DNA of 64,000 nucleotides from Desulfatiglandales bacterium (GTDB lineage Bacteria; Desulfobacterota; DSM-4660; Desulfatiglandales; Desulfatiglandaceae): assembly GCA_963662465.1 (NCBI GenBank), contig OY759599.1, positions 448,001 to 512,000 of the forward strand. The letters are read 5' to 3'. Made by a program: the position numbers and the translations under genes. A model generated the notes under the pieces. That model made no database searches and had not been told where the DNA came from. It saw only the letters and a list, made by a program, of their open reading frames with translations. Positions within the stretch are counted from its first letter, which is position 1; each line of letters begins with the position of its first letter. This document shows, piece after piece, positions 1 through 64,000 of the stretch.

Positions 1-278
1 CTCTCTCGTGCCTTTTCATAAACAGCACCCTTTTCTCTTTTTCCAACGGCAACTACGAGGATGAATAACTCTTTATCAATGACCTCATACACAAGTCGGT
101 AGCCACTGGCTCTAAGTTTGAGCTTGTAATGATTATCAAAACCGGAAAGTTTGCAGGAGAGTACGTGAGGAGCTTCCAAACGCTCTTTCAGTTTCTTCCT
201 GAATTGCGTTCGAATAGAATTGTCCAGCTTCTTCCATTCTTTCAAAGCAGTAGGGAGGAACTTGAGTTTATAGCTCAT
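1..278 (-). CDS. relE: RelE/StbE-family toxin (runs off window edge)
   Basis: Manual translation from ATG at 278: MSYKLKFLPTALKEWKKLDNSIRTQFRKKLKERLEAPHV...YKLKLRASGYRLVYEV; overlaps the end of the antitoxin gene. Confidence 0.85.
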   Translation of the reverse strand, partial: MSYKLKFLPTALKEWKKLDNSIRTQFRKKLKERLEAPHVLSCKLSGFDNHYKLKLRASGYRLVYEVIDKELFILVVAVGKREKGAVYEKARE

Positions 279-534
279 CGATATCAACCTCGATGGCCTG
301 TTCTTTCTCATTTTGACGCTCTTTCACGATCAAGCCAAGCTCAAAATCCTCCAACCTATCAAGTATCTGTTGATAAGTGTCAGCTGGTATCAAGTAGGCG
401 GTTGGTTTGTTGTGGTTTAAGATGGCAATCGGTTCCCCGTCTGATGCATCAATCAAAGCTGACGGATTTTTTTTCATCTCAGAAATGCTTGCTGAACAGT
501 TGGCTAATACGGCTTCCATAAAGACCTCCATCAA
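268..534 (-). CDS. Phd/YefM (StbD-like) antitoxin
   Basis: SASISEMKKNPSALI...PIAILNHNKPTAYL motif; directly upstream of the toxin; real start probably MEAVLAN at 519. Confidence 0.85.
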   Translation of the reverse strand: MMEVFMEAVLANCSASISEMKKNPSALIDASDGEPIAILNHNKPTAYLIPADTYQQILDRLEDFELGLIVKERQNEKEQAIEVDIDEL

Positions 535-697
535 TAATGGGTTTATATTCAGGTCTTATTTTAGGTCTTTTTCCAAGCCACTTCAAGAGAAAACTTTTGC
601 CATAGCACTATGCACAAAAGGAACCTATATGGCTGCTGAAGAAATATTTTACTGCGAAAACATAATTGATCACAACCCCAACCCGAGGTGAGCTGGG

Positions 698-2963
698 GCC
701 GGGTAGCCGGGGGGTGTTACCACCCCCGAGCCCCTTCAGAACCACGCATGAGACTTTCACCTCACACGGCTCAAGCGTCTCTGAAGGCAGCCCTGGTGGA
801 GCGGCCCGGCTGTTCGTCTCCTATGTGGCCATCATCGCCCGATATTCCCGGGCTGACAGGGCCGGTAAAAGCTTGCTTTCCCTGTTATGCCGGCGGCGCC
901 AAAAATAAGCGGCGTAGTCCGGATCATAGGGGTTGGCAGCGGCTTTGATCTTCACGTGCCTTCGGATTCCAATTGTGCTGATTCTCAGGAGTTTGTAAAG
1001 CTTTTTACCTCCTGTTATGGTCTTCGCCCATACGGCACAGACGTTCTTTCCGGCGGCTGACCAGTAATTTTGGATAAGCCATTGCACGGATTTGTTCGGG
1101 TGCCGTCGGCGCAGCATGCATCGAATCTGGTCAAAGACGTACGTGTCGATACGACTGAAGGCTACCGATGCCACCACGTGGCGGTGGTAATTGGCCCAGC
1201 CTCGAAGCACCGAATTGAGCTTCTTGATCAGGGCAGGCATCGGGGCGGTGACGTATTTGCGAATCAGTTCCCTTACCTTTTGCATGAGGGTGTGAACTCC
1301 CGCATCGGATGGCGTGATGTGCAGTTTTCGGCCAAGCTTGCGAAAGGTTTGCCCGAGGAACGTGAATCCGTGTTTAATGTGCGTGATCAGGGTCTTTTCA
1401 ATTGAAAGCTCCAGGCCGCGCACGGCAAGGAAAGCTTCGACCACCGGCTGAATGACTTCTTTCAGGATCTTTTTGGATTTCCCGGTAATAATGAAGTCAT
1501 CCGCGTAGCGGACAAAATTGATACGGCGCCTTCGGGGGACTGCACTGTGGACGGCTTCCTCCAGCCCGTCAAGCACCATATTCGAAATGGTGGGACTGAT
1601 AATCCCACCTTGCGGAACTCCCTTGCGTGTCGGGTAGGTGACGCCGTTTTCCACATAACCCGACTTCAACCATTTATGAAGAACGACTTTGTCCACGGGA
1701 ATGTTTTGAAGTATCCAATCGAAAGAGATATTGTCAAAACACCCCTTGATGTCCCCCTCCAAAATCCATGGTGCCGAGTTGGGCTTTGACAGGGCATTAA
1801 AGGCGCAGGCCACGGCATCGGCACATGACCGGCCTTCCCGAAAACCATAGGAATTCCGATCCGCTGTTGTTTCGGCTACCGGCGCCAGGGCCAGTTTGTA
1901 CAGGGCCTGCTGCGCTCTGTCATACATGATGGGAATCGACAGGGGCCTCAATTTGCCGTTCTTCTTTTCGATATAAATCCTCCTCAATGGTTGAGGGTGA
2001 TAGCCACGTCGCCGCAGGCTGATAACAGCCCGCCATTTGGCTCGGGCGCCTCGCCACAGAACGCCGTTAATGCCGGGGGTCTTTTTCCCCTTATTGGAGG
2101 TCACCCGTTTTACAGCCAGTAGCTTGGCGTGGAACGAGTGGGTTAACAGATATTGTAAAGCACTTACTTTGTTCCACCTGTTTTCCTGAACAGCCTTTGC
2201 GATACGCACCTGCAGCCTTCTGACTTCCCGTCGGGCGTGTTCAAAATCAATTGAACTCCACTTGTCCGCGTCGTCTCCGAGTGCACCAGCCTGAACGGCC
2301 GTCATTCGCCCGTTTCACTGGCTGCCTTCTCTTCTTCAAAGGTTCTCCAGATGCTCTCGCAACGAGATACCTGTTGGACGTCTGCACGCTCATTCACCGG
2401 AGCGGAAGCCTGCCGGTTTTGGCGTTAAGCCATGTTTCATGCTCTATCTTTCGGCTTTCCCGAAAGCATTCGCTTCTTCCAACCTCTCTTTCCCGTCGCT
2501 CCATCGGCGTGCCTTACGGTTTGCGTGCCTGGAATTGCTCCAGGCGGAGGACGGGGTTACTACGTTCCGCATAGTTGATCCAATGGATGACTTAGGTGCG
2601 CCCTCTACGCCGGTGGTACGACGGTTCCGTGCAGGCAGTTGAGAGACCTGCAACCTGACCACATCCGCTGACACTGGGCAGCGGCATAAGACCTGTTAAT
2701 CCTCGTAGGCCTTTCGCTTGTGATCGACGCTGTAGACATTCAATTAATTTCACCATATCATCCGACCCTGGTCCTTAACCGGGGAGGATTCCCGGAGGGG
2801 TTCGCCTGTCACCATTTGAACCCGATTCGGTACGTTGTCCGCGGGGCTTCGCACCCCATCATCAGCGCGATGGTAGCACGCCCGCGTAGGGTCCGGCAGG
2901 AACATGCCGGGTACTACATGTAACTACATGAATACACTCAAACTATGCGACTTCGTGTCGCAC
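698..2963 (-). mobile_element. Group II intron (IIB, CL1-like) inserted in an attC-like site
   Basis: 5' end GTGCGACACG at 2963; domain V GAGCCGTGTGAGGTGAAAGTCTCATGCGTGGTTC and domain VI hairpin ending ACCCGGC at 698; encloses an RT ORF. Confidence 0.85.
821..2305 (-). CDS. ltrA: Group II intron reverse transcriptase/maturase (RVT_N type N-terminus, no HNH endonuclease)
   Basis: NKGKKTPGING, LRPLSIP, SYGFR, PQGGIISP, RYADD, FLG, RGWANY, NPYDP motifs. Confidence 0.95.
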   Translation of the reverse strand: MTAVQAGALGDDADKWSSIDFEHARREVRRLQVRIAKAVQENRWNKVSALQYLLTHSFHAKLLAVKRVTSNKGKKTPGINGVLWRGARAKWRAVISLRRRGYHPQPLRRIYIEKKNGKLRPLSIPIMYDRAQQALYKLALAPVAETTADRNSYGFREGRSCADAVACAFNALSKPNSAPWILEGDIKGCFDNISFDWILQNIPVDKVVLHKWLKSGYVENGVTYPTRKGVPQGGIISPTISNMVLDGLEEAVHSAVPRRRRINFVRYADDFIITGKSKKILKEVIQPVVEAFLAVRGLELSIEKTLITHIKHGFTFLGQTFRKLGRKLHITPSDAGVHTLMQKVRELIRKYVTAPMPALIKKLNSVLRGWANYHRHVVASVAFSRIDTYVFDQIRCMLRRRHPNKSVQWLIQNYWSAAGKNVCAVWAKTITGGKKLYKLLRISTIGIRRHVKIKAAANPYDPDYAAYFWRRRHNRESKLLPALSAREYRAMMAT

Positions 2964-3048
2964 CACAACGACAAGCTCACCAGCGCCTCCTCCGGCCCCC
3001 GCCGGGACCGCAGGACTATCAGGCGTCTGGTGCAGCGTTTGGTTCGGT
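2964..3048 (-). other. attC-like integron cassette recombination site
   Basis: Minus strand ACCGAAC-CAAAC-GCTGCACCAGACGCC...GGCGCTGGTGAGC-TTGTC-GTTGTG: R''/L''/L'/R' layout with extrahelical bases, at the 3' end of a TA cassette. Confidence 0.7.
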
Positions 3049-3312
3049 TTTCTGCGTATTTCTAATTTGGTTTATCTTTTCTTGAACCCAAAGATTGACT
3101 AGGGTTTCTCCACTAACACCATGTTCTTGAGCTGTTTGCCTAATTATGGATGAAAATTCCTTGTCTATAGGATAGTACCTTTGCTCAGACTGGATATTGA
3201 CTGTGAATTCTGCAGCCCTCTGCTCTCCAAATTCAGAGGCATCATGCTCATCCCAAAATTCACCAATTTCTTGGTAGCTGTTAGCTTTTGAAACAGAGGA
3301 TTTATCTGGCAT
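3019..3312 (-). CDS. BrnA/CopG-like antitoxin
   Basis: SYQEIGEFWDEHD motif plus C-terminal RHH-like AQEHGVSGETLVNLWVQEK; coupled to the BrnT-like gene. Confidence 0.75.
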   Translation of the reverse strand: MPDKSSVSKANSYQEIGEFWDEHDASEFGEQRAAEFTVNIQSEQRYYPIDKEFSSIIRQTAQEHGVSGETLVNLWVQEKINQIRNTQKTEPNAAPDA

Positions 3313-3583
3313 ATTTATTCCTTTCTTTCTGTGTCATGTCTCTTGCTGAAACAATAATGGCACGTTTGTCCTGAGTGTACACAAAAAAGACGCTTAATAG
3401 ACGTTCTGCGTCAGTTTGGCCAAAAGCGGCAAAAACATCTTCGCCATATCGATGACCTGCCTCTTTATATTGAAATTTAGGCCGGTTTTCAAGTACCTCA
3501 ACAACTTCATTTTCTTTCACATCATGTTTCCATAGAAGTTTTTCGACAATGTCTTCAAGCCAGATTATTCTAGTGATTTCCAA
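3302..3583 (-). CDS. BrnT-family toxin
   Basis: IVEKLLWKHDV...EVVEV...FGQTDAERLLSVFF...IVSARDMTQKER. Confidence 0.8.
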   Translation of the reverse strand: MEITRIIWLEDIVEKLLWKHDVKENEVVEVLENRPKFQYKEAGHRYGEDVFAAFGQTDAERLLSVFFVYTQDKRAIIVSARDMTQKERNKYAR

Positions 3584-3679
3584 AAGGTCTCCTAACTCTA
3601 AAGATAGTGAATAATCTATGTATAAAATACATTTTTAATGGGCTCATATATCATAGATAAAAGCGAAGGTGGCCTCCGT

Positions 3680-3733
3680 TTGCTGCTATGGAGCGTTAGC
3701 GGAATAGCCGTCAAATGCAAGGTATAGTTCAGA
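3680..3733 (-). other. Truncated attC-like site
   Basis: Minus strand TCTGAAC-TATACC-TTGCATTTGACGGCTATTCCGCTAACGCTCCATAGCAGCAA just after the 313-aa gene; L'/R' half missing. Confidence 0.45.
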
Positions 3734-3760
3734 ATTACCCTGCAATAGGAACTATTTTGC

Positions 3761-4702
3761 TTACAGGTATCGCTGGGTAAGATACCGAATATAGTCCGGG
3801 TGTTCCGTTCGTAATTTATTTGCCAATTTAACAATTAGCTCCTGATATGTAAGCGAATGGAATTTAATACCATCGCTTTTTGTAACTTCGGTAAACTTGA
3901 GAACCTCATCCCGATGCTGTTTTCCCTGATCACCAAAAACGTCGTACCAAAGGTACAACAAACGGAAGCCAGCCTTTCCGAACTGCTTTTTTAGCCCAAG
4001 GATATGTTTCACAAGTTGGGCAGGGTGTAAATGAAGAAATTCATGATCATCGGGGGATATGCCCCCTGCGAAACGCAATAAGTTTGGAATGTCTGCCCAA
4101 GTATCATCGAGGCAAAGGTACTTTGCTTTGAGTCCGCCATGTTTATATACACCATATGCTTCAGAAAATTTGCATTCAATTGCGAACCTCTTAATTTTTG
4201 CTGATGGTGCATTGTGGATGACTACGTCAATATTTGGATGATAACCAAATTTGTCATTGATGGGATATTTTTCCTCAAAATATAAATTTCTTGATACCTG
4301 TGAACCCACACGGCAAAGGCCACACTGAGCTGCAATCACCGGAGTCGCGTTTATTGATTTCCAATATTGAAAAACATTGACCCCCAGCGCTGATGACGAA
4401 TGAACAGCCTGCATTTTGCCAGGAAATTCCGCTGCACCCAGTTCGCCACCATCCCCAGCCGCAAATGACTTTTGGACGTCAGCTAATAGTGGCTGAAAGA
4501 GGTTCTGATTCAACTCGCAAGTATAAGCAAGACGTCCTCGCTTGCCCTTGCTTCCGGTAAGCTTAATGCCGGAATTTATTGCCCATGCCGTTTGTTTCGA
4601 TAAGATGTACTCGTATCCGTTCATTATTTTCACCGACTCCGAACCAATGATTATACAGTTTTTTTTGTCATCAAATATCCGTTCCCGCATGTTATCCGAC
4701 AA
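3761..4702 (-). CDS. Putative PD-(D/E)XK restriction-endonuclease-like protein
   Basis: HSSSAL, FEEK, PNIDVVI, FAIECKFSE, AQLVKH motifs; AT-rich; start may be MNGYEY (~4624). Confidence 0.65.
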   Translation of the reverse strand: MSDNMRERIFDDKKNCIIIGSESVKIMNGYEYILSKQTAWAINSGIKLTGSKGKRGRLAYTCELNQNLFQPLLADVQKSFAAGDGGELGAAEFPGKMQAVHSSSALGVNVFQYWKSINATPVIAAQCGLCRVGSQVSRNLYFEEKYPINDKFGYHPNIDVVIHNAPSAKIKRFAIECKFSEAYGVYKHGGLKAKYLCLDDTWADIPNLLRFAGGISPDDHEFLHLHPAQLVKHILGLKKQFGKAGFRLLYLWYDVFGDQGKQHRDEVLKFTEVTKSDGIKFHSLTYQELIVKLANKLRTEHPDYIRYLTQRYL

Positions 4703-4827
4703 AATCGAACCAATCTCCCTCTGAAATCTATATTCTGTAAATTATTCGATGGAAAAACGCAAGGGCAATATTTTTATATTCTGCGAAATATTTAATTAGT
4801 GATTCTCATTAGGGACTTGGCTTTCGC

Positions 4828-4978
4828 TCTCGTTCATACGTTCTAATGTGGGAATAGTTTTGGGACGCTCCGCGTCCTGCGGCAAACTCGAAAAACACTT
4901 GTTTAAATTGGGTATATTCATGATTTAGGACACAGATCGTTCAGAGGTGGGTTCCAACATAGAGCATTTGAACAGGAT
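4828..4978. repeat. Degenerate REP doublet (same family as 5261-5398)
   Basis: CTCGTTCATACGTTCTAATGTGGGAA..GGACGCTCCGCGTCC..GGACACAGATCGTTC..GTTCCAACATAGAGCAT. Confidence 0.5.
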
Positions 4979-5089
4979 ATGGAGATCGTAATTCCAAAAT
5001 GAGAATTGCTAATGTCCGGTTTTTTCTCTGAGGCTCATTATGATTTGCCGGTTGAAAGCCGGCATGAAATTATTATTGACAAAGATAAA

Positions 5090-5105
5090 TGGCATGGCGT
5101 ATGCA
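5090..5105 (+). promoter_or_regulatory. Possible sigma54 promoter
   Basis: TGGCATG-GCGT-ATGCA, close to TGGCACG-N4-TTGCW; followed by a GGAGG RBS and ATG at 5159 with no convincing gene. Confidence 0.35.
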
Positions 5106-5260
5106 TTCCGTATATTGTGCGTATTTGTAATATTGAACATCTAATAGGAGGGCATATCATGATTCCAGTTCCGACAGAATCAATTATAAATTGCGGCAAT
5201 TCCGGCATCCTTCAAGAAGACTGTGAAGTAGTTTACACTTTCTTGTTACGCTTGGGGCTC

Positions 5261-5398
5261 CTCGTTCCCACGCTCTGCGTGGGAACGCACTTTGGACGCT
5301 CTGCGTCCATCAATCATTATGGGCAATAATAAAAGTCCTTTGCAAGGGCAAGGACGCAGAGCGTCAGGGACAATGTTCCCACGCAGAGCGTAGGAACG
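5261..5398. repeat. REP doublet (REPIN-like nested palindromes)
   Basis: CTCGTTCCCACGCTCTGCGTGGGAACG..GGACGCTCTGCGTCC..GGACGCAGAGCGTC..GTTCCCACGCAGAGCGTAGGAACG. Confidence 0.8.
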
Positions 5399-7301
5399 GT
5401 GCGCCTGTGAAGGCGCTTTATCAGTGCGGTGAAAGTCCGTACCGGAGTATGCCATAGCTCCGTAGCCGAAGGTAACTGCGTCGCCGCGAGGCGGGGTGGA
5501 GAGCAACCGGAGGCGAAAAGTCAGTCCGTAGGATGACGAACCCGATTCGGTGTCATGTGGTGGCGAGCCTACCGTTCCATGGTGAAGCCTGAAACTCACA
5601 GACCACGCTGTAATGGCGGTTAAAGCGATGGTTTGACGGCATGGTATGTTTGGGGTCGGAATGACTGGAAGGTAAAGCGAGATAAGCAGGGAGACCTGTC
5701 TCTTGGGGTGACAGGAGGCAGGAGTCAGAGTCCTCATAGTACCGTAGCGACAGAACGGTCCTGCTAACAAGGCTTACGGCGTGAGACCAGTACCCGCCGC
5801 CTGCGTCGGATACCGGGTTGTGAAAAGCGCGGATAGCAAAACCGTGCCGAGGGAAGGAGGATAGGAAGATAGATACGGAAAGGTCATATAGATGCAGCTA
5901 AATCAAGCAGTCTCGGCAGTGTTGGAAACAACTAAACGCGAGGCAGAAACCCGATGGGATTGGGTGGAAGCATCGGTGTGGACGGAACGTATGTTGGCAG
6001 CCCTGGGTAACGGGGTGAAAGGTGGTAAATGGTACAGTTTGATGGATAAGGTGTTCGCCTTGTCGACGCTGGAAGCGGCTTGGGGACGTGTCAAAGCCAA
6101 TAAAGGAGCGGCAGGGATAGACCGTATCAGCATAAAGCGCTTTAAGGAGCAGGCGGAGAAATACCTTGCCGAACTGCATGAAACCTTGAAAGCGGGAACG
6201 TACCGACCGGAAGCGGTAAAACGGGTATACATTCCGAAAAGCGACGGCAAACAACGCCCGCTGGGGATACCCACGGTCAAAGACCGGGTAGTGCAGGCAG
6301 CGGTTAAAATGGTTATGGAGCCCATATTCGAGCATGAATTTCTGCCGATGAGTTACGGCTTCAGGCCGCAAAGAGGTTGCAAGGACGCGTTGCGAGAAGT
6401 AGACGCGCTTATTAAGGAAGGCTACACCTTCATACTGGACGCCGACCTGAAAAGTTACTTTGATACGATTCCGCACGATAAGCTGATGCAACAAGTCGAA
6501 ATGCGCATCAGCGACGGCAAATTGCTCAATCTGATTCAAATGTTCCTGAAACAGGACGTGATGGACGGCTTGGAAAGATGGACACCGACGGGTGGTTCGC
6601 CACAAGGGGCGGTAGTCAGCCCCTTGCTTGCGAATATTTACCTGCATCCTCTTGACAGCCTGATCGCGGAATCAGGTATGCGGATGGTGCGTTACGCGGA
6701 CGACTTTGTTATCCTCAGCCGCAGTCAAACGGAAGCGGAGAATGCTTTGCAAAAGGTACGGGAGTGGGTACAGGCTAATGACCTGAGCTTACACCCGGAC
6801 AAGACGCATCTTGGCGACTGTCGACAAAAGGGTCAGGGATTTGAATTCCTGGGATACCGGTTTGAGGCAGGAAAGCGCTGGATACGCAGTAAAAGCCGTA
6901 AAGCCCTTCGTGATAAAATCCGGGAAGAGACCCGGCGCAAACGTAGCGGAAGTATGGAAAGCATCATTGATGATCTGAACCCCATGCTCGAAGGCTGGTT
7001 TGGTTACTTCAAACACGCCTACCGCACTGAGTTTGCGGCGGTGGATAAGTTTGTCCGCCGACGCTTACGCGCCGTATTATTGCGTCGTAACAAACGCAAG
7101 GGCTGGGGCAAAAGCCTTGAAGTCCACCGCCGCTGGCCGAATGCCTACTTCGCGAAAATCGGGCTTTTCACTATGCATGAGGCCCGGTTAGCAGCGTGCC
7201 GATCCCGATGAGGAAACTATCGACCGGAGAGCCGTGTGCGGGAGAACCGCATGCACGGTTCGGAGGGAGGGGAGAGCCAAGAGGCTCTTTCCTACCCCTA
7301 T
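5399..7301 (+). mobile_element. Group II intron copy 1 (1903 bp, bacterial class E/F-like)
   Basis: Starts GTGCGCC, ends ACCCCTAT; domain V GAGCCGTGTGCGGGAGAACCGCATGCACGGTTC; boundaries agree with copy 2. Confidence 0.95.
5892..7211 (+). CDS. ltrA: Group II intron reverse transcriptase/maturase, no endonuclease domain
   Basis: NKGAAGID, RPLGIPTVKDR, SYGFRP, PQGAVVSPLLANIYL, RYADD, FLG, GWFGYF. Confidence 0.95.
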   Translation: MQLNQAVSAVLETTKREAETRWDWVEASVWTERMLAALGNGVKGGKWYSLMDKVFALSTLEAAWGRVKANKGAAGIDRISIKRFKEQAEKYLAELHETLKAGTYRPEAVKRVYIPKSDGKQRPLGIPTVKDRVVQAAVKMVMEPIFEHEFLPMSYGFRPQRGCKDALREVDALIKEGYTFILDADLKSYFDTIPHDKLMQQVEMRISDGKLLNLIQMFLKQDVMDGLERWTPTGGSPQGAVVSPLLANIYLHPLDSLIAESGMRMVRYADDFVILSRSQTEAENALQKVREWVQANDLSLHPDKTHLGDCRQKGQGFEFLGYRFEAGKRWIRSKSRKALRDKIREETRRKRSGSMESIIDDLNPMLEGWFGYFKHAYRTEFAAVDKFVRRRLRAVLLRRNKRKGWGKSLEVHRRWPNAYFAKIGLFTMHEARLAACRSR

Positions 7302-7353
7302 AGCCCACAAAAAAATCAAAGTGTAAACTACAAAATGAAGGATGTCGCAATTC

Positions 7354-7857
7354 TTATTCGGCAACGTCATGCTGACAGACGCGACATTTCCGTGAACCTC
7401 TGAATAGCGGTTCGCCGCAGGAAGGGCAGTGGTATCGTTCGCATTCAGCCCGTGCCCATTCCACACTCCCTTTTTGCTCCCCATATTCAGCCACTTTGGC
7501 GCGCCATAAGGGAATTGCCCGCTTTGCAACCCTTACGCCTATGGCATATCCAAAATTTTCCACCAGCGTACATGGCCATTCATCACATTGATGGCAGGAA
7601 TAGTAACCTTTTGATTTTACGCAACTTCTTATTTTGCACTGTTGACAATATCTATAACGCTTTTTCGGAGGGTCCGGTTGCATGCATCCATAGCATTCTG
7701 TTTCTTCAGGTCTGGTTCCGTAAACGCTACCCATGACGGCCTTTAATTTTTCATTTTTGTCTCTTGTCGCAATGTAGATGCCGCACGCACCGCAATAAAG
7801 CCCGCATGGCGCCATTAAATCTCTATTTTGGATCTCTTTTTCAGTCCATCCTTTCAT
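7354..7857 (-). CDS. Cys-rich DUF3795-like protein
   Basis: APCGLYCGAC, CYGC, CKIRSC, CHQCDEWPC motifs plus C-terminal zinc ribbon. Confidence 0.75.
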   Translation of the reverse strand: MKGWTEKEIQNRDLMAPCGLYCGACGIYIATRDKNEKLKAVMGSVYGTRPEETECYGCMQPDPPKKRYRYCQQCKIRSCVKSKGYYSCHQCDEWPCTLVENFGYAIGVRVAKRAIPLWRAKVAEYGEQKGSVEWARAECERYHCPSCGEPLFRGSRKCRVCQHDVAE

Positions 7858-8101
7858 GTCGTTATCCCCCTGTATTAAAGAAGCTTGCCATATGAATACT
7901 GATGATGTCTTTCACTGCTTGTGACTGAAAAAATGGTCGGCATTCCGTTGTTCCTGATTGTTCTTTTGTATATGGGATGACGGGAAATCTTTTTTGATAT
8001 TTTTCGGTCACAATTAGCACTATGATTTGGTCTTACTGGTGGAGAAAGGGTAGCATGGCAATATCGATAAGCAGAGACATTGGAAAAAATGGTTTGGGAA
8101 G

Positions 8102-8965
8102 GTGGATCAAATGGAAACAACGGTGGAGCAACTGGTGATTGAAGCGGTGGCGGGCAGTCGTGAATCCCTTGAAGAAATCATTCGGCGTATTCAAGGAAAG
8201 GTGTATGGTCTGGCGTTGCGAATGCTGTTCCATCCGGCGGATGCCGAGGATGCAACCCAGGAAATTCTGATCAAGGTGATTACCCATCTCAAAAGTTTTC
8301 GCTTTGAAGGACCCTTCAACGCCTGGGCCATGAAAATTGCGGCCAACCACCTTCGGTCCGTTCGCAGGGGGCGCGTGGAAAAAAAAGAATTTACCATGGA
8401 AAAGGCCCAAGGAATTATCGATCGCACCGAGGCCATGGGCTGGTTCTCCGATCTTCCGGAAGCGCCTGAGCCCTTGATGGAGGTGGAGATGCGGTCCGTC
8501 TGCACCCAGGCGTTGCTTCTAGCCCTGGATCGCGATCACCGGATGGCCTTTATTTTGGGGGTGGTCATGGATGTTACGAGCAGTGAAGGGGCATTTATCC
8601 TGAGCATTAACCCCGCTGCATACCGTAAGCGTCTTTCCCGCGCGCGCCACAGGGTCACTGATTTTCTGAGCAGAAATTGCGGACTGTTCGACGGCGCCAA
8701 TCCCTGTCGCTGTACCGCCGTTTTGAAAGGACACTTGAAACGAGGTTGGATTAATCCTCAAAAGCCTCTTTTTGCTGACGAAAACAGTGGTGATCTGGAA
8801 GGAAACGAGGTATTGGGCACTTATATGAAGGAGCTGGATGAACTGGGCCGGGTCTCCGCCCTTTACAAAGCCTCTGTTTTGGGTGAAGGGTCCTCCGACT
8901 TCTCGGGGCTGGTGAAGGAGTGGGTGGAAGCAGGAGAATATCGCGTTTTTTCCAAACTTCATTGA
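8102..8965 (+). CDS. ECF sigma factor with Cys-containing C-terminal extension
   Basis: DAEDATQEILIK region 2, AYRKRLSRAR region 4, NCGL...CRC extension. Confidence 0.9.
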   Translation: MDQMETTVEQLVIEAVAGSRESLEEIIRRIQGKVYGLALRMLFHPADAEDATQEILIKVITHLKSFRFEGPFNAWAMKIAANHLRSVRRGRVEKKEFTMEKAQGIIDRTEAMGWFSDLPEAPEPLMEVEMRSVCTQALLLALDRDHRMAFILGVVMDVTSSEGAFILSINPAAYRKRLSRARHRVTDFLSRNCGLFDGANPCRCTAVLKGHLKRGWINPQKPLFADENSGDLEGNEVLGTYMKELDELGRVSALYKASVLGEGSSDFSGLVKEWVEAGEYRVFSKLH

Positions 8966-9030
8966 GATAGGGGTGATTTTCAGGAACTTGGCGGCCTCCC
9001 GGTGAGGCCGCACGATTATCTTTTTCCGCT

Positions 9031-9828
9031 CTACACCAGTTTGAGTTCTTTCAGGCCCTTTGTCATTAGTTCCGGCGGCGCCTTCAGGGACATTCCCTTG
9101 GCGCTTTTGATCTGCATGCCGCGCATCTTGAGATTTGTCAGGGTTTCCGTCATTTTCAGGGTCATGGCCATGGGATCCAGGATGGGTGCTCCTTCCAGTT
9201 CGAAAATACCTTTAACTGGAAAGATGGGGGAAATCAGGCCGCAGCCGGCGATGATGACTTCCGCCCCGTCGGCCAGACACTCCCGGGATATTTCCATGAA
9301 ATTATCGATAATTTGATTATAATTCCCCCCCATCAGATCCCCGATCATGCTTTCAAGGGGCAGGGTCATGGACCTTACCGGCTTATGTGAAACGGCGAAA
9401 GGCGCAAATCCCAGGTTGATCAGATGTTCGGTCATGAAAGATACCCACACCGGCTCGCTGGTCACCACGGCAAACTTCCGGCCCATCAGGGCGGCCATGT
9501 GCATGGTGGCTTCAGCGGCCCCCATCACGGGGATGGACAGCAGATTATTCCCCATTCGGACGCCGCAGTCAAAATAGCAGGCCCCGGATATCCCATCAAA
9601 CCCATCCTTTTCCGCCTTCAGCATGGCCTTGACGATTTCCACCTCATTGGGGCCCCTGAACCCCTCAAAGCTCATTAACGCCGGATCCTTGAGGCCTTCC
9701 GGGACATCCCGAATTACCACTTCCGTATTCTCATCTTTGGCGAGATTATAGCTTTGCATCAACAAATCATAATAGTTGCCGAAAACCGTCTCCGGCATGG
9801 AAATCGGTAATAACGCGCAAATTTTCAT
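9031..9828 (-). CDS. Asp/Glu/hydantoin racemase family protein
   Basis: GACYFDCG and IIAGCG catalytic-Cys motifs, IPVMGAAEA. Confidence 0.85.
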   Translation of the reverse strand: MKICALLPISMPETVFGNYYDLLMQSYNLAKDENTEVVIRDVPEGLKDPALMSFEGFRGPNEVEIVKAMLKAEKDGFDGISGACYFDCGVRMGNNLLSIPVMGAAEATMHMAALMGRKFAVVTSEPVWVSFMTEHLINLGFAPFAVSHKPVRSMTLPLESMIGDLMGGNYNQIIDNFMEISRECLADGAEVIIAGCGLISPIFPVKGIFELEGAPILDPMAMTLKMTETLTNLKMRGMQIKSAKGMSLKAPPELMTKGLKELKLV

Positions 9829-9953
9829 GTGCTGCCTCCCTTTTTCACAGGTTTTATTCCGTTATTGTTTTACAGCCTAAGCAGAAAAGACTCAAGAATC
9901 AATTATAAATTGCGGCAATTCTCGTTTTGGGATTATGAGCTTTTCCCAAAAAC

Positions 9954-9978
9954 CGTTCCCACGCGGAGCGTGGGAACG
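9954..9978. repeat. REP palindrome, target of intron copy 2
   Basis: CGTTCCCACGCGGAGCGTGGGAACG, continued by AG after the intron. Confidence 0.8.
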
Positions 9979-11881
9979 GTGCGCCTGTGAAGGCGCTTTA
10001 TCAGTGCGGTGAAAGTCCGTACCGGAGTATGCCATAGCTCCGTAGCCGAAGGTAACTGCGTCGCCGCGAGGCGGGGTGGAGAGCAACCGGAGGCGAAAAG
10101 TCAGTCCGTAGGATGACGAACCCGATTCGGTGTCATGTGGTGGCGAGCCTACCGTTCCATGGTGAAGCCTGAAACTCACAGACCACGCTGTAATGGCGGT
10201 TAAAGCGATGGTTTGACGGCATGGTATGTTTGGGGTCGGAATGACTGGAAGGTAAAGCGAGATAAGCAGGGAGACCTGTCTCTTGGGGTGACAGGAGGCA
10301 GGAGTCAGAGTCCTCATAGTACCGTAGCGACAGAACGGTCCTGCTAACAAGGCTTACGGCGTGAGACCAGTACCCGCCGCCTGCGTCGGATACCGGGTTG
10401 TGAAAAGCGCGGATAGCAAAACCGTGCCGAGGGAAGGAGGATAGGAAGATAGATACGGAAAGGTCATATAGATGCAGCTAAATCAAGCAGTCTCGGCAGT
10501 GTTGGAAACAACTAAACGCGAGGCAGAAACCCGATGGGATTGGGTGGAAGCATCGGTGTGGACGGAACGTATGTTGGCAGCCCTGGGTAACGGGGTGAAA
10601 GGTGGTAAATGGTACAGTTTGATGGATAAGGTGTTCGCCTTGTCGACGCTGGAAGCGGCTTGGGGACGTGTCAAAGCCAATAAAGGAGCGGCAGGGATAG
10701 ACCGTATCAGCATAAAGCGCTTTAAGGAGCAGGCGGAGAAATACCTTGCCGAACTGCATGAAACCTTGAAAGCGGGAACGTACCGACCGGAAGCGGTAAA
10801 ACGGGTATACATTCCGAAAAGCGACGGCAAACAACGCCCGCTGGGGATACCCACGGTCAAAGACCGGGTAGTGCAGGCAGCGGTTAAAATGGTTATGGAG
10901 CCCATATTCGAGCATGAATTTCTGCCGATGAGTTACGGCTTCAGGCCGCAAAGAGGTTGCAAGGACGCGTTGCGAGAAGTAGACGCGCTTATTAAGGAAG
11001 GCTACACCTTCATACTGGACGCCGACCTGAAAAGTTACTTTGATACGATTCCGCACGATAAGCTGATGCAACAAGTCGAAATGCGCATCAGCGACGGCAA
11101 ATTGCTCAATCTGATTCAAATGTTCCTGAAACAGGACGTGATGGACGGCTTGGAAAGATGGACACCGACGGGTGGTTCGCCACAAGGGGCGGTAGTCAGC
11201 CCCTTGCTTGCGAATATTTACCTGCATCCTCTTGACAGCCTGATCGCGGAATCAGGTATGCGGATGGTGCGTTACGCGGACGACTTTGTTATCCTCAGCC
11301 GCAGTCAAACGGAAGCGGAGAATGCTTTGCAAAAGGTACGGGAGTGGGTACAGGCTAATGACCTGAGCTTACACCCGGACAAGACGCATCTTGGCGACTG
11401 TCGACAAAAGGGTCAGGGATTTGAATTCCTGGGATACCGGTTTGAGGCAGGAAAGCGCTGGATACGCAGTAAAAGCCGTAAAGCCCTTCGTGATAAAATC
11501 CGGGAAGAGACCCGGCGCAAACGTAGCGGAAGTATGGAAAGCATCATTGATGATCTGAACCCCATGCTTGAAGGCTGGTTTGGTTACTTCAAACACGCCT
11601 ACCGCACTGAGTTTGCGGCGGTGGATAAGTTTGTCCGCCGACGCTTACGCGCCGTATTATTGCGTCGTAACAAACGCAAGGGCTGGGGCAAAAGCCTTGA
11701 AGCCCACCGCCGCTGGCCGAATGCCTACTTCGCGAAAATCGGGCTTTTCACTATGCATGAGGCCCGGTTAGCAGCGTGCCGATCCCGATGAGGAAACTAT
11801 CGACCGGAGAGCCGTGTGCGGGAGAACCGCATGCACGGTTCGGAGGGAGGGGAGAGCCAAGAGGCTCTTTCCTACCCCTAT
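9979..11881 (+). mobile_element. Group II intron copy 2 (1903 bp)
   Basis: Near-identical to 5399-7301; GTGCGCC...ACCCCTAT. Confidence 0.95.
10472..11791 (+). CDS. ltrA: Group II intron reverse transcriptase/maturase
   Basis: Same protein as 5892-7211 except V->A in SLE(V/A)HRR. Confidence 0.95.
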   Translation: MQLNQAVSAVLETTKREAETRWDWVEASVWTERMLAALGNGVKGGKWYSLMDKVFALSTLEAAWGRVKANKGAAGIDRISIKRFKEQAEKYLAELHETLKAGTYRPEAVKRVYIPKSDGKQRPLGIPTVKDRVVQAAVKMVMEPIFEHEFLPMSYGFRPQRGCKDALREVDALIKEGYTFILDADLKSYFDTIPHDKLMQQVEMRISDGKLLNLIQMFLKQDVMDGLERWTPTGGSPQGAVVSPLLANIYLHPLDSLIAESGMRMVRYADDFVILSRSQTEAENALQKVREWVQANDLSLHPDKTHLGDCRQKGQGFEFLGYRFEAGKRWIRSKSRKALRDKIREETRRKRSGSMESIIDDLNPMLEGWFGYFKHAYRTEFAAVDKFVRRRLRAVLLRRNKRKGWGKSLEAHRRWPNAYFAKIGLFTMHEARLAACRSR

Positions 11882-11938
11882 AGGGAAACTCAGAGAGAGA
11901 AGAAAAGGATGTTAAAAGGCCTTTTTAGCAGGTTATTG

Positions 11939-14239
11939 TCAATTGTCCGGGTTATCGGTTTTTGCCTTTAAAGCCGCCAAAACTTTCTCGGGGGTCATGG
12001 GAACGTCCCGCATCCGTACGCCTACCGCATCGTAGATGGCGTTGGCGATGGCCGGGGCCTGCAGAAAGAGACCCGATTCTCCAACGCTCTTGGCGCCGAA
12101 GGGTCCCGTGGGGTCGCCCAGTTCCACCAGTATGGTTTCATGTTCGGGCATGTCAAGGATCGTGGGGATTTTGTATTTGTCAAAGCCGTCCGTCAGCATG
12201 GCGCCGTTTTCCGGGCTGATGATGGGATCCTCAAAAAGCGCGAAACCGATCCCCTGGGCTGTGCCCCCTTCCAGTTGCCCCTCCACTATCGTGGGATTGA
12301 TGGCTTTTCCAATGTCGTGAACCGTAATCCATTTAACGACCTTTACGACGCCGGTTTCCGTGTCCACCTCAATCTCGGCAAACCCCGCCTGCCACGGCGG
12401 CGCGAAATCAGTGGGTTCAACGGTGGCATGGACCACCAGTTGTTCGCAATTTTTTTCATAGTTGTAGATCAAGTCAAAAGCGATATCCTTGTAATTCACG
12501 GTTTTTTCGGGTTCCGCGGTTACAAAGATCTTTTTATCCTTCATTTCAAGATCTTCCGGGTTGACCTCGAGTTTGGCCGCGGCCCTGGCCAGAAATTTTT
12601 CCCGGGCCATGCCCGCCGCTTTTTGGACGGCAAGGCCGATGCAGTAGCAGCCTCTTGAGGCGTGGGTTCCGATATCGAAACCGGTCACATCCGTGTCCCC
12701 CAGGAGTACGTTGATGTCGTCATAATCAATGCCCAGGGCCTCCGCCGCAATTTGAGCAAGAGAGCCGGCAATCCCCTGCCCGAGGTTGCCCGGCGATACG
12801 ATCAATGAACATCCCCCGTCTTCATTGAACTTGAGGGTGGCGTTGCTGTGTTCCAGGAGCATGGGCTGGGCGCCGCTGAGCCAGCCCATGGCGGCTACGC
12901 CGACGCCCCGTTTGATGGGACCGTCCGATATCATTTTCCCCCATTTGTCTTTCCAGCCGATCTTCTCCGCCCCGACGTCCAGACACTCGTCCAGCCCGCA
13001 ACTGGAGATGGCCGTGGAAGGAAACCAACCCAGGCCGCCCACGCCCCGGTGGTATTTTTTCCGGAACAGAACGGGATCCATGCCGATTTTCGCGCATGCC
13101 TCGTCCACCAGGGTTTCCCGTACGAAACTCGATTGCATGCCGCCGAAGCCCCGCATGGCGCCGCAGGCCAGATGGTTGGTATAAATGACTTCAATTTCCT
13201 GATGCATGCTTTCAAATTCATATTCCGTGATGTTGCTTGCCAGGCTCACACCGCAACCGGAGGCCATTTTACAGACGTATGCCCCGGCATCTCCCGTGTA
13301 CCTGGCTTGAAGCGCCTTGGGTGTTCCATCCTGTTTGAGACCCAGTTTCATATGAATTTTAGCGATGTGTTCCCGGGTGATGCGGTTTGCAAAATCCTCG
13401 TTGCGGTAGAATTTGGTTTTAACGGGGGCACCCGCTTTGATGGTCAGGGCCGCGCTGATATGCTCCGCACAAAGATCCGTGCCGGCGCCGAAACCGCAAC
13501 CCGCATAGGGTTGGATGACGCGAACGGCCGATTCCGTCAGATCGAACATATAGGCCAGCATGCGCTTGGCCATATGGGGCAGTTGAATCTGGCTCCAGAC
13601 GGTGAGCCGGCCATTCCGGTAGTCGGCCACGCTGCACGCATTTTCAAGGCCTGCCTGGATCTGTTTGCTGGTGCTGTAGACCCCTTCCACCACCGCATCG
13701 GATTCGCCGAAGCCTTTTTCCGCGTCTCCGTAACAGAAAACCGGCGTGGGCGGCACCGGGACATTGCCCGGCACGTTTCCATGCACCTGTGGCGCCCCTT
13801 CCTGAACGGCAGCTTCAATATCAAACACGGCGGGAAGCACCTCGTATGCCACATCAATGGCCGCCAGCGCAGCCCTGGCCACTTCCTCGTTTACCGCCGC
13901 CACCGCTGCAACGGGTTCTCCCACATACCGGACCTCGTCCCCGAACAAAAACATGTCCTGGGGTTCCCCATCGGGCAACTGATAGGTCATGACATTGATC
14001 GTAAAGATTTTTTGGGGAACATCCTTGCCCGTGACCACGGCCTTTACGCCGGGAATGGCCTCGGCTTTGGACGCGTCAATTTTTAGAATCCGCGCATGGG
14101 CGTGGGGACTGCGCAGCACTTTTCCCACGAGCATTCCGGGGAGCGATACGGTGGTGCAGTATTCGGCCTTGCCGGTAACCTTGTCATAACTTTCCTTTAG
14201 CGGAAATCGTTTTCCGACCACTTTCAGTTCGTTCTGCAT
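11939..14239 (-). CDS. Xanthine dehydrogenase family molybdopterin-binding subunit
   Basis: LRSPHAHARI, GCGFG, AMRGFG, THASR, VEGQLEGG, GAKSVGE motifs. Confidence 0.92.
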   Translation of the reverse strand: MQNELKVVGKRFPLKESYDKVTGKAEYCTTVSLPGMLVGKVLRSPHAHARILKIDASKAEAIPGVKAVVTGKDVPQKIFTINVMTYQLPDGEPQDMFLFGDEVRYVGEPVAAVAAVNEEVARAALAAIDVAYEVLPAVFDIEAAVQEGAPQVHGNVPGNVPVPPTPVFCYGDAEKGFGESDAVVEGVYSTSKQIQAGLENACSVADYRNGRLTVWSQIQLPHMAKRMLAYMFDLTESAVRVIQPYAGCGFGAGTDLCAEHISAALTIKAGAPVKTKFYRNEDFANRITREHIAKIHMKLGLKQDGTPKALQARYTGDAGAYVCKMASGCGVSLASNITEYEFESMHQEIEVIYTNHLACGAMRGFGGMQSSFVRETLVDEACAKIGMDPVLFRKKYHRGVGGLGWFPSTAISSCGLDECLDVGAEKIGWKDKWGKMISDGPIKRGVGVAAMGWLSGAQPMLLEHSNATLKFNEDGGCSLIVSPGNLGQGIAGSLAQIAAEALGIDYDDINVLLGDTDVTGFDIGTHASRGCYCIGLAVQKAAGMAREKFLARAAAKLEVNPEDLEMKDKKIFVTAEPEKTVNYKDIAFDLIYNYEKNCEQLVVHATVEPTDFAPPWQAGFAEIEVDTETGVVKVVKWITVHDIGKAINPTIVEGQLEGGTAQGIGFALFEDPIISPENGAMLTDGFDKYKIPTILDMPEHETILVELGDPTGPFGAKSVGESGLFLQAPAIANAIYDAVGVRMRDVPMTPEKVLAALKAKTDNPDN

Positions 14240-14241
14240 GG

Positions 14242-14712
14242 TTATTCACCTCCCTTTGCGGCATCGGTGACGGCCTCCAGAATTTTTTTGTAACCTGTAC
14301 ATCTGCAGAGATTCCCCGCCAGGCCGTCCTTGATTTCCTGGGACGTGGGATTGGGATTTTTGTTCAGCAATCCTTTAGCCGTAAGAATCATTCCCGGGGT
14401 GCAGTACCCACATTGCAGCGCCCCTTTTTCCATAAAGGATTTTTGGAGCGGGTCAAGCGTATTGCCCTTTGCGAGCCCTTCGATGGTGGTAATTTCCCGA
14501 TCCCTGACCGTCACCGCCAGGGTGACGCAGGAGAGGATGGGGATGCCGTCTACGAGTACGGTGCATGCGCCGCAGTCGCCGGAGCCGCAGCTTTCATGAA
14601 CCCCTCCGTAGCCCAGCTCGTCTCTCAAGACCTCCACCAGCAGGGCATGGGTATCCACCAGGGTATCGTATCGAACGCCGTTCACAATAAATGTTGCCTG
14701 CATCTTTCGCAT
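14242..14712 (-). CDS. Xanthine dehydrogenase family 2x[2Fe-2S] subunit
   Basis: CGSGDCGACTV, QCGYCTPG, GNLCRCTGY. Confidence 0.95.
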   Translation of the reverse strand: MRKMQATFIVNGVRYDTLVDTHALLVEVLRDELGYGGVHESCGSGDCGACTVLVDGIPILSCVTLAVTVRDREITTIEGLAKGNTLDPLQKSFMEKGALQCGYCTPGMILTAKGLLNKNPNPTSQEIKDGLAGNLCRCTGYKKILEAVTDAAKGGE

Positions 14713-14727
14713 CGCTTTTTCCTCCTC

Positions 14728-15612
14728 CTAATTCAAATATTCGGAAAGCGCTTTTCTTAACGCCCGATCGGTCAAAACCGCTATCATTTCACGCCGGTAT
14801 TGTGATGTGGAACGGATATCCGTAATGGGGCTGACCCCTTCATCGTCGGCGGCGGCCTGGGCGGCGGCCTTGATACGTGCAAGCGACGGTTTTTCCCCTT
14901 TGAGAATAGACTGGATATTGGATGCCAGGAATATAACGGGCGCAACCGCCCCCAAAGCGAGACGAACATCGGTCACCAGACCGTTTTGGACCACCGCCTT
15001 GACTGCCACCGCCACTTTGGCGATATCCTCCTTGGTACGCGCCAGATTCAGGAAAGCGCCGCAGCTGCCATCCCCCATGGGCGGCACCTTGATTTCGGTG
15101 ATAATTTCGTCCGGCGAAAGTCCTATCTTCCGTACATGGGCGGCGACGGAGGTAACCGGTATGCTCTTGATGCCGTTTCTTCCGGAAATGATGGCTTCGG
15201 CGTTAAAAGCGGCCAAAGTTGTGGCAACGTCGGATGCGGGATTGCACGCCGAAACGTTTCCCACGATGGTGCCCACATTTTTCACCTGAGCCGAACCGAT
15301 TTGTTTGATAGACTCCCAGAGGGGAGCGAAACCTGTTTTTAAAGCCGTTGATCTTTCAGCGTCCCCGAGGGTTGCGAGTGCCCCGATTCTGAGCGCACCC
15401 CCTTCCGTAAGTTCCAGGAACCTGAGTTCCCTGATACGTTGAATGGAGACGAGGACTTCGGGGTTTTTGAGTCTCCGCTTCATCTGATCCACCAGACTGA
15501 TGCCGCCCGCCATTATCGCGGCGTTAACGCCGTGACATCCCAAAATCTCGGAGGCCTCCGAAACCGTGCCTGCCTCATGGTAGTCAAAAGGGTATAGCTT
15601 TCTGTACAACAT
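14728..15612 (-). CDS. Xanthine dehydrogenase family FAD-binding subunit
   Basis: AGGISL, QVKNVGTIVGN, PITDIRSTSQYRR. Confidence 0.92.
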   Translation of the reverse strand: MLYRKLYPFDYHEAGTVSEASEILGCHGVNAAIMAGGISLVDQMKRRLKNPEVLVSIQRIRELRFLELTEGGALRIGALATLGDAERSTALKTGFAPLWESIKQIGSAQVKNVGTIVGNVSACNPASDVATTLAAFNAEAIISGRNGIKSIPVTSVAAHVRKIGLSPDEIITEIKVPPMGDGSCGAFLNLARTKEDIAKVAVAVKAVVQNGLVTDVRLALGAVAPVIFLASNIQSILKGEKPSLARIKAAAQAAADDEGVSPITDIRSTSQYRREMIAVLTDRALRKALSEYLN

Positions 15613-15688
15613 AAATTCCTCCTTCTCTCCAATTCAGGTTAACCTACGGAGTTCCCCCGAGACCTTGCGTCAGGGGCGCATTTCCATC

Positions 15689-17440
15689 CTACAGGGCCGC
15701 TTGTCTCAACGCCCGGGTGGCCTCCTCATCCACAGTCATGGTTTTGGGGTCGATGACCACGCCGTAGTCCTTTTCGGCACGATCCATTGAAACAAGCTCA
15801 TCTAAAACATCGGCCAGAACGACGTCTATTTTTCGTTCAAAAGGATTTCCGTATCCGCCGCCGCCGGTTTCGTCGATTTCATAAATGTCGCCCTTGTTGA
15901 GCATGACGAATTTGTGGACATCCGGATCTTCGGAAGAACCGTCGGCCCGCTTCACGTTCAGTTTGCTGGGAGCGGCGCCCTTTCCGCCCACGATGCCGAA
16001 GGGCGCTGTTTCCGGTTTCAGGCCGTCGCCGAAGTTATCCGACAGGATGCCGTCCCCTTCAACTCGGAAGCGATAGGCGGTTCCCATGCCGCCGCGCCAC
16101 TTTCCGGCCCCCGCGCTGTCCGTGAGATACTCATACTGAAGTACCGTATAGGGACATACCAGCTCATGGAGTTCGGGATCGGGGGATCTCAGGCCGCCGG
16201 CGCAGGAGATGACGCCCAGATGGTTCCAGCCGTCAAATCCCAGGGTGGCCCCGGCGCCTCCCTTGCACATGAAATGAATGTCGCCGAACAGTCTTCCGGT
16301 CCGGGGGTTCAATCCCATGGTGGCGGGGGCCGACCATCTGGCCCAGGCGGCCTGGACTCTTTCCGGAACCGCTTGCGCAAGTGCCAGCCAGATGGCTTCG
16401 GCGATGGTGGCGGTTCCGCAGATGGTGCAGGCTGTGCAGGCGGCCGGCTCCACGCAGTTGGCTACCGTTCCTTCCGGCGCAATGATCTGAATGGGCTTTA
16501 AGGACCCCTCGTTTTTCCGGATATCGGGATCGATGGTCATGAACAGGGCGAGACATACACTGGAGAAGGTGTTGGCCAGGGTGCTGTTGATGGATCCCTT
16601 CACCTGGGGATCGCTTCCGGTGAAATCGAAGCAAATGTCGTCCCCCTTAACCTTGATGGTCAGCTTGATTTTCACCATTTTACCGCGGTCGAACCCATCG
16701 TGATCCATGAACCTTTCAGCCGTGTATTCGCCGTCTGGAATTTTGGAGATTTCTTCCCGCATGTGCTTTTCCGTGGCCTCCACGATCTCATCCACGGCCT
16801 GTTCAAGGGTTTCCTGGCCGTACATGGCGATGCCCCGTTTCAGCTTACGTTCTCCCACCCGGGTGGCGCCTACCAGGCAGTTGAGATCACCATCCACAAG
16901 GAATTCCATTCGAACGTTTTTCAGGATCATGTTCCACACGCTTCGGTGGTATTCTCCCTTTTTGTAAAGCTTGGCAGGGGGAATCCGCAGGCCCTCCTCC
17001 CAGATGGAACCGGCTTCGGGGTTATACCCGCAGGCGCCGGTGGCCCCCGTATCCGCCATGTGTCCCTTGGCGGCGGCCCAGAAAACGATTTTGTCGCCGT
17101 CAAAAATGGGCCGCAGCACGGTAAAATCGGGTTTGTGGTTGTTGCCGCCCAGGTATGGGTCGTTGGTGACGATCACATCGCCGTCATGGATGTCGTCGCC
17201 ATAATATTTCATAACCGCCTTGAGACAGAAGGGAAGGGCGCCGGCCAGAACGGCGATATAGGGTTTCTGGGCGATCATCTGTCCTTTCGCGTCGAAAATG
17301 CCGGTGACAAAATCCCGGGCCTCGCTGAAGATGGGCGATCTGGATGTCCGCATCATGGTTTCCCCCATTTCGCTGCAAACCGAATCGAAACGATTGGCCA
17401 GCACCGATCTGAGAATTGGATCGAGTTTTGTCTTTCCCAT
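15689..17440 (-). CDS. Hydantoinase B/oxoprolinase family subunit
   Basis: RTSRSPIFSEARDF, NDPYLGGNNHKPD, HMADTG, DSAGAGKWRGG, TGGGGYGNP. Confidence 0.93.
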   Translation of the reverse strand: MGKTKLDPILRSVLANRFDSVCSEMGETMMRTSRSPIFSEARDFVTGIFDAKGQMIAQKPYIAVLAGALPFCLKAVMKYYGDDIHDGDVIVTNDPYLGGNNHKPDFTVLRPIFDGDKIVFWAAAKGHMADTGATGACGYNPEAGSIWEEGLRIPPAKLYKKGEYHRSVWNMILKNVRMEFLVDGDLNCLVGATRVGERKLKRGIAMYGQETLEQAVDEIVEATEKHMREEISKIPDGEYTAERFMDHDGFDRGKMVKIKLTIKVKGDDICFDFTGSDPQVKGSINSTLANTFSSVCLALFMTIDPDIRKNEGSLKPIQIIAPEGTVANCVEPAACTACTICGTATIAEAIWLALAQAVPERVQAAWARWSAPATMGLNPRTGRLFGDIHFMCKGGAGATLGFDGWNHLGVISCAGGLRSPDPELHELVCPYTVLQYEYLTDSAGAGKWRGGMGTAYRFRVEGDGILSDNFGDGLKPETAPFGIVGGKGAAPSKLNVKRADGSSEDPDVHKFVMLNKGDIYEIDETGGGGYGNPFERKIDVVLADVLDELVSMDRAEKDYGVVIDPKTMTVDEEATRALRQAAL

Positions 17441-17454
17441 TGTTTCACCTCCCT

Positions 17455-19569
17455 TTATTGATAAGGTTCTCTGAGTCTGTCGATGATGTCTTTTAATTTT
17501 TCATCTTTACGGTACATCACATAATTCTCAAAGGAATCGCACGTCAGATCGAAATCGGGCGGCACCACAATGGTGGTGGTGGGCTCTTCCACAATGGCCG
17601 GTCCGAAAATCATGTTGCCGTGTTTTAACAGCAGACCGTCGTATACGGGCGTGCTGACGGTTTTTCCTTCAAAAAAAACATCACGGTTGTTTTTTAACGC
17701 TTTGGAGGCATCGGGTCCGCTGCCGGGCGACGGTTGAAATTTGGGTTTTTCCGTTTCGCCCATGGATTGCAGTCGAATGTTAATTAATTCCAGTTCCGCC
17801 CCCGGCATGGAATATCCGTAGAGGGTGTCGTGGGTCTGGTGAAACAGTTTCGTCAGATATTTGATGTCTTCCCCGCGGACCTGGTTGGTTGACGCCATGG
17901 GGAGGGGCACATTGACCTCGTTGAACTGCCCGAGATATCGGATATCCACTGTAAAGCTGTTGTGAATCCGGTCTTCCGGGATGCCTTCGGTTCGAAGGGT
18001 GGATTTCGCTTCCGTTAGAAGATTGCCGCAGATGTCGCTGATGCGATGAATATTCACTTTGGCCAGTTCAATGGTGTAGGTATGCACGTAGTCGTGCTTG
18101 AGATCGCTCATGAGCATGCCTGACGCACAGAAAACCGATGAGCCGCGCGGTACGATGATCAGGGGAATGTCCTGGTCTTTGGCGATCATGGCCGCGTGAA
18201 TGGGGCCGGCGCCGCCCGCCACCACCATGGCAAAGTCCCGGGGGTTATGCCCCTTGGCCACGGAAACGAGGTTGACGCCCAGGGCCATATTGATGTTGAT
18301 CATCTTGTAGATGCCGGAGGCGGCTTCATTGACGGTGATCCCCAGCTTTTCGGCCACCTTTTCCCGAATGGCGCTGGTGGATGCCGCCTTGTCCAGTTTC
18401 ATGCCGCCGCCGTGGAAATAGTCCGGATCCAGATACCCCAGCACCAGGTCTACATCGGTAACCGTCGGCTCCGTACCCCCCTTGTCATAGCAGACGGGTC
18501 CCGGATCGGCGCCCGCGCTTTGGGGGCCCACCTGCAACAGACCGGAGGCATCCACCGAGGCGATGCTCCCGCCGCCGGCCCCGATGGTGACGATGTCCAG
18601 GACCGGCAGTGCTACCCGGTAACCGCCGATATCCCCTTCCGTGGTGATGGCGGGTTGACCGTCCTTGATCAGGCACACATCGAAACTGGTGCCGCCCATG
18701 TCCACGGTAATCAGATTGTTCAGCCCGTGGATGCCGGCTACGAACTGTCCCGCCACAGGACCCCCCGCGGGACCCGAGAGCAGCGTGTTCACGGCGAACC
18801 GACTGCTCATTTCAGGGGACATGACGCCCCCGTTGGACTGCATGATCAGGTAGGTGCCATTGAATCCGTTCTCCGCCAGTCGATTTCGGGAATGGTTCAG
18901 ATAACGGGACAGGATGGGTCCCACGTAGGCATTCAGGGCCACCGTGCTGTTGCGTTCATAGACGCGCACCTGGGGAAGAATTTCACTGGAAAGGGAAATG
19001 TACGTATCCGGGAACGCCTCCCTCAGCATTTCGCCGATGCGCTTTTCGTTCTCCCCGTTCATGAAGGCGAAAAGGGTGCTGACGCCGATGGCGGCGTAGT
19101 CTTTGCCTTTCATTTTTTCAATGATGGCTGCCAATTCGTCTTCGTTTAAGGGCGTTAAAATGTTGCCTTCACAGTCGACGCGCTCTTCCACCGTGTAGAT
19201 GTCGCGCCGTTTAATGAAAGGTTCAGGCGGCGCGTAGCGGGAGTCGTACTGGCGGTCCCTGAGTCCCCGTCTCATGTTGAGGACGTCTCTGAAACCGCCC
19301 GTGGTGATGAATGCCGTATGGGCGCCGTTTCGGGTCAGAACGGCGTTTGTGGTGATGGTGGTGCCATGCACAATGATTTCTACTTGTTTTAAAAATTGGG
19401 CTGAATCCATTGACAGATAATCGGCGATGGCTGAAAGACCTTTTCCAACGCCGATGTTCGGGTCTTTCGGCGTGGACAGGGACTTGAAAATGGCGTGATC
19501 GCCATTTTCGTCCAGCATGAGGAAATCCGTAAATGTTCCACCGACATCAATGCCGAGTTTGTATTTCAT
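17455..19569 (-). CDS. Hydantoinase A/oxoprolinase family ATP-binding subunit
   Basis: IDVGGTFTD, HGTT, SGPAGG, DMGGTSFD, GAGGGSI, GPQSAGADPGP. Confidence 0.93.
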   Translation of the reverse strand: MKYKLGIDVGGTFTDFLMLDENGDHAIFKSLSTPKDPNIGVGKGLSAIADYLSMDSAQFLKQVEIIVHGTTITTNAVLTRNGAHTAFITTGGFRDVLNMRRGLRDRQYDSRYAPPEPFIKRRDIYTVEERVDCEGNILTPLNEDELAAIIEKMKGKDYAAIGVSTLFAFMNGENEKRIGEMLREAFPDTYISLSSEILPQVRVYERNSTVALNAYVGPILSRYLNHSRNRLAENGFNGTYLIMQSNGGVMSPEMSSRFAVNTLLSGPAGGPVAGQFVAGIHGLNNLITVDMGGTSFDVCLIKDGQPAITTEGDIGGYRVALPVLDIVTIGAGGGSIASVDASGLLQVGPQSAGADPGPVCYDKGGTEPTVTDVDLVLGYLDPDYFHGGGMKLDKAASTSAIREKVAEKLGITVNEAASGIYKMININMALGVNLVSVAKGHNPRDFAMVVAGGAGPIHAAMIAKDQDIPLIIVPRGSSVFCASGMLMSDLKHDYVHTYTIELAKVNIHRISDICGNLLTEAKSTLRTEGIPEDRIHNSFTVDIRYLGQFNEVNVPLPMASTNQVRGEDIKYLTKLFHQTHDTLYGYSMPGAELELINIRLQSMGETEKPKFQPSPGSGPDASKALKNNRDVFFEGKTVSTPVYDGLLLKHGNMIFGPAIVEEPTTTIVVPPDFDLTCDSFENYVMYRKDEKLKDIIDRLREPYQ

Positions 19570-19662
19570 GAGGGCCTCCTTGTTCCGCGGGGCTTCAGGG
19601 GTTGGAAAAACATTTCTAAAAATTTAAAAAATCATCCGGAAATTTCCGTAAACCGGGGGGCA

Positions 19663-20979
19663 TCAGCTTCCCATGTCCAGATGACCGCTGTTGATGCTGA
19701 GGCTCCGTCCCGGGCCCATGGGCGAGAAATGGCTGATGGGCGGCAAGCCGTATTTCTTCCAGGTTTCATACCAGGCGATATCCACTTCTATATAATAGTC
19801 CAGCGGGATGGGGGGCTGGTCGTAACGGCCCAATACGGAATTGGGCTCGATGACCCAGCTTGAACTGCGGGGGGTTACGCCGCGGCTCATAAGGAATTCC
19901 CAGCACTCCTTCATTGATTTTACGCCGTCTTCCCATTTTTCGAACCCCCAGGGTTTTGAGAGTTCGCAGCCGGTGACGAGCGTCGGAACCACATTGCCTT
20001 CCCCGAATACGTCCACCGAGTCGCAAACCCGCTTGATCCATTCATCCCGGCCGATTTTGGCATCCTTGCCCGGGCAGAATTTTTGAAACAGGTTTTTATC
20101 CCATACTTCAATATTGGCGTGATGACAATTCACGCCCGCATCTTTTAAAACTTGGCATTCCGGTTTTGTCAAGGCTGTTGTCTGTTGATGAATTCCCCAT
20201 CGATGCCCAATCTTTTCTCGGACCGCGCGGATATAAGAGGCATAGAACTCGACGTTTTTCGCATCTTTTAACTGCAAGCTCTCTCGATAGATGGATCCTC
20301 CGGTAAACAGGATGTTGTGATTGATCTCTTCCCGTTCCTTGTTGAAAATGGTGTCGAGGACCGTCACCACGTCTTCGATGCTTTTGTGCACCATAAAGGG
20401 CCTTCCGGTTTTGGACTGTTTCCGGGCATTCGTATTGATGTCGCAGAAAACGCATTCTTCCTTTTCACCCCAGTATTGGCAGCTTCTGAGAATGGTGCAG
20501 AAGGTGAGATATCCCCAGAAAACGGATGCCGCCACATCCGAATACGGCGTTCCGTCCGGAAGCTTGTGCCGGTAGTAGGGGGGTTTGGGACGCAAAATGA
20601 CGTCCGCCAGATAATTGTCTTCCCATAAAAGTTGCAGCTTCTCATCGACAACATCAATTTTATAGGGTGTTTTCTCCGGTTGTTCAAGGCAACTTTTGTT
20701 GTTTGAAATTCTCAGGTTATAGGGACCCCCTTCGAATTTAAAGCATTCGGGGGCTTTCATGTACTCCTGTTTCTGCATATCATCCACATCCATGGCATCA
20801 TAGGAAAATAGATAATAGCTCTTGGTGGCGAATTTGGAGGATTCCTCAAGGGCCTTGGGCGTAAAGGATACCCCCAGGCGAAGAATATCTTCCTTGATGA
20901 TCACCTCTTTGTTGACGTCGCTGTATTTTTCAAAATAGCTGCCGAGATCGTACTTTTCGTAGGGCATCTTTCCGGGCAT
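19663..20979 (-). CDS. Radical SAM protein with atypical CX8CX2C motif
   Basis: CQYWGEKEECVFC, FTGG, ANIEVWD..F...CPGK. Confidence 0.8.
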   Translation of the reverse strand: MPGKMPYEKYDLGSYFEKYSDVNKEVIIKEDILRLGVSFTPKALEESSKFATKSYYLFSYDAMDVDDMQKQEYMKAPECFKFEGGPYNLRISNNKSCLEQPEKTPYKIDVVDEKLQLLWEDNYLADVILRPKPPYYRHKLPDGTPYSDVAASVFWGYLTFCTILRSCQYWGEKEECVFCDINTNARKQSKTGRPFMVHKSIEDVVTVLDTIFNKEREEINHNILFTGGSIYRESLQLKDAKNVEFYASYIRAVREKIGHRWGIHQQTTALTKPECQVLKDAGVNCHHANIEVWDKNLFQKFCPGKDAKIGRDEWIKRVCDSVDVFGEGNVVPTLVTGCELSKPWGFEKWEDGVKSMKECWEFLMSRGVTPRSSSWVIEPNSVLGRYDQPPIPLDYYIEVDIAWYETWKKYGLPPISHFSPMGPGRSLSINSGHLDMGS

Positions 20980-21066
20980 AATCTGACTCCTTCATAAAAA
21001 TGGTTTCTTAAAATTTTTCTTTTAGATATGAAACGAACATTCGATGGCATTTTGGATTTCTTTATA

Positions 21067-21082
21067 TTCAAGAGTCATGCCA
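21067..21082 (-). promoter_or_regulatory. sigma54 -24/-12 promoter of the catabolic operon
   Basis: Minus strand TGGCATG-ACTC-TTGAA ~90 bp upstream of the radical SAM gene; NtrC-type activator encoded divergently. Confidence 0.7.
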
Positions 21083-21180
21083 TCCGAACCAAAATCCATC
21101 CAAACGGTCAACCTGCTGTTTTCAAAGTTATTTCCTGAATAGGAATCTATTTGAAAGGATATGTTTGATTCAAAGCGCCG

Positions 21181-21206
21181 TGACAGTATGTCATTTTGTC
21201 ATGGCA
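21181..21206. promoter_or_regulatory. Candidate enhancer (UAS) for the sigma54 activator
   Basis: TGACAGTATGTCATTTTGTCATGGCA inverted TGACA/TGTCA boxes ~100 bp upstream of the promoter. Confidence 0.4.
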
Positions 21207-21344
21207 TTTTTCGGAGATTTTCTGGAAGGTGAGATAAATTTGGCCTTGATCATTTTTCCCGGCATATAACTTGCTTTTTGAGTTTTGGTGAAGTTCAATG
21301 GAAGAGAGGTCAAACCCTATTCGCGCTGTTTTATGATAAACGCT

Positions 21345-21434
21345 CATGACAAGGGGATTTGCCACCTCCGCGGATGAAAATGACATCTGCCGCTTTTAAG
21401 CTAACAGCTAACAGCTAATGGCTGTATTTTCATG
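21345..21434 (+). repeat. Dispersed ~90-bp repeat with GCTAACA heptamers (copy A)
   Basis: Reverse-complement match to 44699-44794; internal ATGAAAAT...ATTTTCATG inverted repeat. Confidence 0.75.
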
Positions 21435-23681
21435 ATAAAGGAACGCAAAATGGAAAAAATGATCCCAACCCCTCCCAAGGATATTATGATCTCCCTGGAA
21501 GGGATGCCCGGTCCCGCGCTGGGCTGCATTATGGTGGATAGCCGCATGAAAATGCTGTGGAACAGGGCTTTTACAGCGAACTGGCCGGAATTTCGACCGG
21601 GAATAGTGTACTGCCATGAAATTTTCGGCAGGAAAACCCCATGTGATAATTGTGCCGCCGCCAGTGCTTTTTCCACCGGTCGGCCGGCCAGTTGTGAGCA
21701 GGAATTCATATACGAGGATGGCAAGAAAATCTATTTTCAGATTGTGGCATCTCCCATAACAGGAGAAAATGGGAAGATCAATCACTGCATTGAAATTTTG
21801 CAGGATATTACTTCCCGAAAAAAGATTGAGGAAAAATATAAAAAAATAAGCGATTTTAACTACAGCATCATTTACAATGCCCCCGTAGGCATTTTTACCC
21901 TCAACAAAAAAGGGATTATTATCAGCACCAACCCGGCCCATGTAAAAATCGCGGGGAATCCCGCGGTTGACAGGCTCATGGGGTTTGACTGGCTCCATTG
22001 TCCGGCGGTTCAGCAATCGGGTCTTGATGTTTATCTGAAAAAAGGACTCGCGGGGCAAAGCTTCGAAGTCATTGATTTTCCATTTCGGGCGGATATTACC
22101 GGAAAGGAACTCTGCATGAATTTGAAAGGGGTCCCTTTAAAAAATAAGAGCAATGAAATAGAAGGGCTTTTGTGCATCCTCGACGAAACCACTGAGAAAG
22201 CCATATATTTAAGAGAGATAGAGCATCTTAAGCAGTACAATGAAAATATTATACAGTCCATCAAAAACGGCATCATGGTGGTTGACAAAAATCTTCGCGT
22301 TCTCACATGGAACAAAGGCATGGAGGCCATCTTCAAACTTCCGTCGTCCCAGGTGCTGAATCTGCCCCTGAAAAAATGTTTGGCGAAAATGAATTTGACG
22401 AGAGCCGGGGAAGACGTGCAAAAACTTCTTGAGACGGGCAAATCGCGGCATGTGGAAAAAATCAGTCTTTTCCAGGAACAAAGAGGTATTATTTCAATCA
22501 GCTACCGGATTATGCCCCTTTATGACCATGAGCGGTCCCAGTCGGGGGTGATCCTGGTTTTCGAGGACATTACCCAACGGGAAGAATACGAGATCAAATA
22601 CCAGGCGTTGTTCGATGGCGCCATAGACGCCATTGCCGTTACGGATCTTGGGGGCGCTTTTATCTCCGTCAACCCCAAAACACTGGCGTTGCTGGGTACG
22701 GAATGGAAAGATCTGATGGAAAAAAATATTTTTCACGTCATTTGTCGTGAGGACATGGAAATCCTCAAGCAATGTATGGAAAAGCTTCGCGAAACGGTTT
22801 CCGAGCAGCCCTATCAGGTTCGTTTGAAAAGCAGGGAAGGGGAGATTATTCCCGTAGAAACCACCGTGTCCATTGTATATACAGGGGATCAGGCGGTGGC
22901 TTTGCAATTCATTATGCGGGATATCCGACAGCGCGTGAAACTGGAAGCCCAGCTTCAGCAGGCAAGCAAGCTCTCCGGACTGGGGGAGCTGGCCGCGGGC
23001 GTGGCCCATGAGATCAATAATCCCTTGGCAACTATTGCGGGATGTTCGGAAGAGGTTCTGGACCTTTTGTCTGAATGCGAAAAAGGGGGCTTTCCGGAAG
23101 GGGAAGATCGGGAAGAACTGGGTGATCTCTTGCGGATCATAAAAGAGCAATCCTATCGCTGCAAGGAAATCACGCGCAGTCTCCTGGATTTCGCCCGCGT
23201 CAATGAGCCGACTTTGGTGGACGTCAACATTAACGAAATGATCCTGCATGTACTTTCCATTTCAGGCTATGGCAGGGAAGAAACGAGAAAAAGACTGACC
23301 CTGGTATTTGATTCCGCGCTGCCAATCATCAAAACGGATTATTTCCAGATTCAGCAGGTTTTTCTCAACATTCTGAAAAACGCCTTGGACGCCACGGAAG
23401 AAAGAGGACAGGTTTCGGTCCGGACCCAGGGGGGGCGAAATCTTGTATCCATCATTGTCACGGATACGGGCGTCGGCATGACCCCTGATGAACAGTCGAG
23501 AATGTTTGACCCGTTTTTTACAACCAAAGCCCCTGACCGGGGGACCGGACTGGGGTTGTCCATCTGCTTTCGAATTGTCGAACAATTAGGCGGGCAAATA
23601 GAAGTGAAGAGTCGCAAGAGCTTCGGCACTACCTTTAAAACGAATTTCCCCAACAATCCGGGGGATCGGGCAGTGTTTTGA
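21432..23681 (+). CDS. Cytoplasmic multi-PAS sensor histidine kinase
   Basis: PAS repeats, H-box AGVAHEINNPL, N/G1/F/G2 boxes (KNALDA, DTGVG, DPFFTTK, GTGLGL). Confidence 0.93.
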   Translation: MIKERKMEKMIPTPPKDIMISLEGMPGPALGCIMVDSRMKMLWNRAFTANWPEFRPGIVYCHEIFGRKTPCDNCAAASAFSTGRPASCEQEFIYEDGKKIYFQIVASPITGENGKINHCIEILQDITSRKKIEEKYKKISDFNYSIIYNAPVGIFTLNKKGIIISTNPAHVKIAGNPAVDRLMGFDWLHCPAVQQSGLDVYLKKGLAGQSFEVIDFPFRADITGKELCMNLKGVPLKNKSNEIEGLLCILDETTEKAIYLREIEHLKQYNENIIQSIKNGIMVVDKNLRVLTWNKGMEAIFKLPSSQVLNLPLKKCLAKMNLTRAGEDVQKLLETGKSRHVEKISLFQEQRGIISISYRIMPLYDHERSQSGVILVFEDITQREEYEIKYQALFDGAIDAIAVTDLGGAFISVNPKTLALLGTEWKDLMEKNIFHVICREDMEILKQCMEKLRETVSEQPYQVRLKSREGEIIPVETTVSIVYTGDQAVALQFIMRDIRQRVKLEAQLQQASKLSGLGELAAGVAHEINNPLATIAGCSEEVLDLLSECEKGGFPEGEDREELGDLLRIIKEQSYRCKEITRSLLDFARVNEPTLVDVNINEMILHVLSISGYGREETRKRLTLVFDSALPIIKTDYFQIQQVFLNILKNALDATEERGQVSVRTQGGRNLVSIIVTDTGVGMTPDEQSRMFDPFFTTKAPDRGTGLGLSICFRIVEQLGGQIEVKSRKSFGTTFKTNFPNNPGDRAVF

Positions 23682-25078
23682 AAGAAATAAAAAAACCGAA
23701 TGATGGAACGCTGAAGATGGAAAAAATGAAAAGCAACAGTGTGGAAAAAAAAGTGCTGATTGTCGATGATGAATCTCCCCTGCGGGAGCTTTACACCCGA
23801 CGTTTGAGACGTAAGGGGTATGCGGTTAAGGGGGTTCCCAGTGCTGAGACAGGTTTGAGCGTGCTGGAATCGGAAATATTCCATGTGGCATTGGTGGATA
23901 TCAAGATGCCCGGCATGAACGGCATCGAATTTCTCGAATTGGTACAGAAACGCTACCCCATGCTGGTGGTGATCATGATGACCGCCTATGGCAGCATTGA
24001 ATCAGCCGTCAGCGCCATGAAGCTTGGCGCATATGACTATCTGACGAAACCGTGCAGCCTTCCGGAGCTGGAACTGATCGTTGAAAAAGGGATCGAGAAA
24101 AGCAGGCTCCAGAATGAAAACCTGCTCCTGAAACAGGAGCTGAGATCCAAAGACCCCTATGATCGGTTGGTTTTTGCATCCGCTTCAATGGAAAAGATCA
24201 TGAATGATGTCGCCAAAGTCGCCCCCACCAACAGCCCCGTGGTGATCGAGGGGGAAAGCGGCACCGGCAAGGAACTGGTGGCCAACAGCATCCATAAACA
24301 GAGTCATTGCCGGGAGGGGTCCTTCATTGCCATCAACTGCGCCAATTTGCAGGAACATCTTTTGGAAAACGATCTTTTCGGTCATGAAAAGGGGGCTTAT
24401 ACCGGTGCGGAAAATCAAAAAAGAGGCCTGGTGGAGCTTGCGGACCAGGGAACGCTTTTTATTGATGAAATCGGAGAGATGCCCAAACCCGCTCAGTCCA
24501 AGCTGTTGCGGGTTCTGGAAAACGGGACATTCCGCCGTATCGGCGGGAACAATGAAATCAAGGCAAAGGTCAGAATCATTGCCGCCACCAATCGAAATTT
24601 GGAGGAAGAAGTCGCCAAACGAAATTTCAGAGATGATCTCTATTTTCGTCTGAATGTGGTCCGGCTGACCCTTCCGCCGCTGCGCGTGCGCGGAAATGAT
24701 ATCCTTTTGCTGGCGGATTTTTTTCTGGAAAAGAAAAACAATCTGTTGAACCGGTCCAAAAAATTCGGCCCCGGCGTGAGAGATTTGTTCAAGGGATACG
24801 GCTGGCCCGGAAATGTGAGGGAGCTGGCCAATATTGTGGAACGGGCCGTGATCCTTTCTTCGGGAGACTTTATAATGCCTGCCGATATTCCCATTAATAA
24901 GGGGAACCATGATAAATTTCAGGCACTTCCCTTAAGGCAGGTGGAGCAGGATTACATCGAAAAGGTGTTACGGAAGACAAACGGCAACAAAACGCAGGCA
25001 GCGGAAATGCTCGGCATCAGCCTGCGGAATCTGTACCGTAAACTGGACCTTTATAAGGCGTCTATTGACGTTTGCTAA
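23678..25078 (+). CDS. sigma54-dependent NtrC-family response regulator
   Basis: REC domain, GESGTGKE, LFGHEKGAYTGA, FRDDLYFRL, WPGNVREL, Fis-type HTH. Confidence 0.95.
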   Translation: MKEIKKPNDGTLKMEKMKSNSVEKKVLIVDDESPLRELYTRRLRRKGYAVKGVPSAETGLSVLESEIFHVALVDIKMPGMNGIEFLELVQKRYPMLVVIMMTAYGSIESAVSAMKLGAYDYLTKPCSLPELELIVEKGIEKSRLQNENLLLKQELRSKDPYDRLVFASASMEKIMNDVAKVAPTNSPVVIEGESGTGKELVANSIHKQSHCREGSFIAINCANLQEHLLENDLFGHEKGAYTGAENQKRGLVELADQGTLFIDEIGEMPKPAQSKLLRVLENGTFRRIGGNNEIKAKVRIIAATNRNLEEEVAKRNFRDDLYFRLNVVRLTLPPLRVRGNDILLLADFFLEKKNNLLNRSKKFGPGVRDLFKGYGWPGNVRELANIVERAVILSSGDFIMPADIPINKGNHDKFQALPLRQVEQDYIEKVLRKTNGNKTQAAEMLGISLRNLYRKLDLYKASIDVC

Positions 25079-25589
25079 TGGTTGCCACGGCTGCCGCCAC
25101 GAGCAAGGCGCCCACCAAGTTGAGAAAGGAGAAAATCAGGGAAAAGCGCCAACCAAAATAACCGATCATCAGGGGAAGAAGCACCGGTTTGACGGCACGG
25201 CTGGATAAAAAATTGGCCAGGTGAAAGTTCGATGCGCCCTTTTCCCGAATGGCCGCCAAAAACGGCATCCATGCCACCACCGGCCCCATGGAAAGGATCC
25301 CGGCAACCGACGAAAAAAAGATCCCCTTAACGCCGGCCCGGCTGCCAAGATAGCGCGTCACCCGGGAAGGCGAAATGGTCCAATTCAGGACGACCATCAT
25401 TACAAAGGCCAGGAAAAGCGGCAGGATCATCTGTTTGAAAACATGCCCGCTCTCCATTATGGCGTGGATGGTTTGATCCGGCGCCACCGAATAAATCACC
25501 ACGTAAACCCCCATCATGCCAATGGGAAAAAGCCATGGCCATGTTTTCCTCTTGGTCTTTGATTTTGCACCATGCCCGGTTGTTTTCAT
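25062..25589 (-). CDS. Permease-like membrane protein
   Basis: Hydrophobic; AGILSMGP motif; coupled to upstream gene. Confidence 0.7.
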   Translation of the reverse strand: MKTTGHGAKSKTKRKTWPWLFPIGMMGVYVVIYSVAPDQTIHAIMESGHVFKQMILPLFLAFVMMVVLNWTISPSRVTRYLGSRAGVKGIFFSSVAGILSMGPVVAWMPFLAAIREKGASNFHLANFLSSRAVKPVLLPLMIGYFGWRFSLIFSFLNLVGALLVAAAVATISKRQ

Positions 25590-26383
25590 AACAGGCTGCC
25601 TCCAGTCAAGACCACAGTCAGAATCGAGACAACAATGGTCATGAAAAAAGCGGCGATGGCCCGGGTAACCGCAAACTGCGTTCCAAGGGCTGATATTTCA
25701 GCGGGAAGTTGCAGCAACCCCACGTTTACCCAAGACAGCATCAAGGCCGCCGCACCAAATAAACTAACCCCCATCTTGAGCAAGGTATCACCGATCACAT
25801 AGCTGTTTACCGGATTTCCTGACAGGAGGCTCCCGATACATGCACCCAAAAAGGTATCCTGAATCATATTTCCTGAAAAAACCGACAAAAGCATGTCCTG
25901 GGATACGAATCCACGGAAAAGCCCCACCAACAAAATAACACCGACCAACACCGGGATAATGCTGAAAAACTGCCTGCCTGCCTTCCGGAAAGCCTCTCGC
26001 AACTGCGTCCGGGCATGCGAGGCCATGGGCACGTCGGATTGTTGAGGGGTCCCATTTATTTGCTGAAACGCACCTTGCCTGTAATTTTCAGCGGCAGCCA
26101 TTGCACTACCGCTAACCGAAGTGATCACTTCCATTCCGATTTTTTCTAGTGTCAAGGCAATATGGGGCGATAAAAATCCGGTTAAAATGGCCTTCACACC
26201 CATGTCCACGGCAATGGAAATCGTTTCGATACCCGCCCCAGGCCCGGCGGATGGCGGCGGTCCGGCTACAGCCTCAAAGGACATATCGTCCACGTCAACG
26301 ATCAGTAAATAGGGCGTTGTGCCAAGCCTGTTTGAAACGCCGGCGCCAAGATTCGGCCCAGTGGTGGTAATCGCGATTTTCAT
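25586..26383 (-). CDS. NifB/NifX-family domain fused to a permease domain
   Basis: MKIAITTTG...RLG.TPYLLIVD...GAGI N-terminus; membrane C-terminus with GNPVNSY. Confidence 0.75.
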   Translation of the reverse strand: MKIAITTTGPNLGAGVSNRLGTTPYLLIVDVDDMSFEAVAGPPPSAGPGAGIETISIAVDMGVKAILTGFLSPHIALTLEKIGMEVITSVSGSAMAAAENYRQGAFQQINGTPQQSDVPMASHARTQLREAFRKAGRQFFSIIPVLVGVILLVGLFRGFVSQDMLLSVFSGNMIQDTFLGACIGSLLSGNPVNSYVIGDTLLKMGVSLFGAAALMLSWVNVGLLQLPAEISALGTQFAVTRAIAAFFMTIVVSILTVVLTGGSLL

Positions 26384-26442
26384 TCTTGATCCATAGCCTG
26401 CATGATTTTGCTTCTACCTAAGTATTTCTGTTTTTGTTAAAT

Positions 26443-27999
26443 TCAATATCCGTTCTCACAATAAGTATTTTCCCCAGGTTTAATAAGCGTCGTCTCATCC
26501 AGTTGTGTGGTCGGCGTAGCGTATTTCGGCGAATTCAACGGAGAATAATTGTTTATGGGCGGGTCGAAGGTGTAATCAGAAACCTGACCCATCAACTGCG
26601 TAATGCCGGACTTCTTGACCCGCAGCACCATGAGATCGGTGGCCCAGACGATATCCTTGCCAAGGACAGGATAGTCACTCCGGGGGAAGTGGTTTTTTAC
26701 ACTCTGGAGGGCGCACTCCACGGTATCATCGGCAACGGGGAAATGGGCCAGGACAGACAGCTTGGGCTTTGGATCAATTTGGCTCAACAGGTAACCGAAT
26801 GATCCCTGCGGCGTATGGGAACTTTCTTCTACATCTGAACACATCGCTACGGCATTGTCAAAAGCCGGGTTTGTTCCCGGCGGCGGGGGGTATGACAGAC
26901 CGAGGTTTTTCATGGTCAAAAGCTCCGGTGGCAGAATCATCTCATGGATGAATACGTCGACCCCGCGCGGAATTCCGGTGTTTGGATCCGGGTTCTTCGC
27001 TTGAGCGATGCAATTGGTTTCAGGCCTTGTGTCACTGGTGTAAATCATGGTCAGGCCGTTCCACTCAAGTTTGTACCCTATGGAACCCTGGCGGCAGTGT
27101 ATGACCGGGAAGTGCGTGATTTTAACGCCGGTTGTGGGATTATCATAGGCAACGCCCCCTACTTTTCGCCAGGGTAATTCGATGGGCACCAGGGCGAAAC
27201 CGTCGTTAGCCGCGTCGGTCCCGACGGGAACGGGATCATGAGGCAGCCCCCAGTCGGTTTTGGAGGGCGCCGGGTAGTTGGCCCAGCCTGTCTGAAGAAA
27301 GCTGAAGCTTTCGGTGTGCCAGCGCATTGCCTCCCGGAAATGCTCACAAAACGCCATTACGCCGTCGTCATAGAATTCTGGCGGCGCCATTGGGTTGGGG
27401 ACTTCCGAGGGACTGTGGGAGAAAACATACAACGGAAACTTGCGGTCAATCGAAGGCCCGAAGCAGTAAAGTGAAGGTAAATCGCCCATGTGGTCGCCAT
27501 GAAGGTGCGAAATGAAGACCTTGTTCATTCGGCTCGGACTGATGCCCAGTGCATTGTAGTTGGTGATGGAGCCGGGGCCGATGTCGAAAACGAATGAGTC
27601 TGTGGCATGCCCAAACCCGCCGCCCTCGTTTTCAACCCACGGACCGATTTCCACGAAAATACTCATCATCTCCTGTGCCCTGCGGGTGGGTGGGAAAGCG
27701 GACCCTAGGAATGTAATCCGCATTTCATCATCATCCAGATCCGTTTGCATTTCGGGTGTATATATGGCGCCGCTGGAAATCAAGTCAGCGGCGTAACCGT
27801 AGGCTGCCGTTGGAATGTCGTTCGGGTATCCACAAGCGTTATCGGGGCATACCATTCCTGCTTTTGCGGGCGTGTCTCCACTGCAGCCGACAACAAATCG
27901 TCCAAGTGCCAGGCCGCCCAAACCCATTCCCGTTGTCTTTAACCATTGACGCCGCGTAATCCCCCTCCAACCCGTTGTTTTGATAAGCTGCTGTAGCAT
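26443..27999 (-). CDS. Tat-exported MBL-fold metallohydrolase (RNase Z/arylsulfatase-like)
   Basis: TRRQWLK twin-arginine signal, ITFLGS, FDIGPG, HLHGDH, TSDTRP, SHT. Confidence 0.8.
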   Translation of the reverse strand: MLQQLIKTTGWRGITRRQWLKTTGMGLGGLALGRFVVGCSGDTPAKAGMVCPDNACGYPNDIPTAAYGYAADLISSGAIYTPEMQTDLDDDEMRITFLGSAFPPTRRAQEMMSIFVEIGPWVENEGGGFGHATDSFVFDIGPGSITNYNALGISPSRMNKVFISHLHGDHMGDLPSLYCFGPSIDRKFPLYVFSHSPSEVPNPMAPPEFYDDGVMAFCEHFREAMRWHTESFSFLQTGWANYPAPSKTDWGLPHDPVPVGTDAANDGFALVPIELPWRKVGGVAYDNPTTGVKITHFPVIHCRQGSIGYKLEWNGLTMIYTSDTRPETNCIAQAKNPDPNTGIPRGVDVFIHEMILPPELLTMKNLGLSYPPPPGTNPAFDNAVAMCSDVEESSHTPQGSFGYLLSQIDPKPKLSVLAHFPVADDTVECALQSVKNHFPRSDYPVLGKDIVWATDLMVLRVKKSGITQLMGQVSDYTFDPPINNYSPLNSPKYATPTTQLDETTLIKPGENTYCENGY

Positions 28000-28128
28000 G
28001 TTCGTCTCCTCTTATAAAGGGCAATTGTTGCCCACCAATACGGAGCCTGCCGATATGCATTCAGGCATATAGCAATAATTGATACAAGATTTTTAAACAC
28101 TTTCGAATTCCAGACTTCCTCCATTCGA

Positions 28129-28692
28129 CTATTCATTCGGGAGCCGGCAATGGGCGCCAACCTCTTTGCATATCCGCAGGATGCCATTTACTACATAATC
28201 GCTATCCTGCCTGGTATTCTTCCCCGAAGAGACCACCAGAATCTGGGCCACATTGTCCTGAACGCGCATCACCTTGAGGGTAATGGCTAGGCCGTTGTGT
28301 TTGAAAGAGAGGGTCCTGGACGCCTCATCTTTTGAGATGATCTGATTTTCGGACTTCTCGCGGATGATCCTTTCCGTTGCCGTGAAAACCTTGTTCGCAT
28401 CGGCCTCCAAAAGCACCGAAGCCGTCTCGTGCCCATGGAACTGATCGGTAATGTGAGAGATCAGGCCCAGTGCCTTTTTGGCTAAAAAGACCGCCTGACC
28501 CGGCGCTACCGACGGAAAAGCCAACAAAATGACCAACCCTGCCAGAAATCCCCTTGTCTTCATGAACATATCTGTTCCCTCCTTATCTGATGATATCGCC
28601 AATCTCCGTCTATGCTGATTGCTGAACGGCGCCATGCTTCCCGGAAAGCAAAAGCCAAAATGCGCCTCATCATAATGAGTTGAGACGGCCAT
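28129..28692 (-). CDS. Exported hypothetical protein
   Basis: Likely start MFMKTRG (~28569) with a signal-peptide-like N-terminus. Confidence 0.55.
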   Translation of the reverse strand: MAVSTHYDEAHFGFCFPGSMAPFSNQHRRRLAISSDKEGTDMFMKTRGFLAGLVILLAFPSVAPGQAVFLAKKALGLISHITDQFHGHETASVLLEADANKVFTATERIIREKSENQIISKDEASRTLSFKHNGLAITLKVMRVQDNVAQILVVSSGKNTRQDSDYVVNGILRICKEVGAHCRLPNE

Positions 28693-28809
28693 TTCAAGGG
28701 CTATCTGCCATTGCGATTGGTGGAAAACCTCATGTTCAGCCAGGATATTTTGATAAAGGTTAAGAATGTCGGCGGGCTAAAATCCCGGTGATATTTCTTG
28801 TTGAGGCGC

Positions 28810-29937
28810 TTACTTCGAACGAATTTCCCTGCCGTTTTTATATTCAGGATAGCGGTATCCCCCTTTCATAAAATCGACCAGTGGCGCCGCCAGTTCGCCA
28901 TATGAGTTGGGGCGTCGGTCCTTCAGGTAATTGTATGACGGTTCCGGATGGGTGGCGCCGTAGTATGCGGGGACGCAATCGGCGATCAACAGAGTGTCCT
29001 GCTCGTGGTTTGCAGCCACGATAATATCTCCGTGGGGGCCGCATACAATGCTGTTTCCCCGGTAATGCCACTGGTCCTTTCCCCTATGTTCATACCCGGC
29101 ACGGTTGGCATAGGCAAAGAAAATGTTGTTGGCATAGGCGTAGGCGGGGATCAGGAATTTTGAAATATCCGGGTAGGGTACGTCGCTTCGCTTGCCGTTG
29201 GTCATGGTATAGTAGTTGTCGGCGGCGGTGGGCCCCACGATCAGTTTGGCTCCTTTCAAGGCCAGTATTCGGGATAGTTCCGGGAATTCACATTCATAGC
29301 AGTTCAGCACGCCCACGGGAAACCCAAAAAGCCGGTGGACCTTGTAGTCACCAGTGCCAAAGGACCAGTTGTCCCGTTCTTGTTGTCCATAGAGATGGGT
29401 TTTCCGGTAGCTGTCCAGAAGCACCCCTTTTTCACTGATGATGGCGATGCTGTCATAGCAGCGGATGGCGCCGTCGGGCTGATCCACTTTTTCCGCGTAG
29501 GGAAGCAGAAGCGCCATCTGGTATTTTGCGGCAATGGCGCAACCCTTTGTAATGCTGGGGCCGTCTTTTCTTTCTGCGACCTTTTTTGCCATCTCCGGGC
29601 TCAGGGTATATCCGGGCACATAAAGTTCAGGAAAGGCGAGAAGTTGCACCTGAAATTTTTTGGCCTGAGCGACGGCGCTCTCAAGCCGGGCCATATTCTT
29701 GAGGCCGGCTCCTTCTCCACAGGCGCCCTGGGCCTGGTAGATGCCCAGGCGGATACCCCGGCCTGTTGCGGGAATGTTTTCGTAGATGGATATTTTATAC
29801 TGAAGCATCCGGTAACTTTGCATTACCGCTTCCCCATATTGGGGTGTTCCGTCACAGGTGGGATTGAGGGCTTCTCCGGAAAAGGCCGGGGTCATGTAAA
29901 ATGCCATAAACAGCATAAAAAGAATCATTCTGACCAT
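28810..29937 (-). CDS. Exported carbon-nitrogen hydrolase (nitrilase superfamily)
   Basis: Catalytic triad FPEL / YRKTHL / NCYECEFPE; N-terminal signal peptide. Confidence 0.88.
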   Translation of the reverse strand: MVRMILFMLFMAFYMTPAFSGEALNPTCDGTPQYGEAVMQSYRMLQYKISIYENIPATGRGIRLGIYQAQGACGEGAGLKNMARLESAVAQAKKFQVQLLAFPELYVPGYTLSPEMAKKVAERKDGPSITKGCAIAAKYQMALLLPYAEKVDQPDGAIRCYDSIAIISEKGVLLDSYRKTHLYGQQERDNWSFGTGDYKVHRLFGFPVGVLNCYECEFPELSRILALKGAKLIVGPTAADNYYTMTNGKRSDVPYPDISKFLIPAYAYANNIFFAYANRAGYEHRGKDQWHYRGNSIVCGPHGDIIVAANHEQDTLLIADCVPAYYGATHPEPSYNYLKDRRPNSYGELAAPLVDFMKGGYRYPEYKNGREIRSK

Positions 29938-29981
29938 GATGGGTTCCCTCCGTTTTCAATGAAATGTCATATATCGGTTGA

Positions 29982-30470
29982 TCATAGACCCTTAAGATAA
30001 TTTTGTACAAAAACAATGAGTTCATCCACTTCCTTTTTAGAAATTGTTTTAACGGTATTGATTTTTTTTTCCAACTCCAAGTCATCCTTTCCAATGGCTT
30101 TTTCAATCAAAAAAGTCTCAACTTCGCCATCAGGCAACAGATGACCACAGCCACCCACCATGCCTAAGAACACACCCTCAGACAATATTGGGACGGCAAA
30201 TTTAACAAAACCTGCATCACATTCATCAACAAGAGGTTGTTTTGTTTTGGCAAGCACAGTGCCAAAATATTGATTTGCTACGGTGCATATGGCTGCAATA
30301 CCTTCAGGATATGCCTTAATTGTGGGGCAAACTTCATTGGCAAAAGCCACGTATGAGGTTATACGATTCCACTGGTTATTGTATATACCCACATTCATGC
30401 CGGAACGAGTATGTATTTCTTTTTCAAATTCTTCCCACTTTTCCAGTGAAGCAATATTTGTAAGTTCCAT
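29982..30470 (-). CDS. PocR ligand-binding domain protein
   Basis: NEVCPTIK...AAIC...ECDAGFVKFAVPI...GGCG. Confidence 0.75.
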   Translation of the reverse strand: MELTNIASLEKWEEFEKEIHTRSGMNVGIYNNQWNRITSYVAFANEVCPTIKAYPEGIAAICTVANQYFGTVLAKTKQPLVDECDAGFVKFAVPILSEGVFLGMVGGCGHLLPDGEVETFLIEKAIGKDDLELEKKINTVKTISKKEVDELIVFVQNYLKGL

Positions 30471-30576
30471 TTCCTTTCCCCCAACTTTACATTTAGTAGT
30501 GATAATGAATCTATTATAAATTTTCCTATTTTAACCTAGAAATACTCTAATTAGAAGTATTTTGTAACGCCTGCAT

Positions 30577-31230
30577 CTATCGTATAAACCGTGAAAATAC
30601 CCCCGGTGCAAAAACCGCCATGGCGACAACACCCAGCAGTAGATAAACAAAAACCGTTGCCGGAATGGAAGGGGCTATGAGTTTGAAGGCCGTGCCGATG
30701 GATCTTTTCGGAAACGGGATAAAGCCCAGTTTGAGTTCAAAAGAATTGAATTCGTCCAACAGAAGGTGAACAAGGCAGCCTAAAAGGACCGCTGATCCGC
30801 CCATTAAAGCCATGTTCCTACCGGATGGCGCAAAAAGGAGATAACCGATTCCCCCGCAAAGCAGCGCAAAGGGTATGCTGTGCATGATGCCCCTGTGTAC
30901 GGTGACCTTTTTGATGACGCTACAGATAACGTAGTTGATCAAAAGGTAGGATAGGGTGAAGTAGCAGATCAAAAATTCCGGGGTGTTGCCGAATCGTTGG
31001 GTTGCCCTTATGAAAAGAAGGCTCGGTATCAGAATCGAAATCAGCTGAAACAGAAAAGTCAGGGGTTTGCTTGTGTCGCTGTCCAGGTCGGGCAGTAATC
31101 CGGCGGCAGAGGCCACCACAAAAATGGCGATTGACTGCATGAGGCTCAATGCTTGAAAATAATAGCCGATCAGCGACAGGCTTGTTCCCGATACGATGCC
31201 CCCCGCCAGATGTGTCTTGAATCCCGCCAT
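30577..31230 (-). CDS. Membrane metal-dependent hydrolase (YdjM-like)
   Basis: FKTH, LPDLD, HRGIMHS, HLLLDE motifs. Confidence 0.85.
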   Translation of the reverse strand: MAGFKTHLAGGIVSGTSLSLIGYYFQALSLMQSIAIFVVASAAGLLPDLDSDTSKPLTFLFQLISILIPSLLFIRATQRFGNTPEFLICYFTLSYLLINYVICSVIKKVTVHRGIMHSIPFALLCGGIGYLLFAPSGRNMALMGGSAVLLGCLVHLLLDEFNSFELKLGFIPFPKRSIGTAFKLIAPSIPATVFVYLLLGVVAMAVFAPGVFSRFIR

Positions 31231-31241
31231 TCAAAGCCTCT

Positions 31242-32549
31242 TCAGACTAAAAGTCCCAAAATTTTGTTTCCTGCAATTTGTCCGGCGCGCATCCGCACCA
31301 TACGGCCCTGTAATTGATGATCCCCAGGGAAAACAAAAGGCAGGTAGTTTTCGCCGGCGCCCGTCATGAGGGTCTTGTTTTTGGCATCGGGACCCTCCAC
31401 CAGTACATCAAAGGCATGGTTCCGGCACCTTTCGTAAAAGCGTATCCGTTTCCCCTGACCAAGGGCTCTCAGTTCTGAAGCCCGTTGTTTGATGGTGTTG
31501 ATATCCACCTTGTTTTTGAAATGCCAGGCCGGGGTTCCTTTTCTGGGGGAAAAGGGAAACACATGGAGATAGCTCACGGGCAGGTCCTGGAGAAGTGAAA
31601 CGCAGTTTGCATGGGTTGAGTCGTCTTCCCCGGGGAACCCGACCATAACGTCTACCCCGATGGCGCCCTGGGGGATGGCGGCGTAAACGGCTTCGATTTT
31701 TTTGGCAAATTCTTTCGTGGTATAGCCGCGATTCATCTTTTTGAGGATGCCGTCATCGCCGCTTTGAAGGGGAATATGGAAGTGAGGGCAAAGCCATTTT
31801 TCCGATGCCGCCATTTCAATGATTTCCGGGTCCAGTTCACGGGGTTCCAGAGAGCTCAGCCGCAGCCTGAGGGGAAACCCTTGTTTCCCCGTCATTTGAA
31901 GCAATCTCTTTAAATCTATTTCACTGCCCAGGTCCACCCCGTACTTACCCAGATGAATGCCCGTCAGCACTACCTCCCGGTATCCCTGTTTCGCAAATCC
32001 TTCCAGGGCGTCAAGGACTTTTTCAGGGGCCAGACTTCGATAGGGTCCCCTGGCATAGGGAACGATGCAGTAAGTGCAGAAGGATCGGCACCCATCCTGG
32101 ATTTTCAGATATGCCCTTGTTCGGCCCGGGAAGTTATGAATGACAAGGGAATCGAAGGGCGTTCCGGGTTCGAAGGCCGGCAACACAAGGGTTTTCTGGT
32201 GGGGAGTGGAAGGTTCCATCAAAAGACGTGGGATTTTGGCCTTGACCCGGTTGTTGGCGATGAGGTCGATGCCGTCAATGGCCTCAAGTTCTTCCGGAAA
32301 TACCTGAGCATAGCAGCCGATGGCCGCAATACGGCTTTCGGGATTTTCCCGGATGGCTTTGCGAATGGCCTGTCGGGACTGGTGTGCCGCCTTGTGGGTG
32401 ACGATGCAGGTGTTTATGACCACCACATCAGGGGATTTTCCATGTTTTTCCGAATGCCAGCCGGCGTGCGTCAGGGATTCCTCGATAAAAGCGGATTCAT
32501 ATTGATTGACCTTGCAACCGAGGGTAATTACTTTAAATGTCTTGAACAA
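31242..32549 (-). CDS. mtaB: tRNA t6A37 methylthiotransferase MtaB
   Basis: TLGCKVNQYES, NTCIVT, KIQDGCRSFCTYCIVPYARG; TTG start at 32549 after AGGAGG. Confidence 0.93.
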   Translation of the reverse strand: MFKTFKVITLGCKVNQYESAFIEESLTHAGWHSEKHGKSPDVVVINTCIVTHKAAHQSRQAIRKAIRENPESRIAAIGCYAQVFPEELEAIDGIDLIANNRVKAKIPRLLMEPSTPHQKTLVLPAFEPGTPFDSLVIHNFPGRTRAYLKIQDGCRSFCTYCIVPYARGPYRSLAPEKVLDALEGFAKQGYREVVLTGIHLGKYGVDLGSEIDLKRLLQMTGKQGFPLRLRLSSLEPRELDPEIIEMAASEKWLCPHFHIPLQSGDDGILKKMNRGYTTKEFAKKIEAVYAAIPQGAIGVDVMVGFPGEDDSTHANCVSLLQDLPVSYLHVFPFSPRKGTPAWHFKNKVDINTIKQRASELRALGQGKRIRFYERCRNHAFDVLVEGPDAKNKTLMTGAGENYLPFVFPGDHQLQGRMVRMRAGQIAGNKILGLLV

Positions 32550-33603
32550 TCCAGCCTCCTCCCAGCACCTGGTCCCCATCGTATAACGCCAGTGCCTGCC
32601 CCGGCGTTACGGCCATTTGGGGCTCATCGAAGATAAATCGTGCGGCGCCGGATGAGATCATCTCCAAACGTCCGGAGGCCGGCTTATGCCGATAGCGGAT
32701 CTGGGCGCTCAGGGTAGCATGTTCGGTGGGTTCAAAAGGACTAATCCAGTGAAAATCCGTTGCAAACACTTCCGTTGAAAAAAGATCTTCCCGCCTCCCC
32801 ACGATCACCCGATTGCTCTCCGGTTCCAGTGCTTTCACATAATAGGGTCTGGAAGAGGCAATGCCCAGTCCATGTCGTTGACCGATGGTATAGCGGTGAA
32901 TGCCCTTATGTTCCCCCACGATCTTGCCATGAAGATTGATGATGGGGCCTTTCATGGGTATCTCGGACTTTCTTCGCGATTCGACAACGTGGCGATAGTC
33001 CATTCCGGGGATAAAACAGATCTCCTGGCTTTCGCGGTCTTCATGGCAGACAATGCCCATTTCGCGGGCACGATTTCGGGTTTGTGTTTTGAGCATATGG
33101 CCCAGGGGGAAAATGGTTTTTGAAAGATGGCGTTGGCTCAACCGGTGAAGGAAATAGGATTGGTCTTTTTGGGGATCTTTGCCTCTCCACAGGGTGATGG
33201 GGATGTTCCTGCCCGCTCTTTTGATGCGAACGTAATGACCCGTTGCCATGAAATGAAATGGGTGCGTCGCCCCATGGCGCAGCATCTGTTCAAATTTGAT
33301 GAGTGGATTGCAGCGAACACAGGGATTGGGGGTTCGTCCGTTCAGATAGGCATTCACAAAGGGTGCGATCAAATCTCGTTCAAAAATGCTTCTCAGATCT
33401 ACCGTATCCAAGCTGATGGCAAGGTATTCAGAGATTTCCTGAACCCTTGCCATGCGTTGCTGGATGATAACTTCAGATGACGGGAGAATGAAATGAAGCC
33501 CGTAGACCCGATGCCCCGCCGCTTTCAAAAGAGCGGCCGCCAGTGAACTGTCCACACCCCCGCTCAGGGCCACGAGTATATTTAAGGGTTTTTTGACGTT
33601 CAC
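32533..33603 (-). CDS. mnmA: tRNA 2-thiouridylase MnmA
   Basis: SGGVDS, TPNPCVRCN, ATGHY, KDQSYFL, ESQEICF, TIGQR, PGQ. Confidence 0.95.
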   Translation of the reverse strand: MNVKKPLNILVALSGGVDSSLAAALLKAAGHRVYGLHFILPSSEVIIQQRMARVQEISEYLAISLDTVDLRSIFERDLIAPFVNAYLNGRTPNPCVRCNPLIKFEQMLRHGATHPFHFMATGHYVRIKRAGRNIPITLWRGKDPQKDQSYFLHRLSQRHLSKTIFPLGHMLKTQTRNRAREMGIVCHEDRESQEICFIPGMDYRHVVESRRKSEIPMKGPIINLHGKIVGEHKGIHRYTIGQRHGLGIASSRPYYVKALEPESNRVIVGRREDLFSTEVFATDFHWISPFEPTEHATLSAQIRYRHKPASGRLEMISSGAARFIFDEPQMAVTPGQALALYDGDQVLGGGWIVQDI

Positions 33604-33624
33604 GGTTTCACATCAATCGCGGAT

Positions 33625-33670
33625 GCCGCATTTTTCAATCCGCATTCCGCAATCCGCATTCCGCAATCCC
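33625..33670. repeat. Intergenic heptamer tandem repeat (W)TCCGCA
   Basis: AATCCGCATTCCGCAATCCGCATTCCGCAATCC. Confidence 0.6.
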
Positions 33671-33671
33671 T

Positions 33672-34097
33672 TTAGTCCAGGAGGGCTTTGTTGAATTTGA
33701 CTTCCATGGCGCGGGCCGGGCAAGCGGCCACGCACCATTCGCATGCACTGCATTTTTCTTTGTCAAAGACCACCTCCATTTCCGGTCTCTTGATGCTGAG
33801 GGCGCCGGTGGGGCAGACCGCCGTACAGGCGCCGCAGTGAAAACACTTGTCGTCGTTCCGCTTGATGTCCTCGCCGATGCTCTCCACTTTGATGCCGAGA
33901 TCTTTGAGGTACTGAATCCCTTCTTTATAGTTCTTCTTGTGGCCGCTTAATTGTAGGACCATAAGGCCTTCTTTTCGCGGATAAATGACGGCTTTCAGAA
34001 TGTTAAATGAGAGATCGAACTTTTTAACAAGCGTTGCGGCAATCGGTTCGTCAACGGTCGTTTTGGGAAACCTGAGTGAAATGGTCTTTGAATACAT
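33672..34097 (-). CDS. NIL domain + 2x[4Fe-4S] ferredoxin protein
   Basis: CFHCGACTAVCP and CSACEWCVAACP; NIL-like N-terminus. Confidence 0.88.
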   Translation of the reverse strand: MYSKTISLRFPKTTVDEPIAATLVKKFDLSFNILKAVIYPRKEGLMVLQLSGHKKNYKEGIQYLKDLGIKVESIGEDIKRNDDKCFHCGACTAVCPTGALSIKRPEMEVVFDKEKCSACEWCVAACPARAMEVKFNKALLD

Positions 34098-34127
34098 GGT
34101 TTATTTCTCCCTTTTGCCTGTCACCCA

Positions 34128-35306
34128 TCAATATTTTTTGATGACCCTTTCAAAGCCCGGAAGGGAATTTAAGACGGTTGCTTCAGAAACGCAATAGGCA
34201 ATTCTGAAGTGGCCTGGGCCCAAAAATCCGCTCCCTGGAACCGTTAGAATGTTTTCCTCCTGAAGCGCCGCGATAAAGGCGACGTCGTCTTCGATGGGGG
34301 ATCTGGGGAACAGGTAGAATGCCCCTTCCGGCTTTTCGAATTGGTAGCCGAAGGACCAGAGGGCGTCGCAAAGTATGTCCCTGTTTTTCTGATATGGGGA
34401 GATGTCCACGCTGTCATTGAGCAGGTGGGCGATCGCCCGCTGCATGAGGGCGGGGGCATTGACATACCCCAGGGTGCGGTTGCAGAAAACCATGCCGGCC
34501 AGAACCATGCCCTTATCGGACATGTCGGGATGAACCGCCGCGTAACCGATCCTTTCGCCCGGGAGCGACAGGTCTTTGGAAAAGGAGGTTACCAGGAAGC
34601 TCTCGGAATAGGCGTCGAAAATGCTGGGAACCTTCACCCCGTCATAGACGATTTTACGGTAGGGTTCATCGGAAATCAGGTATATGGGATTTCCTTTTTT
34701 GGCGCTGTGATGGGCCAGAAGATCCGCTAATTTTCCAATCTCTTCCGCCGTGTAGACTTTCCCGGTGGGGTTGTTGGGCGAATTAATCAGGACCGCTTTT
34801 GTTTTTTCGGTGATGGCTCCCTCGATAAGATCCAGGTCAAAGGAAAAATCCGGGTGAGTCGCCACGGGTCTGGGGACACCCTGGTGATTGCCCAGGTAGA
34901 AATTGTATTCCACAAAATAGGGTTTGGGAATGATCACTTCATCTTCCGGATCGAGGATGGTTTTCAAAACCACATTGAGACCGCCGCCCGCGCCCACGGT
35001 CATGACAATCTCTTCCGGCGTAAATGCGGCCTTATTGTAGGTGTTCAGATAATCCGCCACAGCCTGGCGGGTTTCAAGAAAACCGGCATTGGGCATATAG
35101 GCGTGTTGGCCGGGACGGGGATCCGCGACCAACTCGGTCAGGATTTGATTGAGTTTGGGAGGCGGTTCCAGATTGGGATTTCCTAGGCTGAAATCAAAGA
35201 CATTTTCCGGTCCATACTGCTTTTTTCGTTTGGCGCCTTCCTCGAACATTTTCCGGATGAAGGAGGACCTTTCAATGGCAGCTTGGATGTTTCGCGATGC
35301 AGACAT
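34128..35306 (-). CDS. PLP-dependent class I/II (aspartate-type) aminotransferase
   Basis: INSPNNPTG, SDEPY, SFSKDLSLPGERIG. Confidence 0.93.
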   Translation of the reverse strand: MSASRNIQAAIERSSFIRKMFEEGAKRKKQYGPENVFDFSLGNPNLEPPPKLNQILTELVADPRPGQHAYMPNAGFLETRQAVADYLNTYNKAAFTPEEIVMTVGAGGGLNVVLKTILDPEDEVIIPKPYFVEYNFYLGNHQGVPRPVATHPDFSFDLDLIEGAITEKTKAVLINSPNNPTGKVYTAEEIGKLADLLAHHSAKKGNPIYLISDEPYRKIVYDGVKVPSIFDAYSESFLVTSFSKDLSLPGERIGYAAVHPDMSDKGMVLAGMVFCNRTLGYVNAPALMQRAIAHLLNDSVDISPYQKNRDILCDALWSFGYQFEKPEGAFYLFPRSPIEDDVAFIAALQEENILTVPGSGFLGPGHFRIAYCVSEATVLNSLPGFERVIKKY

Positions 35307-35466
35307 AATTCAAAATCTCCTGTTCAATGCTGTTGAGGCCCAAGCATAGCGTTTTAGGCCGGGTTGTCAATAGTAAAGTCCTCTATTATTATCTTTCCCG
35401 CAACGAGAATCTATAGTAAAAACTGCATTCGGAGATATTGGGTTCCCCTTTCAAGGTGGAGGCATT

Positions 35467-35952
35467 GTGAGCTTACGGAAAATCTTTTTTGTTGTTCAGG
35501 TCTGCATGGTCCTTTTGGTTTCAAGCGCCGTCCAGGCGGGTGCGTATCCGGGGTCCACGGATGTTTTGCAGCGGTTGTCCGAACGAGTGATCACGGAACT
35601 GGCCGGCAAGGCGGCATGGCGGTTTGCGCCCACGGAACCCGGGGGGAAAAAATACCGGAAAATTCCCTGGAAACCCGGCGACCGGCAAACGGTTGGCATC
35701 TACCTTTTCAGGGAAGAGGGGACCAAAGAAATCCTTCCTTTCGGCAGGCGCCTTCAAAAACAATTGGGTCAGGCAATGGATGGGTCAGACAAGTTCATGT
35801 ATGTGCTTCGCGACATGGACAAATTCTATGATATGAAAAAGCGCGAAACCGATTTCATGATCAATGAAGAGACGGCCGCTTCCGTTTGCTCGCGTTTTGC
35901 GCCGCATATTTCTTTGCTGTATGGTGGTTTTTTCCAGGATAGGGAGTTTTGA
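35467..35952 (+). CDS. Exported FlgO/CsgG-like protein, probably truncated
   Basis: Signal peptide; FMYVLRDMDK...INEETAASV resembles a CsgG/FlgO fold, then the sequence loses resemblance. Confidence 0.4.
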   Translation: MSLRKIFFVVQVCMVLLVSSAVQAGAYPGSTDVLQRLSERVITELAGKAAWRFAPTEPGGKKYRKIPWKPGDRQTVGIYLFREEGTKEILPFGRRLQKQLGQAMDGSDKFMYVLRDMDKFYDMKKRETDFMINEETAASVCSRFAPHISLLYGGFFQDREF

Positions 35953-38900
35953 TGGGCATTCGAGATTTTTTTAAGAAAGTGCTGTCCACCGGGCAGGCCT
36001 CTATGGTCGAAAAGGCCGATGGCCTTTATGCCTCGGGCGATCTTGAAGGGGCGGTGAAATGCCTGGAAGAGGCCCTTCAGAGCCGGCAGGAGAGCGGCAA
36101 GTCCCTGGCGGTCATGAGGCAGCGATTCAACTCCTATTCCGAAGAACTGCACCTGAAACGCCTGAATGAGCATCGAAACACCCTCGCAGGCGCCGCCTTT
36201 GATACAGGGAACTACAGCCGTATTGAGGGGATATTGTCAGCCCTTGATCGGGGGATCAAAGAATCCGTTTACCGGGGAAAGCCCAAGGCGGAAGCAGAAG
36301 CGCTCTACAAGGAATATTTGGGACCGTTTCAGGACTTGCAGCGGCAGGTTCAGAAGGAAAAGCATGGGGGAATTATCGACCGGATCAGGACGTTGTCGCC
36401 GGAAGAGGAGGCGGATGAATTTGTTACCCTTGTGGAAGAGCTGCGGCGCATGGGCGGCCGCTTGCCCGAAGAGCTTCACGGGGCCTGCAAGATTGCGGAA
36501 GAAAGGAGCTACGTTCTGCCCGACGACCTTCGGGAATTCGCCAATTTTGTGATTGAACGAAAGCTCGGAAACGGAGGATTCGCTTCCGTGTTTCTGGCCT
36601 CCTCCAAAGGGATCGGGTATCAGTCGGCCATCAAGATATTTGCTCCCCAGCCGACGCTGGTGCGGGAATCGGGGATGTCTCTTGGCGAACTCAAAGACCG
36701 CTTCAAGCGGGAGGCTCGCATCATGCTCAGGCTTTCCGAAGAAAGGACCCGTGGGATTGTTAACGTCAGACATTCGGATTTTTACCGGGGGAAACCGTAC
36801 CTTCTCATGGACTATTACCCCAGGAATCTTTCCGACCTGATCGGCGGCGATGAAGAGCTGCTTCAAGGATGCCATGGAAAATTCCTCAGCTATGAAGAGG
36901 GCTTGCCCCTTATCCAGGGTATACTGACGTCTATCCATGGTCTCCACAATCGCCCGTCGCCCATCATTCATCGGGACCTCAAGCCCCCCAACATCCTGCT
37001 GGATAAGGATAACCGCCCCCATATCGCCGACTTCGGTTTGGCCCGTGAAACGAGTCGGATAGATTTACTGTCGAGCGCCTTTCAAAGTTCCACTGGAACC
37101 AATTTTGCTTCCCAATACTACGGTGCTCCCGAGCAGCGGGGGGGCTTCAAGGAAGCCGACCAACGGGCCGACATCTTCTCCTTGGGAGTGATGATTTACC
37201 GCATTTTGACCGGTCGGCTTATCGGTTTTCACGATCAGGAACCCCTGGAATATTATGTAAAGGATCTGAACGCAGAAATGGCTGGTCGTATGAACGACCT
37301 TCTCGGTAAAGCCACCCGGGTGGAACCGAACCAGCGGCTCTCGGATGTTTCTACCTTGCTGGAATTGTTTTCCGCGGAACAGACCACTGTTCAAGTAAAC
37401 GAACCCGTTGCATCCCATTTCTCTGCCGCCGATCAATTTTGCGCCGCCCTGGAAATGGCCTATGCTTTTGCTCCCGATGGGGAGCTTCCAGAGAGCGCAC
37501 GAACAATCGTTGAAGTAAAGGCCCATGAGCTGGGAATGGATGAAGGGGACGCAAAGGCCCTGGAAAAGGATTTCCGATCCCGCCTGGGCCTGGGAGAAGG
37601 CGGACAGGAACGGGTGGTTTCGGCCACTGCCGGGGCCTCGTCCAGCGCTGTTTCCGAAAAAGGCGCGGGAGAGCTCAGCATCACGTCGGAACCTGAGCTG
37701 GCAACAGTTTTTGTGGACGGTGTAGAGCGGGGAAAGACGCCGGTCACCCTGTCGCGCATCGGGGTGGGGAAGCGCACCATCCGTTTGAAACTGGACGGGT
37801 ATTTCCCTGTGAGCAGAATCGAGAGAGTGGCCCCGGACCAGGAGACGAAAATTCATGTGATACTGGAGCCCCAGCTTGGAAGCATCAAGGCCGAGGTCGA
37901 AACCTTCTCGGATGACTATCCTTGCCGATTTTATCTGGACGAAAGCCTCATGGGCAAGACGCCTCTCATGGTAGAGGATGTTTCTGCCGGCGTACACGCC
38001 TGGCGGTTGGAGGCGGAAGCGCACCAGGGGGAAAGCGGGGAGGTGGCGGTAACGCTGGATGAGGAGGCAAAGGTGGTAAAAAAACTGGAGCCTCTGCCGG
38101 GCCGTATTTCTATAAAAAGCGTCCCATCGGGAGCATCCGTCTGGCTGAACGGCAAAAATACGGGGAAGAAAACCGACGGGGAATGGAAATTTAAACCGGG
38201 AACCTGCCGTCTTTTGCTGAAGTTGCCGGGCTATGTGGACGCCGAAAGAGAACTGAAACTCCTGTCCGGAGGTGTTCTGGAAGAGATGTTTACGCTGGTG
38301 CGAAACGCGGCGAGACTCAGTGTGACCAGCGTGCCGGAAGGGGCGGACATTTGGTTGGATGACAAGGACACCGGTCAGAAAACAGATGCGGTACTGGAGG
38401 TGTCGTCGGGTAAACACACGATAGTGTTGAAACGAAACGGCTACCAGGAAGCGAAAAAGGAAGTGGAATTGACTCCGGATAAATTTCAGGAAGTGGAGTT
38501 CCGGCTCAAGAAAGGGAAAACACCTGCTCAGGGCCGTTATGCAGCCATAGGGAGCAACATCGTAAAGGATACTAAAACCGGCTTTGAGTGGCTAACGGGG
38601 CCGGACGAGGACACGACCTGGAAAAAGGCGAAATCCTGGGTGGCCAACCTGAAAACAGATGGCGGTGGCTGGCGCATGCCTACCATGGATGAACTGGAAG
38701 GTATTTATGAGAAGGGGCTTGGGGATCGGAACATGACCCCGTTGCTGGAAACCACTGGATGGTGGGTATGGTCAGGTGAAACTTCAGATTCCTCTGCTGC
38801 CGGGAACTTCGACTTCCACGACGGCAACTGGTTTTGGAGCTGTGGCTCCACCAACAGCAGGGTTTTTGCGGTGCGTTCCCGAAGCGAAGGGATAACGCCT

Positions 38901-39305
38901 GCCGGGTTACAACCTGACAAAATACACGCAGAAATCCGTTATTCAGAAATAGGCAACAAAGTTGTGAAAGACATGAAAACCGGCCTTGAGTGGTTGGCAG
39001 GTGCTGACAAGGACACGAACTGGAATGAGGCGAAAGCCTGGGTGGCTAAACTGAAAACAGATGGAGCTGGCTGGCGTATGCCAAGTATGGATGAACTGGA
39101 AGGCATCTACGAGAAGGGGCTTGGGGATCGGAATATGACGCCGCTTTTGAAGACTACCGGCTGGTGCGTATGGTCAGGTGAAACAAAGGGTTACGCCAAT
39201 GGCAGGGACTTCAACTTCTACCGCGGCGGCAGCTATTTGCTCAACCGTTACGGCGAGCCCCACAGCAAACGGGGGTTTGCGGTGCGTTCCCGAAACGATG
39301 GATAA
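35949..39305 (+). CDS. Hanks-type Ser/Thr kinase with PEGA repeats and two C-terminal DUF1566/Lcl (CLec) domains; putative DGR target
   Basis: LGNGGFASV, AIK, HRDLKPPN, DFGLA, APEQ; about four ITSEP/SVPSGA-type PEGA repeats; 2x KDxKTGxEW...WRMPxMDEL...WSG...FAVR. Confidence 0.9.
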   Translation: MMGIRDFFKKVLSTGQASMVEKADGLYASGDLEGAVKCLEEALQSRQESGKSLAVMRQRFNSYSEELHLKRLNEHRNTLAGAAFDTGNYSRIEGILSALDRGIKESVYRGKPKAEAEALYKEYLGPFQDLQRQVQKEKHGGIIDRIRTLSPEEEADEFVTLVEELRRMGGRLPEELHGACKIAEERSYVLPDDLREFANFVIERKLGNGGFASVFLASSKGIGYQSAIKIFAPQPTLVRESGMSLGELKDRFKREARIMLRLSEERTRGIVNVRHSDFYRGKPYLLMDYYPRNLSDLIGGDEELLQGCHGKFLSYEEGLPLIQGILTSIHGLHNRPSPIIHRDLKPPNILLDKDNRPHIADFGLARETSRIDLLSSAFQSSTGTNFASQYYGAPEQRGGFKEADQRADIFSLGVMIYRILTGRLIGFHDQEPLEYYVKDLNAEMAGRMNDLLGKATRVEPNQRLSDVSTLLELFSAEQTTVQVNEPVASHFSAADQFCAALEMAYAFAPDGELPESARTIVEVKAHELGMDEGDAKALEKDFRSRLGLGEGGQERVVSATAGASSSAVSEKGAGELSITSEPELATVFVDGVERGKTPVTLSRIGVGKRTIRLKLDGYFPVSRIERVAPDQETKIHVILEPQLGSIKAEVETFSDDYPCRFYLDESLMGKTPLMVEDVSAGVHAWRLEAEAHQGESGEVAVTLDEEAKVVKKLEPLPGRISIKSVPSGASVWLNGKNTGKKTDGEWKFKPGTCRLLLKLPGYVDAERELKLLSGGVLEEMFTLVRNAARLSVTSVPEGADIWLDDKDTGQKTDAVLEVSSGKHTIVLKRNGYQEAKKEVELTPDKFQEVEFRLKKGKTPAQGRYAAIGSNIVKDTKTGFEWLTGPDEDTTWKKAKSWVANLKTDGGGWRMPTMDELEGIYEKGLGDRNMTPLLETTGWWVWSGETSDSSAAGNFDFHDGNWFWSCGSTNSRVFAVRSRSEGITPAGLQPDKIHAEIRYSEIGNKVVKDMKTGLEWLAGADKDTNWNEAKAWVAKLKTDGAGWRMPSMDELEGIYEKGLGDRNMTPLLKTTGWCVWSGETKGYANGRDFNFYRGGSYLLNRYGEPHSKRGFAVRSRNDG
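38536..39303 (+). repeat. Tandem duplicated Lcl domains, each ending in a variable region and an identical 19-bp tail
   Basis: Conserved scaffold to SGET, divergent 38781-38864 vs 39183-39275, then TTTGCGGTGCGTTCCCGAA in both. Confidence 0.8.
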
Positions 39306-39392
39306 TTTGATCATTTGACTTTTTGATCATTTAAACGAGGGAGTACAGGAGGATTTTATCCCCTTGTTCTCGACATTTTTTGAAGGCTTGTT

Positions 39393-39605
39393 TTGGCGCA
39401 ATACGAACATCTTCCCATATATAAAGCGGCTTTTGACCTGCTGGTGTATTTTGAAAAGATCGTGAAAAATTTTTCGAGATACAACGAATACACCCACGGA
39501 ACGGCATTGCAAGAGATTTCCGCTCGTTCTCACTCTCTTCGTGGGAACGAGCGGAGCTTTTGGTATCTGACATCTTTGGTTCGGAATATCGATTTTTCAC
39601 GTTAA
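39393..39605 (+). pseudogene. avd: Truncated DGR accessory variability determinant (Avd, four-helix bundle)
   Basis: MAQYEHLPIYKAAFDLLVYFEKIVKNFSRYNEYTHGTAL matches the Avd N-terminus; resemblance stops at a REP hairpin. Confidence 0.7.
39520..39554. repeat. REP palindrome at the avd breakpoint
   Basis: CCGCTCGTTCTCAC-TCTCTTC-GTGGGAACGAGCGG. Confidence 0.7.
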
Positions 39606-39627
39606 TTCGCGTTGCGCCATCTTTATT

Positions 39628-39790
39628 TCAATTCTCGCGTATCATCTGCTCCTCCAGCTTTTCCTTCTGGATTTCAGCAATCTCCGTCATGTCCATACCC
39701 ATCATTGACGCTATATGGTCAGGCCGCATTCCACCCCTGAGCAGAGCCTGGATGATTTCAGCCTTCCCCTTAGCCTTCCCTTTCTCTAAC
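39628..39790 (-). pseudogene. C-terminal remnant of an Rpn-like protein
   Basis: LEKGKAKGKAEIIQALLRGGM...IASMMGM resembles an Rpn C-terminal tail. Confidence 0.45.
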
Positions 39791-40017
39791 GCCGACAGGC
39801 TACGGCCACAAGCCGGGACAAAATGTTTGAACACGATTTAAAAGATTATAATGATGGACAGGATTACCATTGGCCGATAAAATGCAGACAAAATGGTGTA
39901 AAAGGGGAAGGAATTTGTCCGGACGCCGTCTTTTAATCCTGTCCATCTAAGAAATCCTGTTCATCGTGTTCAAGACAATGAGGATGCCCACAGTGACGGA
40001 TAACCCTTTGCCTGTTC

Positions 40018-41766
40018 TTGAAAACTATAAAAATCACATCATCTACGATCACAAGCCGGGACAATTTAGAAAATCACGTTCCTACGTTCCGCGTGGGAAT
40101 GGATTACAGTAAAGCCCTGGCTAAACTGTCCCGCTTTGTGGAGCGATTGGGAAAAATGCAACGTGTCAAAAATGATGAAGGAACTCGTGGAGATGAAAAC
40201 CGGGTGGAAAATAGTGCTTCGGATTATGAACAGGTGCCGCTAAACCTTGTTTTCGATTATCCGGTTAAATGGTCAAAATTCAAAGTGCTTCGGGATTTCG
40301 TGCAGAATTTCTATGATGCGGTAGGCTGGCGAAACTGGGATGTTCGATTTTCCTGGCGGATTGCTGAAGACAGGTTGTCTCTGTTCGTAAGAGATGTCGG
40401 TTTCAGCTATGACTGGCTTCTTCATATCGGGGCATCGACCAAACGCGATGATGGAGGAACCTATGCAGGCTTTTTCGGAGAGGGTTTCAAGATTGCTTCC
40501 CTCTGTGCTCTAAGGGACCATTCTTGGAGTGTCACTATGCATTCCCGCAACTGGGAATTGAAAGTTGTTACGGCCGTCATTGCAATCGATGAACAGTGGA
40601 TCGATACGTTGGCCTACAATATCCAACGACGGGATGAAGAAACGCGGGATACGGCCCTTCACATATCGCCTTTCCATGATTTAAACATTTTGAAGGCAGT
40701 GCTTCAAAGTTTCTATTATCCTGGAAACCCTTTGTTTGGTAATAAAATATGGGAGTCAGAAAGCGCTTCGGTGTATTTTCGGTCGGGTATTCAAAAACCC
40801 GCGGGATACCCGCAAACATTTGATGACAAGGGGCGGGGAATCGTATTTGGTGCTTACCAGGCTTTGGGATCGTTTCAATATCCCCTGATTTTCGCTTTGC
40901 ACAGTTTCCGATATGATGATCGCGAACGAAATACTTTTTATCGCATGGATGTGGTCAAACTAATCCATGAAGTTGCATCCAAACTGCCGCCGGAAGCGTC
41001 GATGGTGGTCCTTCTTGCGCTGAAGAACAGATGGTACGACCGTCCCAGGAAGAAATACGATTTCGAATCATGGCATCGCATCATCAGCACGCTGGTTCGG
41101 AATATCTCCACATCACCCGAACTTATGGCCCTGTGGAGAGAAACCAATCCACATCTGCTGGCGGCGCGGCAGGTGAGGCGAAAGGATATAGATCTGTACA
41201 ATCGGAGACAACAGGCACTCGAGTGGTTGAGAACGTCTAAAACGCGGTATCGTCTGGTGCAGTCCGCGTTTATTTTCATGGGCTATCCCACGGTCGAGGA
41301 GGCCTGCGAAGCAGATGACGGATTCAGTGTGGCCCATGAGCCTGTTGTGTCCGAGATAGGGTATATTCGCATGCTGGAGAAAGTGGCGCTGTGTTTACTC
41401 TCCGACCTGTTTTCAACAATTGCACTGCCGCCATGTAAAATCATCGAAAGTAAAAACGCGGTGTGGCAGGGGATGACAGTGATCATACCCCGGAAGGACC
41501 GAAGCCTGCGCTTTCGAGGGTTGCCCGTTCGGTACCTCTTGCCTTATGTTGCACTTAAACAGGAATTACTCATACCCGATGCATTTAGCCGTGCCCTCAG
41601 TACGTATCTTCATGAAATAGCGCATATGTTCGGTGCTGAAAGATCAGCTGCATTCAGCAATGCTCTGACCGAGCTGATGCATCTTGTTGTAACTCATTCA
41701 GAAATGATCGCTGAATGTCGAATGGGATGGGAAGTATTCTCGAAAAAACATTCGTCCACGGCATGA
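40018..41766 (+). CDS. GHKL/HATPase-like ATPase with C-terminal HEXXH metallopeptidase motif
   Basis: LRDFVQNFYDA, DVG, IGASTK, GFFGEGFKIA; C-terminal YLHEIAH; true start probably downstream (~40156). Confidence 0.7.
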   Translation: MKTIKITSSTITSRDNLENHVPTFRVGMDYSKALAKLSRFVERLGKMQRVKNDEGTRGDENRVENSASDYEQVPLNLVFDYPVKWSKFKVLRDFVQNFYDAVGWRNWDVRFSWRIAEDRLSLFVRDVGFSYDWLLHIGASTKRDDGGTYAGFFGEGFKIASLCALRDHSWSVTMHSRNWELKVVTAVIAIDEQWIDTLAYNIQRRDEETRDTALHISPFHDLNILKAVLQSFYYPGNPLFGNKIWESESASVYFRSGIQKPAGYPQTFDDKGRGIVFGAYQALGSFQYPLIFALHSFRYDDRERNTFYRMDVVKLIHEVASKLPPEASMVVLLALKNRWYDRPRKKYDFESWHRIISTLVRNISTSPELMALWRETNPHLLAARQVRRKDIDLYNRRQQALEWLRTSKTRYRLVQSAFIFMGYPTVEEACEADDGFSVAHEPVVSEIGYIRMLEKVALCLLSDLFSTIALPPCKIIESKNAVWQGMTVIIPRKDRSLRFRGLPVRYLLPYVALKQELLIPDAFSRALSTYLHEIAHMFGAERSAAFSNALTELMHLVVTHSEMIAECRMGWEVFSKKHSSTA

Positions 41767-41924
41767 GGTGTGAATAATAATGGTGGCCGAAAGGATGATT
41801 AAGGCCAAAAGTTCTTAAATACAAAGTGTTACAAATGTGAGAGATAAACTCTCTATTTTGTGTCGTGTTGTGAATCGGCCTTACGGATGGTACAATGAAA
41901 GGATGAAAAATAAGGAGACGACCC

Positions 41925-42830
41925 ATGCCGAAGAGAAAACTCATCACGTTTGACTGGGCCCTGAAGAAGCTGCTTCGCAGTAAGGCGAATTTTGGCATTT
42001 TGGAAGGGTTTTTAAGCGAGTTGCTCAAGGAAGACATTGCCATCCTGGAGATACTGGAGAGTGAGTCCAACCGGGAAGACCGCTTTGACAAATTCAACCG
42101 GGTGGATTTAAAGGTTCGCAACGGCAAGGGGGAGATCATCATTATCGAAGTTCAGTATGAACGGGAGTTCGATTATCTTCAGCGCATCCTGTATGGAACA
42201 TCGAAAGTGGTTACGGAGCATCTGGATGTTTCGGATCCGTATCATCGGGTGGTGAAGGTGATCTCCGTGAATATTCTATACTTTGATCTGGGTGTTGGAA
42301 CCGATTACATCTACCGGGGAACAACGACCTTCTACGGCATCCATACGGGCGACAGGCTGGATCTGAGCGCGGACCAGCAGAACTGGTATGGAAAGCAGGA
42401 AGTTTCGGATCTGTTCCCTGAATATTATCTTCTGAAAATCAATCAGTTTGACGATGTGGCCAAAACGACGCTGGATGAATGGATTTACTTTCTGAAAAAC
42501 GAAGAGATCAAGGATGAGTTTCAAGCCCGTGGCCTGAAGCAGGCCAAAGAGAAGCTTGACATTATGAAGCTGCCGGAGGAAGAGAGAAGGGCATTCGAGC
42601 GGTATGTGGACGACCTGCACTATCAGGCGAGCATGGTGGATTCATCCTATGGCATCGGGCGGATGAAAGGACGGGAAGAAGGGCTGGAGGAAGGATGGAA
42701 AGAGGGGCTGGAGGAAGGGATCAAAAAAGTCGCCGTGAGTCTGCTGACCATTCTTGATGATGCAACCATATCGGAAAAAACCGGAGTTTCTCTGGAGGAA
42801 GTGCGGCGGTTAAGACTGGATGCCGGATGA
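41925..42830 (+). CDS. Rpn-family PD-(D/E)XK nuclease
   Basis: FDWALKKLL, RVDLKV, IIIEVQ, LDEWIYFLK, GREEGLEEG tail. Confidence 0.88.
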   Translation: MPKRKLITFDWALKKLLRSKANFGILEGFLSELLKEDIAILEILESESNREDRFDKFNRVDLKVRNGKGEIIIIEVQYEREFDYLQRILYGTSKVVTEHLDVSDPYHRVVKVISVNILYFDLGVGTDYIYRGTTTFYGIHTGDRLDLSADQQNWYGKQEVSDLFPEYYLLKINQFDDVAKTTLDEWIYFLKNEEIKDEFQARGLKQAKEKLDIMKLPEEERRAFERYVDDLHYQASMVDSSYGIGRMKGREEGLEEGWKEGLEEGIKKVAVSLLTILDDATISEKTGVSLEEVRRLRLDAG

Positions 42831-43062
42831 CATGGCACTCGGCGCCGGAGGTTTCTGTTCGCAGTTGGTGCGTTCTTCTCAGATCTTCCAGCAGAAGCGG
42901 CAGAAGCGGCTTTTGGCTTTTGCCGTCAACATTTTGCGGTACGCCGATAGCGCCTTCGAAGACCAGCCTTTTTCCAGGCAATGAAACACAAGTGAATTCC
43001 ACCGTTGGGCCGATTACGCCATGGGGGAGGAAAGCAGGTACATGGGACCATGGAGGTGAAAG

Positions 43063-44111
43063 ATGATGGAGAAATCAGTTTTTGCGATTGCAGGCTATCT
43101 GCTTCTGGGCCTGGTGCTGCTTCTTGCCGGGTGCGGCAGCAGTGATAACGGCGGTAACAGCACTACCCCCGGGCTTCAGTGGGGGGCGTGCCCGGACTAT
43201 TTCGGCGAGCAGGGATTAGAGTGCGCCACGGTGCAACTCCCGTTGAACCATAACAACCCGGATGGGGAAACCATCTCCGTCCTCATGGCTCGGGCAGTGG
43301 GCACGCCCGTAGAGAAAAAGGGGGATGTCTGGTTTATTGCCGGTGGCCCGGGCAGCTCCTCCGAATATTTTGCTGAAAACATGGTTTCCTATGCCAAAAC
43401 CCATCCCCAATGGAACTATTACACCATGGAACATCGCGGGGTGGGGGCCTCCACAAGACTGGATTGCCCGAATATTGCGCCCACGGGTTACTTTTATGGG
43501 CGAGAGTATTATGAGGAATTGGAAAAGCAGTGGGGAAACGGGGTTCAATACTTCAACACTTCTCAGGCCGCACGCGACCTGGGGACCCTGATTGGCTCAC
43601 CCGCCGGCCCCAGAGGGAAGTTTTCCTGTACGCTGTTTCCTACGGGACCTACCTGGCTCAGCGGTTTATGTGCCTGAACCCGGCGCCCGTGAACGGCGTC
43701 ATTCTGGACGGCGTGGTCCCGGCCGGGCTGTTGGATAATATGGGGGGGGCCATCGGCTGGTACGATCGGGATTTTGATAAGGTCGGTCACGCTATTATGG
43801 AACGATGCGCCGAGGATCCGGTCTGTGCGGAAAAAATAATGGAAATCGCGGGGAGCGATCCATGGCAGGCGGTGGAACATGTTTTCAATCGGGTCGACGA
43901 GGGAGGGCTTTGCCCGGCCTTTGCCCCACTCGACCGGGAAGTCCTTCGCAACGTGCTGGGCGCGTTTTCTGCTGACTGGAGCCTGAGAATGCTGGTTCCG
44001 GCAATCTTTTACCGTCTGAACCGATGCAACACCGATGACCAGGAGGCCATTTACCGGCTCTTTGATGACTCGGAAGGCTTTCATCAGAACAGTATAAAAT
44101 GCTTTTCATGA
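43063..44111 (+). pseudogene. Frameshifted, truncated alpha/beta-hydrolase lipoprotein (TAP-like peptidase)
   Basis: LAGC lipobox, GGPGSS, HRGVG in one frame; nucleophile AVSYGT and ILDGV in another; shift near 43590-43615. Confidence 0.8.
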
Positions 44112-44156
44112 TTTGGTTGAAGTGCGGACAGTGTCTCTTTAAAAACGAAGCGTCCG

Positions 44157-44657
44157 CTAATGCAAGGTTTTGCCGCCGGGGGCCAGTGTCACATTACGAT
44201 CTCCGCTCACATCAACAGCGACGCTTCTGAAGCGGGCGAACTTTGTTTCAATGCTTTGGGGCAACATGGAAATGGACATCAGGCCCATGTTGATATCCTT
44301 AAAAAAAATGAGACTGCCCATCTGCCCGTTTAAGAAAAATGCGCCGTGAAAAAAAGGATATTTCGGGAATTTGAGAAGTAAAAATTTGGTCATTTTTACC
44401 TCATCCTGGAGTGCGGATTTTCCAGCTTCTTTGAGGATTTGCTTTAGCATTGGGTTTTTAGCTCTTTTGCACATTCGAAGGAAATCTTCGCGGTCCGCCA
44501 AACGCTCAAAGAAATAGTCGAAAATTTCTGAAAAGTCATCCGATTCCTGCAAAAGGACTTTTAACTGTTCAATTTCTTTTTGGAATTTAGACATTTTAGG
44601 AGTTCCGGCAACGTTTTTTGATAAAAACTCGCTTTTTTCAGATGGAATGTAGAACAA
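44157..44657 (-). CDS. Hypothetical protein
   Basis: Open frame; likely start MSKFQKE (~44594). Confidence 0.55.
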   Translation of the reverse strand: MFYIPSEKSEFLSKNVAGTPKMSKFQKEIEQLKVLLQESDDFSEIFDYFFERLADREDFLRMCKRAKNPMLKQILKEAGKSALQDEVKMTKFLLLKFPKYPFFHGAFFLNGQMGSLIFFKDINMGLMSISMLPQSIETKFARFRSVAVDVSGDRNVTLAPGGKTLH

Positions 44658-44698
44658 TCCGCCGTGCGGGTCAAATACAAAATTCCTTAGCTGTTTAC

Positions 44699-44794
44699 CA
44701 TGAAAATGCAGCCGTTAGCCATTAGCTGTTAGCTGTTAGCTTAAAAGCGGTAGATGTTATTTTCATGTTTGGGGGTGGCAAATCCCTTGTCATG
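44699..44794 (-). repeat. Dispersed ~95-bp repeat with heptamers (copy B)
   Basis: Inverted copy of 21345-21434 with one more heptamer. Confidence 0.75.
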
Positions 44795-44826
44795 GGGGTT
44801 TACCCTAAAATTCATTTCGGTAAACG

Positions 44827-46043
44827 TTACGACGTTCGGCACAGGACCTTTTTGAAATTTTTAAGGAGCGGGTAAAGGAAAATTGTTTTGGGCGCCTTGT
44901 TTTTCTTTTGAGTTCTGAAGTAACTGTATCCGGCGGTGCTGCCCGCCTCGATTCAGTTGGCGGCACGGTAACACGTGCCTGAGAATCGATCCTGTTGCAC
45001 AAATGTCTCCAGCAGTACCGGTTGAATGCCATAGGTCGCCTTCCAGTCCGAGGAAACCCTTTTCGCAATTCGCCCGAGAATTATCGAGGCCAGGTTCGTG
45101 CATTGAACCCATGGCAGGATGAGAAATCGACTGTTGTCGATGACCTGGTTCAAGTGCATTTCCCGTTGCCGGTCATCCCAGCCGATAAAGGTATCCCGGC
45201 TTGCCAGTCGCCAGGCGGCATGGGAAAAAGCGATGCCCCCCAGCAGGGCGTCAGGATTTGCACCCCGGATAAGGTACCGAAGCTGGGGTCGAACAATTTT
45301 GGCCTTTTCAGGTAATGGTACCGGCTCATCATGATGTTCCACAGATCCTGTTGGTCTGGCTTCCGGATTGGCACAAACACCAGTGGATCGAGGTCTTTGG
45401 AACGCCAAAGGCGTGTTTCCCGCTGATCGAGGAGGGAAGACGTGGGTATCTTTTTTTTGCGGTAGGGTTTGCGGGGTAGCACTTTCGGCAATCGGATGAT
45501 GTTGTCCATGTCCATCCGTTTCAGGATATCCGTGAGGGTTTTGTCCTTGGCTTTTCCCGTGGGGGAATAGAAGGCGAAGTCGTGGCATGTGATCTTCGCC
45601 AGTTCGCCGCGTGTCGCCTCGGGATGGGCAACGATGAGCGCTCTGATTTTCTGAATCATGGGACCGGTGAAATTGATGCCGATATAGCGAACAGAGAAAG
45701 ACTTCCAATCCATTCCTTTCCGGTTTGACGGTTTTTCCAGCATATCGAGCATTTTTTCCACTCGGGTTTCTCTCCATGTGGGTTTCCGGGTCGGATGCTG
45801 GAGGGATTTTATCCCCTGTTTTGAAAAGGCTTCCACGCATTTGACGACCGTCTCCGGTGGAACCCGAACATCCATCACGAGGCTTTCCAGGGGCCTGCCC
45901 GCAAGTGCCCCCAGGATGACCTTGGCCCGTTTGATGTGCCAGATGCACAAAGTGCTTTGCGCCATCTCCTTCAGCCTTTTTCTCTGGTCGGTGGAGCAGT
46001 CGATATGGGGCAGACGCAGAATGGGTGCGGACCCGCCCTCATG
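44827..46043 (-). pseudogene. HTH + DUF4338 (DruA-like) protein with frameshift and premature stop
   Basis: LWNIMMSRYHYL..LF|PQLRYL, AAWRLASRD.FIGW, NSRFLILPWV, LLETFV, GTCYRAAN*; shift near 45290, TGA at 44953-44955. Confidence 0.75.
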
Positions 46044-48147
46044 AGTGCTTTTTTCTTGTTCCAGCCAGAGACGCAATATATTCCCCCTTTTTATGGCGCT
46101 GGTTGTATCGAAAAATCGTATCCACCAGCCCCATGTGAAGCTGTCCATAGGTTTCGGCGTATCGCCGGCTGACCCAGCGGTAGTAATTTTCCACGCTTTT
46201 CATGTTTTGGGTGAACATGATGCCCACCAGTTGATCGATCAATGGGTCCGGGTCCATCCCGAAAAAATCCTGAGTATCGGGTGGGGGTCCCCCCTTGATG
46301 GGCAGGTATTTCTGTGTGAACACGTATGCGCCGGGGAGAGAACGCAGAAACCTGAAACGCTCGACATCATCGGCAAGGGTCGTGTCAAACCCGTACATGC
46401 AGATGAATTCCACATTGTCTCGCGGCTTGAAATCAAACAGCCGATATTTTCGGGCTACCCGGTCCAGATGCTGGTTATGGTTTAGACTGAAATGAAAATT
46501 ACGCCGGGTAAAGCGGGTATTGCTGCACTGTATCCTCCTAAGGAGTTTGGCCCGTTCCCGGTTTACCAGGCGCAAATCCAGGGTCTGGGTGAAATTCACC
46601 ATGACATTTTTTTCCGCCATTTCCAACAGGAATCGATCTGCATTCGGGTGACTCAGGATATTGTCATCCAGCAGGATGAGTTTTTTCAGGCGGCCCCCTT
46701 CCAGCAGCGTATCCAGATTGCTCACCTGTCGGGGTTTTCCCTCTTTCGGGGGGACCACGCAGAATGGACAGTCAAACGGGCAGCCCCGGGTGATGAACCC
46801 GATGGCTCGGTCGCCCAGTTCCGGATAGAGGGTGTAGTCCGCGTGCAGGGCCTCCACCGCATCGGGCAGGCGTGAGGAAATGTCCTCCCCCGTGCCTCCC
46901 AGGGTCAGTTTGTCGCCGTAATGCCGCCGCAGGCGCCGGTTTCGCCTCATAGACAGGGGAGTATAGAACACTGTGGATGCATAGACCCTGTCCGGACCTT
47001 TCACAAGACAGTCTCTTTTTTCCAGCCGTACGGTATGCCCCTTTTGCCGATGGTAAGCGGATAGCTTCATCAGGGCCAGGTTCGGCAGACGTCCGTCCAC
47101 ATCGATCAGGAGGATCGTCTCCTTCGGCAGACGGACAGGCCCGTGTTTGTACCGGGGTTCTTCCGCATCCGGGAGGGGGAGATGCTTTTGCAGAAGAGAT
47201 GAGGGAAGGCTTTCTACAGCAGTCATTCCGGTTGACAGAATAAACTGGAGTCGGGGAAACAGCGTATCCAGCAATATCATATAGTCCGTAAAACGCTCAG
47301 GGGTGCAGAAGGTTTCCGGTTGGTCCATAAGGACAAGCCCCGGCATTTCCATGGGCGTGGCGGATGTGGGAAAGGCGTCCAGCATGTGACGAACCATGTC
47401 CAGTATGGGAAGGACGGCATGCTGCCGGCGGGGATGAAGCGCATGCCAAATTTCATTGGCATCGACGGTCACGTCGGGCCATGAATCCGTATTGATATCC
47501 AGTTGCTGCTTTAGCAGTTCGCACAGGGCATGAAGCACATTTTGAGAAGGTTTCCGACCACATTGAATTCCCTTGTAACGGAGCCGATCTATGAAATCAA
47601 CGGGGTTGGTCAAGGGTGCATGGTGCATCAGCAGAGAATGAAAGCGGGTGCGGCGAAAGAGGGGATCCGTGAATTGAAAATCCTCTCCCCGCGGCCCTGG
47701 TCTGTACCCCGCGCCGTAAGCGAGGAGCAGGTGCGCGGAGGCCTGGGCAAGGATATTCAATTTTCTTGCGGGCACGATCCACGAAATCAGAGTGAGGTCT
47801 TTGGTCCGCAACGCAGTGACATGCCCCTTGGCATCCACATCAACCCCGCTTCCCATCACCGATACGCCCCGGTTCTTGTGATCCAGGGGGTAATGACGGG
47901 CCAGCACATGGGCCACCCGGACGGGCCGATGATGGTTTCCGACGATCTCTGTCGGGAGAGGGAGTGCATTGAGATATTTTTCTCCCCCCAGCCCCATGGT
48001 GATCAGCGTCAGCAGTTCTCTGCCCGCCAGGTCGTTTGGCAGAAAGGTCCATTTGGCGATGGTTCGGCTGCTTCGCGTTTCTTGAAAGCGAAAGTGGCCG
48101 TTTCCGTTATGGGTGCTGTTTTCAACAAACAGTTCCAGCAGGTACAT
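46039..48147 (-). CDS. Degenerate ABC/AAA ATPase-like domain fused to a radical SAM domain
   Basis: N-half: MYLLELFVEN, LAYGAG, GLVLMDQPE, FPRLQFILST; C-half: LIDVDGRLPNLALMKLS, TRGCPFDCPFCVV, LLDDNIL. Confidence 0.75.
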   Translation of the reverse strand: MYLLELFVENSTHNGNGHFRFQETRSSRTIAKWTFLPNDLAGRELLTLITMGLGGEKYLNALPLPTEIVGNHHRPVRVAHVLARHYPLDHKNRGVSVMGSGVDVDAKGHVTALRTKDLTLISWIVPARKLNILAQASAHLLLAYGAGYRPGPRGEDFQFTDPLFRRTRFHSLLMHHAPLTNPVDFIDRLRYKGIQCGRKPSQNVLHALCELLKQQLDINTDSWPDVTVDANEIWHALHPRRQHAVLPILDMVRHMLDAFPTSATPMEMPGLVLMDQPETFCTPERFTDYMILLDTLFPRLQFILSTGMTAVESLPSSLLQKHLPLPDAEEPRYKHGPVRLPKETILLIDVDGRLPNLALMKLSAYHRQKGHTVRLEKRDCLVKGPDRVYASTVFYTPLSMRRNRRLRRHYGDKLTLGGTGEDISSRLPDAVEALHADYTLYPELGDRAIGFITRGCPFDCPFCVVPPKEGKPRQVSNLDTLLEGGRLKKLILLDDNILSHPNADRFLLEMAEKNVMVNFTQTLDLRLVNRERAKLLRRIQCSNTRFTRRNFHFSLNHNQHLDRVARKYRLFDFKPRDNVEFICMYGFDTTLADDVERFRFLRSLPGAYVFTQKYLPIKGGPPPDTQDFFGMDPDPLIDQLVGIMFTQNMKSVENYYRWVSRRYAETYGQLHMGLVDTIFRYNQRHKKGEYIASLAGTRKKHS

Positions 48148-48540
48148 AGGCTAAAGCGGCATGGCCGCAGTTTTAAGTTTTAAGTTGCTCTATCGAAGAA
48201 TTTTTCGGCCTTTATGACAGAAAACCAGAAAATAGGGTAGTAAAAGTTGACGTTTTCACCTTTAAGTTACCATTTCCCGTTTCCATTGACTTAGGAGGTG
48301 CTTTCCTCTTATTAAGAGACAGGTGTTTCCGCAATCAGGAGATGAGTATCCTGACAAGCTGACTGTTTCGCTGCCGAATAACCTTGGAACAATGAACCCG
48401 TGAACGGTTACGCCTATTGAAATGGATTCATGGGGAGACCGGGCTGTGGAGTCTTGTGGGAGAGGCTTTCAGTTTCGATGTGCCGGTTCCACAGAAAAAG
48501 ACCTGGGCGGAGCAGGCTTCCGCCGAAATGGAGGCATGCA

Positions 48541-49584
48541 TTGCAAAGTAAAAACGGAACCGATTATTTACACAATTACGATTTCATTGTAAAATGGCTT
48601 GCGGAGGCGCTCAAAGGGCAAACGCTGGATGCTATCGGGATCAAGACCGGCCAGGTGGAAGAGGTGTTTGCATTTGAGCCGGTGGATATTGCTGTGAAAG
48701 CAGGGCGGGTGGATGTGATGGTGCGGGATGATGCGGGCGCCTTGTTTCACATTGAGGAACAGCGGGACCTGAAAAGGTCGGACCTGTATCGTTTTGCTGC
48801 GTATCATTTCCTGGGCGCCAAGAAATGGGGACCGGGAATGGTAGATGTGATTCTGGCCTCCGGAGACGTGCAGGCAGGAACTCGAAGCCTCAAGACCGCC
48901 AGCGGGGTGTATGAACCCGTGGTCCTTGATTTCAGCGATCGAAACGGGGAAAAGCGGCTGGCGGAAATCCGAGCGGAGGTGAAAGCCGGGACATTCAAGA
49001 ACTGGCTGGAGTTGGTGGTATTGCCTCTGTATGGCAAGGCAAAAGGTGAGGAACGCGCCCGGTTCGTGGAAGAGGTGGTCCGTTTTGAAGTGGCGCTGTT
49101 TCGGGCAAACAAGATATCGGCTCGGCTGACCGCGGCGACGTTGATTCTGTCGAATAAGATGATGGACAAGAAACGCCTCAAAGCGATGTGGGAGGAGATA
49201 AAGATGCTGGATATTATAGAAATTGCAAGAGAAAAAGGGATAGAGGAAGGTTTGGATAGAGGCAAGAGCCTGGGGATTGTAGAAGGCAAGAGCCTGGGGA
49301 TTGTAGAAGGCAAGAGCCTGGGAATTCAGGAAGGCTTGGATAGAGGCAAGAGCCTGGGTAGTGTGGAAATCGCCCGGGAGATGCTTCTGGATCTGTTGTT
49401 TGAGAAGTTTGGCGCTGTGCCGGATGAAATGCAGGATGAGATTGGGCGGATTGATTCCCTGTTCAATCTGAAAACGCTTTTCCGGCAGGCCTTTAAGTGC
49501 AATGACATGGAAGCCTTTGGGGGGATGGTACACCGGGTTCGGGGGGTATCGGAACATGGGGATAAGCGCGGGAAGGTTTCGTGA
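48541..49584 (+). CDS. Rpn-like PD-(D/E)XK protein with repetitive C-terminus
   Basis: HNYDFIVK, RVDVMV, FHIEEQ; GKSLGIVE repeats; TTG start after GGAGG. Confidence 0.7.
   Translation: MQSKNGTDYLHNYDFIVKWLAEALKGQTLDAIGIKTGQVEEVFAFEPVDIAVKAGRVDVMVRDDAGALFHIEEQRDLKRSDLYRFAAYHFLGAKKWGPGMVDVILASGDVQAGTRSLKTASGVYEPVVLDFSDRNGEKRLAEIRAEVKAGTFKNWLELVVLPLYGKAKGEERARFVEEVVRFEVALFRANKISARLTAATLILSNKMMDKKRLKAMWEEIKMLDIIEIAREKGIEEGLDRGKSLGIVEGKSLGIVEGKSLGIQEGLDRGKSLGSVEIAREMLLDLLFEKFGAVPDEMQDEIGRIDSLFNLKTLFRQAFKCNDMEAFGGMVHRVRGVSEHGDKRGKVS
49244..49359 (+). repeat. Coding 12/24-bp tandem repeats
   Basis: GGCAAGAGCCTGGG occurs four times, encoding EGKSLGIV units. Confidence 0.8.
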
Positions 49585-49775
49585 AACGACTGGGGTTCGC
49601 GTTTAAATGCAGCGACGCCCCGACCCTGACCAAATCGATGCACATCGCTTTGGCGGATTTGGGTCTCCAGAGACTCTTCATCGTTTACCCCGGAAATGAA
49701 CGCTATCGGCTTCATGAAAAAATAGAAGTGTTGCCATTAAGGGACTGTGTTAATTTGAAAGAAACTGATATCTAA
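49581..49775 (+). pseudogene. C-terminal fragment of an ATP-binding DUF4143-type protein
   Basis: GFAFKCSDAPTLTKSMHIALADLGL..LFIVYPG resembles the C-terminus of such proteins. Confidence 0.55.
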
Positions 49776-49855
49776 CTCGTGATATGAGTTTAAGTTGCAG
49801 ACGAAGTGGTGGAATATCTTGGAGAAACCCGCGTTTTTAAAATCGAGAGATCATC

Positions 49856-51622
49856 ATGCTGACCAAATTGACGATAAGAAATTTTAAACGATTCGATTCA
49901 GTTGAAGTTGAGTTGGGAAATCCAGTGGTATTTATCGGGCCGAACAATTCCGGCAAAACCACGGCATTGCAGGCCTTGGCGTTGTGGGAAATCGGTCTGA
50001 AACGCTGGAATGAAAAACGAAAGGGAAAACAGTCACCTGACAAACGAAGCGGTGTCACCATCAATCGTCGTGACCTCATTGCGGTTCCGGTGCCTTCCGC
50101 AAATCTGCTTTGGAGGGATCTCCATGTTCGGGATGTAAAAAAAACCAATGGAAAGCAATCCACGGAAAACGTGCGCATCGATATCACGCTTGAAGGGATC
50201 ACCAAAGACAAAGAATGGACCTGCGGTCTTGAATTCGCCCAGTTTTTTGTATTTGGGGCTAACAGGGAGTCTTTTTACTGTAGGCCGCTGAGGCTTTCCG
50301 AAGAAAAAAATCCCGTGCGAATGGAGATTCCTGATGCTGCCGAAGATATTCGCCTGGCTTTTCTGCCGCCCATGTCCGGCCTCGCCGCAAGCGAGACGCG
50401 CCTGGATGCGGGTGCCGTCAATGTTCGAATCGGCGAAGGGCGAACCGCGGAGGTGCTTCGGAATCTGTGTTTGAAAATTTACGAGGACAACCCGGAAAAA
50501 TGGAAAAAACTATGTGCCTTCATTCAAGATTTGTTTGGTTCGGAACTTGAAGCCCCTCAGTATGTGCCTGAAAGGGGCGAAGTGGTCATGGGCTATGTTG
50601 AGCAGGGCGCCCGACTGGATCTTTCTTCCAGCGGGCGGGGATTGCAGCAAACCTTGCTGTTGCTCGCTTATATGTATGCCAATCCCGGCGCGATTTTACT
50701 TCTGGATGAGCCGGATGCTCACCTGGAGATTCTCCGGCAGCGTCAGATTTACCAGCTTTTGAGCCAGGTGGCCCTGGAAAATAAGAACCAGCTCATCATG
50801 GCCAGCCATTCGGAAGTGATCTTAAATGAATCCGCTGAACGGGATACGGTGGTCGCGTTTCTGGGGAATCCCCATGTGATTTCGGACCGTGGCAGCCAGG
50901 TACTCAAATCGTTGCGGGATATCGGCTGGGAGCATTATTACCAGGCTCGGCAGACAGGGTGGGTTTTGTATTTGGAAGGGTCCACGGATTTGGCGATTTT
51001 GCAGACTTTTGCTGAAAGATTGGAATATCCGGAAGCCATTGAAGCCCTGAAGCGACCCTATGTCCACTATGTGGGCAATAACCCAAAGGAAGTGCAACGT
51101 CATTTTCAAGGATTGAAGGAGGCGGTCCCCCATTTGAAAGGTATTGCGGTTTTTGATCGTCTGGATCGAAAGCCGCCCCGGGAGTCGGGTGCGGAGATCC
51201 TCATGTGGCGAAAGCGGGAAATTGAAAATTATCTCTGCTATCCGGAAGTGCTGGAAGCCTATGCCGGTCATCTTGAAAGAGAAGAATCGGCAGGACCGTT
51301 GTTTGAGCGCTCATTGGCGGATAAGAGGATGGAAACCATGAAACAATCCATTGAACATATTTCGGGGGCCATGGAAGTCCTCGGAAAAGGGAACCCCTGG
51401 CATGACGATACAAAGGTCAGTGATGATTTCCTGACACCTCTTTTCAAAGATTATTTCAAACGGCTGGGGCTTTATAATGTGATGGATAAAAAGAGCTTTT
51501 ATGAATTGGCTGGATTTATCACCGGAGAACGGATTGATCCGGAAGTCAGGGAAAGGCTGGAGGCGATTGTTCGGGTGTCGATAGACTCCGGCGCAAGATT
51601 TTGCGCTATGGATGTGGGGTAA
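49856..51622 (+). CDS. ABC/AAA ATPase with TOPRIM-like C-terminus (OLD-like nuclease)
   Basis: GPNNSGKT, SSGRG signature, LLLDEPDAHL, ASHS; YLEGSTD, VFDRLD, REIENYL. Confidence 0.8.
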   Translation: MLTKLTIRNFKRFDSVEVELGNPVVFIGPNNSGKTTALQALALWEIGLKRWNEKRKGKQSPDKRSGVTINRRDLIAVPVPSANLLWRDLHVRDVKKTNGKQSTENVRIDITLEGITKDKEWTCGLEFAQFFVFGANRESFYCRPLRLSEEKNPVRMEIPDAAEDIRLAFLPPMSGLAASETRLDAGAVNVRIGEGRTAEVLRNLCLKIYEDNPEKWKKLCAFIQDLFGSELEAPQYVPERGEVVMGYVEQGARLDLSSSGRGLQQTLLLLAYMYANPGAILLLDEPDAHLEILRQRQIYQLLSQVALENKNQLIMASHSEVILNESAERDTVVAFLGNPHVISDRGSQVLKSLRDIGWEHYYQARQTGWVLYLEGSTDLAILQTFAERLEYPEAIEALKRPYVHYVGNNPKEVQRHFQGLKEAVPHLKGIAVFDRLDRKPPRESGAEILMWRKREIENYLCYPEVLEAYAGHLEREESAGPLFERSLADKRMETMKQSIEHISGAMEVLGKGNPWHDDTKVSDDFLTPLFKDYFKRLGLYNVMDKKSFYELAGFITGERIDPEVRERLEAIVRVSIDSGARFCAMDVG

Positions 51623-51657
51623 ATTGGCGTGGGATAACTTATAGTCAAGGTGAAGTT

Positions 51658-52416
51658 ATGAGTACACGTACAAAAATAGAATGGACGGAACGGACCTGGA
51701 ACCCTTCGACCGGTTGTACGAAGGTATCGCCGGGTTGTACGCATTGTTATGCTGAAATTATGGCGCGTCGTTTGAAAGCCATGGGTGTCAAAGGGTATGA
51801 AAATGGATTTTCTCTTGCGTTGCACCCTAACAGGCTCAACGAACCTCTTGCGCGGCGAAAACCGACCATGTACTTCGTGAATTCCATGAGCGATCTTTTT
51901 CACGAAGATATCCCAGACGATTTCATCGGGCAGGTATTTAATGTTATGAAAAAAACGTCGCATCATACCTTTCAAGTGCTTACGAAACGCGCAGAGAGAA
52001 TGGCCCGTTTCTTGGCATTAAGAGAGGTGCCGGATAATGTCTGGATCGGCGTGACGGTTGAAAATAGAGAACATGGTTTGCCAAGGGTTGAATTATTGAG
52101 AACAATCAAGGCCCCCATTCGCTTTCTATCCATTGAGCCCTTGCTTGAGGATCTGGGAGTTCTTACACTCACGGATATCCAATGGGTTATTGTGGGCGGT
52201 GAATCCGGTCCACGGGCAAGACCGATGAAAGCGGAATGGGTTGAAGATATCAAGGGGCAATGTGATATCAACAATACGACCTTTTTTTTCAAGCAATGGG
52301 GCGTTTGGGGGGCAGATGGAAAAAAACGTTCCAAAAAGGCGAACGGGAGACTTTTTTTCGGGCGTACCTGGGACGGCATGCCTGCGTTAAATGGTTTGCT
52401 CCCGACTACTTGTTGA
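51658..52416 (+). CDS. DUF5131 / phage Gp37-Gp68 family radical-SAM-like protein
   Basis: TKIEWTERTWNP.TGCTKVSPGCTHCYA, FVNSMSDLFH, VGGESGP, FFFKQWG. Confidence 0.9.
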   Translation: MSTRTKIEWTERTWNPSTGCTKVSPGCTHCYAEIMARRLKAMGVKGYENGFSLALHPNRLNEPLARRKPTMYFVNSMSDLFHEDIPDDFIGQVFNVMKKTSHHTFQVLTKRAERMARFLALREVPDNVWIGVTVENREHGLPRVELLRTIKAPIRFLSIEPLLEDLGVLTLTDIQWVIVGGESGPRARPMKAEWVEDIKGQCDINNTTFFFKQWGVWGADGKKRSKKANGRLFFGRTWDGMPALNGLLPTTC

Positions 52417-52440
52417 TGTTAATCCTCACGTACTGACAAT

Positions 52441-54537
52441 ATGGAAAATATAGAAAAAATCGAATCGGATCTCTGGGAAGCTGCAGATCAGCTTCGTGCA
52501 AATTCAAAACTTACCTCCACCGAGTACTGTATTCCCCTGCTTGGCATTATTTTCCTTCGGCATGCGGCCAATCGGTTTGAAGGCGTCACCCGTCAAATCG
52601 AGGAAGATCAAAAAACCGGCAGTATGGTAAAACGCCCTGCGGTGAAGGAGGACTATCTTAAACGCCGTTCCTTGTATCTTCCAGAAAAAGCACGATATGA
52701 CTACATTCTGGGATTGCCCAAAGACACGGATCTTGGCCAGACGCTTATTGAGGCCATGGATGCAATCGAAGCGGATTTCGAGCCTCTGCAGGGTGTGCTG
52801 CCCAAAGAGTATGGTATCTTTGAGAATATCGTTTTGGAAGACCTTCTGCGCATTTTCAGCAGAGACGCATTAAAGAACGCGGACGGGGATGTTTTCGGAC
52901 GGATCTATGAATACTTTCTGATGAAATTCGCCATGCAGGGCGCACAGGACAACGGCGAATTCTTTACCCCGCCTTCACTGGTAAGGACCATCGTCAATGT
53001 CATTGAACCGGAGCATGGCACTGTTTTTGATCCGGCATGCGGTTCAGCGGGCATGTTTGTCCAATCCAGCTATTTTATCGAACGTCTCGGCCTGGATACT
53101 TCCCATGAGGTGACTTTCTACGGCCAGGAAAAAACCGCAACCACCATCAAACTGGCGAAGATGAATTTGGCGGTTCACGGGCTTGAAGGCAATATCCTTG
53201 AAGCCAATACTTTTTATGACGACCTTCATACCCTTTACGCTAAATGCGACTATGTCATGGCCAATCCCCCTTTTAACGTGGATATGGTGGATGGGGAGAG
53301 GATAAAAGACGACCAGCGACTTCCCTTCGGGTTGCCGGGCGTAAACAAGAACAAAAAAGTCTCAAACGGCAACTATCTCTGGATATCCTATTTTTACAGC
53401 TACCTGAACGAAAGAGGCCGGGCCGGATTTGTCATGTCTTCCCAGGCTTCCAGCGCCGGGCGTGGGGAAATGGAGGTCCGGCGGAAGCTTGTCGAAACCG
53501 GCCATGTGGATGTGCTGATCGCCATCCGGTCCAATTTTTTTTATACCCGGACAGTTCCCTGCGAACTATGGTTTTTTGACAAAAACAAGCCTGAAAATCT
53601 CTCGGACAAGGTCTTGATGATCGATGCCCGCAATATCTACCGCAAGGTGACGCGAAAGATCTATGACTTTACACCCGAGCAATTGAAAAACATCACCGCC
53701 ATCGTTTGGCTGTACCGGGGGGAGACCGAAAAATTTCTAAATCTCATCAAAGAATATTTGGAAAGCGTCCGCACGGAATGCGCCCTTATACCGGCTAAAC
53801 TGGATGCCTTTGAACAATCTTTTAAGCAGCTCAAAGTCCATATCGAGGATTTTGAAAAGGCGTGCGCCAAAAACGAGGGAGTAGATCAGGCGATTCTCCA
53901 AAAATACCGGGGGCGCCTCAAAGAGCTTGAAAACGCTCAGACACTTTACATGAAGGATCAGGGTATTTTGCGCAAGGCCATGACATCCTGGGCTCAGAAA
54001 AGCGGCAAACCCCTGCCTGAGAAAAACATCGGGCAGAAAGAAGCACAAAAAGCCTTTGAGCCGGTGGCGGATAAAGTAAAGGGCCTGATAAAACAGATCG
54101 ATCAGTTGAGCAAGTTTGCCCTGAGTCTCGTTGATTTGGCTGAAAAGGAGTTGGGGGGCAAACAGTCCGAAGAATGGAACACGCGGGACATCGGAAAATT
54201 GAAGAAAGACCTTGACGCTTTGCGAAAGGATGTCGTGGAACAACTGAAGCTTGCGGTCTATTTCCACCGGAGAATCCTTTGGTTGCAAAGCCGGTTTTCG
54301 GATGCGGAATATATCGATGTGGAAGGGCTGGTCAAGTTGGTGGATCGCGCGGAGATAGAAGCCAACGACTGGAGCCTGACCCCGGGTCGGTATGTGGGTG
54401 TTGTGCCCCCCGAGGAAGACGAGAATTTTGATTTTGAGGAAACCATGCGGGAGATTCATGTGGAACTGGCTGGGTTGAATGGGGAGGCTGCTGAGTTGGC
54501 GGAACGAATTCAGCAGAATTTTCAGGGACTGGTATGA
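52441..54537 (+). CDS. hsdM: Type I R-M methyltransferase subunit with long coiled-coil insertion
   Basis: LWEAADQLR, GEFFTP, DPACGS, ANPPFN, SLTPGRYVG. Confidence 0.93.
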   Translation: MENIEKIESDLWEAADQLRANSKLTSTEYCIPLLGIIFLRHAANRFEGVTRQIEEDQKTGSMVKRPAVKEDYLKRRSLYLPEKARYDYILGLPKDTDLGQTLIEAMDAIEADFEPLQGVLPKEYGIFENIVLEDLLRIFSRDALKNADGDVFGRIYEYFLMKFAMQGAQDNGEFFTPPSLVRTIVNVIEPEHGTVFDPACGSAGMFVQSSYFIERLGLDTSHEVTFYGQEKTATTIKLAKMNLAVHGLEGNILEANTFYDDLHTLYAKCDYVMANPPFNVDMVDGERIKDDQRLPFGLPGVNKNKKVSNGNYLWISYFYSYLNERGRAGFVMSSQASSAGRGEMEVRRKLVETGHVDVLIAIRSNFFYTRTVPCELWFFDKNKPENLSDKVLMIDARNIYRKVTRKIYDFTPEQLKNITAIVWLYRGETEKFLNLIKEYLESVRTECALIPAKLDAFEQSFKQLKVHIEDFEKACAKNEGVDQAILQKYRGRLKELENAQTLYMKDQGILRKAMTSWAQKSGKPLPEKNIGQKEAQKAFEPVADKVKGLIKQIDQLSKFALSLVDLAEKELGGKQSEEWNTRDIGKLKKDLDALRKDVVEQLKLAVYFHRRILWLQSRFSDAEYIDVEGLVKLVDRAEIEANDWSLTPGRYVGVVPPEEDENFDFEETMREIHVELAGLNGEAAELAERIQQNFQGLV

Positions 54538-55743
54538 AACTTTATGAGGAAGGCCCTATAAAGGACTTTGTGTTGGGAATTTTTGATGGGCCTCACTCCA
54601 CACCGAAGGAATCGGATAGTGGTCCAATTTTTTTAGGAATAAAGAATGTGAGGGACGGAAGTCTGGATCTATCGGATATCCGGCATGTTTCAGAACGGGA
54701 TTTCCCAAAGTGGACCAAAAGAGTCACACCACAGCCCGATGATATTGTGTTCTCCTATGAGGCGACGTTACACAGATATGCTATAATTCCAGAAGGTTTT
54801 AAAGGCTGTTTGGGTCGTAGAATCGCGCTGATACGACCCAATCCACAAAAAGTCGAGCATAAGTATTTGCTGTATTACTTTCTTTCCCATAAATGGCGCA
54901 AAGTAGTTGAAGGATCTGTTATAAGTGGTGCCACCGTTGATAGGATCCCTTTGATTCGCTTTCCTGATTTCCCGGTCTCGCTTCCACCACTAAACATTCA
55001 GCAAAAAATCGCCGCCATCCTTTCCAATTACGGCGACCTGATCGAAAACAACCTGCGGCGGATTGAATTTCTGGATCAATCTGCCCGGCTGTTATATGAG
55101 GAGTGGTTTGTTCGGCTTCGGTTTCCGGAGCATGAGCGTGTAAGGGTAAAGGATGGGATTCCTGACGGATGGAAAAGAGCAACTGCTTTTGATGTTATGG
55201 AAGTACATAGTGGCGGAACACCAAGAACAGGCACGCCTGAATACTGGGATGGCAACATCCCCTTTTATACGCCTAAAGATGCTCACAAATATGCATATGT
55301 ACTTGAGACCCAGAAAACCCTAACTGATGCCGGATTATCGAAATGCAATAGTAAATTGTATCCCAAAAACACTGTTTTCATTACAGCGAGAGGTACTGTG
55401 GGGAATGTGAATTTGGCTCAGAGTTCTATGGCTATGAATCAGTCCTGTTATGCGTTAAAAGGAAAAGGTAGGGTTTCGCAGTTTTTCCTGTTTTGTGCGA
55501 TCAGAAATTCAATCGAGCAGTTCCATCAACGGGCAGTCGGTGCGGTATTTGACGCAATCATCGTTGACACTTTCAAATCAATCCCATTCCTCCTGCCAGG
55601 TGATGAAACAATTCGTTCTTTAAGAACAAATGGTCTCCCTGGTATTCCGTCAAATAGAAAACTTGTTGGTCCAAAACCAAAAACTCAAACAAGCCCGCGA
55701 CCTGTTGTTGCCCAAGCTCATGAATGGGGAAATCACAGTGTAA
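54534..55743 (+). pseudogene. hsdS: Type I R-M specificity subunit with frameshift near its 3' end
   Basis: Two TRDs, PPLNIQQKIA spacer; conserved LKQARDLLLPKLMNGEI* lies in another frame after ~55620. Confidence 0.85.
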
Positions 55744-55758
55744 TCAGGAGTTGTACCC

Positions 55759-58000
55759 ATGATCACCGACATCAATAGCGAAGACCGTCTGGTTCAGGCG
55801 ACCTTCGCGGATTATCTGGAACACAAACTCGGGTGGGAAAACGTATATGCCTGGAACAAAGAGGTGTTTGGGCAGGGCGGCACACTGGGAAGGATCAGCG
55901 AGCGAGAAATCGTTCTGACCCGGGACCTCAGCACTGCGATCAAAGGTCTGAATCCCGCATTGCCCGAAAAGGCGGTTGATGTAGCCATTCAGAAGTTCAT
56001 TCGTCGGGATTTTACCCGCACAACCCTCCAGCACAACCAGGAGTTTTTCAAATACATTCGAGAGGGCATTCCGGTCAGTTATCGGGATAAGACGGGTCGG
56101 CTTCGTCAGGTTCAGGCCAGGGTAATTGATTTTCGAAACCCGGGTTCAAATTCCAACACCTTCAAGGCCGTTCGTGAACTGAAGATACAGGGTTTACGTT
56201 CCCCTCATTATAACCGGCGTGCTGATCTGGTCTGTTTTGTAAACGGCATTCCCCTTGTCTTTATCGAACTCAAGGCCGTGTATCTGAACATCAGGGCCGG
56301 GTTTGACAACAACATCACCGACTATTTCGATACCATCCCCCACGCCTTCTACCACAACGCCTTTCTCGTGGTGAGTAACGGCGACCGGGCGCGTTACGGG
56401 ACCATTACCAGCGAATGGGAACATTTCAGCGAATGGAAACGCAATGACGAAAAAGACAAGGGACGTCTTGAAGCGAAAATTCTGCTGAACGGCATGTTGA
56501 AAAAGGAACGGTTGTTGGACCTTCTGGAGAATTTCATTGTTTATGACGATAGTAAGCCGGGCGGCGTCCGAAAGATACTTGGCCGGAATCATCAGGTGTT
56601 GGGGGTCAACCACGCTGTTGATTCAGTGTGGCGTCAGGAGGAATTGAAGCGGCGATTTCCGCCGGAAAAGCGACTGGAATACTATGAATACCATGAGCCG
56701 GAAACACTGCTTGCGGCGGAAGCGGATCACGCGGAATTCAATCTTTCTGAGAAACCGCCGGCAAAAGAGACAAACAAGATTGTCGGCATTCCGATGGTCA
56801 AAAGGGCTCATTCGGAGCTGGGACTGTTGGGGGTTTTCTGGCACACACAGGGTGCGGGAAAATCTTACTCCATGGTGTTTTTTACGGAAAAAGTTCGCCG
56901 TTTGGTTCCCGGTAATTTCACCTTTGTAATCATGACGGATCGGAAAGACCTGGACGACCAGATTTACAGAACATTTGCGGGCTGCGGCGTTGTGGATGAA
57001 AAAACCCCGAGAGCCGGTTCAGGAGAGGAACTGGAAAAATTGTTGAAGGAAGACCACCGCTATATCTTCAGCCTGATCCACAAGTTCAACAAATCGGTTT
57101 CCCACGAAAAACCCTACAGCGAACGGGATGACATTATCGTCATATCCGATGAAGCCCACCGCACCCAGGCGGGGAAACTGGCGCGCAATATGCGCCTGGC
57201 CCTTCCCAATGCCGCGTTTATCGGTTTCACGGGAACCCCTCTTTTCAAGTACGATCATCTGACGCGGCGCATTTTCGGAAATTATGTTTCCAGATATGAC
57301 TTCAAACGCTCCGAGGAAGACGGCGCCACGGTGAAACTGGTATATGAAAACCGGGGAGAAAAACTGGGCCTTACCCGTCTGGATTTGAATGATCGCATTG
57401 CGGAGAAAATAGAGGAAGCGGATCTGGATCAGGACCAGATTTCCCTTTTGGAAAAGTTGCTTGGCAAGGATTATGAGGTGATTACAGCGGATGATCGTCT
57501 CGATAAGATTGCCGATGACTTCGTGGCGCATTGTATAACGCGGTGGGAGTCCGGAAAATCCATGGTGGTGTGCATCGACAAACTCACTTGCGCCCGCATG
57601 TATCAACGGATTTTGCCCCGTTGGACTTCAAAGTGTGAACTTCTGAAAAATGCGCTTGTTCAAAAAGAGGGTGCGCAAGATGCCGCAACGGACGAATTTA
57701 CCCGTGAAAGGCTCAAAAAGGAAACGAATAGACTCCGAAATCAAATTGTATGGGTTGAACAAGCACGCATTGAGATCATCATCAGTGAAGGGCAAAACGA
57801 AGTCAGGGATTTCAAGAAATGGGACTTTGATATTCGGCCCCGCCGTGAGCTGATGAAGGGCGGTTTTGAAACGTCTGACGGCAAGCGGGTGGATGTGGAA
57901 ACGGCCTTTAAAGATCCCGGTCATCCGTTTCGCATTGCCATTGTGTGTGCCATGTGGCTCACGGGGTTTGATGTGGAATGCCTTTCGACCCTTTATCTTG
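55759..58000 (+). pseudogene. hsdR: Type I R-M restriction subunit, 5' part
   Basis: FIELK, HTQGAGKS, DEAHR, GFTGTP, MWLTGFD..CLSTLYL; broken by IS. Confidence 0.92.
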
Positions 58001-58063
58001 AAAGCATAGGAATTTCCATTTTTGATTTGGCATATCAAATAGTTGTTGCAGTGATGGCATTAA

Positions 58064-59398
58064 ATGTGTCAAAAAAAGCACATTATGCATATGCCATCAG
58101 ACCAAAAAATTGATAAGGAGACTTTCCGGACGATTTTTATTGATCATTGGGAATCATTCAAAGAGCATCATCCAGGGTATGATAATTCGCAATATGAAGA
58201 TCCGGTTCAGAAAATGCTTGGTTGCGGCAAGGAAAGCGCCGGATATAGCGAGCACCGGTGTGTTTATTGCGGTGGTGATGTTCGCCGGATAGGTTTTAGT
58301 TGCAAGAGCTGTTTTTGTTTATCCTGCGCCAAGAAATATGTTGACGATTTTGTCAGTCAAGTGAGTAGGGTGCTTCATGGGGGCATGAATTACCGTCACA
58401 TTGTTTTGACAATTCCCGAGCAACTGAGAATCGTTTTTTATAAGGCTCGAAATGATGGACGTTTGTTATCGGCTTTTATGAGATGCGGGTACGAATGTTT
58501 GGAGGATGTTGTCGGAACGGTTCTTCGGCGGAAACTGAAAATAGGAACGATCGTCGTTGTTCAAACGCATGGTCGATCCGGTCATTATAATCCGCATTTG
58601 CATATCATCATGACAAGCGGTGGGATAAATGAAGATCTGTGCGGTTGGTTTGATTTAAGGTTCTTCAAGTATGAGATTATACATAAGAAATGGCAGTATC
58701 ATCTATTCAGAATGCTCAAGTCCCATTTTAACAGCAGTGCGGTCGATAAACTTATTGATGAGCTGTGGAAAAAATACCCTAAAGGTTTGGTAGCCAATGT
58801 GAGCAAGGGTAATGTTCCTGAGACATGTGGGGGTCTGGCGCGATATTTGGCGAAATATGTTGCATCTCCTCCGATAGCTCTGAGACGGATAATCAGTTAT
58901 GATGGCCAATATGTTACCTATTGGTACAATGATCACATGACAAAATCCAGGAAGGTTGAAACCGTGGAAGTGGATGTTTTTATCGGTCGAATGGTTCAAC
59001 ACATAATGCCCAAAGGGTTCCAGCGGGTTCGTTATTATGGGCTACAGGCTACGAAAACTTTTAAGAAATGGTCGGAAGTAATACGGAAAGGGATGAAGGC
59101 TTTGGGGCGTGGGATTAAAGGAACGTATCAAGTCGTAAAAGCGAAAAGATATCGAGAACGTTATAAGGAGATCAGCTCTCAAGATCCTTTTTTGTGTCGT
59201 TATTGTGGCCATGAAATGGTGCTATGGAAGATATGGCATCCAAAATATGGAGTTTTATATGACGAATATGAAAACATCAAAAACGACAGGTACGGCACGG
59301 TTACAGGACAAAATGACAGCGGGGGTGGAAGGCGAGGACTTCCCGTTCGGCCCTCCTCCGGAGGAATATCCTTACCGTTGTTCCCATTGCCGGCATGA
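58064..59398 (+). CDS. IS91-family Y2/HUH transposase with N-terminal Zn-binding domain
   Basis: SCKSCFCLSC, HIVLTIP, NPHLH, YLAKY, RYYG. Confidence 0.92.
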   Translation: MCQKKHIMHMPSDQKIDKETFRTIFIDHWESFKEHHPGYDNSQYEDPVQKMLGCGKESAGYSEHRCVYCGGDVRRIGFSCKSCFCLSCAKKYVDDFVSQVSRVLHGGMNYRHIVLTIPEQLRIVFYKARNDGRLLSAFMRCGYECLEDVVGTVLRRKLKIGTIVVVQTHGRSGHYNPHLHIIMTSGGINEDLCGWFDLRFFKYEIIHKKWQYHLFRMLKSHFNSSAVDKLIDELWKKYPKGLVANVSKGNVPETCGGLARYLAKYVASPPIALRRIISYDGQYVTYWYNDHMTKSRKVETVEVDVFIGRMVQHIMPKGFQRVRYYGLQATKTFKKWSEVIRKGMKALGRGIKGTYQVVKAKRYRERYKEISSQDPFLCRYCGHEMVLWKIWHPKYGVLYDEYENIKNDRYGTVTGQNDSGGGRRGLPVRPSSGGISLPLFPLPA

Positions 59399-59549
59399 AA
59401 TGAAGGTAAATGAAGCGATAATAGACGTCGAGATTGCAAAAGCAGAATATGAAGGAAGGAATGTGGAAGGCTTTATGCCCATTCTCGGTTGCCCTCAGTG
59501 CAATCGAGAAACAATGAAATATGCGCAAGGTAGAAAGCCCGCGCGTTAG
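59312..59549 (+). CDS. Small Zn-ribbon protein inside the IS
   Basis: YRCSHC...GCPQC; overlaps the transposase 3' end; start uncertain. Confidence 0.45.
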
Positions 59550-59561
59550 CGCGCTAAGTTC

Positions 59562-60748
59562 ATAAACCTATGAGGGCCCACACCCTGATGCAGGCGATCG
59601 CCCGCGCCAACCGGGTTTTTCCCGGAAAAATCCGCGGCGTGATCGTGGACTATAACGGCATGCTGAAAAGTCTTCGGGAGGCCATGGCCCAATATGCCCT
59701 GGGGGATGGTGATGATGGCAGCGGTGGAGAGGAGATTGTGGCGCCCATTGAAGAACTTTTGAAAGGGCTCCTTGATGCCATTGAAGCGGCGGAACAACAT
59801 CTTGAAAAGCTTGGATTCGACCCATTAAGATTGGTTGGTTCAAAAGGGTTTGAGAGGATTGAAGCACTTCGGGATGCCGTGGAAGTCCTCTACACCTCCG
59901 ACGAGGCCAAACGTCGCTTTGAAATCATGGCAAGACAAATCTTCAGCCGGTTCAAGGCGTTGCTCATGGAGCCTTCCGTATTTCAATATGCGGAACGTCA
60001 CGACCATATTGAGACCATCTACAAAAAGTTGGGAGAACGAAGGGATACATCGGATGTGACCGATATCTTCAAGGAGATTCATAGAATCGTCAATCAGGCG
60101 ATTCGAGCAAACGAGACAGGCGTTGATCAAGCGGAAGGACTTACCGTTGATCTCAGCCTGATTGATTTCGAAAAACTGCGAGATGAGTTCGCAAAAAAAG
60201 TAAGGCGCAAGAAAACTGCGTTGGAGGATATCCGTACAATCGTTGAGAAAAAATTGGAGCAGATGCTTTTGAATAATCCATTGCGGATGGATTATTACAA
60301 GAAATATCAGGAGATTATTTGCGATTATAACAGAGAAAAGGATCGCGCAACCGTTGAAGAGACTTTTGCAAAGGTTATGGATCTTGCATCGGCCATGGAT
60401 GCCGAGCAACGGCGGGCTGCCGAGGAAGGACTCAACGAAGACGAACTGGCTTTATTTGATCTGCTCAGGAAGGAAAACATCAGCAAAGCGGATCGAGAGC
60501 GGCTGAAACAGGCGAGCAAGGGGTTGTTGGAGTCGTTGACGGCCCTTTTGGAACCGATAGAAAGTTGGACTGAAAAGGAGCAAACTCGGGCTGAGGTAAA
60601 GGTCCTCATCCTGGATAACCTTTTTGGGGCACTTCCTGATCCTCCTTATGGCGAAGAGGAAACCGAGAAGATTGTAAACCGGATTTATGAGTACGTCTGG
60701 CAGCGGAGTTCGATTGGAAATCCATTGGGTGCATCAGCAGCGGCGTGA
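59562..60748 (+). pseudogene. hsdR: Type I R-M restriction subunit, 3' part
   Basis: KPMRAHTLMQAIARANR, IVDYNG, GLNEDELALFD. Confidence 0.92.
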
Positions 60749-60852
60749 TGTGAGGATTGTAGTCAAGCATTTAAGATGCATGACCCCGCAATAAGATCCC
60801 TTGAGCAAAATTCGATATCGTGACAACGGCGTACTGAAAAGAAAGGAGCATC

Positions 60853-62580
60853 ATGAACCAGAACAGAATTGCTTTGAAACCCTACCTTGAGCAGATCAAG
60901 GAATTTTGCCTGCCGCTTTCAAAGGAAGAACTGACAGGCGTTGTGGTCGGTCTCGCAAAGGATGTATCCACGTCTGAAAGAGTGGGCTTTCTCGAAAAAA
61001 TCGAATCCGTTCTTCCCGGTCGCGGCCCATCGGAAATCCCCGAAACGCCCCGGATCGATGAGGTCTTAAACGAGATTCAGGCCCTGCGGGAAAGTATGGA
61101 AGAACGGGCTGAATCCATCGAGGATGGCAGTTACTGGGATGACCCGGATGTCTGGGCAGAGAGCGGGTACGACGATGAAGATCCCGACTATGTCAGCGAT
61201 GACCAGATGGAGGATATTGCCGCATTTTTTGCCGAGGCTGAAAGCTTTTTCATGGACGGATGGCTTGAAGACGCCCGTCAGGTATATGCCTCGCTCTTTG
61301 ATCTGGTGGATGATATCGAGCGTGTATCCTATTGGTCATCGCCGGAGGGGTTGGATATCAGAGAGGCGCGGGCAATCTATTCCCGGTGCGTTTTTGAAAC
61401 CGTCGAACCGAGCGGGCGGTTGGCGGCATTCGTTGCGTCAATGGCGGTTACGTCCAGTTCGTATGCGGAGAGAACCCTCTATGATGAGAAATACCCCCTT
61501 CTGCAGGAGGTCATGGATACCAGGGAAGGCCCGATGGAAGGTCTCGAAGCCTTTCTTCCCGATTGGAAGATGATGTTGAGCCGGGATGAAACGGCTGCAA
61601 GGCCTGCCTTCCTGCTCCTTGAAGCGGTTCACCTGACGGACGGTATCGACGGCGTGTCCAGGCTGGCAAGGCAATGGAAAAACAGACAGCCGAGAGGGTA
61701 TCTATACTGGCTTGAACTGCTGAAAAAAGATAACAAACCGGCGGAAATCATCCGGATCGGCAGAGAAGCCCTGGATGCCCTGAAAAACGGAACCTTCAGA
61801 GAGCGTGTGGCGGAGTTCCTGATCGATGCCGCGAATGACCGGAAAGACAGGGAACTTCTCCTCTTCGGAAAGCGGGAGCGTTTTTGTTCCATCGGAAGCG
61901 ACCGGAACCTGCTTGAGTTGGTGGCTGAAGCCGCCCGACAGAACCTGCGAGATGAGGAAATTGAAGAGATCCTCAAGTTTTTTGAAAAGGGCGGCACGGC
62001 TGATGAAAAAGAGATACTGTATACAAAAGTGCTGCTGATGGCAGGGAAACTGGAAGATGCCGTTTCCGAAGCAAAGAATGAACGGGGTCTGGGCTGGTCT
62101 TACGGCAAGGCCGGCGTTGTCTTCGGGGCTGTTCTCCGGTCCCTGTGTGGAAACTCCGGGAAGACGCCCACCATTGACAAGCTCCTTCGGGACTATGCCA
62201 ATAAGATTGACGCCTATTCAGGAAGAATCTCCATTGAAGATGGAAAAATCCCCACATTTTTTGAAGAAATCACAAAAGGACTGCAACAGCGCAAAGATGT
62301 CCCTACTCAGGCGGCTGAATGCCTGTCGTGGGCCGAAAAGATCGGCAACAGCAGGATCGATGGTATTGTCTCCAACAAGCACAGAGGAGCGTACAATCGG
62401 GCGGCCCAGATTCTGGGTGCTTTGGCCGAAACCTACATTGCCATGGGAAATGAGAAAAAAGCATTGCAGGTATTAAACCACTACTACAACGAAAAATACA
62501 ACCGTTTCAGCGCTTTTCGAAGAGAGGTGAAATCGGTGGTGGCAGGTTCACCGGTGCTACGGGGGTGCGGGTTCCTGTAG
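60853..62580 (+). CDS. Hypothetical helical protein
   Basis: 575-aa ORF with AGGAG RBS; acidic patch; C-terminal IVSNKHRGAYNRAA...RFSAFRRE. Confidence 0.75.
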   Translation: MNQNRIALKPYLEQIKEFCLPLSKEELTGVVVGLAKDVSTSERVGFLEKIESVLPGRGPSEIPETPRIDEVLNEIQALRESMEERAESIEDGSYWDDPDVWAESGYDDEDPDYVSDDQMEDIAAFFAEAESFFMDGWLEDARQVYASLFDLVDDIERVSYWSSPEGLDIREARAIYSRCVFETVEPSGRLAAFVASMAVTSSSYAERTLYDEKYPLLQEVMDTREGPMEGLEAFLPDWKMMLSRDETAARPAFLLLEAVHLTDGIDGVSRLARQWKNRQPRGYLYWLELLKKDNKPAEIIRIGREALDALKNGTFRERVAEFLIDAANDRKDRELLLFGKRERFCSIGSDRNLLELVAEAARQNLRDEEIEEILKFFEKGGTADEKEILYTKVLLMAGKLEDAVSEAKNERGLGWSYGKAGVVFGAVLRSLCGNSGKTPTIDKLLRDYANKIDAYSGRISIEDGKIPTFFEEITKGLQQRKDVPTQAAECLSWAEKIGNSRIDGIVSNKHRGAYNRAAQILGALAETYIAMGNEKKALQVLNHYYNEKYNRFSAFRREVKSVVAGSPVLRGCGFL

Positions 62581-62677
62581 AAGTTGACCTTGAGATTTGG
62601 ATGATGGCCTTATCTGATTATTGAAGGGAGGTCGGAAGGGATAAAAGAAGTGTGGCATGGACAGGCCACATTGGGCG

Positions 62678-63013
62678 TTAATGTGATGCGGCTATCAATT
62701 CGAAGCCGTTCTTTTTGATTTCATTGGATATGAAATCATTATCTTCGCTCATATAGTCCTCGTATGAAAAGATGAGCGGTTGGATATCGATTTTGAATCT
62801 GTTTATCAATGCTATCGCCTGGGCCATGATTTCCAATCGATTGTCGTCATTGACGTTTCGTGAAAATATAGCCATGTCAATATCACTGTGTTTTCCAGCA
62901 CGGCCGTGAGCATGTGAGCCAAAGATGAAAGCCTTGTCCACATGGCAGATTCCTTCCACGTCATTCAGATATTTTCGCAAGATATTGATTATTTCAGCTT
63001 TGATGTCAGCCAT
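62678..63013 (-). CDS. Minimal nucleotidyltransferase (MNT) antitoxin
   Basis: IFGSHAHG...SDIDMA. Confidence 0.85.
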   Translation of the reverse strand: MADIKAEIINILRKYLNDVEGICHVDKAFIFGSHAHGRAGKHSDIDMAIFSRNVNDDNRLEIMAQAIALINRFKIDIQPLIFSYEDYMSEDNDFISNEIKKNGFELIAASH

Positions 63014-63396
63014 TCAAATAATGCCTCTGTTTCTCTCAAAATCGATCCTGCTTTTTCCCTGTCTATCAGGGCCGAAAGTTTCTTTTTATAGGTAGGGTAT
63101 CTTCCTTCGATGTAGTAGGTCGTTAATTCGGCCATAAGCTTTATTTGCTTATCGGAAGTGCTTAACGCCATCAGACTGTTAAGGTAAACGAGATTATGAG
63201 AAAAAGGAGCTTCTTTTGAGAATTTTCTGATGTAATTAGCCTTCAGCAATTTTTCCGATGCCTGCCGGCACATGAAAACTGTATAAAGATATCTTCCGGC
63301 AGTCTGCATCGAACGAGCCGTTTGAATATCATAATCGGCGATATCTCGCCAGTATTCTACTTTTTCGGAAATTTCCATTCCGATAGGTATCCTCAC
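62989..63396 (-). CDS. HEPN domain protein
   Basis: W...A.YD..TA, QASEKLLKA, SHNL, RYP; likely start MEISEK (63378). Confidence 0.85.
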   Translation of the reverse strand: MRIPIGMEISEKVEYWRDIADYDIQTARSMQTAGRYLYTVFMCRQASEKLLKANYIRKFSKEAPFSHNLVYLNSLMALSTSDKQIKLMAELTTYYIEGRYPTYKKKLSALIDREKAGSILRETEALFEWLTSKLK

Positions 63397-63531
63397 CCAT
63401 GTTTCCCATCACCAACTTTTGACTATCGACAAAATTGAATTTCAGTGAGACGATGAATATGTTTACCACGAATTCATTTATCGCTCAACCAAAACCGTAA
63501 ACAGAATTTTTCCGGGTCAGGTGGGTATTGA

Positions 63532-63605
63532 TTGTCAAATATCCTTTTTGCCATTATAACCGTTTCCGTATTTATAGCCGAGAAACGGGTTACCGGATGC
63601 CGGTA
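63532..63605 (+). promoter_or_regulatory. sigma70-type promoter and palindromic operator candidate
   Basis: TTGTCA-N17-TATAAC (63532-63560) and TACCGG-ATG-CCGGTA (63591-63605). Confidence 0.5.
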
Positions 63606-63648
63606 TTTTGTGCGACAACGCCATTGAGCGAAACAGGAGGAAATCATT

Positions 63649-64000
63649 TTGACGGAAAAATTCATGAGCATGAGGAACCTGAAATTCCTCCTTTACGAGG
63701 TCTTTGATGCGGCATCCCTGACCCGGTATCCCTATTACGGGGCGTATGACCGGAAGATGCTGGATATGGTGCTGGATGCTGCGTTGGAACTGGCCCGGGG
63801 ACGTCTGTGGTCCCATTTTCAGGACATGGACCGAAACCCGCCGGAATTGCTGAACGACAGGGTGAAGGTGCATCCTTCGGTCAAAAACATCCTGAAAGAA
63901 TTGGGTGATGGGGGGTGGATCAGCATGACCGTTCCCGAAGATCTGGATGGACAGCAGTTGCCCCACGTGATCGCGGACAGTTGCAACTTCATCTTCTGTG
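63649..64000 (+). CDS. Acyl-CoA dehydrogenase, N-terminal part (runs off window)
   Basis: AGGAGG + TTG; MTEKFMSMRNLKFLLYEV...MDRNPP...VKVHP...GWISM...GQQLP. Confidence 0.8.
   Translation, partial: MTEKFMSMRNLKFLLYEVFDAASLTRYPYYGAYDRKMLDMVLDAALELARGRLWSHFQDMDRNPPELLNDRVKVHPSVKNILKELGDGGWISMTVPEDLDGQQLPHVIADSCNFIFC

Follow-up and report, generated by a model that had tools for sequence, protein, structure and literature searches.

A group II intron that recurs at one position of a multicopy REP hairpin and probably chooses its sites by hairpin, EBS1 and EBS3

The intron, its target REP and its copies

The window (the whole 64,000-nucleotide stretch that was analysed) carries two copies of a 1903-bp group II intron, at 5399-7301 and 9979-11881 (offset 4580 bp), each inserted between GGAACG and AG of a REP-family hairpin. 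The initial annotation had reported two 1903-bp copies about 4.6 kb apart with two substitutions, both at this position and with differing outer flanks; inspection of both sites agrees, and the copies differ exactly twice, at 6989 (C/T) and 7123 (T/C). The features are as follows.

5261-5398, no strand: inverted REP doublet, a REPIN-like unit of ~140 bp (DNA fold z -10), with its last two bases, AG, at 7302-7303 past the intron
5375-5398, + strand: target hairpin of copy 1, with IBS1 (GGAACG) at 5393-5398 (fold, covariation)
5399-7301, + strand: group II intron copy 1, 1903 bp, GTGCG...AT (ends; exact 1903-bp skip in the run X1 contig)
5451-5455, + strand: alpha loop, GCCAT (covariation with 5613-5614, z 8.2 and 6.6)
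5573-5578, + strand: EBS1 of copy 1 (z 13-14.6 for exon -1 to -5; 6.1 for -6)
5599-5635, + strand: stem-loop with alpha' (5613-5617), its 5' arm including CACGCT at 5604-5609 (covariation, fold)
5649, + strand: EBS3, a T, with partner A at exon +1 (covariation z 9.7)
5892-7211, + strand: intron-encoded RT/maturase (IEP), 439 aa, YADD, no endonuclease domain (TIGR04416, 409.7 bits)
7229-7261, + strand: domain V, with AGC triad (7230-7232) and 5-nt loop GAGAA (sequence, fold)
7262-7301, + strand: domain VI, with bulged A at 7294, and 3' end (sequence, fold)
7302-7303, + strand: 3' exon start AG of copy 1 (IBS3 = A), end of the REP
9954-9978, + strand: target REP hairpin of copy 2, a single unit, with IBS1 at 9973-9978 (fold)
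9979-11881, + strand: group II intron copy 2, with ORF at 10472-11791 and EBS1 at 10153-10158
11882-11883, + strand: 3' exon start AG of copy 2

The hallmarks of a group II intron are present, namely GUGYG...AY ends, domains V and VI with a bulged A, and an RT-maturase ORF in domain IV. A Pfam search of the IEP returned RVT_1 and GIIM only, with no endonuclease family and no HNH domain, in agreement with the earlier description of an endonuclease-less intron; the AGC-type domain V of that description is likewise confirmed. The structure of domain I was derived from covariation, not from the global MFE fold (z -1.5); the Rfam D1-D4 families scored 27.8 bits, below the threshold of 32.

The target REP is a multicopy short palindrome. 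Its hairpins number 69 to ~83 in the 8.1-Mb genome versus none in a 2-Mb order-3 Markov control, so their abundance is not due to chance. Inverted doublets have spacings of 111-120 and 53 bp, and each arm comprises a large hairpin and a GGACGC-NNN-GCGTCC hairpin. The outer end is CTCG/CGAG, without a GTAG or CGTC end tag, and resembles more the TIR type as described in part of PMC3733652, a likeness by description only. No intrinsic terminator was predicted at either window site. The REP was found in 10/10 same-genus genomes. In same-family relatives the same arms flank a RAYT (NF047646, 95.6 bits; cut-off 80); among seven such loci, inverted REPs lie on both sides within ~60 bp in three, one REP is close in two and none is close in two. 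The cognate RAYT anticipated by the initial annotation is thus present in same-family genomes; a search of this genome with the relatives' RAYT as query did not find it. Here, 0/30 Y1_Tnp matches are REP-flanked on both sides, and a 337-aa Y1_Tnp gene with a REP right after its stop was rejected as a RAYT, the REP being missing from its three paralogs. The REP is mostly extragenic.

Comparison across the whole genome shows 13 near-identical intron copies (99.1-100% identity) at 12 loci. Eleven of these loci occupy one fixed position of the REP hairpin, in keeping with a multicopy REP as target; the twelfth, a decayed copy at a non-REP site with 5/5 EBS1 pairs, A at +1 and almost no hairpin (-2.3 kcal/mol), is the single exception to the REP rule of the initial annotation. 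At one locus, two non-identical copies form a tandem dimer. The 12 flank pairs are distinct, although loci 2293020 and 6533869 have >100 bp of REP-unit flank in common, and 10/12 filled loci lie within no ATG-started ORF of at least 100 codons. Read depth in run X1 is ~400 over the intron versus 29-34 in unique flanks; given this depth and the distinct flank pairs, the duplication is not an assembly artefact. A contig from run X1 (library type unrecorded) skips exactly 1903 bp at the copy 1 site, so that this site is empty in one public run and filled in another. The near-identity of the copies and the two alleles support the earlier view of a recently active intron, and suggest a recent spread, presumably by splicing and retrohoming. 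Among 104 same-family genomes there are fragments only and no full-length close relative; one same-family genome has two truncated intron 5' ends at the same REP position. A contig scan for the REP followed by GTGCG gave four matches, all of them REP spacers without an intron, and RNA run X20 covers only a diverged relative.

Exon pairing, hairpin geometry and site occupancy

Pairing was assessed in 109 dereplicated related introns, counts from which are not independent owing to common ancestry. Exon positions -1 to -5 pair with EBS1 in 0.89-0.98 of these introns versus 0.41-0.45 after shuffling, across 72 different EBS1 5-mers. Five EBS1 positions (5573-5577) are strongly supported and the sixth weakly (z 6.1), and the pair 5568-5582 of its loop stem covaries, which upholds the reading of CGTTCC as a stem-loop sequence pairing with GGAACG. 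EBS3-IBS3 is Watson-Crick in 80/84 clade introns. Judged by covariation, EBS1 is real and EBS3 is T5649.

A hairpin is predicted 5' of the site (MFE -8.6 versus -4.0 for shuffled sequence and -2.9/-2.6 for control windows). Its loop lies 10-13 nt from the junction in 91/109 introns versus 4/98 controls; the remaining relatives (18/109) lack this geometry. The hairpins behind which the 91 sit are GC-rich and have no T-tail, and a T-run follows the hairpin in 0/109. In the clade, 49/93 hairpin loops end in A, and 1-5 nt of IBS1 lie within the stem in 67/93 cases; given this overlap, unlike the IIC structure with its spacer, the hairpin might be a side effect of REP targeting. When the relatives' target hairpins were checked for multiple copies in nine genomes, matches were found in 4/5 and 2/4; where copies were counted, these hairpins belonged to other multicopy REP families. 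A second target copy lies within the local flanks at 27/88 loci. The lineage appears to find its targets by hairpin shape and a five-base guide, not by a second guide.

In this genome, 9/14 fully matching REPs on the favoured strand are filled. On that strand, REPs mismatched at -1 are filled in 0/15 cases (p 2e-4) and those lacking A at +1 in 0/24 (p 1e-5); on the other strand, 2/23 matching REPs are filled (p 6e-4). The favoured strand is the lagging-strand template, a call based on GC skew alone. The genome contains 1025 GGAACGA sites, none of those outside REPs having an intact intron, so base pairing alone cannot account for site choice. An A at -12 is found in 11/11 filled REPs; favoured-strand sites with this A are filled in 9/11 cases and those without it in 0/3 (p 0.03), and a sequence contact near the hairpin loop may contribute.

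We consider it probable that this endonuclease-less intron is active, belongs to an unclassified lineage close to class C, and chooses its sites by the hairpin, EBS1 and EBS3. The RNP would reverse-splice into single-stranded DNA, chiefly in the lagging-strand template of the replication fork, behind a short DNA hairpin with the end of its loop 10-13 nt upstream of the insertion point. Pairing would comprise 5(-6) bp of EBS1-IBS1 and 1 bp of EBS3-IBS3, with no EBS2. As the outer end of a RAYT-associated REP (GGAACG followed by A) matches EBS1 and EBS3, this host would offer a few dozen landing sites, most of them intergenic; relatives carry different EBS1 sequences, which match different hairpins and REP families. 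Melting of the stem bottom could free IBS1, priming may be coupled to the fork, and insertion would presumably not harm the host. By analogy with the IIC cryo-EM structure, the hairpin would physically fold and be bound.

Recognition could instead depend on sequence only, through EBS1, EBS3 and maturase contacts upstream, with the hairpin reflecting selection for intergenic REPs or merely exposing single strands or stalling forks. The copy without a hairpin and the bias to A at -12 fit this reading, and insertions in genes would be purged. We nevertheless regard it as unlikely: upstream sequence varies across the clade while the loop-to-junction distance is conserved, no intact copy lies at a GGAACGA outside REPs, and the near-saturation of usable REP sites on one strand points to targeting.

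Homing of the IIB type by EBS1, EBS2 and EBS3, with an incidental hairpin, is a good deal less probable still. It was implied by the initial annotation, which took CACGCT to pair with upstream REP bases AGCGTG as EBS2. The motif does lie at 5604-5609, but the facing exon bases at copy 1 are AGCGTA (5387-5392); the 11 occupied REPs have AGCGTG in five, AGCATG in five and AGCGTA in one, so that CACGCT is exactly complementary to -12 to -7 at 5/11 filled sites and mismatched at 6/11. The A at -12 in every filled REP would fit such pairing, and IIE/IIF introns with similar RNA are described with EBS2 in the available part of PMC3753933. Against it, in-register covariation of CACGCT with the exon is z -1.2 to 0.9 at all six positions, and CGCT is kept in relatives whose exons differ. 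All six CACGCT bases instead pair within the intron, with 5624-5630, in agreement with the fold, and five of these pairs are mutual-best in covariation (z 6.1-10.4). Over exon -7 to -25 of the 109 introns, the best EBS2 signal was z ~4.2 among 9576 tests, and an alignment-free search found 19/109 versus 20.3 by permutation, where EBS1 as positive control gave 71 versus 25.9 expected. On this covariation, CACGCT is an arm of an internal stem and not EBS2; of the EBS-IBS targeting first proposed, the EBS1-IBS1 part stands and the EBS2 part falls.

Passive spread with the REP unit, in which recombination or RAYT-driven movement of REPINs would take the place of retrohoming, is the least probable reading and largely refuted. 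The flank shared by loci 2293020 and 6533869 would fit it, but the REP variants and spacers differ at most loci, the search of this genome found no cognate RAYT, presence or absence is precise to 1903 bp at one site, the tandem dimer consists of non-identical copies, and the strand bias is defined by the sense of the intron.

Lineage and comparison with known systems

A quick IEP tree without bootstrap, in which references were few (four class C, two E and four F), placed the IEP in its own clade (SH-aLRT 100, 30 rows) that adjoins class C and lies outside the four class C references (96). It did not group with the E or F references, and class E, the first guess, was thereby ruled out. In a PDB comparison the closest IEPs were IIC maturases, with GsI-IIC (PDB 6AR1) as best match. 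Domain V starts with GAGCCG in 80/84 clade members with a located domain V. A 62%-identical relative (NZ_CP022993, 23112-24969), labelled Unclassified in Miura 2022, falls inside the clade, and two other 'Unclassified' references fall outside it.

With class C, as described for E.r.I1 by cryo-EM and for IIC-attC introns in the consulted parts of PMC10190682 and PMC7923331, respectively, and in PDB 6AR1, the intron shares the absence of an endonuclease domain and of EBS2, a short EBS1 with EBS3, a stem-loop 5' of the site (predicted here), the lagging-strand-template bias and the closest IEPs. The differences are an AGC triad and 5-nt domain V loop here versus the CGC triad of IIC (PMC7923331), an EBS1 of 5-6 bp versus 3-4 bp, a larger domain I with an alpha' stem-loop, and GC-rich stems of 4-11 bp, overlapping IBS1 and without a T-tail, versus stems of ~12 bp with a spacer. 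The IIC target is usually an intrinsic terminator, whereas no T-run was seen here. On its triad and separate clade the intron is not class C. The initial annotation had concluded from the AGC triad that this is not a terminator-seeking IIC intron; the class assignment holds, but the mechanism does not follow, as targeting appears to be IIC-like.

The features shared with classes E and F in the portions seen of PMC3753933 and PMC3552965 are alpha' in the terminal loop of a DId3 stem-loop, the 5-nt domain V loop, the missing endonuclease domain and a length of ~1.9 kb. Those classes are described with EBS2 (PMC3753933), of which no EBS2-IBS2 duplex signal is seen here, and hairpin targeting, seen here by sequence, is not stated in those portions. 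Overall the lineage seems to lie near class C and to combine an AGC triad and IIE/F-like RNA features with IIC-like targeting.

According to the accessible text of PMC8919778 (Miura 2022), IEP types g6, U1 and U2 lie near class C and on the lagging strand, often with a predicted terminator directly in front. The NZ_CP022993 relative is common to both studies, its table label being without a U1/U2/U3 subtype; RNA structure, EBS analysis, REP target and hairpin geometry are given here and not in that text. The use of a multicopy extragenic palindrome as landing site is shared with REP-targeting IS elements (PMC1525189, in part), and the target flanks an NF047646 RAYT in relatives, as in RAYT/REP or TIRtron systems (PMC3733652, in part); unlike in those systems, the invader here is a retroelement with an RNA guide. 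The word 'intron' is absent from the main text of PMC3733652, and a literature search, with most subscription papers outside it, turned up no publication on REP-homing group II introns.

Implications

Tentatively, and leaning slightly towards doubt, we propose that the clade represents a widespread undescribed class between IIC and IIB, with an IIE/F-like ribozyme, IIC-style hairpin recognition at a fixed loop-to-junction distance, a 5-nt guide repeatedly changed to the host's REP family, and REP/REPIN populations as its main niche. If so, it would offer a natural test of EBS2 evolving to replace a DNA stem. Chung et al. 2022 held the DNA stem-loop motif to be exclusive to IIC and proposed that EBS2 mimics the stem-loop (PMC10190682, as far as its available text goes); a larger IIE/F-like ribozyme without EBS2, at a fixed distance behind hairpins, would make that proposal testable. 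It would also be a retargetable integration system of shape plus five nucleotides, and the 72 natural EBS1 variants suggest that retargeting may be easy. The clade may explain the unclassified types of Miura 2022 behind 'terminators', as the hairpins here have no T-tail and several are REPs. Two mobile systems would be linked, RAYT/REP populations supplying the targets that a retroelement consumes; in this genome, usable sites on one strand are near-saturated, with tandem re-insertion and one ectopic copy.

Intron copies and their target hairpin

The host genome, a single contig (C1) of 8.16 Mb, carries 13 full-length intron copies at 12 loci, with 99.1-100% identity. The two copies in the window differ at positions 6989 and 7123, confirming the two substitutions noted in the initial annotation, and both have GGAACG immediately 5' and AG immediately 3', as it had described. 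Each ends in domains V and VI (D5/D6; Rfam, 62.4 bits) and encodes a 439-aa reverse transcriptase/maturase with RVT_1 and GIIM domains alone, in agreement with the proposed lack of an endonuclease.

Features of the window
5399-7301, group II intron copy 1, 1903 bp
9979-11881, group II intron copy 2, 1903 bp
698-about 2950, minus strand, second, unrelated group II intron
821-2305, minus strand, its intron-encoded protein (IEP); RVT_N, groups with CL1 in the tree
2771-2911, minus strand, its Rfam D1D4-7
3019-3312, minus strand, CopG-like antitoxin, paired with the following toxin
3302-3583, minus strand, BrnT-type toxin
3761-4702, minus strand, REase-ARP gene; with the toxin-antitoxin pair (3019-4702) it separates the CL1 intron from the REP
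4951-5182, repeat of ~230 bp, possibly a transposon end or MITE; five more genome copies, 87-94% identical
5176-5202, 27-nt end piece of that repeat, exact again upstream of the second REP, at 9895-9921
7302-7350, repeat of ~50 bp starting the 3' flank of copy 1; at least 7 genome relatives, several after GGAAYG
38517-39218, diverged direct repeat, spacing 402 bp
39522-39551 and 40077-40105, degenerate copies of the target REP, both empty
49237-49368, short 24-bp tandem repeat

The expectation that all copies lie in REPs holds for 11 of the 12 loci, which share one position of one hairpin (GGAACG|AG in ten, GGAATG|AG in one), two bases inside the outer end of the REP. It fails for the copy at G000:C1:2868022-2869931 (minus strand; G000, host genome), which comes directly after a start codon preceded by a ribosome-binding motif, splits a short ORF remnant just past its start, and alone has frameshifts in its ORF (11 bp duplicated, 4 bp deleted). 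Ten of the 12 filled loci are outside any ATG-started ORF of at least 100 codons. One REP locus, G000:C1:1395772-1399577, holds a head-to-tail dimer whose copies differ by one base; as in the same arrangement in a relative (L078:2825), no exon separates them. For the host-genome dimer the best reading is that the intron inserted again at the 5' junction of a filled site, with IBS1 intact and U-G at EBS3 (EBS, intron guide bases; IBS, exon target bases). Stacking is also seen for the CL1-type introns at G000:C1:3330337 and 3332562.

The target was correctly taken for a multicopy REP, with 69 hairpins in the host genome by a strict pattern and about 83 by a looser one; 2 Mb of simulated sequence contained none. 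The hairpins frequently form inverted doublets ~120 bp apart, occur in 10/10 same-genus genomes, and carry neither a GTAG nor a CGTC tag. The element is RAYT-associated, because in same-family genomes it flanks the gene of a 177-aa protein that exceeds the NF047646 cut-off for RAYTs (seven loci: inverted REPs close on both sides in three, one close REP in two, none close in two). The suggested cognate RAYT was found in same-family genomes but not in the host genome, where none of 30 Y1_Tnp hits has the target REP on both sides. A RAYT flanked by double-hairpin repeats at L346:1082-1800 (same-family contig G053:C316), L352 and L354, only just found by Pfam Y1_Tnp (E 2.6e-4), is the likely autonomous partner of the REP family.

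Guide sequences and the upstream hairpin

Relatives came from three scans (at least 238 loci listed, the last two scans being limited to their 80 best). Six further loci and the window were added to this set, in which 181 loci matched the domain I profile and, for 136, the 5' boundary and the loop with EBS1 were located; loci too distant, truncated or not parsed were dropped. These comprised 125 distinct introns, 109 of them left below 90% identity. Named hosts among the matches listed include Proteobacteria, Acidobacteriota, Planctomycetota and Verrucomicrobiota.

Covariation of each alignment column with exon positions -25 to +3 was scanned across the 109 introns and turned up EBS1 and EBS3, nothing else. 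The proposed EBS1 (CGTTCC) is upheld, with 5573-5577 covarying with -1 to -5 (z 13-14.6) and 5578 more weakly with -6 (z 6.1); EBS3 is 5649, covarying with +1 (z 9.7). At -7 or beyond, nothing exceeded about 4.2 among 9576 tests. The proposed EBS2, CACGCT (5604-5609), is not supported: in register with the exon it scored -1.2 to 0.9, and its bases are the 5' arm of a stem (5599-5609/5624-5635) that carries alpha', the partner of the alpha loop. An alignment-free EBS2 search gave 19/109 versus 20.3 expected, with EBS1 as positive control giving 71 versus 25.9.

The 30 nt 5' of the junction fold at -8.6 kcal/mol (shuffled, -4.0; control windows, -2.9 and -2.6), and the predicted fold is stronger than its own shuffles (p <=0.05) in 87 of the 109 introns. 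The loop ends 10-13 nt from the junction in 91/109 (4/98 control windows), the stem above IBS1 has 5-7 bp in 90/93, and a T-run follows the hairpin in 0/109. We infer that this hairpin stands in for EBS2 in target choice. Close relatives L039 (72% protein identity to the window intron) and L113 (80% DNA identity over 232 nt) have other hairpins upstream, each with its own fitting EBS1; relatives' target hairpins are multicopy in 4/5 and 2/4 genomes counted, with up to 163 matches. A GTACG 5' end marks a sub-lineage (L298, L299, L148, L155, L249) whose insertions follow a small hairpin; one of them, L298, is on a plasmid, with tyrosine-recombinase genes on either side.

Class placement

A quick IQ-TREE analysis (70 rows, SH-aLRT support only, class labels from Table_3 of Miura 2022) placed the window intron and 29 relatives in one clade (support 100), separate from the E, F, D, G1 and CL1 references. 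Its sister group (94) unites four class C references with Bacillota introns that are associated with terminators. The Bacillota introns L084, L086, L090, L097 and L099 (42-45% identical to the window IEP, behind T-tailed hairpins) group in a clade of their own that excludes the class C references. In Miura 2022 (PMC8919778), a 62%-identical plasmid relative is labelled Unclassified, and g6, U1 and U2, near class C, are frequently found after predicted terminators. The AGC triad, 5-nt D5 loop and alpha' stem-loop of the window intron match features described for IIE/IIF RNA in PMC3753933. Tree position and RNA features together indicate a lineage that appears to act like IIC yet belongs to none of classes C, E and F; the AGC triad had been taken to exclude a terminator-seeking IIC intron, which stands for class but not for targeting, as the 5' hairpin appears IIC-like.

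Site choice, probable homing and signs of recent activity

By GC skew, the origin lies near 5.77 Mb and the terminus near 1.79 Mb, and 11/13 copies have the intron sense on the G-rich strand, the lagging-strand template. Among the 37 usable REPs of the host genome (full EBS1 match and A at +1), 9/14 are filled on this favoured strand versus 2/23 on the other (p 6e-4). Favoured-strand REPs with a -1 mismatch (0/15) or without A at +1 (0/24) are all empty; bare GGAACGA occurs 1025 times. Every filled REP site has A at -12 (9/11 filled with it versus 0/3 without, p 0.03), which counts against reading by shape alone.

We consider it fairly probable that, at the replication fork, the RNP would recognise the hairpin folded in single-stranded DNA, pair EBS1 and EBS3 with the target, reverse-splice the intron and prime from a nascent strand. 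The final steps are drawn from what is established for En-minus and IIC introns (PMC10190682 and PMC8919778). Judged from sequence, the intron is real and probably active and would represent a new form of hairpin-directed homing; a search of literature that takes in few subscription journals turned up no account of group II introns that home into REPs.

Empty and filled alleles were read from contigs of two public sequencing runs of unrecorded library kind. A contig of run X1 joins 5398 directly to 7302 at depth 29 (flanks 31-34, intron ~400), and one of X3, another sample of the same organism, crosses the filled 3' junction; the 30-mers flanking the copy-1 site are unique in the host genome. 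These alleles and the near-identity of the 13 copies support the recent activity first proposed. A 171-kb contig suggests a DNA library, and the assembly may derive from either run.
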